Virus record (IMG/VR): IMGVR_UViG_3300019890_000002
Coordinates: 1-31,772 of that record
Reading direction: 5' to 3' (one strand)
Source: a virus
Length of the DNA stretch: 31,772 nt
Numbering within the stretch: position 1 is the stretch's first letter; the number at the start of each line of letters is the position of its first letter. Made by a program: the position numbers and the translations under genes. This document shows, one piece after another, positions 1 to 31,772 of this stretch. The notes under the pieces were generated by a model. It worked only from the letters and a program-made list of their open reading frames with translations, did not search any database and had not been told where the DNA came from.

Positions 1-100
1 ACTGAAGCAGTGCATGATTCACAGTACCGGGCTACGTCACGCAGCGTGACGGCAAAAGTTGATCATGAAACCCAGGAATTTTCAGGAGGGGGAAATTCAC
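1..100. repeat. Terminal direct repeat, left copy (assembly overlap or terminal redundancy)
   Basis: actgaagcagtgcatgattcacag...ggaaattcac is base-for-base identical to 31673-31772. Confidence 0.97.
35..51. promoter_or_regulatory. 17-bp palindrome CGTCACGC-A-GCGTGACG upstream of the RHH cassette (second copy at 31707-31723 because of the terminal repeat)
   Basis: Read directly from the sequence. Lies 30-50 nt upstream of the first gene of the cassette once the circle is closed. Confidence 0.35.
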
Positions 101-147
101 CCCGGCTGGCTCTGGCCGGGAGGTGCGGTCGCTGGACATTACAGGCC

Positions 148-227
148 CCTGACCTGCAGGTACTCCGGATTAGATCGTTAGCGCCGCTAACGATCGACCG
201 TCCACCATCCTGACCTGCAGGAACTCC
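148..227. promoter_or_regulatory. Composite element: 19-nt direct repeats CCTGACCTGCAGG(T/A)ACTCC (148-166, 209-227) flanking a perfect 23-bp palindrome GATCGTTAGCG-C-CGCTAACGATC (173-195)
   Basis: Read directly from the sequence. Lies in the largest non-coding region. Confidence 0.6.
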
Positions 228-285
228 ACCACCCCGGCCCTCGTCCCGGCTGCGGCCACCACCCCAAGATGTCACGGATGGTGAC

Positions 286-400
286 ATTCTAAATCCTGCC
301 TAAATTAACCTACCTAAATAAAGACATCCCTAAATAAGTAACAACATATCTATATCAATTAGCATATCTATAATTGATTGCCAATTGTATTGACATCTCT
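286..400. repeat. AT-rich island with 4x CTAAAT (289, 300, 314, 330), 2x CATATCTATA (345, 363) and short AATTG/CAATTG palindromes
   Basis: Read directly from the sequence. Sharp GC drop relative to the flanks. Confidence 0.7.
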
Positions 401-401
401 A

Positions 402-659
402 TTACCACGATGTCTTCGGTTGGTGAACTGGATCCTTGCCAACCGGGTCACCGATCTTCAGGTTGCAGTGCATACACGATGCGACCAGATACTTCGGGTC
501 GTCACCTGCTGCCTTGCCGTACAGGTGGTGCACACACGTGGCCATGGTGGTGCATCCATCCAGTCTGAGCTGGCACCGGTGCCGGTCACGGTCGAGCACG
601 GCCTGGCGTGTCTTACGCCATGCCCGGGTTGACCCGTTCTTCCATCCTTCGCTAGGCAT
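402..659 (-). CDS. Small HNH endonuclease (85 aa)
   Basis: Motifs DRDRHRCQL..C....VHHL........ASCMHCN (Cys4 plus the H-N-H core). Last gene of the early operon, with an 8-nt overlap on the upstream gene. Confidence 0.85.
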   Translation of the reverse strand: MPSEGWKNGSTRAWRKTRQAVLDRDRHRCQLRLDGCTTMATCVHHLYGKAAGDDPKYLVASCMHCNLKIGDPVGKDPVHQPKTSW

Positions 660-828
660 CCGCTGTCTGTTCCCGCAGCCACCGGGCCAACGCGCTGTGC
701 TCTGCCGTGAGCCGGGTCACCGGATCGACGGCCACGCGCTGGTACTTCTCCGGTATGGCGTTCCGCATGGCGTCCCGGATGTAGCACACACAGCCGAACA
801 CCCGGGTGTCAGCGCAGTCGCAGGCCAT
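652..828 (-). CDS. Hypothetical protein (58 aa, MACDCADTRVFGCVCYIRD...)
   Basis: The protein-like part of the 122-aa track ORF starts at ATG 828, which forms an ATGA start/stop overlap with the upstream gene. GC3-rich. Confidence 0.6.
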   Translation of the reverse strand: MACDCADTRVFGCVCYIRDAMRNAIPEKYQRVAVDPVTRLTAEHSALARWLREQTADA

Positions 829-1046
829 CAGAAGCACCCCACGATGCGCAGCAGTGACAGGACTTTGAAGTACCGGCCATCGCCGCTGTCCAGGTCCATC
901 TTGCCGAGGATGATCTTGGCGCGGAGCACGGCTAGTTCCTCGGCGAGCACGGGCCTGCAGGTCTTGCAGATCCATGCGTAGTCGTCTTCGGTCCGCGGTT
1001 CCGGGTTGCAGACCATGCACTTGAGGTCGTTCTCATCGGCGGTCAT
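828..1046 (-). CDS. Small zinc-ribbon protein (72 aa)
   Basis: CMVC...16 aa...CKTC pair. ATG at 1046 is preceded by AGGAGGG 6 nt upstream. ATGA overlaps at both ends. Confidence 0.65.
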   Translation of the reverse strand: MTADENDLKCMVCNPEPRTEDDYAWICKTCRPVLAEELAVLRAKIILGKMDLDSGDGRYFKVLSLLRIVGCF

Positions 1047-1423
1047 GACGCCGCCCTCCTGGCTACAACGAGGCGCCGCATGTTCTCTTTGTGGGTGCAC
1101 GGTTCAAGGTGAGCCGGGCGCCAGCAGGCCGGATTGCTGCAGCCCTTATCCCTGACGTGATCGACTTCCTCACCCGGGTTCAGCGGGCCATTGAACACCT
1201 CGTGGGCGGCGCGGTGCACGTACGCCTTGCCGGTGCGCTTGCCGTTCACCATCGGCTTGTGAATCTGGCGGTAGCCGGCCTGGGTTACCGATCCGGACTC
1301 GTAGATGTAGCAGCCGGACTCGTAGTCGAAGGTGGTGTGCCGCATGAGCGCCACGATGAACGCTCCGGGCGAGTCCCACATCGAGGTGCGCGGGCCGTAG
1401 CCGGTGCGTGAATAGGGCATCAT
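1043..1423 (-). CDS. HNH endonuclease, second copy (126 aa)
   Basis: KAYVHRAAHEVFNGP...EVDHVRDKGCSNPACWRPAHLEPCTHKEN is an HNH_3-like core. Start is ATGATG at 1423 with AGGAG upstream. The upstream part of the 180-aa track ORF looks non-coding. Confidence 0.8.
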   Translation of the reverse strand: MMPYSRTGYGPRTSMWDSPGAFIVALMRHTTFDYESGCYIYESGSVTQAGYRQIHKPMVNGKRTGKAYVHRAAHEVFNGPLNPGEEVDHVRDKGCSNPACWRPAHLEPCTHKENMRRLVVARRAAS

Positions 1424-1512
1424 CAGATCGCTCCTGCCTGGTTGAGGTAGAGGAAGACGAAGACCACCAGCAGGGTGGCCAGCAGCACCCAGATCACAGC
1501 CGTGATGTTCAT
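1423..1512 (-). CDS. Candidate 29-aa single-pass membrane micro-protein (MNITAVIWVLLATLLVVFVFLYLNQAGAI)
   Basis: Not in the ORF track (too short). It exactly fills the gap between two genes, with an ATGA overlap at 1509-1512 and a TGATG overlap at 1421-1425. Strongly hydrophobic core. Confidence 0.45.
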   Translation of the reverse strand: MNITAVIWVLLATLLVVFVFLYLNQAGAI

Positions 1513-1742
1513 GCCACGCCTTCCCAGACGTTGTAGCCGTCCGCATCCTGATCGGCCAGGCGCTGGATCTGGACCGCGCGCTCATACGACCGGCTGTAGG
1601 CGTCGCACGCGTCGGCGGCTTGCTTCAGGCCGATCAGGCTGTCCTGCAGCGCGAGGGCCAGCCGGGCTTCGCGCCGCAGCGACTCAACTTCGTCCCAGGC
1701 ATCCAGTGCTGCGGTGATCAGCGGAGGAACCAGGCGCGTCAT
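1509..1742 (-). CDS. Hypothetical protein (77 aa)
   Basis: GC3-rich ORF translationally coupled (ATGA) at both ends. Confidence 0.65.
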   Translation of the reverse strand: MTRLVPPLITAALDAWDEVESLRREARLALALQDSLIGLKQAADACDAYSRSYERAVQIQRLADQDADGYNVWEGVA

Positions 1743-1984
1743 GACGCTGCCTCCAGATTCCGCGCGGCCACCTCGGTGAAGATTTTCTTGATCTCCTTCG
1801 CCTGATCCTTGTCGTCGTGGTGGGCGATCATTTTCACGGCGCCTTCGGCAGTCGGGTGATACTTCGGCTTCAGCCGCAGGCCGGCCAGCCTGATCCGGTG
1901 GCAGTAGGCCATGTACTCGCGGATCGCCGGTTCCCAGTTCCCTGGCTTGGCCGGCATCTTCTGGTACACGGTGGACGGACTCAT
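1739..1984 (-). CDS. Hypothetical protein (81 aa)
   Basis: GC3-rich ORF with ATGA overlaps at both ends. Confidence 0.65.
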   Translation of the reverse strand: MSPSTVYQKMPAKPGNWEPAIREYMAYCHRIRLAGLRLKPKYHPTAEGAVKMIAHHDDKDQAKEIKKIFTEVAARNLEAAS

Positions 1985-2142
1985 GCCTCGCTCCTGATCT
2001 TGATGAGGCAGTCGTACTTGCGGAGGTCGGCGTGAACCCAGATCGCGCCGACGAGGGCGATGAGCTGATGTACGCGGATGGGTGATCCGCAGTAGCCGCA
2101 GCAGGTTTCCGAGCGGGCCTTGCGAACCCGGGTTTTAGTCAC
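1981..2142 (-). CDS. Candidate 53-aa Cys-rich protein (VTKTRVRKARSETCCGYCGSPIRVH...)
   Basis: Not in the ORF track. GTG at 2142 overlaps the stop of the rep gene (GTGA) and its own stop overlaps the next ATG (ATGA), so it fills the gap exactly. Confidence 0.45.
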   Translation of the reverse strand: MTKTRVRKARSETCCGYCGSPIRVHQLIALVGAIWVHADLRKYDCLIKIRSEA

Positions 2143-3323
2143 GGCCGGGGCCTCGTTTTGGTCTCGCCAGGGGTCTCAGTCTCACGACCTACCGTCCCTA
2201 TAGGTCGTGAGACTGAGACCACGCCTGGCCCGTGATCATGAGACTGAGTGAGACTCGGTGAGACTTCATGAGACTGAAGCATCTGCTGGCCGAGAGCTAC
2301 CAGGCAGTAACGAGGACTGTTGACGGTCCCGATGTTGCAGATCTTTCCGGCTTCTACCAGGTGTTTCTTGGCCCGATAGAAGGTCGCCTTGGTCAGTCCG
2401 GAGACCTCCATGAGACGGGTTACCGAGGCACCTTCGCCAGTCTCAAGGCAGTCTCGCATCGCCGTCAGGAGAGTCGTTTCAGAGTCGTTGAAAGTGCCCA
2501 TTTGGCCGAAATCGGGTGAGACTCGGTGAGACTCCACAATTACGGCGCTCTGACCTGCAGGAACGAGACGGAAGTAGCACTGAGGCTGCTCAGGGGCATC
2601 CTTTTGCTTAGTGTTGGACAAAGTCACCTGGTCGCCGTCTTTCTCGGCCCGGATGAGAGTGGACGCGGCGCCCTCGATGGCCGTCGAACCCCGGGGATTG
2701 TCCGCGTTCCGGGGCTCGTGGTGGACGAGCATCACGCACGCTCCGGTGACCGCGCGGATCGAGTCGGCCGCGTCCACCAAGAGACTCATGTCCTTGCTGG
2801 AGTTCTCGTCCAGTCCGCTGGCAGCCCGCGCCTGAGTGTCAATCACCACGAGCTTGGCGCCCATGTCCACCGCGATCTGGCCGAGCGGTGCGGCGTCCGG
2901 GATGATCCTGATCCCGGCGGGCAGGAACGTGACCTTCATGTCCATTCCCATGGACGACTCCCATGCCCTCACCCGCTGCTTCAGGCCCGGGACGCCTTCG
3001 AGGTACACGTACAGCACCGCGGACTCTGCGACGAGACGGCCGTGCCACGGGATACCGCACGCTACGCACCCGGCCATATCGAGTGCTACGAACGACTTCC
3101 CGCTGGCCCGCTTGCCGTGCAGCCAGACCAGGCCGTCCTGGTACAGCCAGTCGTTGATCAGCGGGAGCGGCTCCGGTAGTGAGTCGAGCGCCGCACTGGT
3201 GAGCAGGGCAGCCCGCAGCTGGTCGAGCCGGCTGAGATGCGGCGACACGATGGCCGGAGCGGAGTACTGATCACCTTCCTGGACGAGGGCCTCGAAGGCT
3301 TCGTCGTCGTCGTCCCGGCTCAT
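2139..3323 (-). CDS. Replication protein: RepA/AAA_25-type (RecA-fold) ATPase with C-terminal winged-HTH
   Basis: Walker A HGKRASGKS, Walker B KLVVIDT, then LVHHEPRN...RGSTAIEGAAS. C-terminal HTH-like VTRLMEVSGLTKATFYRAKKHLVEAG. The iteron array lies inside its 3' part. Confidence 0.8.
   Translation of the reverse strand: MSRDDDDEAFEALVQEGDQYSAPAIVSPHLSRLDQLRAALLTSAALDSLPEPLPLINDWLYQDGLVWLHGKRASGKSFVALDMAGCVACGIPWHGRLVAESAVLYVYLEGVPGLKQRVRAWESSMGMDMKVTFLPAGIRIIPDAAPLGQIAVDMGAKLVVIDTQARAASGLDENSSKDMSLLVDAADSIRAVTGACVMLVHHEPRNADNPRGSTAIEGAASTLIRAEKDGDQVTLSNTKQKDAPEQPQCYFRLVPAGQSAVIVESHRVSPDFGQMGTFNDSETTLLTAMRDCLETGEGASVTRLMEVSGLTKATFYRAKKHLVEAGKICNIGTVNSPRYCLVALGQQMLQSHEVSPSLTQSHDHGPGVVSVSRPIGTVGRETETPGETKTRPRP
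2172..2220. repeat. Perfect 20-bp inverted repeat GGTCTCAGTCTCACGACCTA-N9-TAGGTCGTGAGACTGAGACC
   Basis: Read directly from the sequence. Lies inside the 3' end of the rep ORF. Confidence 0.9.
2239..2275 (+). repeat. Four TGAGACT iterons at exact 10-bp spacing (2239, 2249, 2259, 2269); further copies at 2208, 2517 and 2527 (+) and at 2178 and 2439 (-)
   Basis: caTGAGACTgagTGAGACTcggTGAGACTtcaTGAGACTgaa. The 18-mer GTGAGACTCGGTGAGACT is repeated exactly at 2248-2265 and 2516-2533. Confidence 0.85.
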
Positions 3324-3640
3324 GCGGCATCACCCGGGTCACCGAGAACGAGGTCACCGACCACCGCGCTCTCCATCGGGCTCCGGCCGCGACGCTTGGC
3401 CCTGGCGTCCCTGGCGAAGTCCATGTCGTTCCTGATCTGGCACATGGCCTTGGCCATCCGGACGTCGGGCGGCTGCTGCAGCTGGCGCTGGCGGGCGGTC
3501 CAGGTGCGCCACCACGCGATCTGCTGGTGCTTCTCTTCGATCTCCGCTATGGCGACTGCCGCTTCGGCGCGACCGTCTCGCAGGCCGGCCTGGTAGGCGC
3601 ATTCGAGGCAGTGATGCAGGGCCAGCTCCTGGGCGCTCAT
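3320..3640 (-). CDS. Hypothetical protein (106 aa)
   Basis: Coupled ORF (ATGA at 3320-3323 and 3637-3640). Confidence 0.65.
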   Translation of the reverse strand: MSAQELALHHCLECAYQAGLRDGRAEAAVAIAEIEEKHQQIAWWRTWTARQRQLQQPPDVRMAKAMCQIRNDMDFARDARAKRRGRSPMESAVVGDLVLGDPGDAA

Positions 3641-4008
3641 ATCTCACGGCCCCGGCTGAAGTCGCGGTTCCAGCAGATATCGCCGTAGGAGCCGCCACCG
3701 GAGATGCGTGCAATACCGGCCCGTTCAAAGATCCGCCGCTCGGCGTAGTAGAGGGTGTACTTGCCCCCCCGCTTCGTGTCGGACAGCCGGAACCAGATCC
3801 GTTTCGGTGTCCACTTCACGACCGGGACTTCCCGGATAACCCCCGTGTAGCGGTATCCGCTCTTCCAAGCCCAGGCGGCTTCCCGGTAGTAAACGACGCT
3901 GCCGTTCAGCGCGATCCACAGCGGGATGTCGGGGTTCTTCTTGCCCCAGACCATGTCGGCCTGGCGTTCCTTGTCCTCCCCGAACCAGCTCCCGCTCCAG
4001 GCCGTCAT
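3637..4008 (-). CDS. Hypothetical protein (123 aa, Trp/Tyr-rich)
   Basis: Coupled ORF. No motif recognised. Confidence 0.65.
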   Translation of the reverse strand: MTAWSGSWFGEDKERQADMVWGKKNPDIPLWIALNGSVVYYREAAWAWKSGYRYTGVIREVPVVKWTPKRIWFRLSDTKRGGKYTLYYAERRIFERAGIARISGGGSYGDICWNRDFSRGREI

Positions 4009-4367
4009 GGCGTCGCCTCCCCGACCGGGTCCGTCTGCGAGATGTCGAACAGGCAGATGACCCGCATCCTGGTGATGACGGTGCCGTCCGGGTTCTTCTC
4101 AGTGGCGCGATCCGGGTCGGTCCTGGTGTGGGGCGCCACCATCCGGATGGCCTTCTCGCCCGAGCGGACTTTCCGGCCAGCCTGCAGCCATCCGTTATAG
4201 GCGTGCAGTGACGTGGCGGTGGCCCGCTGGAGCCAGAGCAGCTTCAGGTTCCGCTCGGAATACCGGCCCGTCCAGCGGATAAGGAACGCGGCCACGTCAG
4301 GCTGGGCCGAGTCAACGGCATCCGCCTGCTCGATCAGCGACTGGGCCGTGATCTTCTGGCCGGTCAT
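4005..4367 (-). CDS. ArdC-N-terminal-like (DUF1738-type) ssDNA-binding protein
   Basis: YSERNLKLLWLQRATATSLHAYNGWLQAGRKVRSGEKAIRMV resembles the ArdC N-domain signature (YS..N..LL..Q....T...W...G..V.KGEK). Confidence 0.5.
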   Translation of the reverse strand: MTGQKITAQSLIEQADAVDSAQPDVAAFLIRWTGRYSERNLKLLWLQRATATSLHAYNGWLQAGRKVRSGEKAIRMVAPHTRTDPDRATEKNPDGTVITRMRVICLFDISQTDPVGEATP

Positions 4368-4579
4368 GCCGCATCACGGACCGGGCGCAGCAGCAGGCCG
4401 AGGCGCTCATATGCTTCGTCGGTCAGCGATGGCGCGTTCTGGACAGCTCGCTTGATGGCTGCGGCGACTGTCGCCTCGGCCAGTTCGAGCCTGGCCCGCT
4501 CAACCAGTTCGATGTTCTCCGGGTGCCGGCGTACGGCCTGCCCTAGGCGTCCGCGCGCCTGGGCGGTACTGAGTGCCAC
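4364..4579 (-). CDS. Hypothetical protein (71 aa), first gene of the early operon
   Basis: GTG start at 4579 and ATGA overlap with the next gene. Preceded by a 219-bp lower-GC non-coding region. Confidence 0.6.
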   Translation of the reverse strand: MALSTAQARGRLGQAVRRHPENIELVERARLELAEATVAAAIKRAVQNAPSLTDEAYERLGLLLRPVRDAA

Positions 4580-4798
4580 TGGGTTCCCATCAGGGATACG
4601 GGCGCACTCTGCGATGCAGGTGATGGGTGCTTAAGTGCCCGTCTCGTTCATGGCTACTGCCAACGGGGGTTCCGCGAGCCCGTCAGGCCCGGTGTAACTA
4701 TTAGCAAGGCTAAGGGTTCTGTGCAGCCAAAGTCAAGCTAAAAGACCAGCTCAGAGGCAGTATCTCGAACGTACCTTCAGAGGCACACTGGGTATCTC

Positions 4799-6268
4799 TC
4801 AGGCGTTCTCGGGCCACGGGATGACGCGCTCAGTCACGGGCGCTCCGCGGCCTGGCTGCAGGGTCGCGGCCGGCATGATCACCCGCAGCGCGGCCTTCCG
4901 CGCGGCCAGCGTCAGTGAGTTCCAGCGCGCGGCCACGACAGCCTGGGTCTCATCCGGCAGCCCGGACAGCGCACCCGGGAGTGCCGCATCCTTTGCCTTC
5001 GCCTCGGCAGCCTCGGCCTTCGGCTTCAGCGTGGCCGTGACCACTTCCAGCTGCGCCATGTCGATCCGCCCTGCGGCGAAGGATGCCGCCGCCTCGGCCA
5101 TCTGGGTCCGGTAGCCGGCCGCCTCGGTGCTCCAGCGGGCCGCTGCGCTGTCGTCTGCTGAGGTGACCAGCTCCGCCGCGCGGGTGGTGATGAACTCCAC
5201 CGCCAGGCCGTCCAGGTAGGCGTCCGCTTCGGCGCACGGGACCGAGTTGCCGCTGTTGGCCCACCGGCTGCCGCCGTGGTTGGCCGGGCAGTAGTAGTCG
5301 GTCCGGCCGCTGGGCAGCAGGCGTCCCCGGATGATGTCGCCGCAGCTGCCGCAGCGCATGGCGCCTGAGTAGCGGTAGGTCATCCGGGCGGGCCGCTCAC
5401 CTTTGCGTGCCGGGTCGGCCAGCCGGGCGCGGGCCTTCATGCTCTCGCCCTCGGTCACGACACCGAACTGCGCATAGACCGGGTTGCCCGCGATCCTCTG
5501 CACGCTGGCCGGCCACCACTGGCCGCCCTTCGGCGCGGTGATGCCATCAGCGTTCAGCGCTGCGGCGATCGCAGACCAGCCGTCTCCGTCCCCTGCGGCC
5601 AGGATGATGCGGCGGACGGTTGGCGCGTGATCGGGGTGCGGCTCGTCGGCCATCCAGTTCCGCTTGGGCTTGGACGGGTCCCAGCTGCGGACCAGACCCC
5701 ATGCGACGCTGCCCTGTGGCCGGCCAGCCACGCGGCCATCCTCTTTGCCGCTCTTGACGCGCACGCTGATCATCTCCGACTCCATCGCGCTGGCGATGCC
5801 GGCCTCGGCCAGCGCCTTCCAGTCGCGCGCCTTGGTGACGTCGTAGGTGTAGTCCTCGTTGGTGACGTAGATCAGGACCCCGAACCGGCGGCAGGTGTCC
5901 AGTAGCGTGGCCCAGCCGGCCAGCTGGCGGTCACCACGGGAAGACTCCCAGAGCACCAGCACGTCGATCTGCCCATCGGCTATATCGGCCCGCAGCCGCT
6001 GCCAGTCCGCGCGACTGGCGCCGCCTTTGCTGCCGGCGAAGCGCGATGCGCTCAGGCTGTCCGCGTACTCGGTGAGTGCCCAGCCGTGCCGACTGGCAGC
6101 CTCGCGATTGGCCGTGTTCTGGCGCTCGATGCTCTGGTCTCCAGAGGAAACCCGCTGGTAAGCGGCGGCTCTGGCCTGGTCTGTGCTGGTGATCGTGGTC
6201 ATGTCCCCGATCGTATCCCTAACCACACACAGTTCTGACTGCATGTTGTTAGGGATACGTGGTCTCAC
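4799..6268 (-). CDS. int: Large serine recombinase (integrase)
   Basis: N-terminal resolvase motif AAYQRVSSGDQSIERQ, recombinase domain, zinc ribbon CGSCGD...YYCPANHGG, and an Ala-rich coiled-coil C-terminus. Start is ambiguous: GTG 6268 (GGAGG about 11 nt upstream), ATG 6244 or ATG 6202. Confidence 0.9.
   Translation of the reverse strand: MRPRIPNNMQSELCVVRDTIGDMTTITSTDQARAAAYQRVSSGDQSIERQNTANREAASRHGWALTEYADSLSASRFAGSKGGASRADWQRLRADIADGQIDVLVLWESSRGDRQLAGWATLLDTCRRFGVLIYVTNEDYTYDVTKARDWKALAEAGIASAMESEMISVRVKSGKEDGRVAGRPQGSVAWGLVRSWDPSKPKRNWMADEPHPDHAPTVRRIILAAGDGDGWSAIAAALNADGITAPKGGQWWPASVQRIAGNPVYAQFGVVTEGESMKARARLADPARKGERPARMTYRYSGAMRCGSCGDIIRGRLLPSGRTDYYCPANHGGSRWANSGNSVPCAEADAYLDGLAVEFITTRAAELVTSADDSAAARWSTEAAGYRTQMAEAAASFAAGRIDMAQLEVVTATLKPKAEAAEAKAKDAALPGALSGLPDETQAVVAARWNSLTLAARKAALRVIMPAATLQPGRGAPVTERVIPWPENA
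6213..6259. promoter_or_regulatory. 47-bp element with perfect 11-bp inverted arms (GTATCCCTAAC-N25-GTTAGGGATAC): candidate attP core or int operator
   Basis: Read directly from the sequence. It lies at or just upstream of the 5' end of the serine integrase gene. Confidence 0.35.
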
Positions 6269-6302
6269 CTGGGCAGATACCTCCGAATGTGATTTGTATC
6301 AC

Positions 6303-6596
6303 TCAGACAACTAAACCGTTTGCAGCAAACGCTTTAGCCCTGGCGATCTCCGTCTTCTCCTGTTCAGTGAGCCGCTTCCCGGTTTGCCCAGCCTGGCCAG
6401 GCACACGTGAGGTAGCCGGCGGAGCCTCGTCATCTTTATACCCGGGTATATTGATGTCCTTACTTACGGTCTTCTGGCTCACCCCCAGCATCCCGGCGAT
6501 CTTCACCTGGGACCAGTTCTGCTCGTGGTAGAGGTACTTGTGGCGATCTACGATCAGCGGCGAAGGTACTACGCACAGTACAAACCCATGACTCAA
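6303..6596 (-). CDS. Small helix-turn-helix protein (97 aa)
   Basis: HTH segment WSQVKIAGMLGVSQKTVSKDI. Visibly lower GC3 than its neighbours. TTG start at 6596 is uncertain. Confidence 0.6.
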   Translation of the reverse strand: MSHGFVLCVVPSPLIVDRHKYLYHEQNWSQVKIAGMLGVSQKTVSKDINIPGYKDDEAPPATSRVPGQAGQTGKRLTEQEKTEIARAKAFAANGLVV

Positions 6597-6694
6597 GCAA
6601 TAGGTTTAGCTCTGCCGATCTTCAGGACAAGGCGAAGCATCTCTACGAGATCAGCCGGGCGCCTGAGGTGACGTGGCCGCTGCTGATCGAGCAG

Positions 6695-6961
6695 CTACGG
6701 GCGCTGGTCCTGCGGTAGCACGTAGGCGCCTTTGCCGGGCACGATGCGCGCCAGGCCTTCCTGTACGAGCACCTGGACGGCCTTCGCTGCGGTGCCGCGT
6801 GCGACCTGGTACTGGCCCATCAGCTGGACGAGGCTCGGCACTGGCCGGCCTGGCTGGAGAGTGCCGTCGAGAATCTGCGACCGCAGCAGGTCGCTTAGCT
6901 GCAGGTACAGCGGTCGCTCACCCAGTGGATCAAGACTCACATGATCACCGTACGTGACCAT
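6695..6961 (-). CDS. GntR-family winged-HTH regulator, DNA-binding domain only (88 aa); repressor candidate
   Basis: ERPLYLQLSDLLRSQILDGTLQPGRPVPSLVQLMGQYQVARGTAAKAVQVLVQEGLARIVPGKGAYV matches the canonical GntR N-domain pattern. No effector domain follows. Confidence 0.8.
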   Translation of the reverse strand: MVTYGDHVSLDPLGERPLYLQLSDLLRSQILDGTLQPGRPVPSLVQLMGQYQVARGTAAKAVQVLVQEGLARIVPGKGAYVLPQDQRP

Positions 6962-7063
6962 GATCGTGTAGCTCTACCGGGGCAGTCCGTGTGTGCCATA
7001 GCCGTCCATGTATCACCCGGTCTACACTCGCTATCGACACAGCCGGCCACAGCGAGGGTCACC

Positions 7064-7273
7064 ATGTACTCCAGCGAGCAGACGCTGAGGATCAAGATCA
7101 TCGAGCGCGAGTTCCCCAGCCATCAGATCTGGGTCGTGAACCGGGTCGTCGGCGGTCCCGTCTGGTGCGCCCGGCCGTGGGGCTCAGAGGACGTATCGAA
7201 AGTCATCAACCAGGGCAGCGAGAACGAGCTAGTCGAGGCGCTGATCGAGATCGTGGACCACCAGCCCCTCTAG
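7064..7273 (+). CDS. Hypothetical protein (69 aa), divergent from the GntR gene
   Basis: ATG 7064 with GAGGG 7 nt upstream. The part of the track ORF upstream of it looks non-coding. Its stop overlaps the convergent tail gene stop (CTAG). Confidence 0.55.
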   Translation: MYSSEQTLRIKIIEREFPSHQIWVVNRVVGGPVWCARPWGSEDVSKVINQGSENELVEALIEIVDHQPL

Positions 7274-7845
7274 TTGACCTTCTCGAAGATCGTCGCCAGT
7301 GAGGTGAGGGTGGGCGCCCCGGTGGCCGAGGCCCACTTGGCCTGGATGACGAAGGCGTTGTCCGCAGTCGAGTCCCGGGTGATCGCCGAGTGGGTGCAGC
7401 CGTTCAGGCCCACCGTGTTGTCGGCTGCAGTGCCTGGCAGGATCGCGTTCGCGGTCTCGGTGACGCTGCCGCTGATTGCTGCCCGCCAGGTGGCTGACGA
7501 TCCGGGGCTCACGCAGACGATCTTGATGATGAACTCGAAGTCGAACGCCGCCGAGGCGGCCAGCGCCGTGGAGGCGATCTGCGGGGTGGTGCCGATGTTC
7601 GTGCCGGCCAGCGTGGCGGCCACCGTCAGGATCTGCTGCGTCGATCCCCAGCTGCCATTGCCGAAGACGGTCAGCCGGTATGCGGTCCCAGCGAGCGGGT
7701 CGCCACCAGGGATGGTGTACGAGCTGGAGAGGTTCGCAAACGTTGTGTTATTTACCGTATGGCTCGTTGTGTCGGCGGTGCCGTAGATCCGGTTGAGCAC
7801 CGCCGGCGTGATTGTCTGCCCGGCGAGGATGAGCGCCTGTCCCAT
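7270..7845 (-). CDS. Distal tail protein or receptor-binding candidate (191 aa)
   Basis: Last gene of the structural operon. AAGGAGG RBS. Ser/Thr/Ala/Gly-rich beta-type composition. Confidence 0.55.
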   Translation of the reverse strand: MGQALILAGQTITPAVLNRIYGTADTTSHTVNNTTFANLSSSYTIPGGDPLAGTAYRLTVFGNGSWGSTQQILTVAATLAGTNIGTTPQIASTALAASAAFDFEFIIKIVCVSPGSSATWRAAISGSVTETANAILPGTAADNTVGLNGCTHSAITRDSTADNAFVIQAKWASATGAPTLTSLATIFEKVN

Positions 7846-7855
7846 TGCTGCCTCC

Positions 7856-10800
7856 TTACAGGGCGGTTATCGCTGGCTGGTAAAGGTTCACGGATTCGCC
7901 GGCGTTGTGCGGCTTCTGCACGCCGTTGACGCCGCGGCTTACCGTGAACGTCTGCGGCGAGGATGCCCCGTCAATCCCGGTGACTGTCATCCGCTCGCCG
8001 GTGACGATGATGTCGAAGGGAAATTCCCCGGAGTAGCCGGTGCTGTCCACCCACGGCTGGTTCGGTACCGGCGTGTCCACGGCAAAGCTGATGTCGCCGT
8101 TGCCGATGCCGGAGTGCAGCTGGGAGCCGTCCGTGTCAGCCCGGCAGTCCCCGGCCTGGGCGATCTCATACGGGCTCTCTGGCACGCAGTTCATGCTGAG
8201 TGTCCAGGTGTAGGCATTGAGTTCCTCGGTGTAGCCGTAGACCAGCTGCCGGATGTCACCCGGTGGCAGCGGCGCGTCCCCGGTGTTCACCACCTGGAGA
8301 TAGTCGCCGATGTCCGCGTTAACGACGTCAGCGAAGTCCGTGCCGATCTCGGCGCGGGCCAGGTCCACGTAGACGACGGGATACCGGAGCTGGTCCACTG
8401 TGCCGATGAACGTAATCCAGCTGGCCAGGTCTTCGAGCTGCTCGTCGCTGTCCACGTTGATGCTCTGGCTGAAGGTGTACGGGCCGACGCCGGCGGGCGG
8501 GTCCTGGATCGAGAGCGTCCCGGACGTCACCTGGAACTCTGCGGAGGAACCGCTGGGCCGGCTGATCGTGACGTCGTTGCGGAGCAGCTGGTCATCATCA
8601 GTGGGCTGCAGCGGGAAGCCCAGCTCGCCAGCGCCGTAGTCGAGTTGCATGGCCGCCGCCTGGGCGTACAGGCTGCTGCGGGTCCGGTAGGCCATGCCGA
8701 GAGCGTCACGGGTCTCGAAGATCAGCCCGCGGTCAGCATCCTCGCAGTCCTGCAGGATCTGGGGCACCTTCACTGGCAGCTGGGGCCCGACCAGTGCAGT
8801 GGTGTCAGTCACGCCGGCGTCGATCACCGAGAAGGGAATGTTCTGCTCGGTGCAGATCCGGGTGAACCGCTGCGACGCGGTCTCGCCGGCGTAGGCGGCC
8901 AGCGGGCCAGCGAGGCTGGTGACCGGATCGTAGCCACTCTCCTGGATGGCAGCATGTGCCCAGGTAGCACTGGCCATGTCCCCGTTGGGGTCCATGATCA
9001 CCACGAAGGCGTCACCGAGGGTGGCCGCAGTGAGTGTGCCAGACGAGGTGGCTGCTGCCACCGTCTGCCCGGCGAAGATACCGGTCAGGGTGTAGGCGAT
9101 GTTGCTGCCTGAGGGTGTCAGCTCAGCCGAGACGAGCAGGTACTGGTTATCGCAGCCGAAGGCGACTTCCCCGGTGGTGAACAGCTGCGCACCAGCGCCA
9201 CTGAAGCCGGAGAGGGTGAGGCTGCCCGCGTTCGCCACGTTGTAGATCACCTGGATGTAGGCGATCGTGCCGGTGGTCTCCATCTGCGCGACCACGCCAC
9301 CATCGGTGTCGCCGCCGTCCGGGGTGTGCAGGACGAAGCGCAGCACATTCGCCGCCGTCGTGCTGGACCCGCTGCCAGCCGGTGCGTAGGACAGGGTGAT
9401 CAGGCCCTGGGCGCCAGCAGCAGCATTCCCGAGCGAGTCGTACCCACCTCCGCCGCCACCGGGAGTGGAGGACGGTGCCGCCATAAACGAGCTGCCTGCG
9501 AGAGTCCCGCCGCCCGGACCACCGCCGGTGACAGCAGCTCCGCCAAGCTCAACGTCGCCATCGTTGCCAGCCGAAGCGCTCCCGCCGGAGGACCCGCCAC
9601 CGCCGCCGATGCCTGCGTCCGGCGGGTCCATGGTCACCGTCTCGGACCAGAACAGCCACACCTTCCCGCGGCCACCGCCACCGCCGCTGGGGGTCGCGCC
9701 AAACTGCCTCGTATACGCCCCGCCACCGCCGGCACCGGTCGGGGCGCCATCGGCGCCATTGCGCGCCCCCTGGGCCGAGGAGCCGCCGTCACCGCCGTGG
9801 CCGCCGCCGTTGATGGTGCCGTTGCCGGAGCCGCCATTACCGCCAGCGCCGCCGCCGGCCGAGTCGGTGCCGTTGCCGCCACCGCCGTCGATAGAGGCCC
9901 CGCCGCCACCACCGCCGCCCTTGTTGCCGGTGGTCCCGGAACCGCCGTGCCCGCCGGAGTGCGTATTGCCCGAGCCGCCACTGCCGGTGGTGCCAGCCGC
10001 ATGACCGGGCTGGCCGCCGTCCGCCTGGATGGTGCCGGAGCTGTTGAAGTAGCTCTGGCCGCCTACGGTGCCCTCGCCGCCGGAGGCTCCGCCAGCGCCG
10101 CCCTGGCCCACCTTGACTGGGTAGTTGCTGCCGCCGCTGACTGAGTGGCTGCCCTGGCTGAAGCCGCCGCCGCCGCCACCGCCGCCACCGCTGCTGGAAC
10201 CACCACCTCCACCGCCGCCGCCGGCTCCCCAGACGTAGGCCGTCACGGTGCCGTCGATATCCGCAGGCGCGTTGAACGTGGCGTCCGAGGTGTAGGCCAG
10301 ATTCTGCTGGGTGGTGTTGCTGCTGCCGCCGCCTCCGGGACCGCCGGAGCCTGCCGCACCAGCGCCACCGTCAAAGTGGGTGGCAGCCGTGCTCCCGGTG
10401 CCTCCTGCCCCGCCGGTGGCGCCGTCTGAGCTGCCTGCGGTGCCACCGTGCGCGGTGATGGACGTGGAACTGTCGCCATGCATGACGGAACTACCGCCGC
10501 TGACGCCAGCCGAGGACGCACCGACCGTGTAGCTGTAGGAATTGCCAGGAGTGACTGCCAGGCTTCCGGAGGCGTACTCGCTGCCACCACCACCAGCACC
10601 GCCCGTGTTGCCGTTGTAGCCAGAGCCGCCGCCGCCGGCACCCCATGCCTGCACCAGCACCGAGGTGATATCCGGCGGGGCGATCCAGGTATGGGTGCCG
10701 GTCGTGGACAGCACCGTGGTCTGGGCCACCGGCAGCGCACCGGCGATACCCGTTGCGCCGGTGAACGTGGCGCCGTTGAACGACGGGAACGGGCTGGACG

Positions 10801-12385
10801 CTGGCAGCCCGGAATCACTGGCCAGCGACGGTGCGCCCGAGAACGTCATCGGGAAGCCGGTCGTCAGGCCCGAGCTGAGGCTGGTGGCCGCACTGCCATC
10901 CTCAGCGGGCCAGTAAGCCAGCGGCGGGGCAGCCAGCGTCTGGTAGTACCGGAACAGCGCGGACCGCAGGGCAGCGTTCTGGTTGAGCCGCCGCAGGATG
11001 CCGTTCGCAGTGATCTGGACAGTGATGTCCTGGCCGGTGTTATCCCAGGTGGGCGGCCACTCGGCGACCTCACCCCAGAACCGGTATGACAGCGGCGACG
11101 GGATAACCGCGGTGGGCGCGGACACTCGCAGCTGCGTGTTCCGGCCGATGAGCAGATAGTAGGGAGAAGCCGGGTTGCGTGGTGAGAACCGGCCGTCACG
11201 GTTGTTCAGCGTGAACGTGCACGTCGCCGGGTTGACTGTCGCGGATTCGTCAGGCCGTCCGCGCACGATCGTGATCGTCTGCCGCTGGTAGACGAAGTCA
11301 GTGATGTCAGTCCACGTGTCACCGACGAGTAGCTCGAACAGCAGAATCAGTGGCTGCGCCGGGAACGGGAATCCCTGGAAGATCCGGCCGGCCAGCACCG
11401 GTGTGCGGACGCCTGCTGAGCCGCTGATGACGAGCGACTGGGTACCGGTGCCCGACAGTGCCGCCTTGGGGAGCACCAGGTGACCGCCGGTCAGGGCCAG
11501 CCCGGTCCCGGATATCCCCATCTTCGGGAGCGCTGCCGACCCGGTGCTCGTATTGGGGGGAATCCAGCTGATCGCCAGCGACGAGCTGGATGCCACGCTG
11601 ATCGTGTAGGCGGTCCCCGCGACGACACTCTCGGTGCTGGTACTGGTGTGCCCGTCGAAGGATGCGGTCCCGCTGATCGTCCATGAGGCCGAGGTGATCC
11701 CGCTGGGCGCGGTCCACTGGTACGTGCCGCCGGTGGTGCTCGCTGAGATCGTGGCCGTGCTCGCCATCGTCCAGGTGATGACGACCTGACCGGCTTTGCC
11801 GGCGGCAGCGTTCGAGCCGGAGACGCCGCCAGCACCACCACCCGGGGCCGAGCCTGCGGTCTGGGCGTTGCCGCCAGCGGCGCCGCCGGTGACTGCGACA
11901 GCACCAGCCCCGCCGCTGGCTCCGGTGCTGCCCGCATTGCCAGCCGCAGCGGTCCCGCCCGAGCCACCGCCACCACCGCCGGTAGTGCCGTTCCCGTTGC
12001 CGCCAGCCCCCCCGTTGTGGTGCGTGGTGTTGGTGCTGCCAGTCCCGCCAGCGCCACCAGTCTGGGAGCCTGTCCCGTTTGCCGTGCCGCCGTGGGCGGT
12101 GACGGCCGGCGAACCGCCGGTGACAGTGGAGCTTGCACTGGTTCCGGTGGTCCCGGCAATTGAGGCGGCACCAACGACGACGGTGTAAGAGTTCCCGGCC
12201 GTGACCGCCAGGGCCGGCTCAGCGGCGTACTCACCACCACCGCCGCCGCCCAGGCCGGAACCTGCAGCTACCGAGGGAGCTCCGGAACCCCAGCACTCGA
12301 CTTGCGCAGCCGTCACCCCGGCCGGGCAGACCCAGGTGAACGTGCCGGCGGTGGTGAACTTCGCGGTGAACGTCGCGTTGGCCAT
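7856..12385 (-). CDS. Giant tail protein (1509 aa): Dit-like (siphovirus tail family) core with three glycine-rich modules
   Basis: Follows the tape measure with a 1-nt overlap. Core motifs are GDTWTDITDFVYQRQTITIVRGRPDE...FTLNNRDGRFSPRNP (N part) and LQDCEDADRGLIFETRDALGMAYRTRSSLY...FDIIVTGERMTVTG...FTVSRGVNGV (C part). Gly-rich modules begin TFTWVCPAGVT..VECWGSG, THTWIAPPDIT..VQAWGAGGGG and TFNAPADIDG..AYVWGAGGGG. Confidence 0.8.
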   Translation of the reverse strand: MANATFTAKFTTAGTFTWVCPAGVTAAQVECWGSGAPSVAAGSGLGGGGGGEYAAEPALAVTAGNSYTVVVGAASIAGTTGTSASSTVTGGSPAVTAHGGTANGTGSQTGGAGGTGSTNTTHHNGGAGGNGNGTTGGGGGGSGGTAAAGNAGSTGASGGAGAVAVTGGAAGGNAQTAGSAPGGGAGGVSGSNAAAGKAGQVVITWTMASTATISASTTGGTYQWTAPSGITSASWTISGTASFDGHTSTSTESVVAGTAYTISVASSSSLAISWIPPNTSTGSAALPKMGISGTGLALTGGHLVLPKAALSGTGTQSLVISGSAGVRTPVLAGRIFQGFPFPAQPLILLFELLVGDTWTDITDFVYQRQTITIVRGRPDESATVNPATCTFTLNNRDGRFSPRNPASPYYLLIGRNTQLRVSAPTAVIPSPLSYRFWGEVAEWPPTWDNTGQDITVQITANGILRRLNQNAALRSALFRYYQTLAAPPLAYWPAEDGSAATSLSSGLTTGFPMTFSGAPSLASDSGLPASSPFPSFNGATFTGATGIAGALPVAQTTVLSTTGTHTWIAPPDITSVLVQAWGAGGGGSGYNGNTGGAGGGGSEYASGSLAVTPGNSYSYTVGASSAGVSGGSSVMHGDSSTSITAHGGTAGSSDGATGGAGGTGSTAATHFDGGAGAAGSGGPGGGGSSNTTQQNLAYTSDATFNAPADIDGTVTAYVWGAGGGGGGGGSSSGGGGGGGGGFSQGSHSVSGGSNYPVKVGQGGAGGASGGEGTVGGQSYFNSSGTIQADGGQPGHAAGTTGSGGSGNTHSGGHGGSGTTGNKGGGGGGGASIDGGGGNGTDSAGGGAGGNGGSGNGTINGGGHGGDGGSSAQGARNGADGAPTGAGGGGAYTRQFGATPSGGGGGRGKVWLFWSETVTMDPPDAGIGGGGGSSGGSASAGNDGDVELGGAAVTGGGPGGGTLAGSSFMAAPSSTPGGGGGGYDSLGNAAAGAQGLITLSYAPAGSGSSTTAANVLRFVLHTPDGGDTDGGVVAQMETTGTIAYIQVIYNVANAGSLTLSGFSGAGAQLFTTGEVAFGCDNQYLLVSAELTPSGSNIAYTLTGIFAGQTVAAATSSGTLTAATLGDAFVVIMDPNGDMASATWAHAAIQESGYDPVTSLAGPLAAYAGETASQRFTRICTEQNIPFSVIDAGVTDTTALVGPQLPVKVPQILQDCEDADRGLIFETRDALGMAYRTRSSLYAQAAAMQLDYGAGELGFPLQPTDDDQLLRNDVTISRPSGSSAEFQVTSGTLSIQDPPAGVGPYTFSQSINVDSDEQLEDLASWITFIGTVDQLRYPVVYVDLARAEIGTDFADVVNADIGDYLQVVNTGDAPLPPGDIRQLVYGYTEELNAYTWTLSMNCVPESPYEIAQAGDCRADTDGSQLHSGIGNGDISFAVDTPVPNQPWVDSTGYSGEFPFDIIVTGERMTVTGIDGASSPQTFTVSRGVNGVQKPHNAGESVNLYQPAITAL

Positions 12386-14829
12386 CAGTTCCGCCCGAAT
12401 GCCTGCTGGACGTTGCCCCCGCCCTGGACCCGGGCGAACTTCCGGATGGTGGTCAGCATGAACTGCTCGAAGGCGCTCTGGCCGGAGGAGTCGAAGCTGA
12501 CCGTGACGTTCGTGCCGGCGCCGGTGCTCATCATCCGCTCGGTGTCAGGATTGGAGTGCACGGTCGAGCCGCCGGGCAGCCGGATCAGCTCTCGGCCATG
12601 CTCACCAACCATGGCCAGTCCGGTGCCGGTGCCGCCCGCGGCGTAACCACCGGGCTGCAGCATCACCGACGCGAGAGAACGTCCCCGGTAGCCGGGAGAG
12701 TTGACCGCGTAGTTCAGCCCGGCGAAGATGTTCGCCATCGGGTTGTAGATGCTGTTCGGCAGTGAATCTGAGCGGTACGCCTCGAACGTCGTCATGATCG
12801 TCTGCATAAGCCCGCGGGACGGGTCGCCGTGCTGGGCGTTGATGTCGGTGAGGTTGATCGCGTTCGGGTTACCGCCGCTCTCCTGCATCATGCGGTGCTC
12901 GACCGCACCCAGGTTGGAGCTGGACTGGCCCAGCATGGCCAGCGCCTTGAGGATGTCGGGAGCCCACTGGGTGACCCCAGCACCGAAGCTGCCCGTGTAC
13001 TTGCTGCCACTGCCACTGGCCGCCTTGCTGGCAGCCAGTTTCACCTGCGCCGCCTTGTTCGCATCGTGCGCCTTGTTCGCGGAGCGCTTGATGCCCTTCT
13101 CCAGGCCGAGCATCAGGTTGTCACCGATCTCCGCGAACACCGAGGACGGCGACAGGACACCCCAGATCTTCTTGACCACGTTGACGATCGTCTTGCCGAA
13201 GTTGGAGAACCAGCTCTCAATGTCGCCGCCGACCCGCTTGAACGCGTTCCACATCTCGTTCAGCGCGGCGGACGCGAAGCTGCCCAGCGAGTGGCCGAGG
13301 CCGGTGAGGGCGCCGACCAGCTTGGACGGCATCCCCTTGAAGAAAGAGACGATGTTGCCCCAGACACTCTTCACGGTCGAGAACATCTGGTTCCAGGCGC
13401 TGCTCAGGAACGACTTCACCGAGTTAGCAGCCGAGGTGATCGCGGACTTGATGTTGTTCCACACGGACTTGATGAAGCTCAGGATGGAGTTCCAGGCGCT
13501 CTTCACTGCGTTAGTGATGGCGTTCCAGGCGCTGGACAGGGTGCTCTTCACCGAGTTGACGTCTGAGCTGACCGTCGACTTGATGTTGTTCCAGACGCTC
13601 TTGAAGAACGAGAGGACGGCATTCCAGGTGCTCTTCACCGTGTTGCTGATGGCGTTCCAGGCGGAGGAGAGCGTGTTCTTCATCGAGCTGACGTCCGAGC
13701 TGACGTCGGACTTAATGCTGTTCCAGATGGACTTGAAGAAGCCGAGTATGTCGTTCCAGATCTTCTTGATGGAGCTGTAGATGTCGTTGTGGTACTTCAT
13801 GATCACGCCGGACGGCCCGAGCAGGAGCGGCCACCACTGCTTGGCGAAGCTGAGGATGTTGTCCCAGGTCGTCTTGATGAAGTTGTAGACGTCACCCCAG
13901 ATCTTCTTGACCGTGTCCCAGATCTGGTTGTGGTACTTGATGATCAGGAGGGCCAGCACGACCAGGGCGGCAGCGACCGCGACGAACGGGTTGGCCAGCA
14001 TGGTGGCAAACGTCTCCGCCATGCCGAGCTTGAAGACCAGCAGTGCTCCAGTGGCGAGCCCCAGTGCGAGGGGCAGCAGGTGGAACTTCGAGAGCATGTC
14101 CACGATCACCAGGGAGACCTTCGCGCCGATCACGAGGATCGGGGTCAGCGCGGCGACCATCTGGACGAACGCGGGGGCCAGTTGCGCGAGGAGCTTGATC
14201 CCGGTCGGCCCCACGTCCATGAAGATCTGCATCAGGACCTTCAGGAGGCCCACCAGGGCCGGCCCGAGGATCTGGGATGCCTGGACTGCGAGCTTGGCCA
14301 TCATGTCCGCGAACTGCTTGAAGAACGGGCTGGCGACCAGTCCCAGCAGCGGCGCCAGGAACGCGGAGATGGAACTCGCGCCTGCCTTGGCGAGGATCTG
14401 GAGGGACGGCATCAGGCTCTGGAGGATGACCCCGCCGAACTTGACCAGGTACAGGATGGCCGGCTCGATGGCCTTGCTGGCCTGCTCGAAGCTGGTCTTA
14501 ATCCCCTCGATGGCCTTCGCGATACCCGTCTGGGTCGGGTCGAGCTGCGCCCATGCCTTCTTGCCGGCCGCGCCCGTGGAGGTGACCGCCTTCTCCACCT
14601 TGCTGAAGGTGGGCGCTGCCAGCGCACCGAAGGCGCCGACGGCAAGGGTGAGGCCGCCCAGCGGGGCGGCCATGGCGGTGAGGGAAGACCCGAGCGCGAT
14701 AATCCCGGCGCCCTGGCCGATGCCGGCCATCGACTTCTTCAGGTCTTCGCTGTTGGCCTTCGCCTCAGCGAAAGCTTGCTTTGTGTTGTCCTTCGCCTTG
14801 ACCAGGATTTCCACGACATTACTGGCCAT
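12385..14829 (-). CDS. Tape measure protein with C-terminal lytic transglycosylase (SLT) domain
   Basis: 814 aa. Long hydrophobic/helical centre and Trp/Phe-periodic 44-aa tandem repeats. SLT signature MMQESGGNPNAINLTD...GLMQTIMTTFEAYR...YNPMANIFAGLNY. Lies downstream of the G/GT chaperones. Confidence 0.9.
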   Translation of the reverse strand: MASNVVEILVKAKDNTKQAFAEAKANSEDLKKSMAGIGQGAGIIALGSSLTAMAAPLGGLTLAVGAFGALAAPTFSKVEKAVTSTGAAGKKAWAQLDPTQTGIAKAIEGIKTSFEQASKAIEPAILYLVKFGGVILQSLMPSLQILAKAGASSISAFLAPLLGLVASPFFKQFADMMAKLAVQASQILGPALVGLLKVLMQIFMDVGPTGIKLLAQLAPAFVQMVAALTPILVIGAKVSLVIVDMLSKFHLLPLALGLATGALLVFKLGMAETFATMLANPFVAVAAALVVLALLIIKYHNQIWDTVKKIWGDVYNFIKTTWDNILSFAKQWWPLLLGPSGVIMKYHNDIYSSIKKIWNDILGFFKSIWNSIKSDVSSDVSSMKNTLSSAWNAISNTVKSTWNAVLSFFKSVWNNIKSTVSSDVNSVKSTLSSAWNAITNAVKSAWNSILSFIKSVWNNIKSAITSAANSVKSFLSSAWNQMFSTVKSVWGNIVSFFKGMPSKLVGALTGLGHSLGSFASAALNEMWNAFKRVGGDIESWFSNFGKTIVNVVKKIWGVLSPSSVFAEIGDNLMLGLEKGIKRSANKAHDANKAAQVKLAASKAASGSGSKYTGSFGAGVTQWAPDILKALAMLGQSSSNLGAVEHRMMQESGGNPNAINLTDINAQHGDPSRGLMQTIMTTFEAYRSDSLPNSIYNPMANIFAGLNYAVNSPGYRGRSLASVMLQPGGYAAGGTGTGLAMVGEHGRELIRLPGGSTVHSNPDTERMMSTGAGTNVTVSFDSSGQSAFEQFMLTTIRKFARVQGGGNVQQAFGRN
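13333..13779 (-). repeat. In-frame tandem repeats (about 132 nt / 44 aa, roughly 3.5 copies) within the tape measure
   Basis: LSSAWNAI(S/T)N.VKS.WN..LSF.KSVWNNIKS...S..NSVKS. is repeated. Confidence 0.8.
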
Positions 14830-15369
14830 CCGGTGCTTCCCTCCTTCCCAGATCCACGATCCGCAGCAGCCGCAGGATCTCCGCGTCTTCTTCCATCAAC
14901 TGGCTGGGCAGGCAGTGAAACCGCTCACATAGCCCAATAATGGTTTGCGCTTCAGTCAGCTCACCAGGCTCGGCGACAAGCTCGCCATCGGCAGTGACGC
15001 CTCCGGGAAAGTCGCGCCATTGCTCGACGGCATGGGCAAAGGGGGCCTCACCGAGGCCATGGCTTCCATCCACGCAGTGATGATGGCCAGCACGAAGTCG
15101 AACTCCTGGCCCTGGATGCCGTCGTAGTCCGCTGGTACCGGGCGCCCTTTCTCGTCTTCCAGATTCCAGGACACCAGCGACTTGGCGAACTCCCGGAATA
15201 GCTGCTCAGCCTGCGCGGCCACGCCAGCCATATTTTCCGCACCCTCGGTGAGGCTGGACATCTTGAAAAACTCACCGAGGGGGAGCGAGCGGGCCAGCAC
15301 TTCGAGGCCCGCCAGGTCCGGGTCCTCGAACTTCAGCTTGTAGATTTTCCGTTCGCGCCGGAATCCCAT
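14819..15369 (-). CDS. Tail assembly chaperone GT fusion via -1 programmed frameshift
   Basis: The 84-aa ORF (14819-15073) is in the -1 frame relative to G. Slippery heptamers C_CCT_TTG (15043-15037) or T_TTC_CCG (15010-15004) lie in the overlap. Confidence 0.6.
14956..15369 (-). CDS. Tail assembly chaperone G
   Basis: ATG 15369 with GGAGGG 6 nt upstream. KLKFEDPDLAGLEVLARSLPLGEF is typical of actinophage tail chaperones. Position is immediately upstream of the tape measure. Confidence 0.7.
   Translation of the reverse strand: MGFRRERKIYKLKFEDPDLAGLEVLARSLPLGEFFKMSSLTEGAENMAGVAAQAEQLFREFAKSLVSWNLEDEKGRPVPADYDGIQGQEFDFVLAIITAWMEAMASVRPPLPMPSSNGATFPEASLPMASLSPSLVS
15037..15043 (-). promoter_or_regulatory. 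Candidate X_XXY_YYZ slippery heptamer CCCTTTG for the G/GT frameshift
   Basis: In the G frame the codons are CCT TTG. After a -1 slip they become CCC TTT. Confidence 0.45.
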
Positions 15370-15396
15370 CTCATCCCTCCGTTTATAGTGACGGCG

Positions 15397-15427
15397 GCGG
15401 GCAGTGAGGCTCGAACTCGCTGCCCGC
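15397..15427 (-). terminator. Strong intra-operon hairpin (12-bp stem with one G-U/mismatch, 7-nt loop) between the tube-like gene and chaperone G
   Basis: gcgggcagtgag-gctcgaa-ctcgctgcccgc. No U-tract follows. Confidence 0.4.
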
Positions 15428-15456
15428 ACGCCGCGCATATGGGCGGCTACCCACGA

Positions 15457-15879
15457 TTAGCTCCAGGTGGGGACGTTCCCGTCGGCGAGCACGCCGGGGA
15501 CGGCCCATGTCAGCTCGCCGGACGCGGCCCGGGTTAGCGGGTAGTCGGTGTACAGGCAGTTGACGCCGCCGGAGCTGGCGGAGTCGTTCAGCGTCTGCGA
15601 ATTGACTACCAGCGTGGTGAGCCGGGCCACCGACGTGGACGGGACGGTCTTGAACACGGGGTGCGAGACCGCCGAGTTGAATACGCCGTTGAGGGTGACG
15701 GAAAAGTCGGCGAGCAGCAGCAGCCGCTCGTTTGCGGACTTGTCCACACCGGTGACGTCCTGGACGGCCCGCGGGGTGGAGAACGACAGGTTTGTCACGT
15801 CATTCTTGATGACGGTCGGCGAGGCGCTGGCGTCACTCACGGTGAGAGTCGTCCAGCCCAGGCCCGATGCCTTTGCCAT
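15457..15879 (-). CDS. Tail-tube-like protein (140 aa), paralog of the N-terminal half of the 241-aa protein
   Basis: QDVTGVDKSANERLLLLADFSVTLNGVFN aligns with LDVTGIKSFATERIGGLRSGDLQFTSWFN of the 241-aa protein. Confidence 0.6.
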   Translation of the reverse strand: MAKASGLGWTTLTVSDASASPTVIKNDVTNLSFSTPRAVQDVTGVDKSANERLLLLADFSVTLNGVFNSAVSHPVFKTVPSTSVARLTTLVVNSQTLNDSASSGGVNCLYTDYPLTRAASGELTWAVPGVLADGNVPTWS

Positions 15880-15894
15880 GATCTTCTTCCTTTC

Positions 15895-16347
15895 TCAGCC
15901 CTGGCGGAACCGGTCCGCGAGGCGATCCTGATGATTGGCGAATGAGTCGAGCCAGTCGTCTGGGCTGACGTGCTCGCGGCGTTCCCCGTGCGGATTCCCG
16001 CGCCAGTCACCGCCGCGTTCAATGAAATGCTCGGGGCGTTCCAGGCGCACTTTGTGTTCACCGGAGCGGAAGCACCGCTGCCCAGCCGGGTAGGTGAAGT
16101 CGGTCAGCCCATCCGGGCGCTTGTCCTCGGTATGTGCACGGGCGCTGTCATGGCGGATGTAATGCGCCTGGCGCTGGCCCAGTTCGGTGCTCTCGTCCAC
16201 CTCGGTGCGCCAGCCGGACAGGAAGTGCGGGCAGGCCACTTCCTCGCACGTCGCCTGCCGCCAGTGCGTCGAGAGCGGAGCTGCAATCTGGTAGCTCTTG
16301 TACGACGTGGCGGGCATCTGCGGGTCGATGCGGAACGGCTGGTGCAT
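15895..16347 (-). CDS. Hypothetical Cys/His- and charge-rich protein (150 aa) between the two tube paralogs
   Basis: Contains ATCEEVACPHF, GQRCFRSGEHK and many Arg/Glu/His. Composition differs from the neighbouring structural proteins. Confidence 0.6.
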   Translation of the reverse strand: MHQPFRIDPQMPATSYKSYQIAAPLSTHWRQATCEEVACPHFLSGWRTEVDESTELGQRQAHYIRHDSARAHTEDKRPDGLTDFTYPAGQRCFRSGEHKVRLERPEHFIERGGDWRGNPHGERREHVSPDDWLDSFANHQDRLADRFRQG

Positions 16348-16348
16348 T

Positions 16349-17074
16349 TCAGAAATCCACCTTCACCGTGTTGCGGGCGAACATCACTGCGAATGTCGCC
16401 GAGGTGAAGGTGCCGGAGGTGACGACCTCGATGTAGCGGTCCACCGTCCCGGTCACCGCGACCCGCTGGGCACCCGCAGTGGTCGCCGCGGTGAAGGCGA
16501 TCAGGTCGGTGAACGTGCTGTTGTCCGTCGAGTGCCGCACCTTCACCGTCACCGAGGTCCCGGTGATCGCAGTCACCTGCAGGTAAGCCTGGGCACCGAA
16601 GGAAGTGCCGGCCGCCTCGTCTTTCGAGGTATGGGTCGTCGCCGTGGTGTCAGTGATCAGGCCGGCGGTGAGCAGCTCGCCCCACTCCAGGCCGTACGAG
16701 TTCGACTGGACTTCGATCTTGAAGGACAGCGAGCCGTCCGCACCGCGGGTCGGGTCATAGTTCAGCTGCTTGCCATTGATACTGAACGCCGGGTTGCCGA
16801 TGGCAGGTGAGGCGAAATAGCCGGACCCGATGACGTCCGTGGCAGGCAGGGTTTTCAGCACGGCGTGCTCCTGTCCCGTGCCGATGTTGAACCACGAGGT
16901 GAACTGCAGGTCACCGCTGCGCAGGCCGCCGATGCGCTCGGTGGCGAACGACTTGATGCCGGTCACGTCCAGTGGAGCCGGACCGCCGGAGATGGAGTCC
17001 AGGGAGCCGACGTCGCCGGACAGGTCGTGCCCGCTGATCAGGAACGTCGCACCGAGGCCGGACTGCTTACTCAT
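16349..17074 (-). CDS. Major tail (tube) protein candidate (241 aa)
   Basis: Position between the neck genes and the chaperones. Thr/Ser/Gly-rich beta-type sequence. Has a paralog at 15457-15879. Confidence 0.6.
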   Translation of the reverse strand: MSKQSGLGATFLISGHDLSGDVGSLDSISGGPAPLDVTGIKSFATERIGGLRSGDLQFTSWFNIGTGQEHAVLKTLPATDVIGSGYFASPAIGNPAFSINGKQLNYDPTRGADGSLSFKIEVQSNSYGLEWGELLTAGLITDTTATTHTSKDEAAGTSFGAQAYLQVTAITGTSVTVKVRHSTDNSTFTDLIAFTAATTAGAQRVAVTGTVDRYIEVVTSGTFTSATFAVMFARNTVKVDF

Positions 17075-17544
17075 AAGCTCACCTGCTCAAAGAGATCGTT
17101 AACGAGAACCGGCATCACGATGACCATCACCCGGTAGATGCGGCCGTCCATGTTCACGTAGCCAGCGGCTGCCGACAGTGCCTGGCCGTGCTGGCCGAGC
17201 AGGTCCACGTTCCGGGTGCCACCGGCGCCGCCTAGCTCGAACTGGCCGGTGTAGTCATCCAGCAGGCCGCAGACCGCTCCGAGGATGTTCGGGTCAATGT
17301 CGTCCTGCGGCTCGCCGAGCATGTTGCTGTAGACCCGGATGTGGAAAGCCACCCGCCCGGATGTCGCGGCCAGGCCCGACGAGGTGACCGGGTCGATGGT
17401 GTCCACCCAGATCGCGCAGTACAGCCCGTTTCCTGGTGCGCTTTTGGGCTCATGGGTGTTGACGCGCTCGAAGTAGCCGATCGCCATGGCGTGGCTGACG
17501 AGAGCGTTCAGCAGGTCGCGCACCGCGGCGCCGTCGAAGCTCAC
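17071..17544 (-). CDS. Neck or tail-terminator-like protein (157 aa)
   Basis: Called on synteny (between the gp10-like and tube genes) and overlapping start/stop codons. Confidence 0.45.
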   Translation of the reverse strand: MSFDGAAVRDLLNALVSHAMAIGYFERVNTHEPKSAPGNGLYCAIWVDTIDPVTSSGLAATSGRVAFHIRVYSNMLGEPQDDIDPNILGAVCGLLDDYTGQFELGGAGGTRNVDLLGQHGQALSAAAGYVNMDGRIYRVMVIVMPVLVNDLFEQVSL

Positions 17545-17957
17545 GGCGTGCCGCCCATCTGGACGATGAACTGGTCCAGGCTGCCCTGGGCGATGTCCTT
17601 GGCTTCCTTGCGCAGCTGCGCCCGGGTCCGGCGGAACTGGTGGTAGCCCTTGAACCGGGTCGAGCTGTTGCGCTTCGACTCACCCTCAAGCCAGGGCCCG
17701 TAGACGATGCCGCCGTCATCCACGATCTGGTCGTTATAGGTGGTCATGCGGGTCCGGAAGGTGCCGGCGTAGTGGCCGGTGGAGCGCCCGGTCTTGTCCA
17801 TCTTGAGGGCGCGCTCCATGAGGACGTCGACCCCGCGCTCGGCGACATCCTTCTTCGCCTTGTCGAGCCAGCGGAACATGGCTGCGGTGGCCCTGCCGTC
17901 GAAGACCGGCCCGGACTGGCTGGTGTTGACGGTGACGTTGATGCGGGACTTGGCCAT
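17541..17957 (-). CDS. HK97 gp10-family head-tail joining protein
   Basis: From ATG 17957: MAKSRINV...GHYAGTFRTRM...GIVYGPWLEGESKRN...FKGYHQF. The YG.WLE core is typical of the gp10 family. Confidence 0.6.
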   Translation of the reverse strand: MAKSRINVTVNTSQSGPVFDGRATAAMFRWLDKAKKDVAERGVDVLMERALKMDKTGRSTGHYAGTFRTRMTTYNDQIVDDGGIVYGPWLEGESKRNSSTRFKGYHQFRRTRAQLRKEAKDIAQGSLDQFIVQMGGTP

Positions 17958-17958
17958 G

Positions 17959-19014
17959 TCACACGACCCGCACCCGGGACTTGCGCCCATAGCGGGCGCA
18001 GGCGCGGGCCTGAAGGTCAGCCAGGCCAGCGCCAGAAGCGTTACGCGTGGTATCGCCGGTGCCCACGGTGCGCGCGTAGCCGGAGGTCTTCTGCAGCACC
18101 GTGTTCTCGGCCAGGGCGACAGCCAGCTCGGTGATCAGCGGCGGGGGGACATGCCGGGAGACCGCAGCCGCTGAACTGTGCGGCGCCGCGGTGGTGCCCA
18201 GTGCGCCACGGGCGGCAGACAGCTGCCGGTTCGCATAGATCGTGCCCGAGGTGTGCGCGGTGAGGATCGTGCCTTCCCAGGCGCGCTTGACGACCAGGGC
18301 GCCGCCGGTCGTGTCGCTGATGTACATCCGTTCAGCGTCGAGGAGCAGCACCTCGCCGGGACTGAACACGGTGACGTCAGGGACCGCGACCAGGTTGTCG
18401 TTCGCCTGCGCGGTAGCGGGCCCGGTGAAGCTCACCCCGGTGCTGACCATGGCCCGGTCTGTGACGAGCAGCCGCTCAGAGCCGATGAGCAGGACGTCAC
18501 CCACGCCGGCCCGGGAGCCGTCTGTAACGGTGATCGTGGTGTCGTCGTCGGCCGCATCAGCGGACAGCGCACCAGCTGGGGCAGCCTGCGCGGTGTAGCC
18601 CCAGGTGCCGGTGATCGCCACGTCATGCTGGGGGGTGGGACCTGAACCGAACGCCGCGTTTGTGGAACGGTCCAGCTCCATGTAGACGTACGGCTCGTTA
18701 GCTTCCTTATCCACCGGCTCGAAGAAAATGTCGTCCAGCGGGATCGTCACGCCCCCGGTGGTGACCAGTGTCGCCACGATCAGGTCGTACTGCTCGAACC
18801 AGATACGCCACGGGTAGGCACCCTGGAAGTTGGGCCAGTCGAAATACTTGATGCCGTCTTCCGGATAGAACCGGCGGTGCAGGATGCCGTAGATGTCGTT
18901 CGCGGCGGCCTGGATGGCGTTGTCCACCAATGAGATCGAGCGCTGCGTGGGATGAAAATCCAGCGCCAGCATCACTTCATCCCGCGTGCAATAGCACGGC
19001 GAACTAACCGCCAT
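17959..19014 (-). CDS. Head-tail adaptor-like protein with a large insertion (351 aa)
   Basis: N-terminal YCTRDEVMLAL is typical of gp6-like connectors. Synteny also supports the call. Confidence 0.45.
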   Translation of the reverse strand: MAVSSPCYCTRDEVMLALDFHPTQRSISLVDNAIQAAANDIYGILHRRFYPEDGIKYFDWPNFQGAYPWRIWFEQYDLIVATLVTTGGVTIPLDDIFFEPVDKEANEPYVYMELDRSTNAAFGSGPTPQHDVAITGTWGYTAQAAPAGALSADAADDDTTITVTDGSRAGVGDVLLIGSERLLVTDRAMVSTGVSFTGPATAQANDNLVAVPDVTVFSPGEVLLLDAERMYISDTTGGALVVKRAWEGTILTAHTSGTIYANRQLSAARGALGTTAAPHSSAAAVSRHVPPPLITELAVALAENTVLQKTSGYARTVGTGDTTRNASGAGLADLQARACARYGRKSRVRVV

Positions 19015-19092
19015 CCTGGACCCTGCTTTCTTGCCCGAGAACCCGGCGATCTGAGCGAGCCACCGGGTGGGACTGGCTGCCTTCAGGATAGC

Positions 19093-19104
19093 TGGTCTAG
19101 ACCA
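19093..19104. promoter_or_regulatory. Perfect palindrome TGGTCTAGACCA (DasR/HutC-type GntR operator-like) in the 117-bp gap inside the late operon
   Basis: Sequence context is gcTGGTCTAGACCAtt. The palindrome is identical to the 12-bp core of the Streptomyces dre element. Confidence 0.45.
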
Positions 19105-19131
19105 TTGGTACTAGCGCTGACCTGCAGTGGT

Positions 19132-19434
19132 TCAGAGGGCGGCTGGTTCCACCTCCCAGGAGTCCACCCCGATGGCCTGCACAGTCCCGGTGCCGGTCCA
19201 TTCGACGATCCATAGCTGTCTCGCCGGGCCGGCCCAGCCGCTGGTGTCCAGATCAGCGTGATACGCGCCGGTGCCGTCTTTCACGATTGGCGAGTCGGGA
19301 TAGGTGACGGTGGTGGTGTCCCCCGCGTCGGCCTTGTACTGGAGCACCACCGAACTGGGGTCGGCGGGAGTCCCGCTGGTGTCGGTGTACGCAGCCGAGC
19401 TGCGGATCAGTGAACCGGACATGTATGTGTTCAT
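19132..19434 (-). CDS. Hypothetical protein (100 aa), Ig-like beta composition
   Basis: ATGA overlap with the upstream 885-aa gene. Confidence 0.6.
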   Translation of the reverse strand: MNTYMSGSLIRSSAAYTDTSGTPADPSSVVLQYKADAGDTTTVTYPDSPIVKDGTGAYHADLDTSGWAGPARQLWIVEWTGTGTVQAIGVDSWEVEPAAL

Positions 19435-22088
19435 AGCGCGCTCCCTACCAGTACGTGCTCGACGAGGGCTGAGGTGACGGTGACCTTCGCGGCGGTGTTG
19501 CTGACCTGCACTTGCCTGAGAAGAACGGACGTGACGGTCACTTCCGCGGCGGTGTTACTGAGCTGAACGGCGCTGGGCTGCGCGTGGGTGACGGTGACAG
19601 CCCCTGGGGTCTGTATCTCGGAGCCGCTCACTGTTATGGCGGGCAGCGCCAGGCTGCCCGCAGCGGTGACCGGCGCGATGACTGCGGCGGTGGCCGCCAG
19701 GGTGCTGTGCGGGAGGGTCAGGCTGCCGGCAGCCGTGCTTGTCTCAGTGGCCGTGCCAGCCAGGCCGGGGACGGCCACAGCCACTGAACCTGCGGCGGTG
19801 CTCGTCTCAGTAACGGTGACTGCCAGCGCGCTGTGCGGGAGGGCGACGGAGCCAGCGGAGGTGTTCTCCATGCTGGCCACGCCAGCCAGGCCCGCTGCGG
19901 AGAGCGCCGTCGAGCCGGCGGACGTGGACTCTTCAGCGGCTGCGCCAGAGAGACCCGCAGCGGGGAGCGCGAGGGAGCCAGCAGCCGTGGATTCTTCGGT
20001 GGCGCTCCCCGACATGGCCGTGGCAGGCACGGCCATCAAGCCTTCAATGCTCCCCGCCGGGGTTTCGGTGGCCGTGCCCAGCAGGCTGACCGCCGGCAGC
20101 GCCGCGCTGCCAGAGCTGGTGGACTCTTCAGTGGCGCTGCCGGCCAAGGTGCCTGCAGGCAGCGCGATGGAGCCAGAGCCGCCGGGGGTGGTAGCCGTTG
20201 CCGTGCCGGCCAGGGTGGTGACGGGGAGGGCCGCTGAACCGGCAGCCGTGGACTCTTCGCTGGCGTCCCCTGACAGGCCCGCAGCGGGCAGCGCCAGGGA
20301 ACCTGCGGACGTGGACTTCTCGGTGGCGGTCCCGGACATCACGGTCCGCGGGAGCGCGATGGAGCCGGCGCACGACGACGAGGACGCTGCCCCGGACAGC
20401 CCTCCTGCGTGCAGTGCGGCGCTGCCGGTGGATGTGGATGCCTCAGTAGCAGCGCCGGTGAGGGCACCTGCGCGGAGGGCGAGACCGCCTGAACATGACG
20501 AGGACGAGCCAGTCCCCGACGTGGCGGTCCGCGGGAGCGCCAGGCTCCCCGTGGCCTTGGTCGTCTCGGTGACGGTGACAGCGAGGCTGTAGCGCCGCGT
20601 AGCCGTAGATCCGGTGGATGTGGACTTTTCAACGGCGGCGGCGCTGATGCCGTAGCGCCGGACCGCGGCCGACCCGGTGGACGTGGTCGCCTCGGTGACG
20701 GTGCCCGCGATACCGGCCTTCGGGAGCGCCACGGAGCCGGTGGAGGTGTTAGACGTCGTCGCCAGCTTGATGACGGCGATACAGGCGGCACCGTTAGCGT
20801 CCGCAGAAGGAGTCCACGAGCAGGTGACGCCACCGCTGCTCGTGTTCATGCTGGCGACACCGACGTCCTGGAAACTGTTCCCGTCGATGGACGCGGCGGT
20901 GTTCTTGACGAACCCGGCACCCGCTACCGTCCATGTCGCTGATGCCCAGTCCGCGATCAGGCAGAGGGCCAGCTCGCCTGCCCCGGCGACAGCGGACGTG
21001 GTGCCCGCGCTGACGTTCTCGATGCCTTCCCCGGGTGGGGTGGCTGCGACGGACACGTCGAGGCAGCCGCTGCCCGCGGAGGCGTCCAGTCCGCTGTATT
21101 CAGCCGCGGTCCAGCCGTATTCCGAAGGACTTGGCGTCGCCCCGGCGACGGTGATCGTCAGCGTGCCGGTACTGGTAGCGACGGCGGTCCAGATGTCACC
21201 GTAAATGTTGTCGGCGACGATGCTATTACTGATCAATTTCGTATAGAGATTGCCCTGCGAGTCGGTCACCGAGCTGACGTCGCCACTGCCGAAGTTGCTG
21301 CCGGTGAAAACGAAGACCCTGTTCCCGCTGGTGACGCTCGACCCGAATGTGGCGGCTATGGTCGCCGTTGTGCTCGGGGTGGACTTCAGGGACTGCGCCA
21401 GCGCCCAGGCCGGCGTTACTGGCGGGGAGACCACGAGAATGAGCGCCGACTCGGTCGTGGACGTGCCGTGCGCCAGGGCAACGCTGAGCGTGCTGCCGGA
21501 CGAGGGTGCGGACGAGTCCCAGAACACGGCCATCTGGGACCGGGCCGAGGCGGTCTGGTTGGTGGTGCACGCGGTCCACCCGGACGGCGTGGTCCAGGTG
21601 ATCGTGGCAGCGGTGGTGCCGTGGCCGCAGACAATCCCGGCGAGCGCGAAGCAGCCGCCGGACGGCACGTTCATGGTGGTCGCGGGAGACAGGGTGCCGG
21701 TCGTGCCGGTTGCGGTGCCGTCCGTCGCGGCCACCGGGGTGCCACCGCCGCTGTCGGACAGCACGAACATGACACAGGCGATGGTGGCGTCCGCCGCGGT
21801 CCCAGTTTCAGTCCCGTTGAAGACGGGGGCGGTGTCAGTGCCCGCCGCGACCTTCGTGTAGTACGCGGTGACGTCCCGGCTGGAACCGGTGACCGACTGG
21901 ATCAGTGTCCACCCGGATGGGGCCGCACCGAGTACCCCCGTGGTCGTGCCGTACACCGTGACCACGCCGACGAGCAGGTTCCCCGCGGTGCGGGTCTGCC
22001 CGGTGCCCCACGTTGCAGTGACCGTCTGCGTCGTGGTGGTGAACGCCGCCGACGCGACAGCAGGCGTGCCGACCGAGGAGACGGTCAT
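19431..22088 (-). CDS. 885-aa repeat protein: two roughly 220-aa N-terminal domains plus about 18 tandem 21-aa Ser/Thr/Ala/Gly repeats
   Basis: Continuous GC3-rich ORF with RBS GGGAGGTGAG. Repeat unit is T-S-x-G-S-x-A-L-P-x-x-G-L-x-G-x-A-T-E-x-S. Confidence 0.8.
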   Translation of the reverse strand: MTVSSVGTPAVASAAFTTTTQTVTATWGTGQTRTAGNLLVGVVTVYGTTTGVLGAAPSGWTLIQSVTGSSRDVTAYYTKVAAGTDTAPVFNGTETGTAADATIACVMFVLSDSGGGTPVAATDGTATGTTGTLSPATTMNVPSGGCFALAGIVCGHGTTAATITWTTPSGWTACTTNQTASARSQMAVFWDSSAPSSGSTLSVALAHGTSTTESALILVVSPPVTPAWALAQSLKSTPSTTATIAATFGSSVTSGNRVFVFTGSNFGSGDVSSVTDSQGNLYTKLISNSIVADNIYGDIWTAVATSTGTLTITVAGATPSPSEYGWTAAEYSGLDASAGSGCLDVSVAATPPGEGIENVSAGTTSAVAGAGELALCLIADWASATWTVAGAGFVKNTAASIDGNSFQDVGVASMNTSSGGVTCSWTPSADANGAACIAVIKLATTSNTSTGSVALPKAGIAGTVTEATTSTGSAAVRRYGISAAAVEKSTSTGSTATRRYSLAVTVTETTKATGSLALPRTATSGTGSSSSCSGGLALRAGALTGAATEASTSTGSAALHAGGLSGAASSSSCAGSIALPRTVMSGTATEKSTSAGSLALPAAGLSGDASEESTAAGSAALPVTTLAGTATATTPGGSGSIALPAGTLAGSATEESTSSGSAALPAVSLLGTATETPAGSIEGLMAVPATAMSGSATEESTAAGSLALPAAGLSGAAAEESTSAGSTALSAAGLAGVASMENTSAGSVALPHSALAVTVTETSTAAGSVAVAVPGLAGTATETSTAAGSLTLPHSTLAATAAVIAPVTAAGSLALPAITVSGSEIQTPGAVTVTHAQPSAVQLSNTAAEVTVTSVLLRQVQVSNTAAKVTVTSALVEHVLVGSAL
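19614..20750 (-). repeat. About 18 in-frame tandem repeats of roughly 63 nt (21 aa)
   Basis: GS.ALP units begin at aa 451, 472, 493, 514, 534, 555, 575, 596, 617, 639, 660, 679, 704, 725, 746, 767, 788 and 811 of the 885-aa protein. Confidence 0.85.
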
Positions 22089-22115
22089 GACTCACCTCCC
22101 AGAGGCGAGCCCCGA

Positions 22116-22526
22116 TTAGCTCTGCAACTGCGTGATCGTGAAACTGGAGCAGGACACCGTCGCACCGGAGCTGATCGTCAGCGAGTTCAGGTTCAGGTCA
22201 GCAGCCGAGGTGCCCACCGAACCGGTCGCCACCACCGTGGAATCGTCGGTCTTCACCAGCGCGAAATATCCGGCGGTGCCACCGACGGCGCTCGTGTCCG
22301 AGGTAATCGAGTTCGCTGTCGCGGTGACCGTCCCGGCCGAAGCGCTGGACGCGCCAAACGCGGTCGAGCCGAACGTCAGTTTCGCGATCTTCGTTCCGGT
22401 CAGCGACCCGTCCACCGCAGGCTGCCCGCCGGAGTAGATCTCCAGGAAGCCGGAGTTCAGCAGCGTGGCGATAGCGTCAAGATTGGTCTTCAGCTGCGTC
22501 TGGTAAAACTTCGGGGCATTAGCCAT
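22116..22526 (-). CDS. Hypothetical virion-associated protein (136 aa)
   Basis: GC3-rich ORF in the capsid-proximal island. Ser/Thr/Ala/Gly-rich. Confidence 0.6.
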   Translation of the reverse strand: MANAPKFYQTQLKTNLDAIATLLNSGFLEIYSGGQPAVDGSLTGTKIAKLTFGSTAFGASSASAGTVTATANSITSDTSAVGGTAGYFALVKTDDSTVVATGSVGTSAADLNLNSLTISSGATVSCSSFTITQLQS

Positions 22527-22532
22527 GGCTGC

Positions 22533-22736
22533 TCACATCCCTGCCTGAGTATCTGGGTCATAGTCGCGGGGATACTGCCAGCCGTCGAAACGGCAGTAGA
22601 GAATCCCTGGTGCTTGCGGTGGCCCCCACTGCAACGGCTCACCGTCATTCGGGCACGCCACCGGGGGCTGCGCCCGGTAGTACTCGATGTACGCAGCCCG
22701 CTCTTTAAGCGTGGTGTCCAGTGCCCACCAGGACAT
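22533..22736 (-). CDS. Hypothetical protein (67 aa)
   Basis: GC3-rich ORF, 1 nt from the upstream stop codon. Confidence 0.55.
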   Translation of the reverse strand: MSWWALDTTLKERAAYIEYYRAQPPVACPNDGEPLQWGPPQAPGILYCRFDGWQYPRDYDPDTQAGM

Positions 22737-22737
22737 G

Positions 22738-23100
22738 TCAGCCCGCCTTGTCCCGGTTCGCGTACGCGTCGAGAACCAGCTGGGGGAGCTTGCCCCGGGC
22801 CGCTACCTCAAGGCCCTGGTCCGCGGCCCAGGCGCGGACCGCAGCAGTAGGCGAGTCGTCCTCAGGCTGCTCCGCCTCCGGCGCAGGAAGGCTGACGCCG
22901 CCGCTGGCCGTCACCCCGGAATCCTCAGCTTCCGGCGCGTCCTGCGCTGCCCAGCGGTTGCTGGTACCACCGCTCGTGGCCTTCGGCATTTCACGCTCCT
23001 TTCCGCACATTGGGCACCGGGTCAGGGCAGAAGCGATGGCCAGGCAGCCGCAGCTGTCACAGGTCCACATCTGATACCCCCACGACGATTGCCATGTCAC
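22738..23100 (-). CDS. Zinc-ribbon / Lsr2-type DNA-binding-domain fusion protein (120 aa)
   Basis: N-terminus CDSCGC...CPMCG, an acidic linker, then C-terminus AAVRAWAADQGLEVAARGKLPQLVLDAYANR. This matches the Lsr2 C-domain pattern (IREWA...G..VS.RGRIP..V..AY). GTGA overlap with the GT gene. Confidence 0.65.
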   Translation of the reverse strand: MTWQSSWGYQMWTCDSCGCLAIASALTRCPMCGKEREMPKATSGGTSNRWAAQDAPEAEDSGVTASGGVSLPAPEAEQPEDDSPTAAVRAWAADQGLEVAARGKLPQLVLDAYANRDKAG

Positions 23101-23786
23101 AAGGTCACCACCTTCGCGTGACCCACCCTCACTTCACTGGCGACATGAATTGGAACGCCGGCCCGCGCCGCCTTACGGCAGAACGACAGGTCCTCGCCAT
23201 ACGAGATCCCGTCGTCCGTTTCCTCACTGAACGGGGCCGGCCCGACCGCCTCGAACGCCGAGCGGTGGATGAGCACGCACCCGGTGCCCACTGCCGCGAC
23301 TTTCTGCACCGGGTCCATGGGCGTCTTCACGCTCCACGGGATCAGCTGCCCGAAATGGTCGGTGTAAGCCGCCCAGTGCAGCGAGGGCCATTCCCCCACC
23401 GGGTGCATACCGGGGTCGTGGGCCACCACGGGGACGGCGGCAGCGAGGATGGGGCGCCTCGCCGGGTCGGCGAGGCGCAGCAGTGCAGGCAGCGTCTCCG
23501 GGCCGAACACGGTGTCGCTGTCGGTGAACCACAGCCATTCCTGCTGGCTGGCCATGAGTGCCGAGGCTGCCGCGTTCCTGGTTACTGACAGGTTCGGCCC
23601 GGACGGCTGGTCGAGGAACGACCCCAGCAGTGCGGCGTTGTCGCTGGTGAGCATGGCGATCACCGACGACATGAACGCAGCCCGCACGTCCTCACCGTGC
23701 AGCCACGCCCAGAAGACGGTACCTGAGCGCAGCGAAGCCTCCCTGGCCGCCGCAGCGGACGGGGAGACTTCGGCCACGATTGTCAT
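23097..23786 (-). CDS. GT-A fold (family 2-like) glycosyltransferase
   Basis: DxD motif in LWFTDSDTVF. Also GTGCVLIHRSAFE and YGEDLSFCRKAARAGVPIHV...VGH. Confidence 0.75.
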   Translation of the reverse strand: MTIVAEVSPSAAAAREASLRSGTVFWAWLHGEDVRAAFMSSVIAMLTSDNAALLGSFLDQPSGPNLSVTRNAAASALMASQQEWLWFTDSDTVFGPETLPALLRLADPARRPILAAAVPVVAHDPGMHPVGEWPSLHWAAYTDHFGQLIPWSVKTPMDPVQKVAAVGTGCVLIHRSAFEAVGPAPFSEETDDGISYGEDLSFCRKAARAGVPIHVASEVRVGHAKVVTL

Positions 23787-23788
23787 GG

Positions 23789-24241
23789 TCAGGCGCTCAC
23801 GATCGCCAGGTTCTCCGGCTTCCGCTGCACGGTCAGGTCGTACAGGATCGCCGTAAGGTCGGCCGTGTTGACCCCGGTGACCTTGATGTAGTCGTAGCCG
23901 TCAGCCAGCTCGGACACCAGGAAGTCCACGTACGACGCGTAGCTCGACGTAGCGGCGACCGTCAGCGTCGAGGTCGACCAGGACCCGGCGTGCGAGGTCC
24001 AGGCGGCGGTGGAGGCCACGCGGGAGTACCAGGTGCCCGGCTGACCGAACCCGCTGGCCGTGGTGGCGTTGTTGTAGCTGCCGCCAAACGACGTTGCGGC
24101 GGTGAACGCCAGCGTCGCCGAGCCGGTGGCACTCGTGCGGGCGACAAACGCGATGCCGGACGCGTTCTTGAGGCTGATGCCGATGCCGGAAGCGCCCGGG
24201 ATAACATCCAGGACCCTCCCCAGGGCCTTCATTCCTGCCAT
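23789..24241 (-). CDS. Hypothetical protein (150 aa) directly after the capsid gene; decoration-protein candidate
   Basis: Called on position and Ser/Thr/Ala-rich composition. Confidence 0.5.
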   Translation of the reverse strand: MAGMKALGRVLDVIPGASGIGISLKNASGIAFVARTSATGSATLAFTAATSFGGSYNNATTASGFGQPGTWYSRVASTAAWTSHAGSWSTSTLTVAATSSYASYVDFLVSELADGYDYIKVTGVNTADLTAILYDLTVQRKPENLAIVSA

Positions 24242-24289
24242 TTCAGACTCTTTTCTTGGAAGTGGGCGTTACTGCACTTCTGCTAATTC

Positions 24290-24317
24290 GGGGGCGGGGG
24301 ATTCATTGCCCGCCCCC
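24290..24317 (-). terminator. 9-bp all-GC hairpin (GGGGGCGGG-N10-CCCGCCCCC) just downstream of the capsid gene stop
   Basis: Read directly from the sequence. No U-tract follows. Confidence 0.4.
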
Positions 24318-24324
24318 TACCTGG

Positions 24325-25740
24325 TCAGGAACCGACCGCCAGGCCGACGAACGCCGACAGGGTGCTGGTCGAGCCGTTGTGCGGGGTGAGGGCGCTCTGC
24401 AGCCAGGGCCGGCCGTCGACGCGCTCGATGATCCGGTATGCGGTCTGGTCGTTCTGGAACGCGTAGTGCTCCGAGGCCGAGATGGCCATGGCCTGCCGGT
24501 CACCGATCAGGTAGTAGGACAGGTCCACGAAGGAGATGTCACCGACGGTGCCCAGCTTCGGCACCTTCTCGGTGAAGATCACCGGGCGGCCCATGATGTT
24601 CACCGGAGGTGCATCCGAGGCGTCCCGGGCAGCCCAGCCACCCAGCCAGATGCCGGGGTTGGTCTGGCTCATCAGGGCCAGCTGCGGGAACGTGTCGATG
24701 GATGCGATCCATACGGCGGTGGACAAACTCTGCGGCAGCATCCGGGCATACATGCCGACGATGTCAGCCCAGGCGATCAGGTTGGCACCGGCGCGGGCGG
24801 CCTGCACGTAGGACGGGTTCTGGGCACCGATGCAGCCCATCGGGGTGCCAGCGCCGGTCTCGGTCAGGAACGCGACATCCTCAGACCAGGCGAGGCCGGC
24901 GGGGACCCGGGTGTCGAACCAGCCCGAGAAGGCCGGTGCGTCGGCGAGCAGCTCGTTCGGGACCTTGAAGAAGCCGGTCAGCTTCTTCGCGTCCAGCACC
25001 ACCCGGCCGAAGCTGGCCTGCGACTCGGTGAGACTCGAAGACTCCTCGGCCCAGTAGTACTCGACGCCGCCGAACAGGCTGGACACGTGGCTGGTGTCGT
25101 CCACGGTGGGGATCGGCACCCGCAGCGTGCTCATCGGGATAACCGTCGCGCGGGACCGGACGATGGACTCTTCCAGGGCCAGCTGCAGAAGCTCGGACCG
25201 CATGATCTCGGGGACCAGGAAGCCACCGGCGCCCGGGTCCTCAGACCCGAAGCTGTTCTGGAAGGACCGGACGTTCTCCAGCTTCTGGAGCAGCGTCTTG
25301 CGGCCCGGGTTCGAGGTCGGCCGGGCTTCCTCACGGATCGCCTGGCAGTACTCGCCGATGGAACCGAACCGGTCCTCAGCCTTGAACGTGGCCTCGAAGC
25401 CCGCACCAGGCGAGTACTTGTTGTATACGGCGCCCTTCCCGCGGCTGATCACCGGGGTGCCGTCCGCGCTGAGCCCTGGCTTGCCGTTCACCAGGCCGGC
25501 ACGGTTCAGCGGATGGCCGCCACCCAGGCCGTTTTCCCTGACGAACTCGGCCATGCCGAGCTGCAGCTGCTCGCTGATCTGCTGCTTGAGGCTGCCGTCC
25601 TTCTCCATGGTGACAACCGCGTACTTGCTCAGGAACTCCTTGCGTGTGTCCGGGTCGGACATCACGTTCTTGAGCACCTGCGGGGTGTTCAGCATCTCCT
25701 CCAGCTCAGCCGAGCCGGTCGGAATGACGATCTTGGTCAT
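24325..25740 (-). CDS. Major capsid protein, HK97 fold, with N-terminal delta/scaffold-like domain
   Basis: 471 aa directly after the protease. GGFLVPEIMRSELLQLALEESIVRSRATVIPM...ISFVDLSYYLIGDRQ is typical of HK97-family capsids. Confidence 0.9.
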   Translation of the reverse strand: MTKIVIPTGSAELEEMLNTPQVLKNVMSDPDTRKEFLSKYAVVTMEKDGSLKQQISEQLQLGMAEFVRENGLGGGHPLNRAGLVNGKPGLSADGTPVISRGKGAVYNKYSPGAGFEATFKAEDRFGSIGEYCQAIREEARPTSNPGRKTLLQKLENVRSFQNSFGSEDPGAGGFLVPEIMRSELLQLALEESIVRSRATVIPMSTLRVPIPTVDDTSHVSSLFGGVEYYWAEESSSLTESQASFGRVVLDAKKLTGFFKVPNELLADAPAFSGWFDTRVPAGLAWSEDVAFLTETGAGTPMGCIGAQNPSYVQAARAGANLIAWADIVGMYARMLPQSLSTAVWIASIDTFPQLALMSQTNPGIWLGGWAARDASDAPPVNIMGRPVIFTEKVPKLGTVGDISFVDLSYYLIGDRQAMAISASEHYAFQNDQTAYRIIERVDGRPWLQSALTPHNGSTSTLSAFVGLAVGS

Positions 25741-26894
25741 TACTTGCTCCCTTCCGGAAGGTCGAGCCGGAACAGTTCCGGGACGGCGAGTTCCGCCCAG
25801 ATGTCTTCGTCGGACTGGCTTGAAGGCGAGGCCATCGAGCCGTCACCGCCCCAGTTGTCCGGGATGCGTGACGACAGGCCGAGGGCCTTAGCGCGTTTGG
25901 TGATGTGGCGCCGGATCGCGTCATGACCTGAGCCGCCCCGGCCTACCGCATGGATCGCGTTGTCCAGATCCTCGGCGTCAGCGATGGGGTAGGAGCCGTC
26001 CTCCATCGCCTGGCCGTTCTTGGCCATGCGGTCGCGGTCGTCCTGGTTGTACTTCGCGTTGCGGGGCAGCTGGCCGTACTGGCCGGTCTGGTCTGGCTTA
26101 GCCTTGGGCTTCGGCGGGATGGGCTTGATCTGCTTGCCGTCCGCATCCCAGTAGTCGTGGTCCTTGTCGCCTTCAGGCGTGCTGTCGTCGTCGCCGTCGC
26201 CGTCCGGGTCGAACCGCACCTTGCCGTCGGGGTCCTGCACCCAGCCGTCACCGAGCTGCTTCGGCTGCCCGCCGGGGCCGTTGTACACCGACAGGTCCCA
26301 GGCGCTGCCAGGGGCTTCCTCGCCGAGAATCTTGTCCGCCAGGCCGGCGTCGACGGCTTCGCGGTCGCTGTACCAGGTTTCGGTGCGCATCGCGGTGCGC
26401 CACGTCTCCGCCGGCTGGCCAGTGCGGTCCGAGTAGATGGACGCGATGTTGTCGCTGGCCTTGTCGAGCAGGCCGGCCATCTCCCGCATGTCCGCGGCGT
26501 TGCCGATGGCCATCCCGAAGCCGTCGTGGATCATCAGCTGGGAGTGCGGCGCCATGGCCAGCTCACCCGGGGACGCGGCCTGGCAGATGAACGACGCAGC
26601 CGAGGCGGCCAGGCCGTCCACCACGATGGATACGGTGCCAGGGTGCTGCCGGAGGGCGTTGTAGATGGCGATGCCGTCGAAGACATCGCCGCCAGGGCTG
26701 TTCACGTGCAGCTCGATGTCACCGGGGAGACCACCCAGCTCGTTCACGAAGTCCTGGGCGGACACTCCGAACATGCCGATCTCGTCGTAGACGGAGACCC
26801 GGGCGGGCCCGGTGGCGTTCCGCACGACCTTGTACCAGCCGGCTCGCTGCAGGTTGGACAGCCGGCGCGTGGTCCGCAGCGGGCGCTTGTCCAT
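25740..26894 (-). CDS. ClpP-type (S14) prohead protease with a roughly 190-aa acidic/Pro-Lys C-terminal extension
   Basis: SVYDEIGMFGVSAQDF...ELHVNSPGGDVFDGIAIYNAL...VDGLAASAASFI. The C-terminal part carries GSYPIADAEDLDNAIHAVGRGG...ITKRAKALGL. Confidence 0.9.
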   Translation of the reverse strand: MDKRPLRTTRRLSNLQRAGWYKVVRNATGPARVSVYDEIGMFGVSAQDFVNELGGLPGDIELHVNSPGGDVFDGIAIYNALRQHPGTVSIVVDGLAASAASFICQAASPGELAMAPHSQLMIHDGFGMAIGNAADMREMAGLLDKASDNIASIYSDRTGQPAETWRTAMRTETWYSDREAVDAGLADKILGEEAPGSAWDLSVYNGPGGQPKQLGDGWVQDPDGKVRFDPDGDGDDDSTPEGDKDHDYWDADGKQIKPIPPKPKAKPDQTGQYGQLPRNAKYNQDDRDRMAKNGQAMEDGSYPIADAEDLDNAIHAVGRGGSGHDAIRRHITKRAKALGLSSRIPDNWGGDGSMASPSSQSDEDIWAELAVPELFRLDLPEGSK

Positions 26895-28285
26895 CAGAAC
26901 CTCCCGGCCAGCTCGACTGGCTGGTGACCGTTTGAAAGGACCTTGCGGACCCGTGCAGCCATCTGCTCCGGCTGGTCGGCCGACTCGCCCGGCTGTGGCG
27001 GGCCAGCTGGTGCTGCGGGGGCGCCGGGAACCCAGCCGGGCGGCAGGGCGGGCAGCTGGGTGGCCTTCTCGGCGATGCCCATGTCCGGCAGGCCGACCGT
27101 TTCGAGAACGTCATGCGGGTCATAGCCAGCGGAGACCAGGAGCTGCACCGCGGTGGACTTGTTCTTCAGCTCCATCGCGTCCTGCTCCCGGTTCGTCGGC
27201 ACCGGGGTGACGTAATCGAATTCCACGCCCTCACCGGCGGAGCCGAACATGGGCAGGAAGACGTTGTTGAGCATGTCCTTCTTGCGGTCGAGGCGCGGGA
27301 CCACGCCCCAGCTGGAGAAAACTTCCTCGCCGGTTTGCGCATTAGCGCGGTTAACGTCATCGGACACACCAAGCATCACTTTGTGCATCCGGTACGCCTC
27401 ACGGACAATGTCGCGGGTCAGGTTCCGCAGGTTAGCGAAGTCCATGTCGGTGACCGACATCTGGTTCGGCTGCCAGGTGGCGCCGTTCTCCAGGATTGCC
27501 ACCCGGTGAGCGCGGGCCACACCCCGGTGCGCTTCACGCCAGCGGTTCGAGAAGTTCTCGTATTCGGTGTCGTCCCATGAGTCGGGGACGGTGATGATGC
27601 CGTCCGGGCGCGCGGAGTTGATGAAGAAGTTCCGGTTCCAGTTGGCGCTGTACTTCGAGGCGTCAACGTCCACGAGGACGGACTGGACGGGGCCCAGCCC
27701 GTGCATCGGGTCCAGCGGGTTCGGGTAGACGACCTGAATGACCTCATCAGGCGCCAGGGGGATCTTCTCCAGCCCATCAGGACTGGTGTAAATCCAGCCC
27801 TTGATGTAGTTCTCCGGGTCCGGTACCGGTTCCATCCGGTCGGGGCGCACCGGCCAGATACTGGTCGGGAAGTTCACGCCACCGTCGCGGCCCAGGACCC
27901 AGTAGGACTCGCCGGTCAGGTCCAGGTACATCTGGTCGGCCTCGAACAGCCGGGTCCGCGTGTAGAAGTCGTTCGGCTTGTTGACCAGCGACAGCGCGGC
28001 ATGCTGGACCACTTCGGTGCGCTGGTCCACCGGGTTGTCGTTCGTGGTGTAGCGGACCCGTGCATCCTTCGGCTGCTTGCGGAACAGGTGCCACTCGACC
28101 CGGGAGCAGGATTCGGCGTACAGGGAAACGCAGGAGTAGACGGTGCCCATCACGCTGTAGGCGTGCATGAGGTTTTCGGAGCCCGCGACGCTGGACGTGA
28201 GATAGCTGAGGCTGTGGAACTGGGACGCCGCCATCGGCACCGGAGGGTTCCCGGCATTGCGCAGCCGCCGCAGTGCGCTTTTCAC
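26894..28285 (-). CDS. Portal protein, HK97 family
   Basis: 463 aa, GTG start, 1-nt overlap with the protease gene. Typical portal length and synteny (ESYWVL, FANLRNLTRDIVREAYRMHKVMLG). Confidence 0.88.
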   Translation of the reverse strand: MKSALRRLRNAGNPPVPMAASQFHSLSYLTSSVAGSENLMHAYSVMGTVYSCVSLYAESCSRVEWHLFRKQPKDARVRYTTNDNPVDQRTEVVQHAALSLVNKPNDFYTRTRLFEADQMYLDLTGESYWVLGRDGGVNFPTSIWPVRPDRMEPVPDPENYIKGWIYTSPDGLEKIPLAPDEVIQVVYPNPLDPMHGLGPVQSVLVDVDASKYSANWNRNFFINSARPDGIITVPDSWDDTEYENFSNRWREAHRGVARAHRVAILENGATWQPNQMSVTDMDFANLRNLTRDIVREAYRMHKVMLGVSDDVNRANAQTGEEVFSSWGVVPRLDRKKDMLNNVFLPMFGSAGEGVEFDYVTPVPTNREQDAMELKNKSTAVQLLVSAGYDPHDVLETVGLPDMGIAEKATQLPALPPGWVPGAPAAPAGPPQPGESADQPEQMAARVRKVLSNGHQPVELAGRF

Positions 28286-28557
28286 TTCTCGTCCGCAATG
28301 ACGTGCTCAACGAGGATCAGCGAGAGCCCGGTGCAGATCCAGCCGGCTACTGAGTTCGCCGTGAAGATGCCTACGTCAACGCACCCGGCACCAAGGACAG
28401 TGAGCGGGATCGAGGCGAGGTTCCGGAGTGCAGCCCGGTGCGGCTCGATGACTTTCCGGCCGGTGCGGACACTGGCACTGGCGATTCCTGCGGACCACTG
28501 AGAGAGCCTCTGGCCGAAACCGGAGCCGTGGGTCCTGGGAATCGCCGTGACTGCCAC
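28282..28557 (-). CDS. Two-TM membrane protein (91 aa), first gene of the late operon
   Basis: GTG 28557 with GGAG upstream and a GTGA overlap with the portal gene. Hydrophobic stretches IPLTVLGAGCVDVGIF and VAGWICTGLSLILV. Confidence 0.55.
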   Translation of the reverse strand: MAVTAIPRTHGSGFGQRLSQWSAGIASASVRTGRKVIEPHRAALRNLASIPLTVLGAGCVDVGIFTANSVAGWICTGLSLILVEHVIADEK

Positions 28558-28589
28558 TCATCACTCCGAGCGGTTAACATTCAGGAAAG

Positions 28590-28613
28590 AGATCGTTAGC
28601 CGGCTAGCGATCT
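28590..28613. promoter_or_regulatory. 24-bp near-perfect palindrome AGATCGTTAGCCGGCTAGCGATCT in the 63-bp divergent terminase/structural intergenic region
   Basis: 11 of 12 pairs are complementary. It shares the half-site GATCGTTAGC with the palindrome at 173-195. Confidence 0.5.
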
Positions 28614-28641
28614 ACCTGAAGTGTGGCCGACGGAGCTGCAT

Positions 28642-28941
28642 ATGGCAACTCGGAGTTTGCGCGACGCTGACGAGCTTCTGCTGCCCTGCGTGAACGCAGC
28701 GATAGCAGCACTGGAATTGCAGGACCGTGATCAGGCAATTGCTGCCCTAGCGCGTCGCTATGCGTCCGTGATTGACGACTGCGCCAACCCGGAATGGGGT
28801 ATGCGCTGGATCGCGCCGCTCCTGCATGAAGCCCTGGAATCCCTCGGGGCCACCCCGGTTGCCCGGTCCAAGGTCAAGGAAGGGAAGCAGTTCAGTGGCA
28901 CCGGCCAGCTCGCCGCGCTCCGGTCCGCGCGTCGCGCGTAA
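28642..28941 (+). CDS. Terminase small subunit candidate
   Basis: ATG 28642 with GGAG 6 nt upstream. ALARRYASVIDD...IAPLLHEALESLGATPVARSKV...LAALRSARR resembles actinophage TerS. Lies directly upstream of TerL. Confidence 0.55.
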   Translation: MATRSLRDADELLLPCVNAAIAALELQDRDQAIAALARRYASVIDDCANPEWGMRWIAPLLHEALESLGATPVARSKVKEGKQFSGTGQLAALRSARRA

Positions 28942-30460
28942 GGCGCCCTGCCGGCTACGGGACTGCGATGAGCCGGCAGTTGCCCAGCGCGTCTGTGATG
29001 GACACCTCCAGGAGCGCTTCCCTGCCGAGTGGGCCAGGCTTCACAAGATCACCGGGAAGGTCGAGCCCCGGCTGTTCACCGAGCCGCTCCGGCCGCTGAG
29101 CCGGAAGACTTCCCGCGGCTACGAGATCATCGACTTCGCCGAACTGGCCGGCGAGCCACTGCTGCCCTGGCAGAAGCACGCGGTGATCCGCGCCATGGAG
29201 CTGCTCACCGATGGCAGCTACCGGTTCCGGGTCATTCTCATCCTGGTTGCCCGGCAGAACGGCAAGAGCCAGCTCAAGCGCACTGTGAGCCTCTGGCGCC
29301 TCTACATGGAGCCGCGGAGCTTCATCCTCGGCTGCGCCCAGGACGTCTCGCTGGCCCGGGAGCAGTGGAACTACGCCCAGGAGACCATCCTGGCCTGCCC
29401 GGACCTGAAGAACGAGCTGGCCAAGGTCCGCAACGTCAACGGCGACGAGCAGTTCATGCTCAGCAACGGGTCCAGGTACAAGATCGCCGCCTCGAACCGC
29501 AAGGCCGGGCGTGGGCTCTCCATCGACGAGCTGAACATCGATGAGCTGCGTGAGCAGCGGTCCTGGGATGCCTGGTCTGCGCTGTCCAAGACGACGATGG
29601 CCCGGCACAACTCCCAGATCTGGTGCATGAGCAACGCCGGCGACGACGAGAGCGTGGTGCTCAACCAGCTGCGGGATGCCGCGCTGTCCGGACGCGACCC
29701 GTCCATCTGCCTGCTGGAGTGGTCCGCAGCAGACGGATGCGAGCTGGACGACGAGGTCGCCTGGGCGCAGGCCAACCCGGGACTCGGGCACACCGTTTCG
29801 CACGCTGCGATCCGGTCAGCGCTCGGCACCGACCCTCCTGGCGTGTTCCGCACCGAGGTGCTGTGCCAGAAGGTGGACCAGATAGATGGCGCCGTCGACT
29901 ACAACGCCTGGAAGGCGTGCGCGGACCCCTCCGGCTCGCTGGAGGGCCTGAAAGGCCGGGTCAGCTGCGCCTTCGACATCGCCCCAGACGGCGCCCATGC
30001 CACCCTGGCTGCCGCAGCCCAGCTGGACGACGGCCGGACCCGGGTTGAGGTCGTGCGGGCCTGGACGAGCACCGACCAGGCCCGCGACGAGATGCCGGAG
30101 CTGCTCGACCGGATCAGGCCGGTGTCCATCGCCTGGTATCCCACCGGCCCTGGCGCCGCCTTCGCGCCGATGCTGCGCCCCCGGGCCGGCTCGCTGGAGA
30201 TCACCGGGATGAAGGTCGCCGAGGCGTGCCAGGGGCTGGCGGACCTGGTCTCAGCGAGGAAGATCGTGCACGGCGCGGAGGCTCTGCTCGACGCGCATGT
30301 CTCCGGGGCCCAGAAGCTGCCCAGCGGGGACGGCTGGCGGTTCACGCGCCGGGGCGGCGTAGGCCATGTCGATGCTGCCTACGCCGCCGCGGGTGCCATC
30401 TATGTGGCGCTCACCCAGGAGCCCGCGAAGAAGTCCCGGGTCAGATTCATGGCCTACTAG
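28895..30460 (+). CDS. Terminase large subunit
   Basis: LLPWQKHAVIRAMELL and Walker A-like VARQNGKSQL, followed by a nuclease half. The ORF is open from 28772. GTG 28895 (AAGGAAGGGAAG upstream) gives a 47-nt overlap with terS and is the preferred start. Confidence 0.88.
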   Translation: MAPASSPRSGPRVARKAPCRLRDCDEPAVAQRVCDGHLQERFPAEWARLHKITGKVEPRLFTEPLRPLSRKTSRGYEIIDFAELAGEPLLPWQKHAVIRAMELLTDGSYRFRVILILVARQNGKSQLKRTVSLWRLYMEPRSFILGCAQDVSLAREQWNYAQETILACPDLKNELAKVRNVNGDEQFMLSNGSRYKIAASNRKAGRGLSIDELNIDELREQRSWDAWSALSKTTMARHNSQIWCMSNAGDDESVVLNQLRDAALSGRDPSICLLEWSAADGCELDDEVAWAQANPGLGHTVSHAAIRSALGTDPPGVFRTEVLCQKVDQIDGAVDYNAWKACADPSGSLEGLKGRVSCAFDIAPDGAHATLAAAAQLDDGRTRVEVVRAWTSTDQARDEMPELLDRIRPVSIAWYPTGPGAAFAPMLRPRAGSLEITGMKVAEACQGLADLVSARKIVHGAEALLDAHVSGAQKLPSGDGWRFTRRGGVGHVDAAYAAAGAIYVALTQEPAKKSRVRFMAY

Positions 30461-30471
30461 CCAGTAACATC

Positions 30472-31011
30472 TCAGCTGGCCTGGACGATGTTCGCGGCGG
30501 TGATGACGCCGCTGGTGACGGTGTACGTGCCCTGGTAGGTGCGGACGGTGCCGTCATCCTGGAGCGCGACCAGCTCCGCGTTCACGGTCGGGCCGTTCCA
30601 GGTCGCATCCGTGCCGAGGCTGATACTGGCCGTGGTGGCGTAGCCGGCCACCCACTGGGCGTAGGGCATCCCGCCGATGTTGTCACCGCCCAGCGCCCAC
30701 GCTGCTGCGTAGTCGTGGTTAGTGATGTCCTGGTAGAACTGGTCCACCACGGCCTCGGAGTTCACCGGCGCCGGCACGGGCAGTGCTGCTGGCTGCGCCA
30801 CCGGCCGGGACTGGTGATGATGGCGCCGGGGAGACGGGCTCGCTGTGACAGTGCGGACCACGGTCACAGCCGGTCGCACTACAGGCGTCGCGGCGGCAGC
30901 GCGGCTAACTGCGGGCACCGGAGGGGCAGTTGAGCCGCATCCAGACGCCATCAGGCCCGCAACTGCCAGCATCGAGGCCACAACCAGGCCGGTCATCTTG
31001 ATCATTTTCAT
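30472..31011 (-). CDS. Secreted lipoprotein candidate (179 aa)
   Basis: Signal peptide MKMIKMTGLVVASMLAVAGLMASGC with a lipobox-like ASGC, a Pro/Ala linker, and a globular C-domain (DQFYQDITNHDYAAAWALGG...). Confidence 0.6.
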   Translation of the reverse strand: MKMIKMTGLVVASMLAVAGLMASGCGSTAPPVPAVSRAAAATPVVRPAVTVVRTVTASPSPRRHHHQSRPVAQPAALPVPAPVNSEAVVDQFYQDITNHDYAAAWALGGDNIGGMPYAQWVAGYATTASISLGTDATWNGPTVNAELVALQDDGTVRTYQGTYTVTSGVITAANIVQAS

Positions 31012-31271
31012 GCATTCCTACTTGTGGTGGCCGCGCTTGCGATGCCGCAGGCAACACCGGCGAGGCGGGGTGCACCATCCCAGTGGCCCCAGGTGACAAT
31101 CCAGGCCAGCCCCGCGACAACGAGGCAGACGAGGGCCACGGCGAGCATGAGCATCACGCCGGTCGCCTGGAAGGCGACTCGGAGCATCTCGGTGCCCGGC
31201 CCGTTGCTGGTGCGGACCGTCCGGCCGGAGGCGGTTTTACTAGTGTGGTAGTAGCGGGTTCCCATGATCAT
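31008..31271 (-). CDS. Membrane protein (87 aa)
   Basis: TM segment GVMLMLAVALVCLVVAGLAWIV. ATGA overlaps at both ends. Confidence 0.6.
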   Translation of the reverse strand: MIMGTRYYHTSKTASGRTVRTSNGPGTEMLRVAFQATGVMLMLAVALVCLVVAGLAWIVTWGHWDGAPRLAGVACGIASAATTSRNA

Positions 31272-31441
31272 GCGTCCTTCGCGTTGTCGTGGCCGCGGTT
31301 CTCGCGGCGCTCCATCTCGTCCAGCCCGAACCGCATCGCGATGAGCATCATCGAGTTCATCGAGCGCAACTCGGTCTCGGCCCGCACGGTGAGCCTGGCG
31401 TGCAGCTCATCCGGGAGCCGCACCTCTGTCCTGACCGTCAC
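31268..31441 (-). CDS. Ribbon-helix-helix (Arc/CopG-type) DNA-binding protein (57 aa)
   Basis: From GTG 31441 (GGAGG 7 nt upstream): VTVRTEVRLPDELHARLTVRAETELRSMNSMMLIAMRFGL. The upstream part of the 139-aa track ORF looks non-coding. Confidence 0.6.
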   Translation of the reverse strand: MTVRTEVRLPDELHARLTVRAETELRSMNSMMLIAMRFGLDEMERRENRGHDNAKDA

Positions 31442-31674
31442 GCCCCGGCCTCCTTCGCCAGCCCGACGAGCGCCTCGCTGATCTTCGCCAGCTCGGCCAG
31501 CGAGGCCTTGGCCTTCGTCAGCTCGGCATTGAGCTGGTCCGCCTCCGCCAGCTTGGCGGTTAGCTGGTCTGCATACGAGACCTCCACCACGGAATGGCCC
31601 TTCTGTGTGCGCCGGCCGGTGAACCTGGTCCATGTGTGCCATGTCTTTCTTGTCATGCTCCCACTGTACACCAC
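31438..31674 (-). CDS. Coiled-coil protein (72-78 aa), first gene of the cassette
   Basis: ADQLTAKLAEADQLNAELTKAKASLAELAKISEAL. GTGA overlap with the RHH gene. Start is GTG 31674 or ATG 31656. Confidence 0.55.
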   Translation of the reverse strand: MVYSGSMTRKTWHTWTRFTGRRTQKGHSVVEVSYADQLTAKLAEADQLNAELTKAKASLAELAKISEALVGLAKEAGA

Positions 31675-31772
31675 TGAAGCAGTGCATGATTCACAGTACC
31701 GGGCTACGTCACGCAGCGTGACGGCAAAAGTTGATCATGAAACCCAGGAATTTTCAGGAGGGGGAAATTCAC
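31673..31772. repeat. Terminal direct repeat, right copy
   Basis: Identical to 1-100. Confidence 0.97.

Follow-up and report, generated by a model that had tools for sequence, protein, structure and literature searches.

The origin of phage lambda is within the O gene. Its iterons occupy the flexible interdomain part of the coding sequence and are transcribed through. The P4 alpha protein is a multifunctional replication protein whose C-terminal domain binds short repeated sites at the origin, and the oriV of plasmid RSF1010 also has iterons. The lambda origin position is cited as well in PMC7157519; the mycobacteriophage RepA/parABS origins of that paper involve another RepA family and are irrelevant here.

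The SaPI Rep protein is helicase and initiator in one, and a C-terminal winged helix binds iterons of 5–6 nt (PMC9371898). There are 6–12 of these iterons directly downstream of rep, arranged in two groups with opposed copies. They flank a clear AT-rich centre, and the system has no known separate loader. SaPI Reps belong to an MCM-related group of AAA+-type helicases (PMC9371898). The minimal replicon of the Streptomyces plasmid pWTY27 (GU226194) consists of repB, which encodes a primase-polymerase, repA (positions 2189–621, complementary strand) and a 300-bp iteron region directly 3' of repA, with the iterons at positions 338–606. The repeats are 7–8 bp, TTCCCAC/GTGGGAAC, and are present in both orientations together with inverted repeats; in vitro, RepA gives a footprint on the long inverted repeat (PMC3583192).

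The window, i.e., the whole stretch of 31,772 nt that was analyzed, is a small temperate actinobacterial phage of 31.7 kb. It carries a serine integrase. Neither a primase nor a polymerase gene was found in the phage, no primase gene adjoins rep, and parA, tubZ or a like partition gene is absent from the ORFs scanned. The rep gene is a 394 aa ORF at positions 2139–3323 on the minus strand, and it holds a set of repeats at positions 2172–2533. Sequence matches and structural modeling predict Rep to be a RecA-fold, RepA-like helicase of the AAA_25 family with a C-terminal winged helix. The RecA-fold core spans approximately aa 30–265 and is followed by a disordered linker (aa 266–279), the winged helix (aa 280–341), a helix (aa 342–352) and a disordered tail (aa 354–394).

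Pfam AAA_25 matches Rep at aa 40–206 with an E value of 1.3e-31. A match to HTH_36 at aa 279–326 is weak and under the Pfam cut-off, and no other Pfam family was found in Rep. PHROG matches are to helicase and primase families. In a PDB profile search Rep matches RSF1010 RepA (1g8y, E = 2.9e-8), and this homology suggests a helicase activity. The AF2 model has a pLDDT of 80.9, with values below 50 at aa 268–274 in the linker and from aa 354 in the tail. The C-terminal domain is modeled as a winged helix, a fold prediction of high confidence. Foldseek aligns the model to RepA 1nlf_A with a TMt of 0.65, and RecA/Rad51 recombinases score about equally.

The heptamer TGAGACT occurs ten times as an exact copy on the two strands of the whole window, compared with 2.99 ± 1.76 in shuffled sequences; none of 100 shuffles reached ten. 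Nine of the ten copies are within positions 2178–2533 (356 bp), and the tenth is at position 25029. The nine start at 2178(-), 2208(+), 2239, 2249, 2259 and 2269(+), 2439(-), and 2517 and 2527(+). The main iteron array (positions 2239–2275, plus strand) consists of four direct copies at an exact 10-bp phase. An upstream set, also on the plus strand, has two direct copies 10 bp apart (positions 2517–2533). The 18-mer GTGAGACTCGGTGAGACT is duplicated identically at positions 2248–2265 and 2516–2533. Copies with one mismatch are nearby at 2172(-), 2214(+), 2411(+) and 2450(-). Between the two sets, within the segment that encodes the winged helix, are scattered copies (positions 2411–2456): an exact inverted copy at 2439–2445(-) and the one-mismatch copies at 2450–2456(-) and 2411–2417(+).

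The sequence at positions 2172–2220 is a perfect inverted repeat with arms of 20 nt (2172–2191 and 2201–2220) that are 100% complementary, and a 9-nt spacer. Each arm is TGAGACTGAGACC, i.e., two overlapping iterons. As a single strand the segment folds into a hairpin (z = -5.4). It was also considered as an intrinsic terminator, which is ruled out as there is no T-run. The number of such perfect inverted repeats expected by chance in the window is about 6e-6, from hand arithmetic as 0.272^20 × 31,772 positions × approximately 38 spacer lengths. An earlier sequence-only reading had described nine copies in about 360 bp with four at 10-bp phase, the 18-mer duplicate and the inverted repeat, which it held to be beyond chance in 32 kb. 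The copies were re-counted and shuffle-tested, the duplicate and the inverted repeat are where it had placed them, and the expectation of about 6e-6 bears out its judgment. Clustering, phasing and the perfect inverted repeat far exceed chance.

That reading also placed the repeats in the part of rep encoding the winged helix and a low-complexity tail. The location holds and can be given more exactly: the repeats lie on codons of the disordered linker (aa 264–269) and of the disordered tail (aa 350–384), and these flank the winged-helix body. The upstream set covers the linker codons aa 264–269 (ESHRVS). The main array covers aa 350–362 (QSHEVSPSLTQSH), and the inverted repeat encodes aa 368–384 of the tail. 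The DNA between the two iteron sets (positions 2301–2486, minus strand) encodes the winged-helix body, aa 280–341, and has a GC content of 49–63% compared with approximately 65% for the genome. The 10-bp phasing puts TGAGACT in three codon frames, which argues for a constraint on DNA and not on protein. The GC3 of rep is 0.4–0.55 at the main array versus 0.85–0.95 in the helicase part, and this collapse covers both the linker and the tail parts of the gene. Some homologues likewise have SH-rich tails. The tail motif SHHPFRGG of homologues, when back-translated by hand from the peptide alone, gives a near-perfect palindrome; we argue that here too the constraint acts on DNA rather than protein.

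A comparison was made with 157 related loci in two independent sets (79 viral and 78 from genomes), each of 4–9 kb and with a Rep 30–50% identical to that of the window. The statistic was the most significant clustered 7-mer per locus, and the target zone was -400 to +250 nt from the rep stop. The top 7-mer is in the zone at 124 of the 157 loci, where approximately 14 are expected; the viral loci contribute 63 of 79 (approximately 6.7 expected) and the genome loci 61 of 78 (approximately 7.8 expected). These expectations assume uniform placement and ignore the general repeat-richness of intergenic DNA, and the loci are phylogenetically non-independent. Loss of the repeats in relatives that keep the protein had been named as evidence against an origin; instead, arrays are found at the 3' end of rep or just past it in these 124 loci. 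Among 57 non-duplicate loci there are 35 distinct top 7-mers, many with a TC[CT]CA core. Thus the position is constant and the sequence is lineage-specific. In two pairs of related loci the iteron columns are identical at 56/56 (100%) and 65/70 (93%) positions, whereas the non-iteron columns of these pairs are 42% and 61% identical.

The family iterons are in both orientations, and the spacings of adjacent direct copies peak at 10 bp and are mostly 8–12 bp. A closely spaced inverted iteron pair is present in 57 of 64 loci. Iteron inverted repeats equivalent to positions 2172–2220 are seen in five relatives (L001, L002, L009, L012 and L014). The longest perfect inverted repeat per locus is near the rep stop in only 25 of 80 loci; this ranking is a poor statistic and was replaced by adjacent inverted iteron pairs. 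The longest inverted repeats of the other loci, GC-rich hairpins that are elsewhere, we take to be mostly terminator-like. With positions counted from the end of the winged-helix codons, the 388 family iterons fall into 71 at -220 to -141, two at -140 to -21 and approximately 300 at -20 to +260. The family layout is therefore bipartite, with two iteron sets around the segment that encodes the winged helix. The upstream set of the window, positions 2517–2533, matches the family upstream peak. In the direction of rep, the upstream set is followed approximately 80 nt later by an inverted copy, in the window as well as in L001 and L012.

The main array is just past the rep stop in 42 of 57 relatives, and the in-gene location is thus a variable detail. 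The zone encoding the winged helix is lower in GC than the helicase part in 51 of 60 loci. A GC dip of 4–6 points is found at the array in 50–53 of 60 loci. The genes that flank rep vary among the loci inspected, and rep is the neighbor that all of them share. In some relatives the AAA_25 domain is fused to a PrimPol, and two relatives (L016 and L018) have the iteron motif TTCCCAC. Actinomycetota carry this arrangement of array and rep in prophages and other elements, and some Acidobacteriota, Chloroflexota and Betaproteobacteria have it too.

A clean code linking the recognition helix of the winged helix to the iteron sequence was looked for among the relatives and none emerged. The sole hint of a code comes from three distant proteins that go with AGTCTCA iterons and have R-[AT]-[KR]-K in common. 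When the first 7 kb were searched for near-identical sequence among 50,697 phage records, nothing matched, so the phage is without close relatives for a fine-scale comparison; the best protein relatives are approximately 50% identical. A search of plasmid proteins with Rep matched only distant proteobacterial RepA helicases, and no actinobacterial plasmid was among the matches.

From these observations we infer that the TGAGACT copies and the inverted repeat probably represent the vegetative origin of the phage, with the iterons bound by the helicase-initiator that the same gene encodes. A RecA-fold helicase of the hexameric type joined to a winged helix implies that initiator and helicase would be one polypeptide. 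The C-terminal winged helix of Rep is the predicted iteron binder. Rep subunits would bind the phased direct and the inverted copies of both sets (positions 2517–2533 and 2172–2275), and the two bound sets would bracket approximately 240 bp of less stable DNA. Binding would open the duplex; transcription through the region and extrusion of the 20-bp inverted repeat may assist. The helicase ring would assemble on the opened duplex, and replication would be completed by host primase and polymerase, which are proposed because no gene for either was found in the phage. An origin may be tolerated within the gene in that it overlaps only codons of the disordered linker and tail.

A more tentative proposal concerns the family as a whole. 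The widespread RecA-fold AAA_25 helicases may possibly self-initiate by means of the fused winged helix, from a bipartite origin that straddles the DNA encoding this domain and slides in or out of the reading frame from lineage to lineage, and pseudo-conserved tails such as SHHPFRGG might be translated palindromes. The literature that could be searched contains no account of iterons at the 3' end of AAA_25-winged-helix genes, nor of a self-initiating class.

Of the 40-bp stretches of the genome, the main array, positions 2239–2275, is in the 15 least stable, and the repeat region is 1–2.5 SD less stable than the genome mean; the least stable DNA is at positions 334–374. There is no discrete AT-rich unwinding element beside the repeats, only a modest GC dip, to 49–61% compared with approximately 65% genome-wide. 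A GC-skew inflection had been suggested as a check. The cumulative GC skew has no inflection at 2.2–2.5 kb and has its minimum near 6–6.5 kb, which gives no support either way; skew may miss a replication signal in a genome of 31.7 kb with nearly all genes on one strand. DnaA boxes (TTGTCCACA-like, with at most one mismatch) are absent from positions 1–7000. Such boxes are common to many iteron origins, though not to all. A promoter and terminator scan showed nothing in positions 1900–2700.

The missing unwinding element and the lack of a skew inflection are consistent with an alternative in which the repeats are Rep sites for regulation and initiation is elsewhere. Titration or handcuffing would then control copy number or timing, or a roadblock at the end of rep would set how strongly downstream genes are expressed. 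Iterons of plasmids function in initiation as well as in control, and the linkage and co-variation of arrays with rep point to a cognate pair whose role they leave unspecified. However, no second rep-tied repeat array was seen in the window, an operator at the 3' terminus of a gene would be unusual, the equivalent array of SaPIs is the origin (PMC9371898), and the repeat region 3' of repA in pWTY27 belongs to the minimal replicon (PMC3583192). We regard a purely regulatory role as unlikely.

Short phased repeats in two orientations are also typical of partition centromeres, and TubR and the pNOB8 centromere-binding protein are among the weak structural matches of the C-terminal model. The array could then be bound by a protein other than Rep, as a ParR/TubR-like centromere or as a packaging site. 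This is very improbable. Among the scanned ORFs there is no partition gene, and the phage has a serine integrase; the flanking genes differ between the inspected loci while rep is always present. The AT-rich repeat region at positions 1–400 is by inference a better packaging candidate. In pWTY27, RepA itself binds repeats of this kind (PMC3583192).

The 49-bp inverted repeat at positions 2172–2220 might instead be the attP site of the serine integrase, with integration splitting rep. The attP sites of serine integrases are approximately 40–50 bp and partly palindromic with normally imperfect half-sites, so the size fits, but the arms at positions 2172–2220 are perfect. These arms are moreover copies of the motif found in the adjacent direct arrays, and several relatives carry an equivalent iteron inverted repeat alongside rep. 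The segment is 2.6 kb from int. A better candidate is the imperfect inverted repeat at positions 6212–6259 (22 nt, 86% complementary, 4-nt spacer), which overlaps the 5' end of int. An attP at positions 2172–2220 thus has hardly any likelihood. That the repeats are a by-product of the Ser/His/Thr-rich tail, of which SH-rich versions occur in some homologues, or are due to chance is effectively refuted: the motif is in all three frames with copies on both strands, the main array is outside the ORF in 42 of 57 relatives, the GC3 drop fits a DNA constraint, and chance is excluded by the shuffles.

Several features adjoin the candidate origin. Tandem 23-bp units at positions 2132–2177 (Tandem Repeats Finder, period 23, 2.0 copies, 78% matches) lie next to the inverted repeat, downstream of it in the direction of rep. 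Each unit ends in AAAAC on the rep coding strand, and the pair runs across the rep stop and the beginning of the next gene; the units possibly represent an auxiliary element. In 97 of 116 loci the coding strand is A-rich past the last iteron, which is significant. This tract may be just the ribosome-binding region of the next gene, and because of this confounding it is left out of the evidence. The next downstream ORF (positions 1981–2142, minus strand) encodes a Cys-rich protein of 53 aa, and its GTG start overlaps the rep stop (GTGA). The overlap implies that translation of rep crosses the whole candidate origin into a coupled gene. In L001 and L012 the origin-spanning ORFs likewise end in a stop/start overlap (ATGA), and the 53-aa gene itself is not conserved at these two loci. 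Next to the AT-rich repeat region at positions 1–400, the leftward operon ends with a small Cys/His-rich ORF.

Few replication origins have been mapped in actinobacterial phages and integrative elements. If the origin reading is correct, the origins of this phage and of well over 100 relatives could be read from the sequence as an array of a lineage-specific 7-mer where an AAA_25-winged-helix gene has its 3' end. Rep with approximately 450 bp would be a candidate minimal replicon for vectors in Streptomyces, Micromonospora, Mycobacterium and related genera, and the family would provide a natural panel of cognate helicase/iteron pairs for RecA-fold self-loading on double-stranded DNA. There is also a caution for annotation, in that the C-terminal tails and their apparent motifs probably reflect constraint on DNA and not on protein.

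By analogy, the best reading is that the candidate origin works like SaPI Rep/ori, P4 alpha and the repA-iteron region of pWTY27, with lambda O/ori as the precedent for position. As in lambda, the iterons are inside the initiator gene, on codons of a flexible region, and would be transcribed through. The sequence-only reading had likened the locus to lambda O/ori, and this holds for position in the gene but not for the protein. The analogy is positional only, because Rep is predicted to combine a RecA-fold helicase and a DNA-binding domain. Lambda O, which is no helicase, brings in host DnaB by way of P, whereas the window Rep is itself a helicase-like ATPase. The lambda iterons are 19-bp palindromic sequences by an AT-rich tract; those of the window are 7 bp, in two sets with an inverted repeat. 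RSF1010 (IncQ) has a RepA homologous to the ATPase core (1g8y/1nlf). In that plasmid, however, iteron binding falls to RepC, a separate protein, and RepA lacks a DNA-binding winged helix, while in the window the predicted binding domain is fused to the helicase. P4 alpha differs in that it is a primase with a superfamily-3 helicase, and ori and crr are separate and not in the 3' end of the gene.

The likeness to pWTY27 includes an actinobacterial source and 7-bp repeats in two orientations with an inverted repeat at the 3' end of rep. The pWTY27 motif TTCCCAC/GTGGGAAC is identical to that of L016 and L018 and similar in its core to TC[CT]CA, and a primase-polymerase gene precedes repA, as in the relatives with a PrimPol-AAA_25 fusion. 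The pWTY27 RepA, a protein of 522 aa called hypothetical, is likened to the window Rep by description and not by sequence. A scan of the viral and genome contigs with pWTY27 primer sequences gave no match, and a search from the L018 Rep (TTCCCAC type) gave Micromonospora proteins and no named pWTY27 RepA. Unlike the window, pWTY27 is a conjugative plasmid with a primase-polymerase, and its iterons are wholly intergenic. With SaPI the window shares a predicted helicase ATPase with a C-terminal winged helix and opposed iterons at or after the 3' end of rep. The differences are that the predicted fold of the window Rep is RecA-like and not AAA+ (MCM-related/SF3-like), and that the window sets flank a mildly GC-depleted segment encoding the winged helix, with the array partly or wholly in the ORF. 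SaPI Rep/ori and the repA-iteron region of pWTY27 are closer analogues than lambda, and the origin reading is an extension of a known theme, that of lambda O/ori and SaPI Rep/ori, and not a new theme.

The heptamer TGAGACT is present in ten exact copies in the 31,772-nt window, compared with 3.0 ± 1.8 in shuffled sequences, and none of 100 shuffles reached ten. Nine of the ten copies are between positions 2178 and 2533, and four of them follow one another in exact 10-bp steps (2239–2275). Copies with one mismatch are at 2172, 2214, 2411 and 2450. The 18-mer GTGAGACTCGGTGAGACT is found at both 2248 and 2516. A perfect inverted repeat has 20-nt arms (positions 2172–2191 and 2201–2220) and a 9-nt spacer. 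Each arm reads TGAGACTGAGACC, so the inverted repeat is itself built from the TGAGACT motif. By our own arithmetic, chance would yield about 6e-6 perfect inverted repeats with 20-nt arms and a short spacer, and as single-stranded DNA the segment 2172–2220 folds strongly (z = -5.4). A recount thus bears out the sequence-only reading in its nine copies, 10-bp phasing, 18-mer duplicate and inverted repeat. The 15 least stable 40-mers of the window include the 10-bp array, and no discrete AT-rich block is present at the array. There is no DnaA box near the repeats and no promoter-like or terminator-like site in the repeat region. GC skew, a check proposed in the same reading, is uninformative as to an origin.

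The repeats are located in ORF 2139–3323 (minus strand), which encodes the 394-aa protein Rep. Pfam shows an AAA_25 domain at aa 40–206 (E=1.3e-31) and a weak HTH_36 match below cut-off at aa 279–326, and the family profile matches the RSF1010 RepA helicase (1g8y, E=2.9e-8). The AlphaFold model (pLDDT 80.9) displays a RecA-fold core (aa ~30–265), a disordered linker (pLDDT <50 at aa 268–274), a winged helix of three helices and two strands (aa 280–341) and a disordered tail (aa 354–394). Foldseek with this model finds RecA/Rad51 proteins and RSF1010 RepA; among the hits listed, RepA 1nlf_A has the highest target-normalised TM-score (0.65). The C-terminal domain modelled by itself matches generic DNA-binding winged helices. 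The upstream pair of repeats (2517–2533) corresponds to aa 264–269 in the disordered linker, the 10-bp array to aa 350–362 at the start of the tail, and the inverted repeat to aa 368–384 within the disordered tail. GC3 along rep is 0.85–0.95 in the helicase part, 0.5–0.7 in the linker and winged helix and 0.4–0.55 in the tail. At the 3' end, the rep stop codon and the GTG start of the following ORF overlap (GTGA, 2139–2142).

Relatives 30–50% identical to Rep were analyzed at 80 viral loci and 80 loci of species-representative genomes. For each locus (~4–9 kb), the most significant clustered 7-mer on both strands was determined in a 400-bp window, without prior assumption as to location. The sequence-only reading had named loss of the repeats in relatives that keep the protein as grounds for refutation, and the relatives do not show such loss. 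Viral loci whose top cluster is between -400 and +250 nt relative to the rep stop number 63 of 79, and genome loci 61 of 78; uniform placement predicts ~6.7 and ~7.8, although the loci are not independent samples and this null ignores the greater repeat content of intergenic DNA. Lineage motifs differ (AGTCTCA, which is TGAGACT on the other strand, GTCCCAC, ACTCCCA, CTTCCCA, TTCCCAC, GCTCTCA, ACTGCCA, ATTGTCA and others). Among 57 non-duplicate loci, 35 distinct top 7-mers are found, with a TC[CT]CA core common to many. The C-rich motifs of some distant groups (CTCCCCC) perhaps represent coding bias in part, yet these are on both strands as well.

The copies in relatives are in both orientations. 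Spacing of adjacent same-orientation copies peaks at 10 bp (33 cases; main range 8–12 bp), and 57/64 loci have an inverted pair at close spacing. Detailed maps of L001, L012, L002 and L014 reveal the same order as in the window, i.e., a few linker copies, the winged-helix coding segment, three to four close direct copies and a short-spacer inverted repeat of iterons. In L009 the inverted repeat has 15-nt arms, a 9-nt spacer and an ...ACCTA/TAG... centre, a geometry nearly equal to that in the window. Iteron columns are 56/56 identical between L016 and L018 compared with 42% around them, and 65/70 identical between L003 and L020 compared with 61%. A comparison of winged helix and iteron sequences resolved no recognition code. 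The family is also found outside Actinomycetota. The betaproteobacterial loci (L157–L159, from Azospira, Azonexus and Thauera) have nine copies of ATTGTCA at +14 to +215, L135 (Vicinamibacterales) has ten of AGTCTCA, the 7-mer of the window, with a protein only 35% identical, and L145 (Verrucomicrobiaceae) has a stop-proximal array. L133 (Dehalococcoidia) has no array at the rep 3' end, and its top cluster is >1 kb upstream. The relatives show a conserved, lineage-specific, cis-acting repeat array tied to a gene whose product combines a RepA-like ATPase and a winged helix. A by-product of protein coding, or chance, is excluded, as the motif falls in three reading frames and on two strands, and relatives have arrays outside the gene.

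When the 57 non-duplicate loci are anchored at the winged-helix end (query residue 341), 71 of 388 iteron copies are at -220 to -141, only 2 at -140 to -21 and ~300 at -20 to +260. The copies in the window (-232, -222, -144, then +26 to +117) fit this pattern. These positions indicate that the putative origin straddles the DNA encoding the presumptive iteron-binding domain. The upstream set is present in 31/57 loci, inside the ORF every time. The downstream set is entirely past the stop codon in 42/57 and partly within the ORF in 14/57, including the window; location of the main array inside the gene is therefore a variable trait. GC is 61.5% in the array, 67.5% in the helicase part and 65.9% further downstream, with this modest dip in 50–53 of 60 loci. 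The C-terminal tails of homologues P0002, P0005, P0012, P0017 and P0034 (alignment A1) have a common motif, SHHPFRGG. Its back-translation by hand, from the peptide and not the homologues' DNA (TCC CAC CAC CCC TTT AGG GGT GGG), holds a near-perfect palindrome, CCCACCACCCC-TTTA-GGGGTGGTGGG. This suggests a pseudo-conserved peptide that arises as a by-product when an inverted repeat of the origin is translated in frame, and an origin overlapping the rep 3' end would perhaps explain this oddity of the protein alignment.

The first and last 100 nt of the window (1–100 and 31673–31772) are identical, which implies a complete genome of 31,672 bp that is circular, or circularly assembled and terminally redundant. 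Its genes encode a capsid protein, portal, ClpP-like protease, long glycine-rich protein, SLT-domain protein and serine recombinase, and it is read as a small temperate tailed phage. Genome GC is ~65%, and the closest protein relatives are from Actinomadura, Trebonia, Streptomyces and Nocardiopsis. A 132-bp tandem repeat (13431–13788; 2.5 copies, 78% matches), in which a 33-bp repeat is nested, is within ORF 12385–14829 (minus strand). The 814-aa product of this ORF has an SLT transglycosylase domain and is probably a tail or tape-measure-like protein of repetitive sequence. Domain and profile searches detected no primase or polymerase genes among the ORFs scanned. Three genes upstream of rep, the 120-aa product of 4005–4367 (minus strand) contains an ArdC N-terminal-like domain (Pfam E=3.5e-6) and is classed under anti-restriction by PHROG. 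As domains of this type bind single-stranded DNA, the protein is a possible accessory factor and could act in replication or anti-restriction.

The feature is best described as a putative iteron-type origin that is coupled to a RecA-fold helicase-initiator and lies in part within the 3' end of the initiator's gene. The origin interpretation of the sequence-only reading is thus supported at the level of sequence comparison. The Rep winged helix would bind the repeats, and binding at the two sets and the inverted repeat would distort or open the less stable DNA between. The same protein may then assemble as the replicative helicase, with host primase and polymerase completing the replisome. As transcription and translation both pass through the array, opening could be helped by transcription, as in lambda. 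A purely regulatory role for Rep binding at the repeats is unlikely.

The main alternative origin site is at 290–400, the least stable and most AT-rich DNA of the genome (334–374), which could also be a packaging (cos/pac) or regulatory region. Just short of this region, the leftward operon ends in a small ORF (402–659) that is rich in Cys and His and has no Pfam match. The region contains three 14-nt direct repeats with the 3' end CCTAAAT(A/T)A (294–337) and two exact copies of CATATCTATA (345 and 363). The sequence CTGACCTGCAGG(A/T)AC is present three times: two copies, 61 bp apart, are by the genome end (148–166 and 209–227), and the third is in rep (2549–2563), ~15 nt from the upstream iteron pair. 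Between the first two copies is a perfect 11-nt palindrome pair, GATCGTTAGCG/CGCTAACGATC (173–195). With up to one mismatch, TGACCTGCAGG has 11 occurrences compared with 1.06 expected.

That the rep repeats are bound by a different protein, as a centromere or packaging site, is highly improbable, as all loci share rep as a neighbour and no partition gene was detected among the ORFs scanned. That the inverted repeat at 2172–2220 is attP is very unlikely: it is made of iterons, it recurs alongside rep in relatives, and a better candidate is at the 5' end of int. This is an imperfect inverted repeat of 48 bp (6212–6259; 22-nt arms, 86% complementary, 4-nt spacer), which overlaps the 5' end of the serine integrase gene (4799–6268, minus strand) and is a plausible attP. 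The low-GC intergenic region next to it has a second palindrome, CATCTTTATACCC/GGGTATATTGATG (6431–6456), a possible operator.

The general kind of system to which the putative iteron origin belongs is already known. Of the AAA_25 and winged-helix family of presumed initiators, and of the bipartite layout straddling the winged-helix coding segment, no description was found in the literature searched. The 'iterons' of pLMA1 from Micrococcus luteus are five 29-bp repeats with a regular 32-bp separation (PMC2974207); CRISPR arrays, and not origin iterons, have this geometry, and the case is unrelated to the window. RSF1010 has the same helicase fold as Rep, but its initiator, RepC, is separate. 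The lambda O/ori arrangement proposed in the sequence-only reading holds for an origin within the initiator gene on a flexible segment, but not for the protein family or the logic of helicase recruitment. By published layout alone, the closest actinobacterial precedent is pWTY27, where repB (primase-polymerase) and repA are followed by a 300-bp iteron region directly 3' of repA, with TTCCCAC/GTGGGAAC repeats plus inverted repeats; a RepA footprint was obtained on the long inverted repeat, and replication from the locus is bidirectional (PMC3583192). TTCCCAC is also the motif of L016 and L018, and some relatives of Rep have fused PrimPol, Toprim or DnaB-N domains, cf. the pWTY27 primase-polymerase. 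The closest working analogue is SaPI Rep, a self-loading helicase whose C-terminal winged helix binds 6–12 short iterons, in two opposed groups, directly downstream of rep (PMC9371898). It differs from Rep of the window in its ATPase fold, and the SaPI array has a clear AT-rich centre.

Follow-up and report, generated by a model that had tools for sequence, protein, structure and literature searches.

DasR is an actinomycete regulator that senses N-acetylglucosamine (GlcNAc), the sugar of cell wall and chitin, and in streptomycetes it is the master link of nutrient status, development, and antibiotic production. Operators for host factors are also known in phages, among them the LexA boxes of CTXphi, GIL01, and coliphage 186 and the stx1 Fur box, which lies inside a late operon, and the start-associated sequences of Cluster K mycobacteriophages are conserved phage 5′ leaders. 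The DasR-responsive element (dre) has the consensus A(G/C)TGGTCTAGACCA(G/C)T, and most gene-upstream dre sites lie at about −32 to −335 from the start, many of them paired 15–22 bp apart (PMC4398421, Table 1). The short direct repeats of chitinase promoters have since turned out to be dre sites (PMC6097792). In NagR (YvoA), Arg38 contacts G-5, Arg48 contacts G-4, and Gly69 contacts the minor groove, and dre DNA is bound in vitro by the NagR DNA-binding domain on its own (PMC4333415); the DasR counterparts of NagR Arg38, Arg48, and Arg52 are Arg48, Arg58, and Arg62 (PMC13191281). The dre motif and DasR are already known, as are host-factor operators in phages; dre sites in phage genomes were not reported in any paper that our literature search returned, and as far as that search reaches, the placement of a dre-like site in a phage that we describe here is new.

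The DNA analyzed here (the window) is the 31,772-nt genome of a temperate, siphovirus-type phage, complete and circular, with a GC content of about 66% and with positions 31673–31772 at its end duplicating bases 1–100 exactly. The minus strand holds most of the window genes, including those for the portal (26894–28285), a ClpP-type protease (25740–26894), an HK97-type capsid (24325–25740), the major tail protein (16349–17074), the tape measure (12385–14829), a 1509-aa glycine-rich tail protein (7856–12385), an 88-aa mini-GntR that comprises a winged helix-turn-helix only (6695–6961), a serine integrase (4799–6268), an AAA_25 replication protein (2139–3323), and an HNH endonuclease (1043–1585). 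A preliminary description had assigned the late genes to a single operon on one strand, a picture to be corrected for the large terminase (28772–30460) and a 69-aa ORF (7064–7273), both on the plus strand, and for the accessory genes that sit between the capsid and neck genes. Its statement that the gap at 19015–19131 is the only sizeable one was nearly right: other gaps are found at 14830–14955, at 22527–22737, and after the capsid gene, where the gap is 83 nt long. The first of these is overlapped by an ORF at 14819–15073, which we infer to be a tail-chaperone frameshift product, and the second contains a 67-aa ORF.

No DNA-level relatives of the window were found in the INPHARED phage collection, and single-protein scans of viral and genome contigs returned no matches. 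Relatives were obtained by profile-based scans, from which we collected about 190 loci around homologs of the 351-aa gene that follows the gap. The relatives of this gene are prophages of Streptomyces, Kitasatospora, Nonomuraea, Actinomadura, Thermoactinospora, and Catenulispora, and the cultured relative is Streptomyces phage Dagobah, which infects S. coelicolor. Because the hosts of these relatives are all actinomycetes, we take the window phage to have an actinomycete host as well; the presence of DasR in that host is assumed.

The gap extends from the stop codon of a 100-aa ORF to the ATG of the 351-aa ORF, both on the minus strand, and contains a 16-bp candidate operator of dre type at 19091–19106. 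Its core, TGGTCTAGACCA (19093–19104), reads AATGGTCTAGACCAGC on the minus (coding) strand and is present in the window as a single exact copy. The resemblance to dre that had been noted earlier is confirmed, with an exact 12-bp core and 14/16 positions in agreement with A(G/C)TGGTCTAGACCA(G/C)T, and an estimate from base composition again gave about 0.001 expected copies of the exact 12-mer. For the matrix scan that had been proposed, we derived a symmetric dre matrix from 40 distinct, experimentally supported S. coelicolor sites (Table 1 of PMC4398421). On this S. coelicolor matrix, the window site scores 21.8 bits and thereby exceeds the upper quartile of the real dre sites as scored by leave-one-out (minimum 13.6, median 19.1, upper quartile 20.9, maximum 22.3 bits). 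The runner-up match in the window scores 10.8 bits, and the best matches in 200 first-order Markov random genomes have a median of 11.4 and a maximum of 18.6 bits, such that 0/200 reach 21.8. The guanines characteristic of dre, GG at −5/−4, are intact in both half-sites. The site, which is intergenic, begins 90 nt before the ATG at 19014 and would be promoter-proximal.

The same core recurs 75–90 nt upstream of the same 351-aa-type gene in three further phage lineages, with 47–66% identity between the encoded proteins. In the lineage of L030, L032, L110-113, L201, and L205, which has an adaptor identity of 66%, the exact 12-mer lies within AATGGTCTAGACCAGG and scores 21.4 bits. The lineage of L079, L080, L133, L196, and L197, with an adaptor identity of 47%, carries the tandem sites ATTGGTCTATACCTTT (21.5 bits) and TTTGGTCTAGACCTGT (23.6 bits) at a spacing of 13 bp; the pair, listed as TTGGTCTATACCTT and TGGTCTAGACCT (21.5 and 23.6 bits), belongs to this lineage and to L204, which is arranged likewise. 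All five phage sites score above the dre median, with a match that reaches into the flanking positions, and GG is retained in 10/10 of their half-sites. The invariant block of the four-way alignment is TGGTCTAGACC, and its flanks have diverged. The alignment also places a degenerate CTAGTACCAA of the window (19105–19114, minus strand) where the tandem lineages have GGTCTATACC, and this stretch is possibly the remnant of a second, upstream site.

Across 1.23 Mb of related high-GC loci, all matches of at least 20 bits are found at this position, and just two other matches reach 15 bits. Since the palindrome recurs at the same place and is specific to that place over 1.23 Mb, chance can be ruled out, and we argue for a protein-binding site under selection. 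Scanning viral contigs for the pattern TGGTCTAGACCNG...TATNCT returned mostly low-GC matches that we judged to be due to chance, with L204 as the sole new one. The recurrence in four lineages, the drifting flanks, and the matrix score all support the earlier suggestion that the palindrome may behave as a functional operator of the HutC/DasR type.

The phage sites share several properties with the dre sites of the Streptomyces nag, pts, and chitinase promoters: a 16-bp palindromic consensus, with a window score that exceeds the upper quartile for real dre sites, an intergenic location 75–90 nt upstream of a start codon, and, in two of the phage lineages, tandem copies like those at chi, nagE2, and ptsH. 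They differ in that the phage copy precedes virion neck and tail genes that are unrelated to GlcNAc or chitin metabolism, and in that binding of DasR is a prediction. The 13-bp spacing of the phage tandem sites is tighter than the 15–22 bp found in S. coelicolor, and the site is carried by four of more than 100 related lineages; both observations count against DasR as the binder.

The gene directly upstream of the gap (19132–19434, minus strand) encodes the 100-aa protein, a homolog of which is found at the same place in all palindrome lineages; it is 55% identical to the L197 homolog, and its C-terminal peptide is kept in L030 and L079. The large upstream genes (885, 822, and 299 aa) are mutually unrelated across lineages, placing the site at a mosaic boundary. 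Neither the 885-aa nor the 100-aa upstream protein of the window has a match in Pfam, PHROG, PADLOC, or PDB.

Read along the minus strand, the gap consists of the stop codon of the 100-aa gene, CTGCAGGTCAG, CTAGTACCAA, the dre-like palindrome, TATCCT, AGCCAGTCCCACC, a hairpin, TTCTCGGGCA, AGAAAGCAGG, and the ATG. TATCCT (19085–19090, minus strand) resembles a −10 element (TANNNT) and is situated 2 nt downstream of the palindrome and 6 nt ahead of AGCCAGTCCCACC. A hexamer of the form TAT(C/G)CT follows the palindrome by 2–5 nt in 4/4 lineages, the other three having TATGCT at 3–5 nt, and the conserved leader described below begins 6–8 nt after it. The actinobacterial −10 pattern is TANNNT, with which TAT(C/G)CT agrees, and the arrangement therefore suggests a putative internal promoter at TATCCT. 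Counting against such a promoter, the −35 region is not conserved among the four palindrome lineages, and no terminator was detected upstream of the site in the window, which weakens the case that a separate promoter is needed. A scan of 18500–19700 with the σ70 consensus of E. coli type returned no promoter.

Most of the gap is filled by a conserved and structured 5′ leader, which is missing from the preliminary description. The proximal 55–60 nt of the gap belong to this leader and are not spacer. Its 5′ edge is formed by AGCCAGTCCCACC (19066–19078, minus strand), which is kept with or without the palindrome and near which a transcript from TATCCT would begin. In the minimum-free-energy fold, AGCCAGTCCCACC is followed by a hairpin, P1, in which ACCCGG and CCGGGT enclose a 16-nt loop (19041–19068, minus strand). 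The adjoining TTCTCGGGCAAGAAAGCAGGG (19021–19041, minus strand) is near-invariant in relatives, and its TTCT is able to pair with AGAA in AGAAAGCAGG, an extended Shine-Dalgarno sequence that is separated from the ATG by 7 nt and that we take to be complementary to the 3′ end of 16S rRNA.

The leader is shared by about 35 distinct relatives, including Dagobah (L216, 5851–5988; 9092–9229 of MT711977), which has no dre. Its parts in these relatives are an ACAAC box, a AGCCAGTCCCACC-like flank, the hairpin, and the extended Shine-Dalgarno sequence AGAAAGCAAGG; the box, ACAAC(T/C)(G/T)(A/C)A(T/G)A, lies 44–92 nt from the start codon. The pairing, whose distance to the Shine-Dalgarno sequence is fixed, is preserved in more than 20 stems that differ in sequence, such as ACGCC/GGCGT, ACACC/GGTGT, ACCCT/AGGGT, ACCGC/GCGGT, ACCAT/ATGGT, TACGCCC/GGGCGTA, GTCACC/GGTGAC, and AAATCTTGTA/TACAAGATTT, and GNRA or UNCG tetraloops are frequent in the loops. 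Because MAFFT left the stems out of register, no covariance model was built and stems were counted by script: 31/34 leaders have a stem of at least 5 bp whose end lies 2–10 nt before the Shine-Dalgarno sequence, compared to 12.9±2.8 in shuffles. Support for the hairpin is comparative only, the single-sequence folding z-score of the leader being an unremarkable −0.56. We also considered the hairpin as an intrinsic terminator and rejected this, as a terminator scan was negative and what comes after the stems, mostly of 5–7 bp, is TTCTC, TACGG, or another sequence. Rfam searches were negative as well, both across the entire window with the gathering threshold and within 18900–19250 with a cutoff of E≤1.

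Like the leaders of Cluster K mycobacteriophages, the window leader is a conserved non-coding block with a ribosome-binding site directly upstream of a structural gene and is found in many relatives. It differs from them by its compensated hairpin, by the ACAAC(T/C)GAATA box that lies upstream in relatives, and by its association with one specific gene. As far as we searched, the leader is an undescribed element, and it possibly acts at the RNA level. In the four palindrome lineages, dre and TATNCT replace the ACAAC box before the same leader, and most of the remaining leader-bearing lineages have ACAAC(T/C)GAATA in the place of dre. Several of the box lineages carry a strong terminator-like hairpin directly upstream of the ACAAC box. 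The exchange of box and dre, together with these terminator-like hairpins, suggests that a separate transcription unit begins with the adaptor gene and that the dre and ACAAC modules may be two alternative ways of starting it.

The gene served by the leader (17959–19014, minus strand) encodes a 351-aa protein that resembles head-tail adaptors and has a large beta-rich insertion; more than 1000 homologs were found. Its AlphaFold2 model (pLDDT 89, pTM 0.84) has N- and C-terminal helices that flank the insertion. Foldseek matched parts of this model to the head-to-tail interface of Mycofy1 (9lw9_C, probability 0.94) and to the neck of DT57C, with 8hqo_P also among the head-to-tail interface and neck matches. 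Based on these partial structural matches of a predicted model, and on the position of the gene, which precedes the neck and major tail genes, we read the protein as a head-tail adaptor that contains an inserted domain and not as a high-copy component.

From the quality of the site, its recurrence, and the adjoining hexamer, we infer a binder, a promoter, a direction of control, and a biological rationale. In the proposed mechanism, a dimer of host DasR would occupy the palindrome when GlcNAc-6-P and GlcN-6-P are low and would occlude the internal TATCCT promoter, from which a transcript would start near AGCCAGTCCC (about 19070–19078). This internal transcript would span the adaptor, neck, and tail genes and have the leader, with its hairpin and Shine-Dalgarno sequence, at its 5′ end. 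Alternatively, with no promoter firing, bound DasR could be a roadblock for RNA polymerase that reads through from upstream. A rise in GlcN-6-P or GlcNAc-6-P would remove DasR from the site and allow transcription of the adaptor, neck, and tail genes, and transcription of the neck and tail module would thereby be tied to the GlcNAc status of the host.

We consider it an even call whether the palindrome is a functional HutC/DasR-type operator that is bound by host DasR, be it to control an internal promoter or to form a roadblock. The operator core is constant among phages whose structural proteins are 47–66% identical, and this constancy would point more to a conserved host factor than to a rapidly evolving repressor of the phage. 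The broader scheme, in which temperate actinophages use host DasR as a sensor that gates an internal neck and tail promoter, with a dre module interchangeable with the ACAAC(T/C)GAATA module, is put forward tentatively, as a possibility that we would not yet call probable.

Such an arrangement would resemble the LexA and Fur operators of other phages in that the canonical operator of a global regulator ties the phage programme to a host signal, and it would resemble the stx1 Fur case in having an internal promoter within the late region. Those operators respond to DNA damage or iron and mostly control lysogeny or accessory genes, whereas here a sugar and cell-wall regulator would act on core morphogenesis genes. 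If the proposal is correct, these would be, to our knowledge, the first phage late structural genes under DasR, and sugar and cell-wall sensing would join SOS and iron among the host signals that phages read via borrowed operators. Virion completion would then depend on a metabolic or cell-wall cue of the host, beyond the phage's own cascade, and GlcNAc from peptidoglycan or chitin could signal lysis of neighboring hyphae or a shift from feast to famine.

Another candidate binder, already named in the preliminary description, is the phage's own mini-GntR, which could silence the neck and tail module in the lysogen or time its expression. The earlier account of an 88-aa GntR without effector domain was accurate: residues 18–81 match PF00392 (E = 4.7e-14), and the protein stops 7 residues past the winged helix-turn-helix. 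A C-terminal UTRA (chorismate-lyase-like) effector and oligomerization domain defines the HutC subfamily and is lacking here, and 28/28 members of the mini-GntR family are 77–101 aa long. By sequence, the mini-GntR shares the fold of the NagR and DasR DNA-binding domains; its closest solved relative is that of NagR/YvoA (E = 1.9e-10; best PDB matches 4u0y and 4u0v), and Arg55 of helix 3 (equivalent to NagR Arg48) and Gly76 (equivalent to the wing Gly69) are retained and invariant in the family. Further in favor of this binder, the NagR DNA-binding domain alone binds dre DNA (PMC4333415), and family genes adjoin integrases and have a divergent partner gene of about 68 aa (69 aa in the window), an arrangement like that of a lysogeny switch. 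Yet Val45 and Ala59 stand in place of NagR Arg38 and Arg52, leaving one of the three DNA-reading arginines, and the position of Val45 is variable in the family, while the GG of the phage half-sites is invariant. The mini-GntR genes are instead preceded by a different element, the direct repeat A(C/T)ACAYGGAC, in the window and in L190, L191, L192, L214, and L215; two of the window copies are at 6994 and 7013 and the third is in the early region (31637), a distribution that would be expected of a phage repressor's own operators. The window's only other GT-N-TA-N-AC match, GTCTACAC upstream of the mini-GntR gene (7020, plus strand), was considered as an autoregulatory HutC-type site and rejected: its score is −5.3 bits, and neither of the closest relatives (L214 and L215) has it. 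Among the related loci scanned, those with a mini-GntR have no phage-borne dre of at least 15 bits. Scanning the viral collection with the family's conserved peptides returned one unrelated 4-kb contig and neither the 22.7-kb nor the 19.7-kb contig with tandem sites, the former of which extends 22 kb downstream of the site; for IMGVR_UViG_3300012209_000384, the 14-kb locus covered reaches the tape-measure gene and stops short of the expected GntR region. With two arginines missing, a different repeat at its own gene, and the family undetected in the tandem-site contig, the link between palindrome and mini-GntR is disfavored and appears unlikely, and host DasR would be the better candidate.

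The likeness to dre could also be incidental, the palindrome serving some other binder (a host HutC paralog or a phage ribbon-helix-helix or helix-turn-helix protein), a hairpin, or recombination at a module boundary. In favor of this group are its position at a mosaic boundary with unrelated large genes upstream and the phage-specific CTGCAGGTCAG 12 nt away; a hairpin is suggested by the tandem sites of L079 and L204, which could pair over 9/10 bp with a UUU loop, and by strong hairpins at about the same place in several palindrome-free relatives. The core is nevertheless kept as sequence, with compensatory changes absent, and the palindromes of the window and L030 can form a stem of at most 4 bp. 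A recombination boundary would leave the invariant GG-N4-CC palindrome unexplained, and the extension of the dre match to flanking positions and the above-median scores of all five sites argue against an incidental likeness to DasR operators, so that we regard this group of explanations as distinctly improbable. A functionless palindrome that arose by chance might be entertained from the window alone, which holds 12 perfect palindromes of at least 12 bp, making length in itself not unusual, and in which the 12-mer at up to two mismatches is not enriched (2 found versus 0.86 expected). The rarity of the exact copy, the random-genome scores, the independent finds at the same position in three further lineages, and the confinement of high-scoring matches to this position effectively refute that explanation, to which we attach almost no weight.

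The gap also contains a dispersed motif of the phage, CTGACCTGCAG (19117–19127, plus strand), whose minus-strand form is the CTGCAGGTCAG noted above and which is 4 nt away from the stop codon of the preceding 100-aa gene. The motif is absent from 213 related loci and thus private to the window phage. Its occurrence beside the palindrome was correctly noted at the outset, and the distance is 12 nt. Exact copies are found at 149, 210, 2550, and 19117, all on one strand, and at up to one mismatch there are 9 matches compared to 1.18 expected, a number that 0/100 shuffles reach.

Comparison of related loci showed that approximately 35 distinct phage lineages share a structured 5' leader upstream of the adaptor-like gene. 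It occupies 19015–19078 of the window, recurs in relatives L001–L006, L084, L120, L163, L177, and others, and is found at 5851–5988 of Streptomyces phage Dagobah (L216). The leader consists of an ACAAC(T/C)GAATA box, a AGCCAGTCCCACC flank, a hairpin in which pairing is retained through compensatory changes and whose loops are often GNRA or UNCG, and an extended Shine-Dalgarno sequence (AGAAAGCAAGG), the AGAA of which is able to pair with TTCTC in the leader. A comparison of the leader with Rfam returned no family match. In the lineage whose adaptor protein is 66% identical to that of the window, the conserved leader and an ATG begin a 16-codon upstream ORF (MTVSASVPRFSGRVPV; 3453–3503 in L111), which is also present in L030, L032, L110, L112, and L113 and is identical in sequence across contigs (n = 6 samples). 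Because the stop codon of this ORF and the adaptor start overlap as ATGA, the arrangement suggests that translation of the upstream ORF is coupled to that of the adaptor gene.

Upstream of the neighboring 100-aa gene lies a large gene (19431–22088, minus strand, in the window; 633–3101 in L079; 2139–3038 in L111) whose products (885, 822, and 299 aa, respectively) show no relatedness between the lineages that carry a site resembling the DasR-responsive element (dre) upstream of the adaptor gene. Ala, Gly, Ser, and Thr are abundant in the protein, which contains repeats such as GS(I/V)ALP; in the window version, the first 88 aa are similar to a region that follows the tape-measure gene in the related locus L197. 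This gene product may be a variable fiber or appendage protein.

The dispersed motif CTGACCTGCAG occurs in four exact copies in the window, versus approximately 0.02 expected, all on the plus strand and oriented alike with respect to transcription. Two copies lie in the early control region (149–159 and 210–220), one lies within a replication gene (2550–2560), where it adjoins a tandem GGTGAGACTC repeat (2515 and 2525), and one lies in the gap preceding the adaptor-like gene (19117–19127). The motif was not found in 213 related loci. A regulator particular to the window phage may use it as an operator or as a stoperator-like site.

The mini-GntR gene and a 69-aa ORF (7064–7273, plus strand) form a divergent pair; the ORF is homologous (E = 7e-10) to the 68-aa protein whose gene accompanies mini-GntR in other integrase-linked elements. 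Their shared intergenic region (6962–7063) contains A(C/T)ACAYGGAC direct repeats at 6994 and 7013, with a third copy at 31637 (region 31630–31644), close to where the early operon begins. Taken together, the gene pairing, the homology of the partner, and the repeats resemble a lysogeny switch equipped with operators of its own. Within the 426-nt gap separating mini-GntR from the serine integrase is a 14-bp perfect palindrome, TATACCCGGGTATA (6437–6450), a possible attP core or operator. A mini-GntR gene also sits beside host genes on the actinomycete contig L191, a chromosomal intergenic region of which contains a dre-like site (GGTGGTCTAGACCCTT, 6525–6540) scoring 15.6 bits on a matrix built from 40 S. 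coelicolor dre sites.

The large terminase gene (28772–30460, plus strand; phrog_9, E = 1.6e-71) is encoded on the opposite strand from the portal and every other structural gene, which reflects either a true inversion or an artifact of assembly. Genes for an Lsr2-like nucleoid-associated protein (22738–23100) and a glycosyltransferase-like protein (23097–23786), both on the minus strand, lie between the capsid and neck genes, so accessory genes are present in the head-to-neck region. The two contig ends (1–100 and 31673–31772) share an identical stretch of exactly 100 nt, which identifies the contig as a circular assembly with a genome size of approximately 31.67 kb. Between an HNH gene and the early region, a 32%-GC island (280–420) in this 66%-GC genome contains the short repeats GATATG and TTTAGG; it could serve as an origin, cos site, or regulatory region.

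Follow-up and report, generated by a model that had tools for sequence, protein, structure and literature searches.

A candidate fibre-like appendage protein with eighteen tandem 21-residue repeats in a Streptomyces-type siphovirus from metagenomic data

A gene for an 885-aa protein (hereafter the target) in a viral contig is proposed, with a probability of about one half, to encode a fibre-like appendage ('whisker') that is modular and optional in a temperate Streptomyces-type siphovirus, and its product is regarded as a candidate virion protein. The contig (IMG/VR record IMGVR_UViG_3300019890_000002) was analysed from position 1 to 31,772, and this whole stretch of 31,772 nucleotides is called the window. 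The whisker reading was favoured because the layout of the protein family, with a constant N-terminal domain (D1) and a variable distal part, matches that of virion fibres and spikes. Placement at the head or neck was favoured because the D1 gene lies mostly in the head module and is coupled to the small protein p100, whose domain is elsewhere fused to adaptors.

The 21-aa unit would be a lineage-specific linker or stalk module, and eighteen consecutive units would form a shaft that keeps D1 and the second domain, D2, away from the particle. D1 and D2 are probably modules that bind cell-wall glycans, which would give an accessory, avidity-based adsorption. The protein would be attached by one end to the head-neck junction, with the conserved C-terminal module and the adaptor-associated domain of p100 as the most likely contacts, and the appendage would act in the manner of the collar-whisker (neck passage structure, NPS) of lactococcal phages. 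The constant N-terminal part of fibres is usually the anchor, and by analogy D1, as the part that is constant throughout the family, could be the anchor.

If the whisker reading is true, a large new family of 467 clusters known only from metagenomes gains a domain map, a partner in p100 and a likely site on the virion, and a single phage lineage uses one peptide unit both for linking, in 1-2 copies, and for a shaft, in 18 copies. Such a reusable unit would be a concrete example of the modular building of virion decorations, and the recurrence of fibre and glycosyltransferase genes in actinophages would bear on host range and on immune recognition in phage therapy.

Architecture of the protein and its repeat array

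The 885-aa open reading frame of the preliminary description was confirmed on the minus strand with an ATG start from the ORF list and the translation (Table 1), and its stop codon was found to overlap the start of the p100 gene by 4 nt (ATGA). The GC3 of the gene was 0.83, similar to that of the neighbouring genes. The protein was found to contain D1 and D2 (distantly paralogous predicted beta-sandwiches) followed by the repeat segment and a C-terminal beta module of 58 aa. The AF2 modelling was split into two runs, D1 alone and the remainder separately, and AF2 with DSSP gave only short strands and no helices for aa 447-885. The target had no match in Pfam, PHROG or NCBIfam, and hence no Pfam Ig-like or FN3 domain either. 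Nothing was found by megablast and tblastn against 50,697 GenBank phage records, and a scan of a genome collection returned one weak Chloroflexota match, from which no host was assigned.

Table 1. Coordinates of the features in the window
Feature	Coordinates	Strand	Remarks
Target ORF, 885 aa	19431..22088	-	D1, D2, predicted repeat stalk, C-terminal module; top match of the D1 family profile, E = 2.6e-89
Shine-Dalgarno GGGAGGTG	22093..22100	-	4-5 nt upstream of the target ATG; read from 22089-22116
D1, aa 1-223	21420..22088	-	all-beta, unannotated family; AF2 pLDDT 91.7, pTM 0.91
D2, aa 224-446	20751..21419	-	distant D1 paralog; AF2 pLDDT 55-94; 271 matches in alignment search; homologs P0008/9, P0011-16
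Repeat array, aa 447-827	19608..20750	-	18 tandem units of ~21 aa; consensus S-T-S-A-G-S-L-A-L-P-A-A-G-L-S-G-T-A-T-E-E
C-terminal beta-hairpin module, 58 aa, aa 828-885	19434..19607	-	kept in L007 and L008 orthologs and in P0271 (alignment, profile search); AF2 pLDDT 62-73
p100, 100-aa partner gene	19132..19434	-	adaptor-associated domain; absent, with the target, from Dagobah
p351, probable head-tail adaptor with C-terminal extension	17959..19014	-	kept in L007, L008 and Dagobah
p136, small virion structural protein	22116..22526	-	directly upstream of the target; phrog_3758, E = 1e-20
GT2-family glycosyltransferase	23097..23786	-	in optional cassette, two genes upstream of the target; Pfam Glyco_tranf_2_3, 2e-8; phrog_34859
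1509-aa tail protein	7856..12385	-	Gly-rich domain, two units, Dit-like core, Gly-rich domain, conserved C-terminal region; Pfam Gly_rich_2, phrog_5313
Two unit copies (NTSTGSAALPKMGISGTG ... TGGHLVLPKAALSGTG), aa 278-316 of the tail protein	11438..11554	-	between N-terminal Gly-rich domain and Dit core

The tandem repeats noticed beforehand, about 18 in number and 21 aa long, were found to be real, with 18 units of 20-23 aa, 13 of which were exactly 21 aa, and every unit of the array matched the unit profile at E <= 3e-5. The residue identity at lag 21 was 0.367 against an all-lag maximum of 0.176 +/- 0.009 in 2000 shuffles (z = 21). The autocorrelation contained peaks only at 21, 42 and 63 and no period-3 signal; a collagen-like fibre was rejected, as Gly-X-Y triplets were absent. 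The unit contained conserved Gly5, Leu7, Leu9, Pro10, Gly13, Leu14 and Gly16 residues, and the conserved positions were occupied by Gly, Ala, Leu and Pro rather than by Ser or Thr, while Ser and Thr together made up 32% of the repeat region.

At the DNA level, the long and nearly perfect repeats expected by the preliminary description were not found. TRF returned nothing across 19.4-22.1 kb even at a score of 30, the units had a mean DNA identity of 55% (maximum 76%), the longest exact repeat was 16 nt, and the third codon positions of the units were close to random (identity 0.43 observed, 0.36 expected). These values indicate old and diverged DNA copies, and the copy-number instability predicted for them proved wrong. 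Slippage or mis-assembly is unlikely because the copies are far from near-perfect, and a contingency-type slippage locus was rejected since the head-to-tail copies were not near-identical. A false lead, that of an unstable DNA repeat, is thus removed from the locus.

The AF2 model of the array, made as a monomer only, was of low confidence (pLDDT 27-58), and strands recurred every 21 residues in some of it. In a monomeric beta-solenoid (pectate-lyase-like or left-handed beta-helix), each repeat of 18-22 aa would make up a coil, and the coils would be stacked with confidence. Foldseek with the low-confidence model of D2 and the repeats found no PDB match, and no Pfam Beta_helix match was found. 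To judge from this model, the array segment could be flexible or disordered. Because AF2 gives the repeats no confident fold, their role as a stalk is argued from context.

Domain family and distribution of the repeat unit

The target was found to cover positions 1-225 of the D1 family profile (alignment A1) and to be 46-54% identical to the members P0002-P0010. The family contained 467 clusters at 50% identity, with members of 145-1923 aa, and D1 occupied residues 1-225 in most of these clusters. It was followed by a long array with a period of 17-22 aa in 43 of the 109 long members, and by an SGNH esterase, a pectate-lyase beta-helix or a Spherulin4 domain in other members. D1 had no match in Pfam, PHROG, NCBIfam or the PDB, and the family is, judged by these searches, previously unannotated. 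Foldseek of the D1 model against the PDB gave only noise (TM <= 0.29), with no BppU entries among the listed matches; neither the D1 nor the D2 profile matched any PDB sequence, and no carbohydrate-binding fold or site was identified in the PDB profile and structure searches of either domain. In BFVD, phage proteins were found to match the D1 fold at TM 0.6-0.75. The annotations of the fold neighbours name minor tail proteins from phages of Mycobacterium and Gordonia, for which the match was at TM 0.5-0.75 and probability 1.0 with a sequence identity of 14-20%.

The two N-terminal domains of about 220 aa had been suspected to be paralogous, and this was supported by the family profiles and not by pairwise BLASTP (E = 12). 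The D1 and D2 profiles were aligned end to end by hhalign over 192 columns (E = 4.9e-5, probability 68%), MAFFT co-aligned both domains coherently, and the predicted strand orders almost coincided. Relatives of D2 were abundant in secreted actinobacterial proteins carrying FN3 and Kelch domains. Domains like D1 and D2 were also found internally in the tail protein of the phage locus L023 and in cellular secreted proteins, as binding modules are.

The window and two sister phages (L007 and L008) were 38-41% identical in D1, and their C-termini matched at E about 1e-8. Both sisters were found to retain D1, the C-terminal module and p100, whereas the middle arrays were unrelated once composition was controlled: the array of L008 contained Gly/Val/Ala units and that of L007 basic units. 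The arrays of the window and of L008 could be aligned over 481 aa at 29% identity, a likeness that was rejected as purely compositional, with a composition-corrected E of 60, and residue shuffles and unit-column permutations scored like the real alignment. The 17-22-aa arrays of P0193, P0241, P0221, P0210, P0159 and P0206 were likewise rejected as one shared motif. Among 158 family proteins the unit profile matched the query alone, and the reciprocal unit profiles built from other arrays had no match in the window. The arrays of other D1-family members share the architecture and the period only, and no homology is claimed for them.

The occurrence of the motif in the 1509-aa tail protein was borne out, the unit profile matching aa 278-294 (E = 7e-6) and, as a second and partial copy, aa 305-316 (E 0.11), and the best E among the remaining ORFs of the window was 0.4. 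The tail-protein copy and unit 1 of the array matched in 14 of 18 amino acids but only in 36 of 54 nucleotides. The 1509-aa protein was homologous to the tail proteins of L023 and of phage Dagobah. The L023 tail protein (1824 aa) contained five unit sites of one or two copies each between globular domains, and the Dit-like protein of L023 contained two unit sites at its N-terminus. The 39 Dit-core homologs, together with Dagobah, begin directly at the core without the motif. The unit acts as an inter-domain linker of one or two copies in the 1509-aa protein and in L023. Among the three explanations offered beforehand for the sharing of the repeats, a common fibre or stalk element fits best, as the copies in the tail protein and in L023 separate domains and the Dit homologs are without the motif.

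Gene neighbourhood

The genes for the portal, a ClpP-type protease, an HK97-fold capsid protein, the major tail protein and the tape measure were found on the same strand as the target. Within this structural operon, a block of four genes, GT2-p136-target-p100, was located, flanked by the capsid genes on one side and by the probable head-tail adaptor on the other. Streptomyces phage Dagobah, the nearest isolate, was syntenic but without GT2, p136, the target and p100, and its tail protein was without the motif-bearing N-terminal extension. The block is therefore regarded, from this comparison of gene content, as optional.

The p100 gene directly followed the D1 gene in L007, L008, L010 and L018. 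In L004, L020/21, L012, L022 and L026, the p100 domain forms one chain with a gp6-type adaptor-like protein. The protein p351 is a probable head-tail adaptor by its N-terminal sequence pattern, with no significant family match; its sole Pfam match was the K1-lyase Rider domain, and no BLAST similarity was found between it and the adaptor part of the p100-adaptor fusions. The PDB matches of p136 were 44nx_B (4e-8) and 9rkv_A (5e-4), and the second chain, 141 aa long, belongs to the tail-fibre model of phage 7-7-1. The D1 gene was located in the head module at 10 of the 11 interpretable loci, the exception being L023, where the family member lies in the tail module. The location in L023 speaks against a head or neck placement that is universal.

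Known systems and alternative explanations

A close likeness in layout was found with the NPS proteins of lactococcal 936- and P335-group phages, which contain a conserved N-terminal beta-sandwich followed by a fibre and by variable CBM, beta-helix or esterase ends, and which are non-essential and occur in roughly two thirds of the 936-group phages (PMC6669499). Like the proposed whisker, they are optional decorations of 500-900 aa linked to head and connector genes (PMC6669499). Their N-terminal beta-sandwich of ~180 aa, which is BppU-like and forms the collar ring, is conserved family-wide and precedes the fibre, as D1 would in its family, and their distal modules can be exchanged (CBM, pectin/alginate-lyase-type beta-helix, carbohydrate esterase), with a beta-helix in P0006 and an SGNH esterase in P0015 on the side of the D1 family. 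However, neither the sequence nor the fold of D1 could be matched to the N-terminal domain of BppU, the shaft of the target would be 18 x 21-aa repeats of beta type and low model confidence instead of a trimeric alpha-helical coiled coil, and the globular domains of the target are N-terminal with a tiny beta module at the C-terminus. The target is most likely an undescribed variant of a familiar type of virion decoration.

Short tandem repeats with conserved Gly/Pro turns and alternating hydrophobic residues, as in the target, are contained in the triple beta-spiral of adenovirus and reovirus, in phi29 gp8.5 and in the capsid fibres of 7-7-1 and phiCbK, whereas the period of the target is 21 aa and not 15-16 and no helix-turn-helix pattern was found. 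In the triple beta-spiral shaft, which folds only as a trimer, each repeat of 15-16 residues combines a Gly/Pro turn with a fixed pattern of hydrophobic residues.

A common modification target is an unlikely explanation of the shared repeats, in which the Ser/Thr-rich units of both proteins would be O-glycosylated by GT2 and form a shielding glycan brush, with mucin-like protection from proteases or antibodies; it is compatible with a stalk. Phage virion O-glycosylation systems have a phage-encoded glycosyltransferase inside the structural gene block, and GT2 was found in such a position, two genes from the target in the same optional block. A 38%-identical GT2 was found upstream of the D1 gene in L004 with an apiosidase-like enzyme and a GT1 nearby, GT1 and methyltransferase genes adjoin the family members in L001, L002 and L012, and the P0002 contig carries an RGP/GT75 gene; the Ser and Thr content of the repeat region is a further point for it. 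Cassettes of O-methyltransferase and glycosyltransferase genes glycosylate virion proteins of cluster O mycobacteriophages, according to PMC11600133 (citing Freeman 2023), and glycosyltransferase genes lie among structural genes in mycobacteriophage clusters O, F and C (Freeman et al. 2023 as cited in PMC11600133 and PMC12582341), likewise here, with methyltransferases in relatives. The documented targets of such cassettes are capsid and tail-tube subunits and not fibres (PMC11600133), and the target protein is only a candidate for modification. Against glycosylation, L007 and L008 have D1 genes with arrays that are not Ser/Thr-rich and have no homolog of GT2, and the conserved positions of the unit are not Ser or Thr. 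Ser/Thr-rich tails on capsid or tail-tube proteins, as an alternative substrate of GT2, were not seen in the window. It is rather doubtful that the D1 family is an undescribed class of head- or neck-mounted whisker whose fast-turnover shaft of ~20-residue repeats is swapped for unrelated repeats even between sister phages while the termini and p100 are kept, and which is here O-glycosylated by GT2 as a virus-encoded 'mucin' (shield or adhesin).

Anchoring on the capsomers as a capsid fibre or decoration, perhaps with p150 or p136, instead of at the neck, in the way of phi29 gp8.5 or the vertex fibres of 7-7-1 and phiCbK, is also rather doubtful. The target gene comes after those of the major capsid protein and the conserved p150, in L010, L011 and L003 the family gene is flanked by terminase, portal and capsid genes, and 7-7-1 has capsid fibres of unassigned protein identity (PMC12796354). 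The recurrent tight coupling is, however, to p100, which is adaptor-fused elsewhere, and not to capsid or decoration genes, and the solved relatives of p136 come from tail-fibre assembly and not from the capsid.

A shared docking interface, in which the units would be beta-strand elements pairing with the two copies in the Dit protein and the target would be a side fibre of the baseplate in spite of where its gene lies, is improbable. Within the window the motif is specific to the target and the 1509-aa tail protein, the D1-family gene of L023 lies directly upstream of the Dit-like protein that starts with two units, and the annotation of the BFVD fold neighbours points to the tail. Eighteen copies, however, far exceed the need of a docking site, the orthologs of L007 and L008 are without the unit and yet keep the gene, the slot and p100, the gene is in the head module at most loci and coupled to an adaptor-associated domain, and the units of L023 separate domains within one chain, as linkers do. 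The actinophage minor tail proteins (Mycobacterium phages Hawkeye, Shauna1, PP, Gaia, Tweety and Myrna; Gordonia phage GodonK) resemble the target in a D1-like predicted fold and in actinobacterial hosts, whereas they are encoded in tail modules, are of low identity to it, as given above, and have no reported 21-aa array in any of them. Evolved Dit, TpeX and CBM tail decorations contain an extra module on a short linker like the two-unit segment of the 1509-aa protein, in which the added part precedes the Dit core and is a Gly-rich domain (Pfam Gly_rich_2) instead of an inserted BppA-type CBM.

An assembly artefact or a non-structural low-complexity ORF is highly improbable, for although metagenome repeats can be mis-assembled and the contig is a singleton, the short exact repeats and the DNA difference of ~45% between units make collapse or expansion implausible, the codon-position pattern and GC3 show selection on the reading frame, and orthologs with the same ends were found in independent contigs.

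The repeat array and its encoding

The target, preliminarily described as an 885-aa protein with about 18 tandem repeats of 21 aa, was found to match that description largely, with repeat coordinates correct within 6 nt. The array was found to contain 18 units, 13 of them exactly 21 aa long, with the consensus S-T-S-A-G-S-L-A-L-P-A-A-G-L-S-G-T-A-T-E-E. The Gly5 and Ala8 positions were invariant, followed by a strong preference for Ser6, Leu9, Pro10, Leu14, Gly16, Ala18 and Glu20. Residue identity at lag 21 was 0.367, against an average of 0.176 +/- 0.009 for the maximum across all lags in shuffled controls (n=2000, z = 21).

The further claim of long, near-perfect DNA repeats was found to be wrong. 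No tandem repeat was detected by TRF inside the ORF, repeat region included, even at score 30; DNA identity between units averaged 55% and peaked at 76%, with no exact repeat longer than 16 nt. Identity at codon positions 1, 2 and 3 was 0.58, 0.63 and 0.43 (random expectation 0.32, 0.37 and 0.36), the same codon was used for only 42% of identical residues, and similarity between units was independent of distance along the array, without decay. The array consists of old duplications maintained by selection on the peptide, and is neither a slippage-prone nor an assembly-fragile tract. The only sizeable DNA tandem repeat of the window was a 132-nt repeat in the tape measure gene.

In the AF2 monomer model, aa 447-827 were of low confidence (pLDDT 27-58), part of them containing short strands at 21-residue spacing, and this low-confidence model found no match in the PDB. 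The C-terminal module was modelled as beta-hairpins (pLDDT 62-73).

Table. Coordinates of the features in the window and in metagenomic loci with D1-family genes (L numbers)
Feature	Coordinates	Strand	Description
Target ORF, 885 aa	window 19431-22088	-	ORF call and translation
D1	aa 1-223 of target
D2	aa 224-446 of target
Repeat array, aa 447-827	window 19608-20750	-	18 tandem units, 20-23 aa each
p100, 100 aa	window 19132-19434	-	next after target; domain fused elsewhere to gp6-type head-tail adaptor-like proteins
p136 (phrog_3758)	window 22116-22526	-	similar to two solved chains labelled 'structural protein', 44nx_B (E = 4e-8) and 9rkv_A (E = 5e-4)
1509-aa tail protein	window 7856-12385	-	Gly_rich_2-type domain, two linker units, Dit-like core, very Gly-rich region, conserved C-terminal region (phrog_5313)
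Tape measure repeat	window 13431-13759		2.5 copies, 78% matches
p140	window 15457-15879	-
Major tail protein	window 16349-17074	-
Large serine recombinase	window 4799-6268	-	Resolvase and Recombinase domains
AAA_25/HTH protein	window 2139-3323	-
1824-aa tail protein	L023 6398-11872		several D1/D2-like domains, LamG-like repeats, GH16-type E-I-D-x-x-E motif
Dit-like gene	L023 11869-14910		begins with two linker units
p140 counterparts	L023 736-1137 and 1177-1575		tandem duplication
p100-domain fusions	L004 9969-10922; L020 5798-6787; L012 18871-19839; L022 7944-8834; L026 7400-8284
Low-complexity ORF, ~140 aa	L007 9229-9669; L008 4220-4630		Ser/Gly/Gln-rich, upstream of D1 gene

The N-terminal domains and the D1 family

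The two N-terminal domains of about 220 aa, D1 and D2, had been proposed to be paralogous. No similarity between them was found by BLASTP, but their family profiles aligned across 192 columns (E = 4.9e-5, probability 68%), they co-aligned coherently in MAFFT and their predicted strand orders nearly coincided; distant paralogy is plausible. The D1 fold was predicted confidently (pLDDT 91.7, pTM 0.91) and had no PDB neighbour (TM <= 0.29); it resembled many predicted phage proteins (TM 0.6-0.75), some of them Mycobacterium and Gordonia phage proteins annotated as minor tail proteins. D2-type domains were abundant among the secreted proteins of actinobacteria, where FN3 and Kelch/galactose-oxidase-like domains accompany them. 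The conserved residues of D1 and D2 were mostly Gly, Pro and Trp, and thus gave no sign of an enzyme. The D2-like domains (proteins P0020-P0136) make up a large family of actinobacterial proteins, ~250 aa long and secreted with a signal peptide; they are also found as modules repeated within proteins that contain FN3 and Kelch/galactose-oxidase-like (DUF1929) domains, and appear to have no Pfam model of their own.

The D1 profile search returned 467 clusters (50% identity level), of which 86 reached E <= 1e-30, and no sequence-level homolog of the target was found among GenBank phages. The D1 family is sizeable, unannotated and known only from metagenomes. D1 was found nearly always at residues 1-225 of proteins spanning 145-1923 aa. 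Long tandem arrays, with a period of 17-22 aa or twice that, were contained in 43 of the 109 members of at least 400 aa, and arrays of different members had no detectable homology to one another; other members had an SGNH esterase, pectate-lyase beta-helix or Spherulin4 domain at their end. The sister phages L007 and L008 were ~50% identical to the window across head and tail proteins, with identical gene order. Their D1 was 38-41% identical to that of the window and the last ~58 aa were kept (E ~1e-8). Their arrays were unrelated to the window array, with ~24 units of 'GANVTGVAA.VTVAGG.GT.SG' in L008 and basic Arg/Pro/Trp-rich units in L007.

These arrays bear on a rival reading, in which the adjacent glycosyltransferase GT2 would O-glycosylate the units. 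In its favour, Ser and Thr made up 32% of the target repeat region, and glycosyltransferase and methyltransferase genes recurred as neighbours of D1-family genes; the reading is weakened, however, by relatives without a GT2 of the window type and by arrays elsewhere in the family that are not Ser/Thr-based.

The unit shared with tail proteins

A profile of the 18 units was searched against every window ORF of at least 60 aa and matched only the 1509-aa tail protein (aa 278-294, E = 7e-6; next-best ORF, E = 0.4), followed by a second, partial copy at aa 305-316, which bears out the motif sharing noticed earlier. The first copy and target unit 1 were identical at 14/18 residues but only 36/54 nucleotides, which argues against recent DNA transfer. 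Both copies fall exactly where the Gly-rich domain at the N-terminus (aa 1-277) gives way to the Dit-like core. The motif was absent from all 39 homologs of this core, nearly all of which start 12-50 residues ahead of the W-x-D-I-T core motif, and the tail protein of Dagobah, a Streptomyces phage and the nearest isolated relative, likewise begins at the Dit core; the N-terminal 320 aa of the window protein are therefore an add-on.

In locus L023, the 1824-aa tail protein had five profile matches, all between globular domains, and the Dit-like protein had two at its N-terminus; beyond these two proteins, the profile matched none of 3461 ORFs from 23 loci. The unit thus behaves as a modular inter-domain connector in the lineage of the window phage. 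The stop codon of the 1824-aa tail gene and the start codon of the Dit-like gene overlap (ATGA), and the window fuses into one ORF what L023 splits between these two, which suggests that genes split or fused at the linker. Among the interpretations offered at first, a stalk element is the best supported, ahead of the rival in which the shared units form a docking interface with the 1509-aa tail protein.

Gene neighbourhood and proposed role

The window (31772 of the contig's 31813 bases) was found to contain a siphovirus structural module, and also holds a serine integrase. The order on the minus strand was portal, ClpP-type protease, HK97-fold capsid protein, p150, GT2, p136 (a small virion structural protein), target, p100, p351 (a probable head-tail adaptor), p149, p157, major tail protein, p150b, p140, p160, tape measure protein and 1509-aa tail protein. 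Dagobah is syntenic (capsid protein 43% identical) and lacks GT2, p136, target and p100, so this whole block is optional. The distant p136 relative 9rkv_A is a 141-aa chain in the model built for the tail fibre of the flagellotropic phage 7-7-1; its size suggests that it is probably the 'garland' protein decorating the fibres. In L007 and L008, a low-complexity ORF takes the place of GT2 and p136.

The p100 domain was closely linked to the D1 gene. A stand-alone p100 gene directly followed it in the window, L007, L008, L010 and L018; in L004 and L020/21, p100 formed the N-terminal domain of gp6-type adaptor-like proteins, ~300 aa long, directly after it, that of L004 also containing a Phage_connect_2 domain, and in L012/13, L022 and L026 such a fusion lay within a few kb. 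The D1 gene was found after the capsid gene in the window, L002, L006, L007, L008 and L019, between portal and capsid genes in L010, where p100 accompanies it despite the different slot, between terminase and portal genes in L011 and L003, and directly before a connector protein in L004; among the loci compared, only L023 carried it in the tail module instead of the head module.

The target is probably a modular, optional phage fibre, of a broad kind already known. It is best read as an optional virion whisker, with D1-D2 as putative binding-type modules, the 18 units as a shaft made from the linker module of its lineage, and the C-terminal module and p100 as the likely attachment at the head-neck junction. 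A fibre anchored on the capsid is a rival to this whisker reading. The whisker would work like the lactococcal neck passage structure, which is dispensable and combines a fibre with a conserved beta-sandwich at the N-terminus and distal modules (CBM, beta-helix or esterase) that can be swapped (PMC6669499). The target is not a member of that family: no match to the BppU-like fold was found for D1, which is without a PDB neighbour, and no coiled coil was found in the AF2 model. The weakest rival, an artefactual ORF, is very unlikely. The ORF is real, with a ribosome-binding site (GGGAGGTG) immediately 5', a stop codon overlapping the start codon of the downstream gene, and a GC3 of 0.83, similar to that of neighbouring genes.

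Among the tail genes, p140 was found to resemble the first 120 aa of the major tail protein (~30% identity, tblastn against L007 and L008), and its counterpart was tandemly duplicated in L023. Downstream of the tail genes, the presence of a large serine recombinase and an AAA_25/HTH protein points to a temperate phage or prophage.

Follow-up and report, generated by a model that had tools for sequence, protein, structure and literature searches.

A conserved zinc ribbon family in the head gene block of uncultured siphophages, with an Lsr2-type DNA-binding tail in some members: a candidate head-assembly or packaging accessory protein

Analysis of a 31,772-nt viral sequence (IMG/VR record IMGVR_UViG_3300019890_000002; the whole stretch is here called the window) revealed a protein that is almost certainly tripartite, combining a four-cysteine zinc ribbon (ZnR), an acidic disordered linker, and a single intact Lsr2-type DNA-binding domain (Lsr2-C) with an RGK loop, and lacking an oligomerisation domain (Table 1). 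The ribbon defines an undescribed protein family in an uncultured siphophage lineage distantly related to Streptomyces phage Dagobah, and comparison of the family loci indicates that the ribbon, not the Lsr2 domain, is its conserved and position-fixed part. We tentatively propose for the ZnR protein an accessory role in head assembly or DNA packaging, in which it would tether phage DNA as a functional analogue of lambda gpFI.

Table 1. Positions of the ZnR gene, its parts, and its two neighbours in the window
Feature	Position	Strand	Basis or remark
ZnR-linker-Lsr2-C gene, whole	22738..23100	-	ORF list; 120 aa
N-terminal extension, 10 residues (MTWQSSWGYQ), before the usual family start	23071..23100	-	Alignment A5
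Four-Cys zinc ribbon, RanBP2/NZF-like, MWTCDSCGCLAIASALTRCPMCGKEREM	22987..23070	-	58-sequence conservation, AlphaFold2, Foldseek
In-frame AAGGAG (codons K-E), possible internal start signal	22996..23001	-	Read from the sequence
Acidic disordered linker, aa 39-82	22855..22986	-	Charge, pLDDT, motif conservation
Lsr2-type DNA-binding domain, aa 83-120 (helix, RGK loop, helix)	22741..22854	-	Pfam, PDB alignment, Foldseek
p67, 67-aa downstream partner gene, degenerate zinc-ribbon-like	22533..22736	-	Follows ZnR in 11/20 loci
Family-2 glycosyltransferase-like gene, upstream, context only	23097..23786	-	PF13641, 34.8 bits; phrog_34859

Residues 83 to 114 of the protein matched the Pfam family Lsr2_DNA-bd (PF23359) with 44.2 bits (gathering cut-off, 26.9; E = 1.2e-11) as well as PHROGs 31427, 1223, and 6269, the latter two of which are annotated as Lsr2-like, and they aligned at E values of 1e-3 to 2e-3 with DNA-binding domains of known structure from M. 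tuberculosis Lsr2 (6qkq, 6qkp, and 2kng). The best Foldseek match of the tail was also 2kng (rmsd 0.9 Å over 32 columns, probability 0.99), and a BFVD fold search returned Lsr2-like proteins and noise only. RGK was the second commonest loop variant among the Lsr2-C instances in the retrieved set (13 of 158, versus 83 of 158 for RGR). The Lsr2 N-terminal family PF11774 was not detected in the window protein in the Pfam search, even at E ≤ 10. As predicted by AlphaFold2, the two C-terminal helices (pLDDT 91 to 94) and the ribbon (~90) are ordered and the linker (51 to 59) is disordered. These results bear out an earlier note on this DNA, written from the letters and their open reading frames, which had recognised an Lsr2 domain with RGK in place of RGR at the C terminus and had seen the oligomerisation domain as replaced by a ribbon with conserved cysteines and an acidic linker; the alignment to Lsr2 C-domains and the structure prediction it had called for were both run, and the profile hit whose lack would have spoken against it proved to be significant.

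The linker is roughly 45 residues long with a net charge of -7, and it contains the family motif MPKATSGGxSN together with an SGGVSLPAPE motif. Its SGGVSLP segment was compared with the 21-aa GSxALP repeats of an 885-aa protein, and an HMM built on these repeats matched the tails of two sequences, P0064 (16.7 bits) and P0141 (6.8 bits), with 1 of 1,920 shuffles scoring at least 6; the window protein itself scored nothing with this HMM.

The cysteines of the ribbon are arranged as C14-x2-C17-x-C19...C29-P-x-C32 in the window protein, which carries at its N terminus the family signature MW-x-C-x(1,2)-C-G-C-x2-IA-x5-CP-x-C (alignments A1, A2, and A5). Since W12, C14, C17, C29, P30, and C32 are invariant over 58 cluster representatives and about 90 of the 161 matches in an exhaustive phmmer search fall on this module, the alignments indicate that the four-cysteine pattern is not due to chance. 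The ribbon resembles the RanBP2/NZF fingers (PF00641) in its W-x-C-x2-C...C-x2-C pattern with nearly equal spacing, and Foldseek superposed it on the fingers of Trabid, TAB2, Nup153, and ZRANB2 with an rmsd of ~1 Å over 26 columns (TMt 0.76 to 0.86, yet E values of 4 to 9). Unlike these fingers, most ribbon-family members have another residue at the characteristic Asn, and there is an extra Cys (CGC); the window ribbon fits W-x-C-x(2,4)-C-x3-N-x6-C-x2-C save for this Asn and one extra spacing residue. Precomputed annotation places PF00641 on two family members (P0158 and P0161), the window protein scored below every zinc-finger threshold in the Pfam search, and a PDB profile search with the ribbon returned nothing significant. 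Its best hits, the FAAP20 finger and AcrVIA2 at E ~0.02 over 14 to 16 residues, were treated as chance matches.

The reading frame starts with a GTG at 23100 and ends with a stop codon at 22738-22740; as GTGA, the start codon overlaps the TGA that ends the glycosyltransferase-like gene (229 aa) upstream. Most family members start at a Met equivalent to M11 of the window protein (23068-23070). The 10-residue extension is kept in the closest sub-family of the window protein as xWxSPxGY[QR][TM]W, with G8 invariant and Y or F conserved at position 9, and Thr replaces the Met before W12 in three of the five relatives of this sub-family (alignment A5). Thus, the 120-aa reading chosen in the earlier note is plausible. 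The public gene call (P0001), in turn, comprises 83 aa from M38 and leaves out the ribbon, which public calls have also cut away in P0102. The implication of the 83-aa call, that the ribbon is a non-coding extension of the ORF, was rejected because the ribbon is kept as protein sequence across about 90 clusters, as well as in the L001 gene at the syntenic position. The in-frame AAGGAG ends 6 nt ahead of the internal ATG at 22987-22989 (M38), and in all seven loci that have the [MV]PK motif the codon at this motif is ATG or GTG with AAGGAG a few nucleotides upstream; an internal start at M38 is possible and would yield an 83-aa product without the ribbon.

The ZnR gene has the same orientation as its neighbours and is tightly packed between them, with its stop codon 1 nt before the start of p67, and its strand showed no promoter- or terminator-like sites from 19000 to 28800. 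The window gene map thus confirms that the gene sits in the structural gene block, as had been noted before; that this block is a late operon is something we infer from co-orientation and packing. The p67 sequence follows the pattern ...ACPxDGxPL...LYCxFDGxxYPRDxDP, and its 11 occurrences behind the ZnR gene comprise 9 separate small ORFs plus those of L005 and L009, where the ORF was called differently and the match is at or just above the threshold set for BLAST. Dagobah encodes a p67 homologue (gp15), and P0019 is a natural fusion of ZnR with p67 at its C terminus. The glycosyltransferase-like gene is not conserved with the ZnR gene, being found in the window and L001 only. The possibility that the ZnR protein is the small terminase was rejected, as a TerS-like ORF (28621-28941, + strand) lies directly upstream of TerL.

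In 20 IMG/VR contigs and one Logan contig, the ZnR gene occupies a fixed slot in the order portal, protease, major capsid protein, p150, a variable position, ZnR, p67, and then the head-tail connector. A position between p150 and p67 or p351 was kept in all 20 IMG/VR loci retrieved with the ribbon profile, where the capsid identity to the window ranged from 32 to 74% (52 to 74% in 18 loci; 32 to 39% in L007 and L009), and the Dagobah homologue of p351 reads, by inspection of its sequence, like a gp6-type head-tail connector. Dagobah lacks a ZnR gene and yet builds a related head, and the ZnR protein is therefore dispensable for the basic head architecture. Family members were found in metagenomes only: when 50,697 deposited phage genomes were searched by tblastn with the ribbon module, chance-level matches (E ≥ 0.3) and no member came up, megablast of window positions 20000 to 26000 against deposited phages gave no match, and a GTDB genome scan with the ribbon profile yielded two weak matches that look unrelated (Bryobacteraceae and Paenibacillus). 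With the single sequence as query, a word-indexed search of proteins returned the window's own gene call alone, and a protein search with the 58-sequence ribbon profile returned two proteins.

Behind the ribbon, the family tail is hypervariable. Lsr2-C is present in the window protein, P0005, P0008, P0059, P0130, and L003, so the fusion pointed out in the earlier note is real as an architecture and is not unique to this protein. Seven members carry a SAP tail (five representatives above the Pfam cut-off, and L005 and L006 as SAP-like), and most have no recognisable DNA-binding module. Where genomic context is visible (L003 and L030), ZnR+Lsr2-C lies in the same slot; the gene order of Logan contig L030, which bears the independent ZnR+Lsr2-C protein P0130, is that of the window. 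Taken together, the sequences indicate that small DNA-binding modules such as Lsr2-C and SAP were acquired or lost by the tail on repeated occasions. Because siblings have SAP or no DNA-binding module in place of Lsr2-C, the core job of the family would be independent of Lsr2-C.

Many actinophages encode Lsr2-like proteins (PMC10066036, PMC8612146), and the promiscuity of Lsr2-C as a tail is not new: it occurs in the Ku::Lsr2-C fusion of cluster J phages (PMC8612146) and at the ends of the PHROG Ku and WhiB families. Two further cases were found behind capsid genes in families unrelated to ZnR. Thermobifida phage P1312 gp011 (phrog_31427), whose gene is flanked by those of the capsid-proximal gp008 and of gp012, a head-tail adaptor, consists of a coiled coil, a Ser/Glu-rich linker, and Lsr2-C, and the P0108 family, encoded directly behind the capsid gene, has an acidic tail that ends with Lsr2-C or with a basic stretch. 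In IMG/VR, no relatives of P0142 turned up. Given the hypervariable ZnR tails and the occurrence of Lsr2-C on two unrelated post-capsid families, we regard Lsr2-C here as a portable DNA-binding tail, and the comparison indicates that the window protein is a head-module accessory protein bearing such a tail rather than a CgpS-like silencer.

Of the two functional ideas in the earlier note, a dominant-negative counter-silencer of host Lsr2 or a DNA-condensing or packaging factor, the comparative evidence leans toward a packaging or assembly factor. There are no grounds for supposing that host Lsr2 oligomers are poisoned, since a protein without the oligomerisation domain (PF11774) is excluded from dominant-negative co-oligomerisation, and just competition for AT-rich DNA is left as a possible counter-silencing action. 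In that form, an abundant late monomeric Lsr2-C would occupy AT-rich phage sites and block the nucleation or spreading of host Lsr2 filaments, keeping the DNA free for late transcription and packaging. The intact Lsr2-C and the absent oligomerisation domain are consistent with such a competitor, as are the conserved internal Shine-Dalgarno sequence and ATG or GTG ahead of the MPK motif, from which a ribbon-less isoform started at M38 could act as the free competitor. The window also offers a sharp AT-rich island at 260-442 (26% GC, with a minimum GC of 0.22 in a 66% GC genome), and one report gives AT-rich sites of this kind as targets of Lsr2-like proteins (PMC7002338); interference by foreign or truncated silencers has been raised as a phage strategy (PMC8612146; PMC10066036). 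However, host Lsr2 promotes rather than hinders productive mycobacteriophage infection (PMC10066036), late timing would be odd for relief of silencing, and this reading explains neither the acidic linker nor the conserved ribbon. Moreover, same-slot siblings have a SAP tail or no DNA-binding module, and anti-Lsr2 action therefore cannot be what retains the ZnR gene. We thus consider competitive counter-silencing unlikely. A protein inside the virion or at the DNA ends, with the ribbon anchored in the head or at the portal and Lsr2-C on packaged DNA, is rather improbable in our judgement. It would be ejected with the genome and protect or mark the DNA on entry, like SPP1 gp7 or other proteins inside phage heads, which would square late synthesis with an early-acting function; the head-module position, the operon coupling, and the recurrence of DNA-binding tails on three unrelated post-capsid families argue for it, whereas a strongly acidic linker would be unfavourable beside densely packed DNA, and the PHROG, PDB profile, and BFVD searches revealed no homologue among known ejection or internal proteins.

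The combination of a zinc ribbon and a DNA-binding domain is a common regulator layout, and the window protein could be a late transcription or replication regulator encoded by a moron in the structural operon. Such a regulator would be a small DNA binder with a preference for certain sites and would act on host AT-rich loci or on the island at 260-442, which is iteron-like and carries CCTAAAT and CATATCTATA repeats, and the presence of the glycosyltransferase gene in just the window and L001 suggests that the head-tail junction tolerates insertions. We think this very unlikely, as RanBP2/NZF-like fingers form a class that usually binds proteins or single-stranded RNA, most family members are without a DNA-binding module, and the slot is conserved despite the capsid divergence given above. 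There is a similarly slim chance that the tail reflects neutral accretion, with short helix-hairpin-helix modules gained and lost by illegitimate recombination and the Lsr2-C tail of the window protein having little or no selected function. The close relatives L003 and L004 do differ in this way, a degenerate Lsr2-C insert being present in the former and absent from the latter, and the RGR loop has decayed to AGP, ADP, or DSP in L003, P0002, and P0024. However, the Lsr2-C of the window protein is intact and well above the Pfam cut-off, and the fusion is retained in several 50%-identity clusters (P0005, P0008, P0059, and P0130).

In the assembly or packaging role that we favour, the zinc ribbon would dock on an assembly partner (the procapsid, p150, p67, the portal, or the terminase), and the flexible acidic linker would be a spacer that might also compete, within the molecule, for the face that binds DNA. 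Lsr2-C, as a monomer, may then grip the minor groove in AT-richer stretches of phage DNA, by which replicated DNA or terminase-DNA complexes would be kept close to the assembling heads. As most members have no recognisable DNA-binding module, DNA tethering is not the universal mechanism of the family, and because morons are classically found between the head genes and the tail genes, the fixed position alone is no proof of an assembly role.

Possibly, these proteins exemplify an unrecognised class of actinophage head-assembly adaptors, analogous to gpFI, in which a docking anchor is joined through an acidic disordered linker to a helix-hairpin-helix tail. A zinc ribbon, an 'MRVKMLV' module, or a coiled coil would serve as the anchor, and the tail would be interchangeable among Lsr2-C, SAP, and basic peptides. 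If so, the DNA-binding domain of a host chromatin protein would have been co-opted in this phage either to couple AT-rich phage DNA to packaging or to enter along with the genome and pre-empt host Lsr2. Here the Lsr2 DNA-binding domain is split from the silencing machinery and set in a head-morphogenesis slot on a conserved ribbon scaffold. A DNA-tethering head-assembly or packaging accessory factor would thus be a testable alternative to the view of phage Lsr2 proteins as silencers or counter-silencers. The ribbon identifies a protein family that had been unannotated, and the layout of anchor, acidic linker, and DNA-binding tail in three unrelated post-capsid families could improve the annotation of the numerous small 'hypothetical' genes behind capsid genes.

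Compared with Lsr2 and CgpS (PF11774 plus PF23359), the window protein shares the two-helix C-terminal domain with its R-G-R/K minor-groove loop, at ~44% identity to M. tuberculosis Lsr2 over 32 structure-aligned columns. It differs in having RGK, not RGR, and no N-terminal dimerisation or oligomerisation domain, and with a single DNA-binding domain neither filaments nor the bridging and silencing known from Lsr2/CgpS would therefore be expected. Its gene lies in the head module, whereas phage Lsr2 genes lie near lysogeny or nucleotide-metabolism genes (PMC8612146). As in other actinophage fusions, Lsr2-C is a portable C-terminal tail on an unrelated N-terminal module, but in the window protein this module is a zinc ribbon of its own conserved family.

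Lambda gpFI is characterised as a packaging chaperone by capsid binding, stimulation of terminase-DNA docking, and absence from mature virions. It is encoded between E and FII and has a SAP-like N terminus, an acidic linker, and a C-terminal domain; the protein forms a bridge from the capsid to the complex of terminase and DNA (PMC13595911). The window protein matched neither PF14000 nor phrog_92 in the Pfam and PHROG searches. The SAP region of a sibling (P0032) gave a weak PF14000 match (E = 0.075) and one to phrog_92, 'DNA packaging chaperone FI' (E = 0.0026), but this SAP-gpFI similarity is marginal (11.2 bits and E = 0.022 with a purpose-built HMM) and concerns the siblings, not the window protein; the SAP motif was not aligned in a BLASTP comparison of a SAP-bearing sibling with gpFI. 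The module order is reversed in the window protein, and a putative partner-docking zinc ribbon stands in place of the capsid-binding domain. The two share their gene position, behind the capsid gene and ahead of those for head closure or the connector, and their composition, both combining one small folded module with a flexible acidic linker and a helix-hairpin-helix motif.

The gene under study lies where the earlier note had placed it, and in the ORF list it starts with GTG and encodes 120 aa. Its start overlaps the stop (TGA) of a 229-aa gene upstream within the nucleotides GTGA, and p67 (window proteins are named by length in aa) starts 1 nt past its stop. The C terminus had been assigned to the Lsr2 DNA-binding domain (Lsr2-C), and this assignment held, as residues 83-114 matched PF23359 with 44.2 bits (E 1.2e-11; gathering cut-off 26.9 bits), the PHROG matches were 31427, 1223 and 6269 (the last two annotated as Lsr2-like), and phmmer against PDB sequences found three solved M. 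tuberculosis Lsr2 DNA-binding domains (6qkq, 6qkp and 2kng; E 1e-3 to 2e-3), which aligned to the segment AAVRAWAADQGLEVAARGKLPQLVLDAY. The loop separating the two C-terminal helices indeed reads RGK instead of RGR, a variant that does not appear exotic, since 13 of the 158 Lsr2-C instances in the retrieved proteins carry RGK and 83 RGR. The usual Lsr2 oligomerisation domain is replaced, as had been proposed, and Pfam gave no PF11774 match in the protein at E≤10; the linker carries a net charge of -7. In an AlphaFold2 model computed from a 21-sequence family alignment and numbered on a 110-aa form, pLDDT was about 90 for the ribbon, 51-59 for residues 31-70 and 91-94 for the two C-terminal helices. 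The top Foldseek PDB match was 2kng (rmsd 0.9 Å over 32 columns, probability 0.99), with an E value of only 0.25 because the domain is so short, and ranked after it were RanBP2/NZF-type zinc fingers matching the N terminus (TMt 0.76-0.86, E 4-9).

When 1.84 billion cluster representatives were searched exhaustively with phmmer, 161 matched; about 90 of these aligned to the ribbon region, most starting at a Met equivalent to M11. W12, C14, C17, C29, P30 and C32 are invariant in a 58-sequence alignment, and G18, C19, I22 and A23 nearly so; the zinc ribbon is real and defines a family (ZnR). All sources of the family are metagenomic (Logan, ENA, JGI), and tblastn did not find the ribbon in 50,697 deposited phage genomes. 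Contig L001, whose capsid protein is the most similar (73% identity), has a syntenic ribbon ORF right behind its glycosyltransferase gene, truncated by the contig end. The 120-aa reading from the GTG at 23100 is plausible, since the nearest sub-family (L001, P0059, P0029, P0118 and P0003) keeps the ten upstream residues (xWxSPxGY[QR][TM]W), with Thr replacing Met ahead of Trp in three of the five. The window's public gene call, P0001 (83 aa), begins at M38 and omits the ribbon; it is wrong or incomplete.

At 22987-23001 (-) the window encodes a conserved peptide, K-E-R-E-M-P-K, with the codons AAGGAG-N6-ATG. All seven loci that contain the [MV]PK motif (window, L003-L007 and L009) have ATG or GTG as the M/V codon with AAGGAG a few nucleotides 5′, and all four Val codons are GTG. 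This candidate internal initiation site may yield a ribbon-less isoform; gene callers choose the internal start in P0001 and P0102.

The window, the genes of which are summarized in the table, is the genome of a small temperate siphophage or a prophage. The ZnR gene can reasonably be taken to be co-expressed with the structural genes, since neither a promoter-like nor a same-strand terminator-like site was found in 19000-28800.

Genes of the window
Feature	Position	Strand	Remark
TerS-like	28621-28941	+	
TerL	28772-30460	+	divergent from portal
Portal	26894-28285	-	
Protease	25740-26894	-	
Major capsid protein	24325-25740	-	
p150	23789-24241	-	
Family-2 glycosyltransferase, 229 aa	23097-23786	-	PF13641 34.8 bits; phrog_34859
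ZnR-Lsr2C gene	22738-23100	-	
p67	22533-22736	-	
Virion structural protein	22116-22526	-	phrog_3758
885-aa Ser/Thr/Ala repeat protein	19431-22088	-	
p100	19132-19434	-	
p351	17959-19014	-	
p149	17541-17990	-	
p157	17071-17544	-	
Major tail protein	16349-17074	-	
Tape measure protein	12385-14829	-	
1509-aa tail protein	7856-12385	-	
Serine integrase	4799-6268	-	
Primase/helicase	2139-3323	-	
HNH endonuclease	1043-1585	-	

Mapping the window proteins onto 20 IMG/VR loci collected with the ribbon profile revealed one invariant order: portal, protease, capsid, p150, a variable stretch of 0-1.8 kb, ZnR, (p67), a second variable stretch, p351, p149, p157 and the major tail protein. Capsid identity to the window was 32-74% across these loci (52-74% in 18), and P0130, an independent protein with ZnR and Lsr2-C, sits on a Logan contig (L030) in the identical order. 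The nearest cultured phage by capsid protein, Streptomyces phage Dagobah (43% identity), has homologues of p150, p67 and p351 and lacks the ZnR gene. Thus, the host of the window phage is probably an actinobacterium, and the ZnR gene belongs to the core of a sub-lineage without being indispensable for such a head.

Directly after the ZnR gene in about half of the 20 loci comes p67. This small protein is conserved and shows a zinc-ribbon-like but degenerate pattern (three Cys in L011, L014 and L018); its Dagobah homologue is gp15. In P0019, a ZnR N terminus is naturally fused in frame to a p67 C terminus, which hints that the two may form a functional pair. Between p150 and ZnR, eight loci (L010-L013, L015, L016, L020 and L021) carry between one and three paralogues, each about 150-250 aa long and showing the pattern ...LPA(S/T)xxGxLFTVTGGxVxI...GAIxWxxxYxPLDxGAxV, and L003-L005 one gene each of this type; these unannotated proteins are likely head decoration or fibre proteins. 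Among the loci compared, only the window and L001 have a glycosyltransferase in the head gene block, which may serve virion glycosylation, with the neighbouring Ser/Thr-rich proteins as substrates. The terminase genes (28621-30460) diverge from the head operon, an unusual layout also seen in L001 (56-1558, -, versus 3015-4385, +), whereas terminase and portal are co-oriented in L030 and Dagobah. In the 1509-aa tail protein, the C-terminal third scored 549 bits with phrog_5313 and 143 bits with a PHROG annotated as phosphodiesterase; the protein is probably a host-recognition or depolymerase protein.

Behind the ribbon, most ZnR members have an MPKxTSGGxSNAWE-like motif, and the tail that follows it is acidic or proline-rich and 20-130 residues long. 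Intact Lsr2-C tails occur in the window protein, P0005 (46.9 bits), P0008 (51.2 bits, RGK), P0059 (PKGK), P0130/P0152 (KGA) and P0102, the ribbon of which was lost through a gene call from the internal Met, and degenerate ones in L003 (AGP), P0002 and P0024. The tail is SAP, another DNA-binding module, above the Pfam cut-off in P0009, P0013, P0032, P0061 and P0077, and SAP-like by the family HMM only in L005 and L006; P0003, P0049, P0065 and P0096 have another helix-hairpin-helix-like motif. Most members show no recognisable module, the distant ones ending in an acidic run and a terminal aromatic residue. The ribbon is the conserved unit, with DNA-binding modules gained and lost, since L003 and L004 are nearly identical at both termini and differ by an Lsr2-C insert present in L003 only. 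At least 11 repeats of roughly 21 aa (type ...E(S/T)STxxGSxALPxxxLxG) occur in the C-terminal half of the 885-aa Ser/Thr/Ala-rich protein. The repeat HMM also scored 16.7 bits on the tail of ZnR member P0064 and 6.8 bits on that of P0141, where 1 of 1920 shuffles reached 6 bits or more, and other ZnR members end in GG(I/L)TLPKxG-like motifs; the likeness may reflect a common short linear motif or a glycosylation substrate of the nearby glycosyltransferase.

The layout also recurs on other scaffolds in the post-capsid region. The window's best PHROG match, phrog_31427 ("unknown function"), is the family of gp011 of the cultured Thermobifida phage P1312 (308 bits), its founding member. This 158-aa protein (4632-5108 of L025), annotated hypothetical, combines a charged coiled coil, a Ser/Glu-rich linker and Lsr2-C (RGS), and its gene sits between capsid-proximal gp008, which by its sequence resembles a gp6-type connector, and the head-tail adaptor gp012. 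In P0108, Lsr2-C is attached to an "MRVKMLVQISG..." module; in L027 and L028, relatives of this module follow the capsid gene directly, and their acidic tails finish in basic stretches instead of Lsr2-C. PHROG Ku and WhiB families also end in Lsr2-C, and a Ku::Lsr2-C fusion is on record in cluster J mycobacteriophages (PMC8612146). Since it is found on all these scaffolds, Lsr2-C is a portable DNA-binding tail; such fusions as such are already known, and the novelty is the scaffold and slot, an undescribed, positionally conserved phage zinc-ribbon family.

Taken together, the protein has three modules, a single DNA-binding domain, no oligomerisation domain, a fixed head-module slot and an interchangeable tail; what it does, we infer throughout. 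Lacking an oligomerisation domain, it should be unable to build the filaments and bridges behind silencing by Lsr2 and CgpS, and is presumably limited to binding DNA at AT-richer minor grooves. The absence of that domain also excludes a dominant-negative action through poisoned host Lsr2 oligomers. The earlier note's observation was confirmed and its interpretation supported in part. Competitive counter-silencing of host Lsr2, rather unlikely in our view, would have an obvious target in the 26%-GC island at 260-442. This sharp AT-rich island (minimum GC 0.22 versus a 66% GC genome) holds three tandem (A/T)CCT(A/G)CCTAAAT(A/T)A units, two copies of CATATCTATA and, as a short palindrome, ATCAATTA/TAATTGAT. 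The island may serve as an origin or regulatory region, and it would be the most obvious target of any Lsr2-type domain.

A virion-internal, DNA-bound protein would suit the position in the head module and reconcile late synthesis with early action, and we consider it decidedly unlikely. The zinc ribbon joined to a DNA-binding domain is the layout of a regulator, and Lsr2-C has been gained, lost and decayed among relatives; still, a moron-type regulator is improbable, and so, to the same degree, is neutral accretion of the tail. Tentatively, we prefer a reading, possible though short of probable, in which the ribbon would dock on an assembly partner and the Lsr2-C tail would keep phage DNA close to it. 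A phage Lsr2 domain would thereby gain a concrete role other than silencing, and small genes behind the capsid gene a layout by which to recognise them.

The layout and gene position of the ZnR-Lsr2C protein mirror those of lambda gpFI, which is reported to bridge the capsid to the terminase-DNA complex (PMC13595911). The FI gene lies between E and FII, and the gpFI sequence reads as a SAP-like N terminus (TKDELIARLRSLG...LTGTKEELALRVAEL), an acidic linker and a C-terminal domain. The SAP region of the sibling P0032 weakly matched PF14000 (E 0.075) and phrog_92, "DNA packaging chaperone FI" (E 0.0026), the family SAP HMM scored only 11.2 bits against gpFI (E 0.022), and BLASTP with a SAP-bearing sibling as query gave no match to gpFI. 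Since these matches are weak or lacking, the relation to gpFI is one of analogy with a weak sequence echo rather than of membership.
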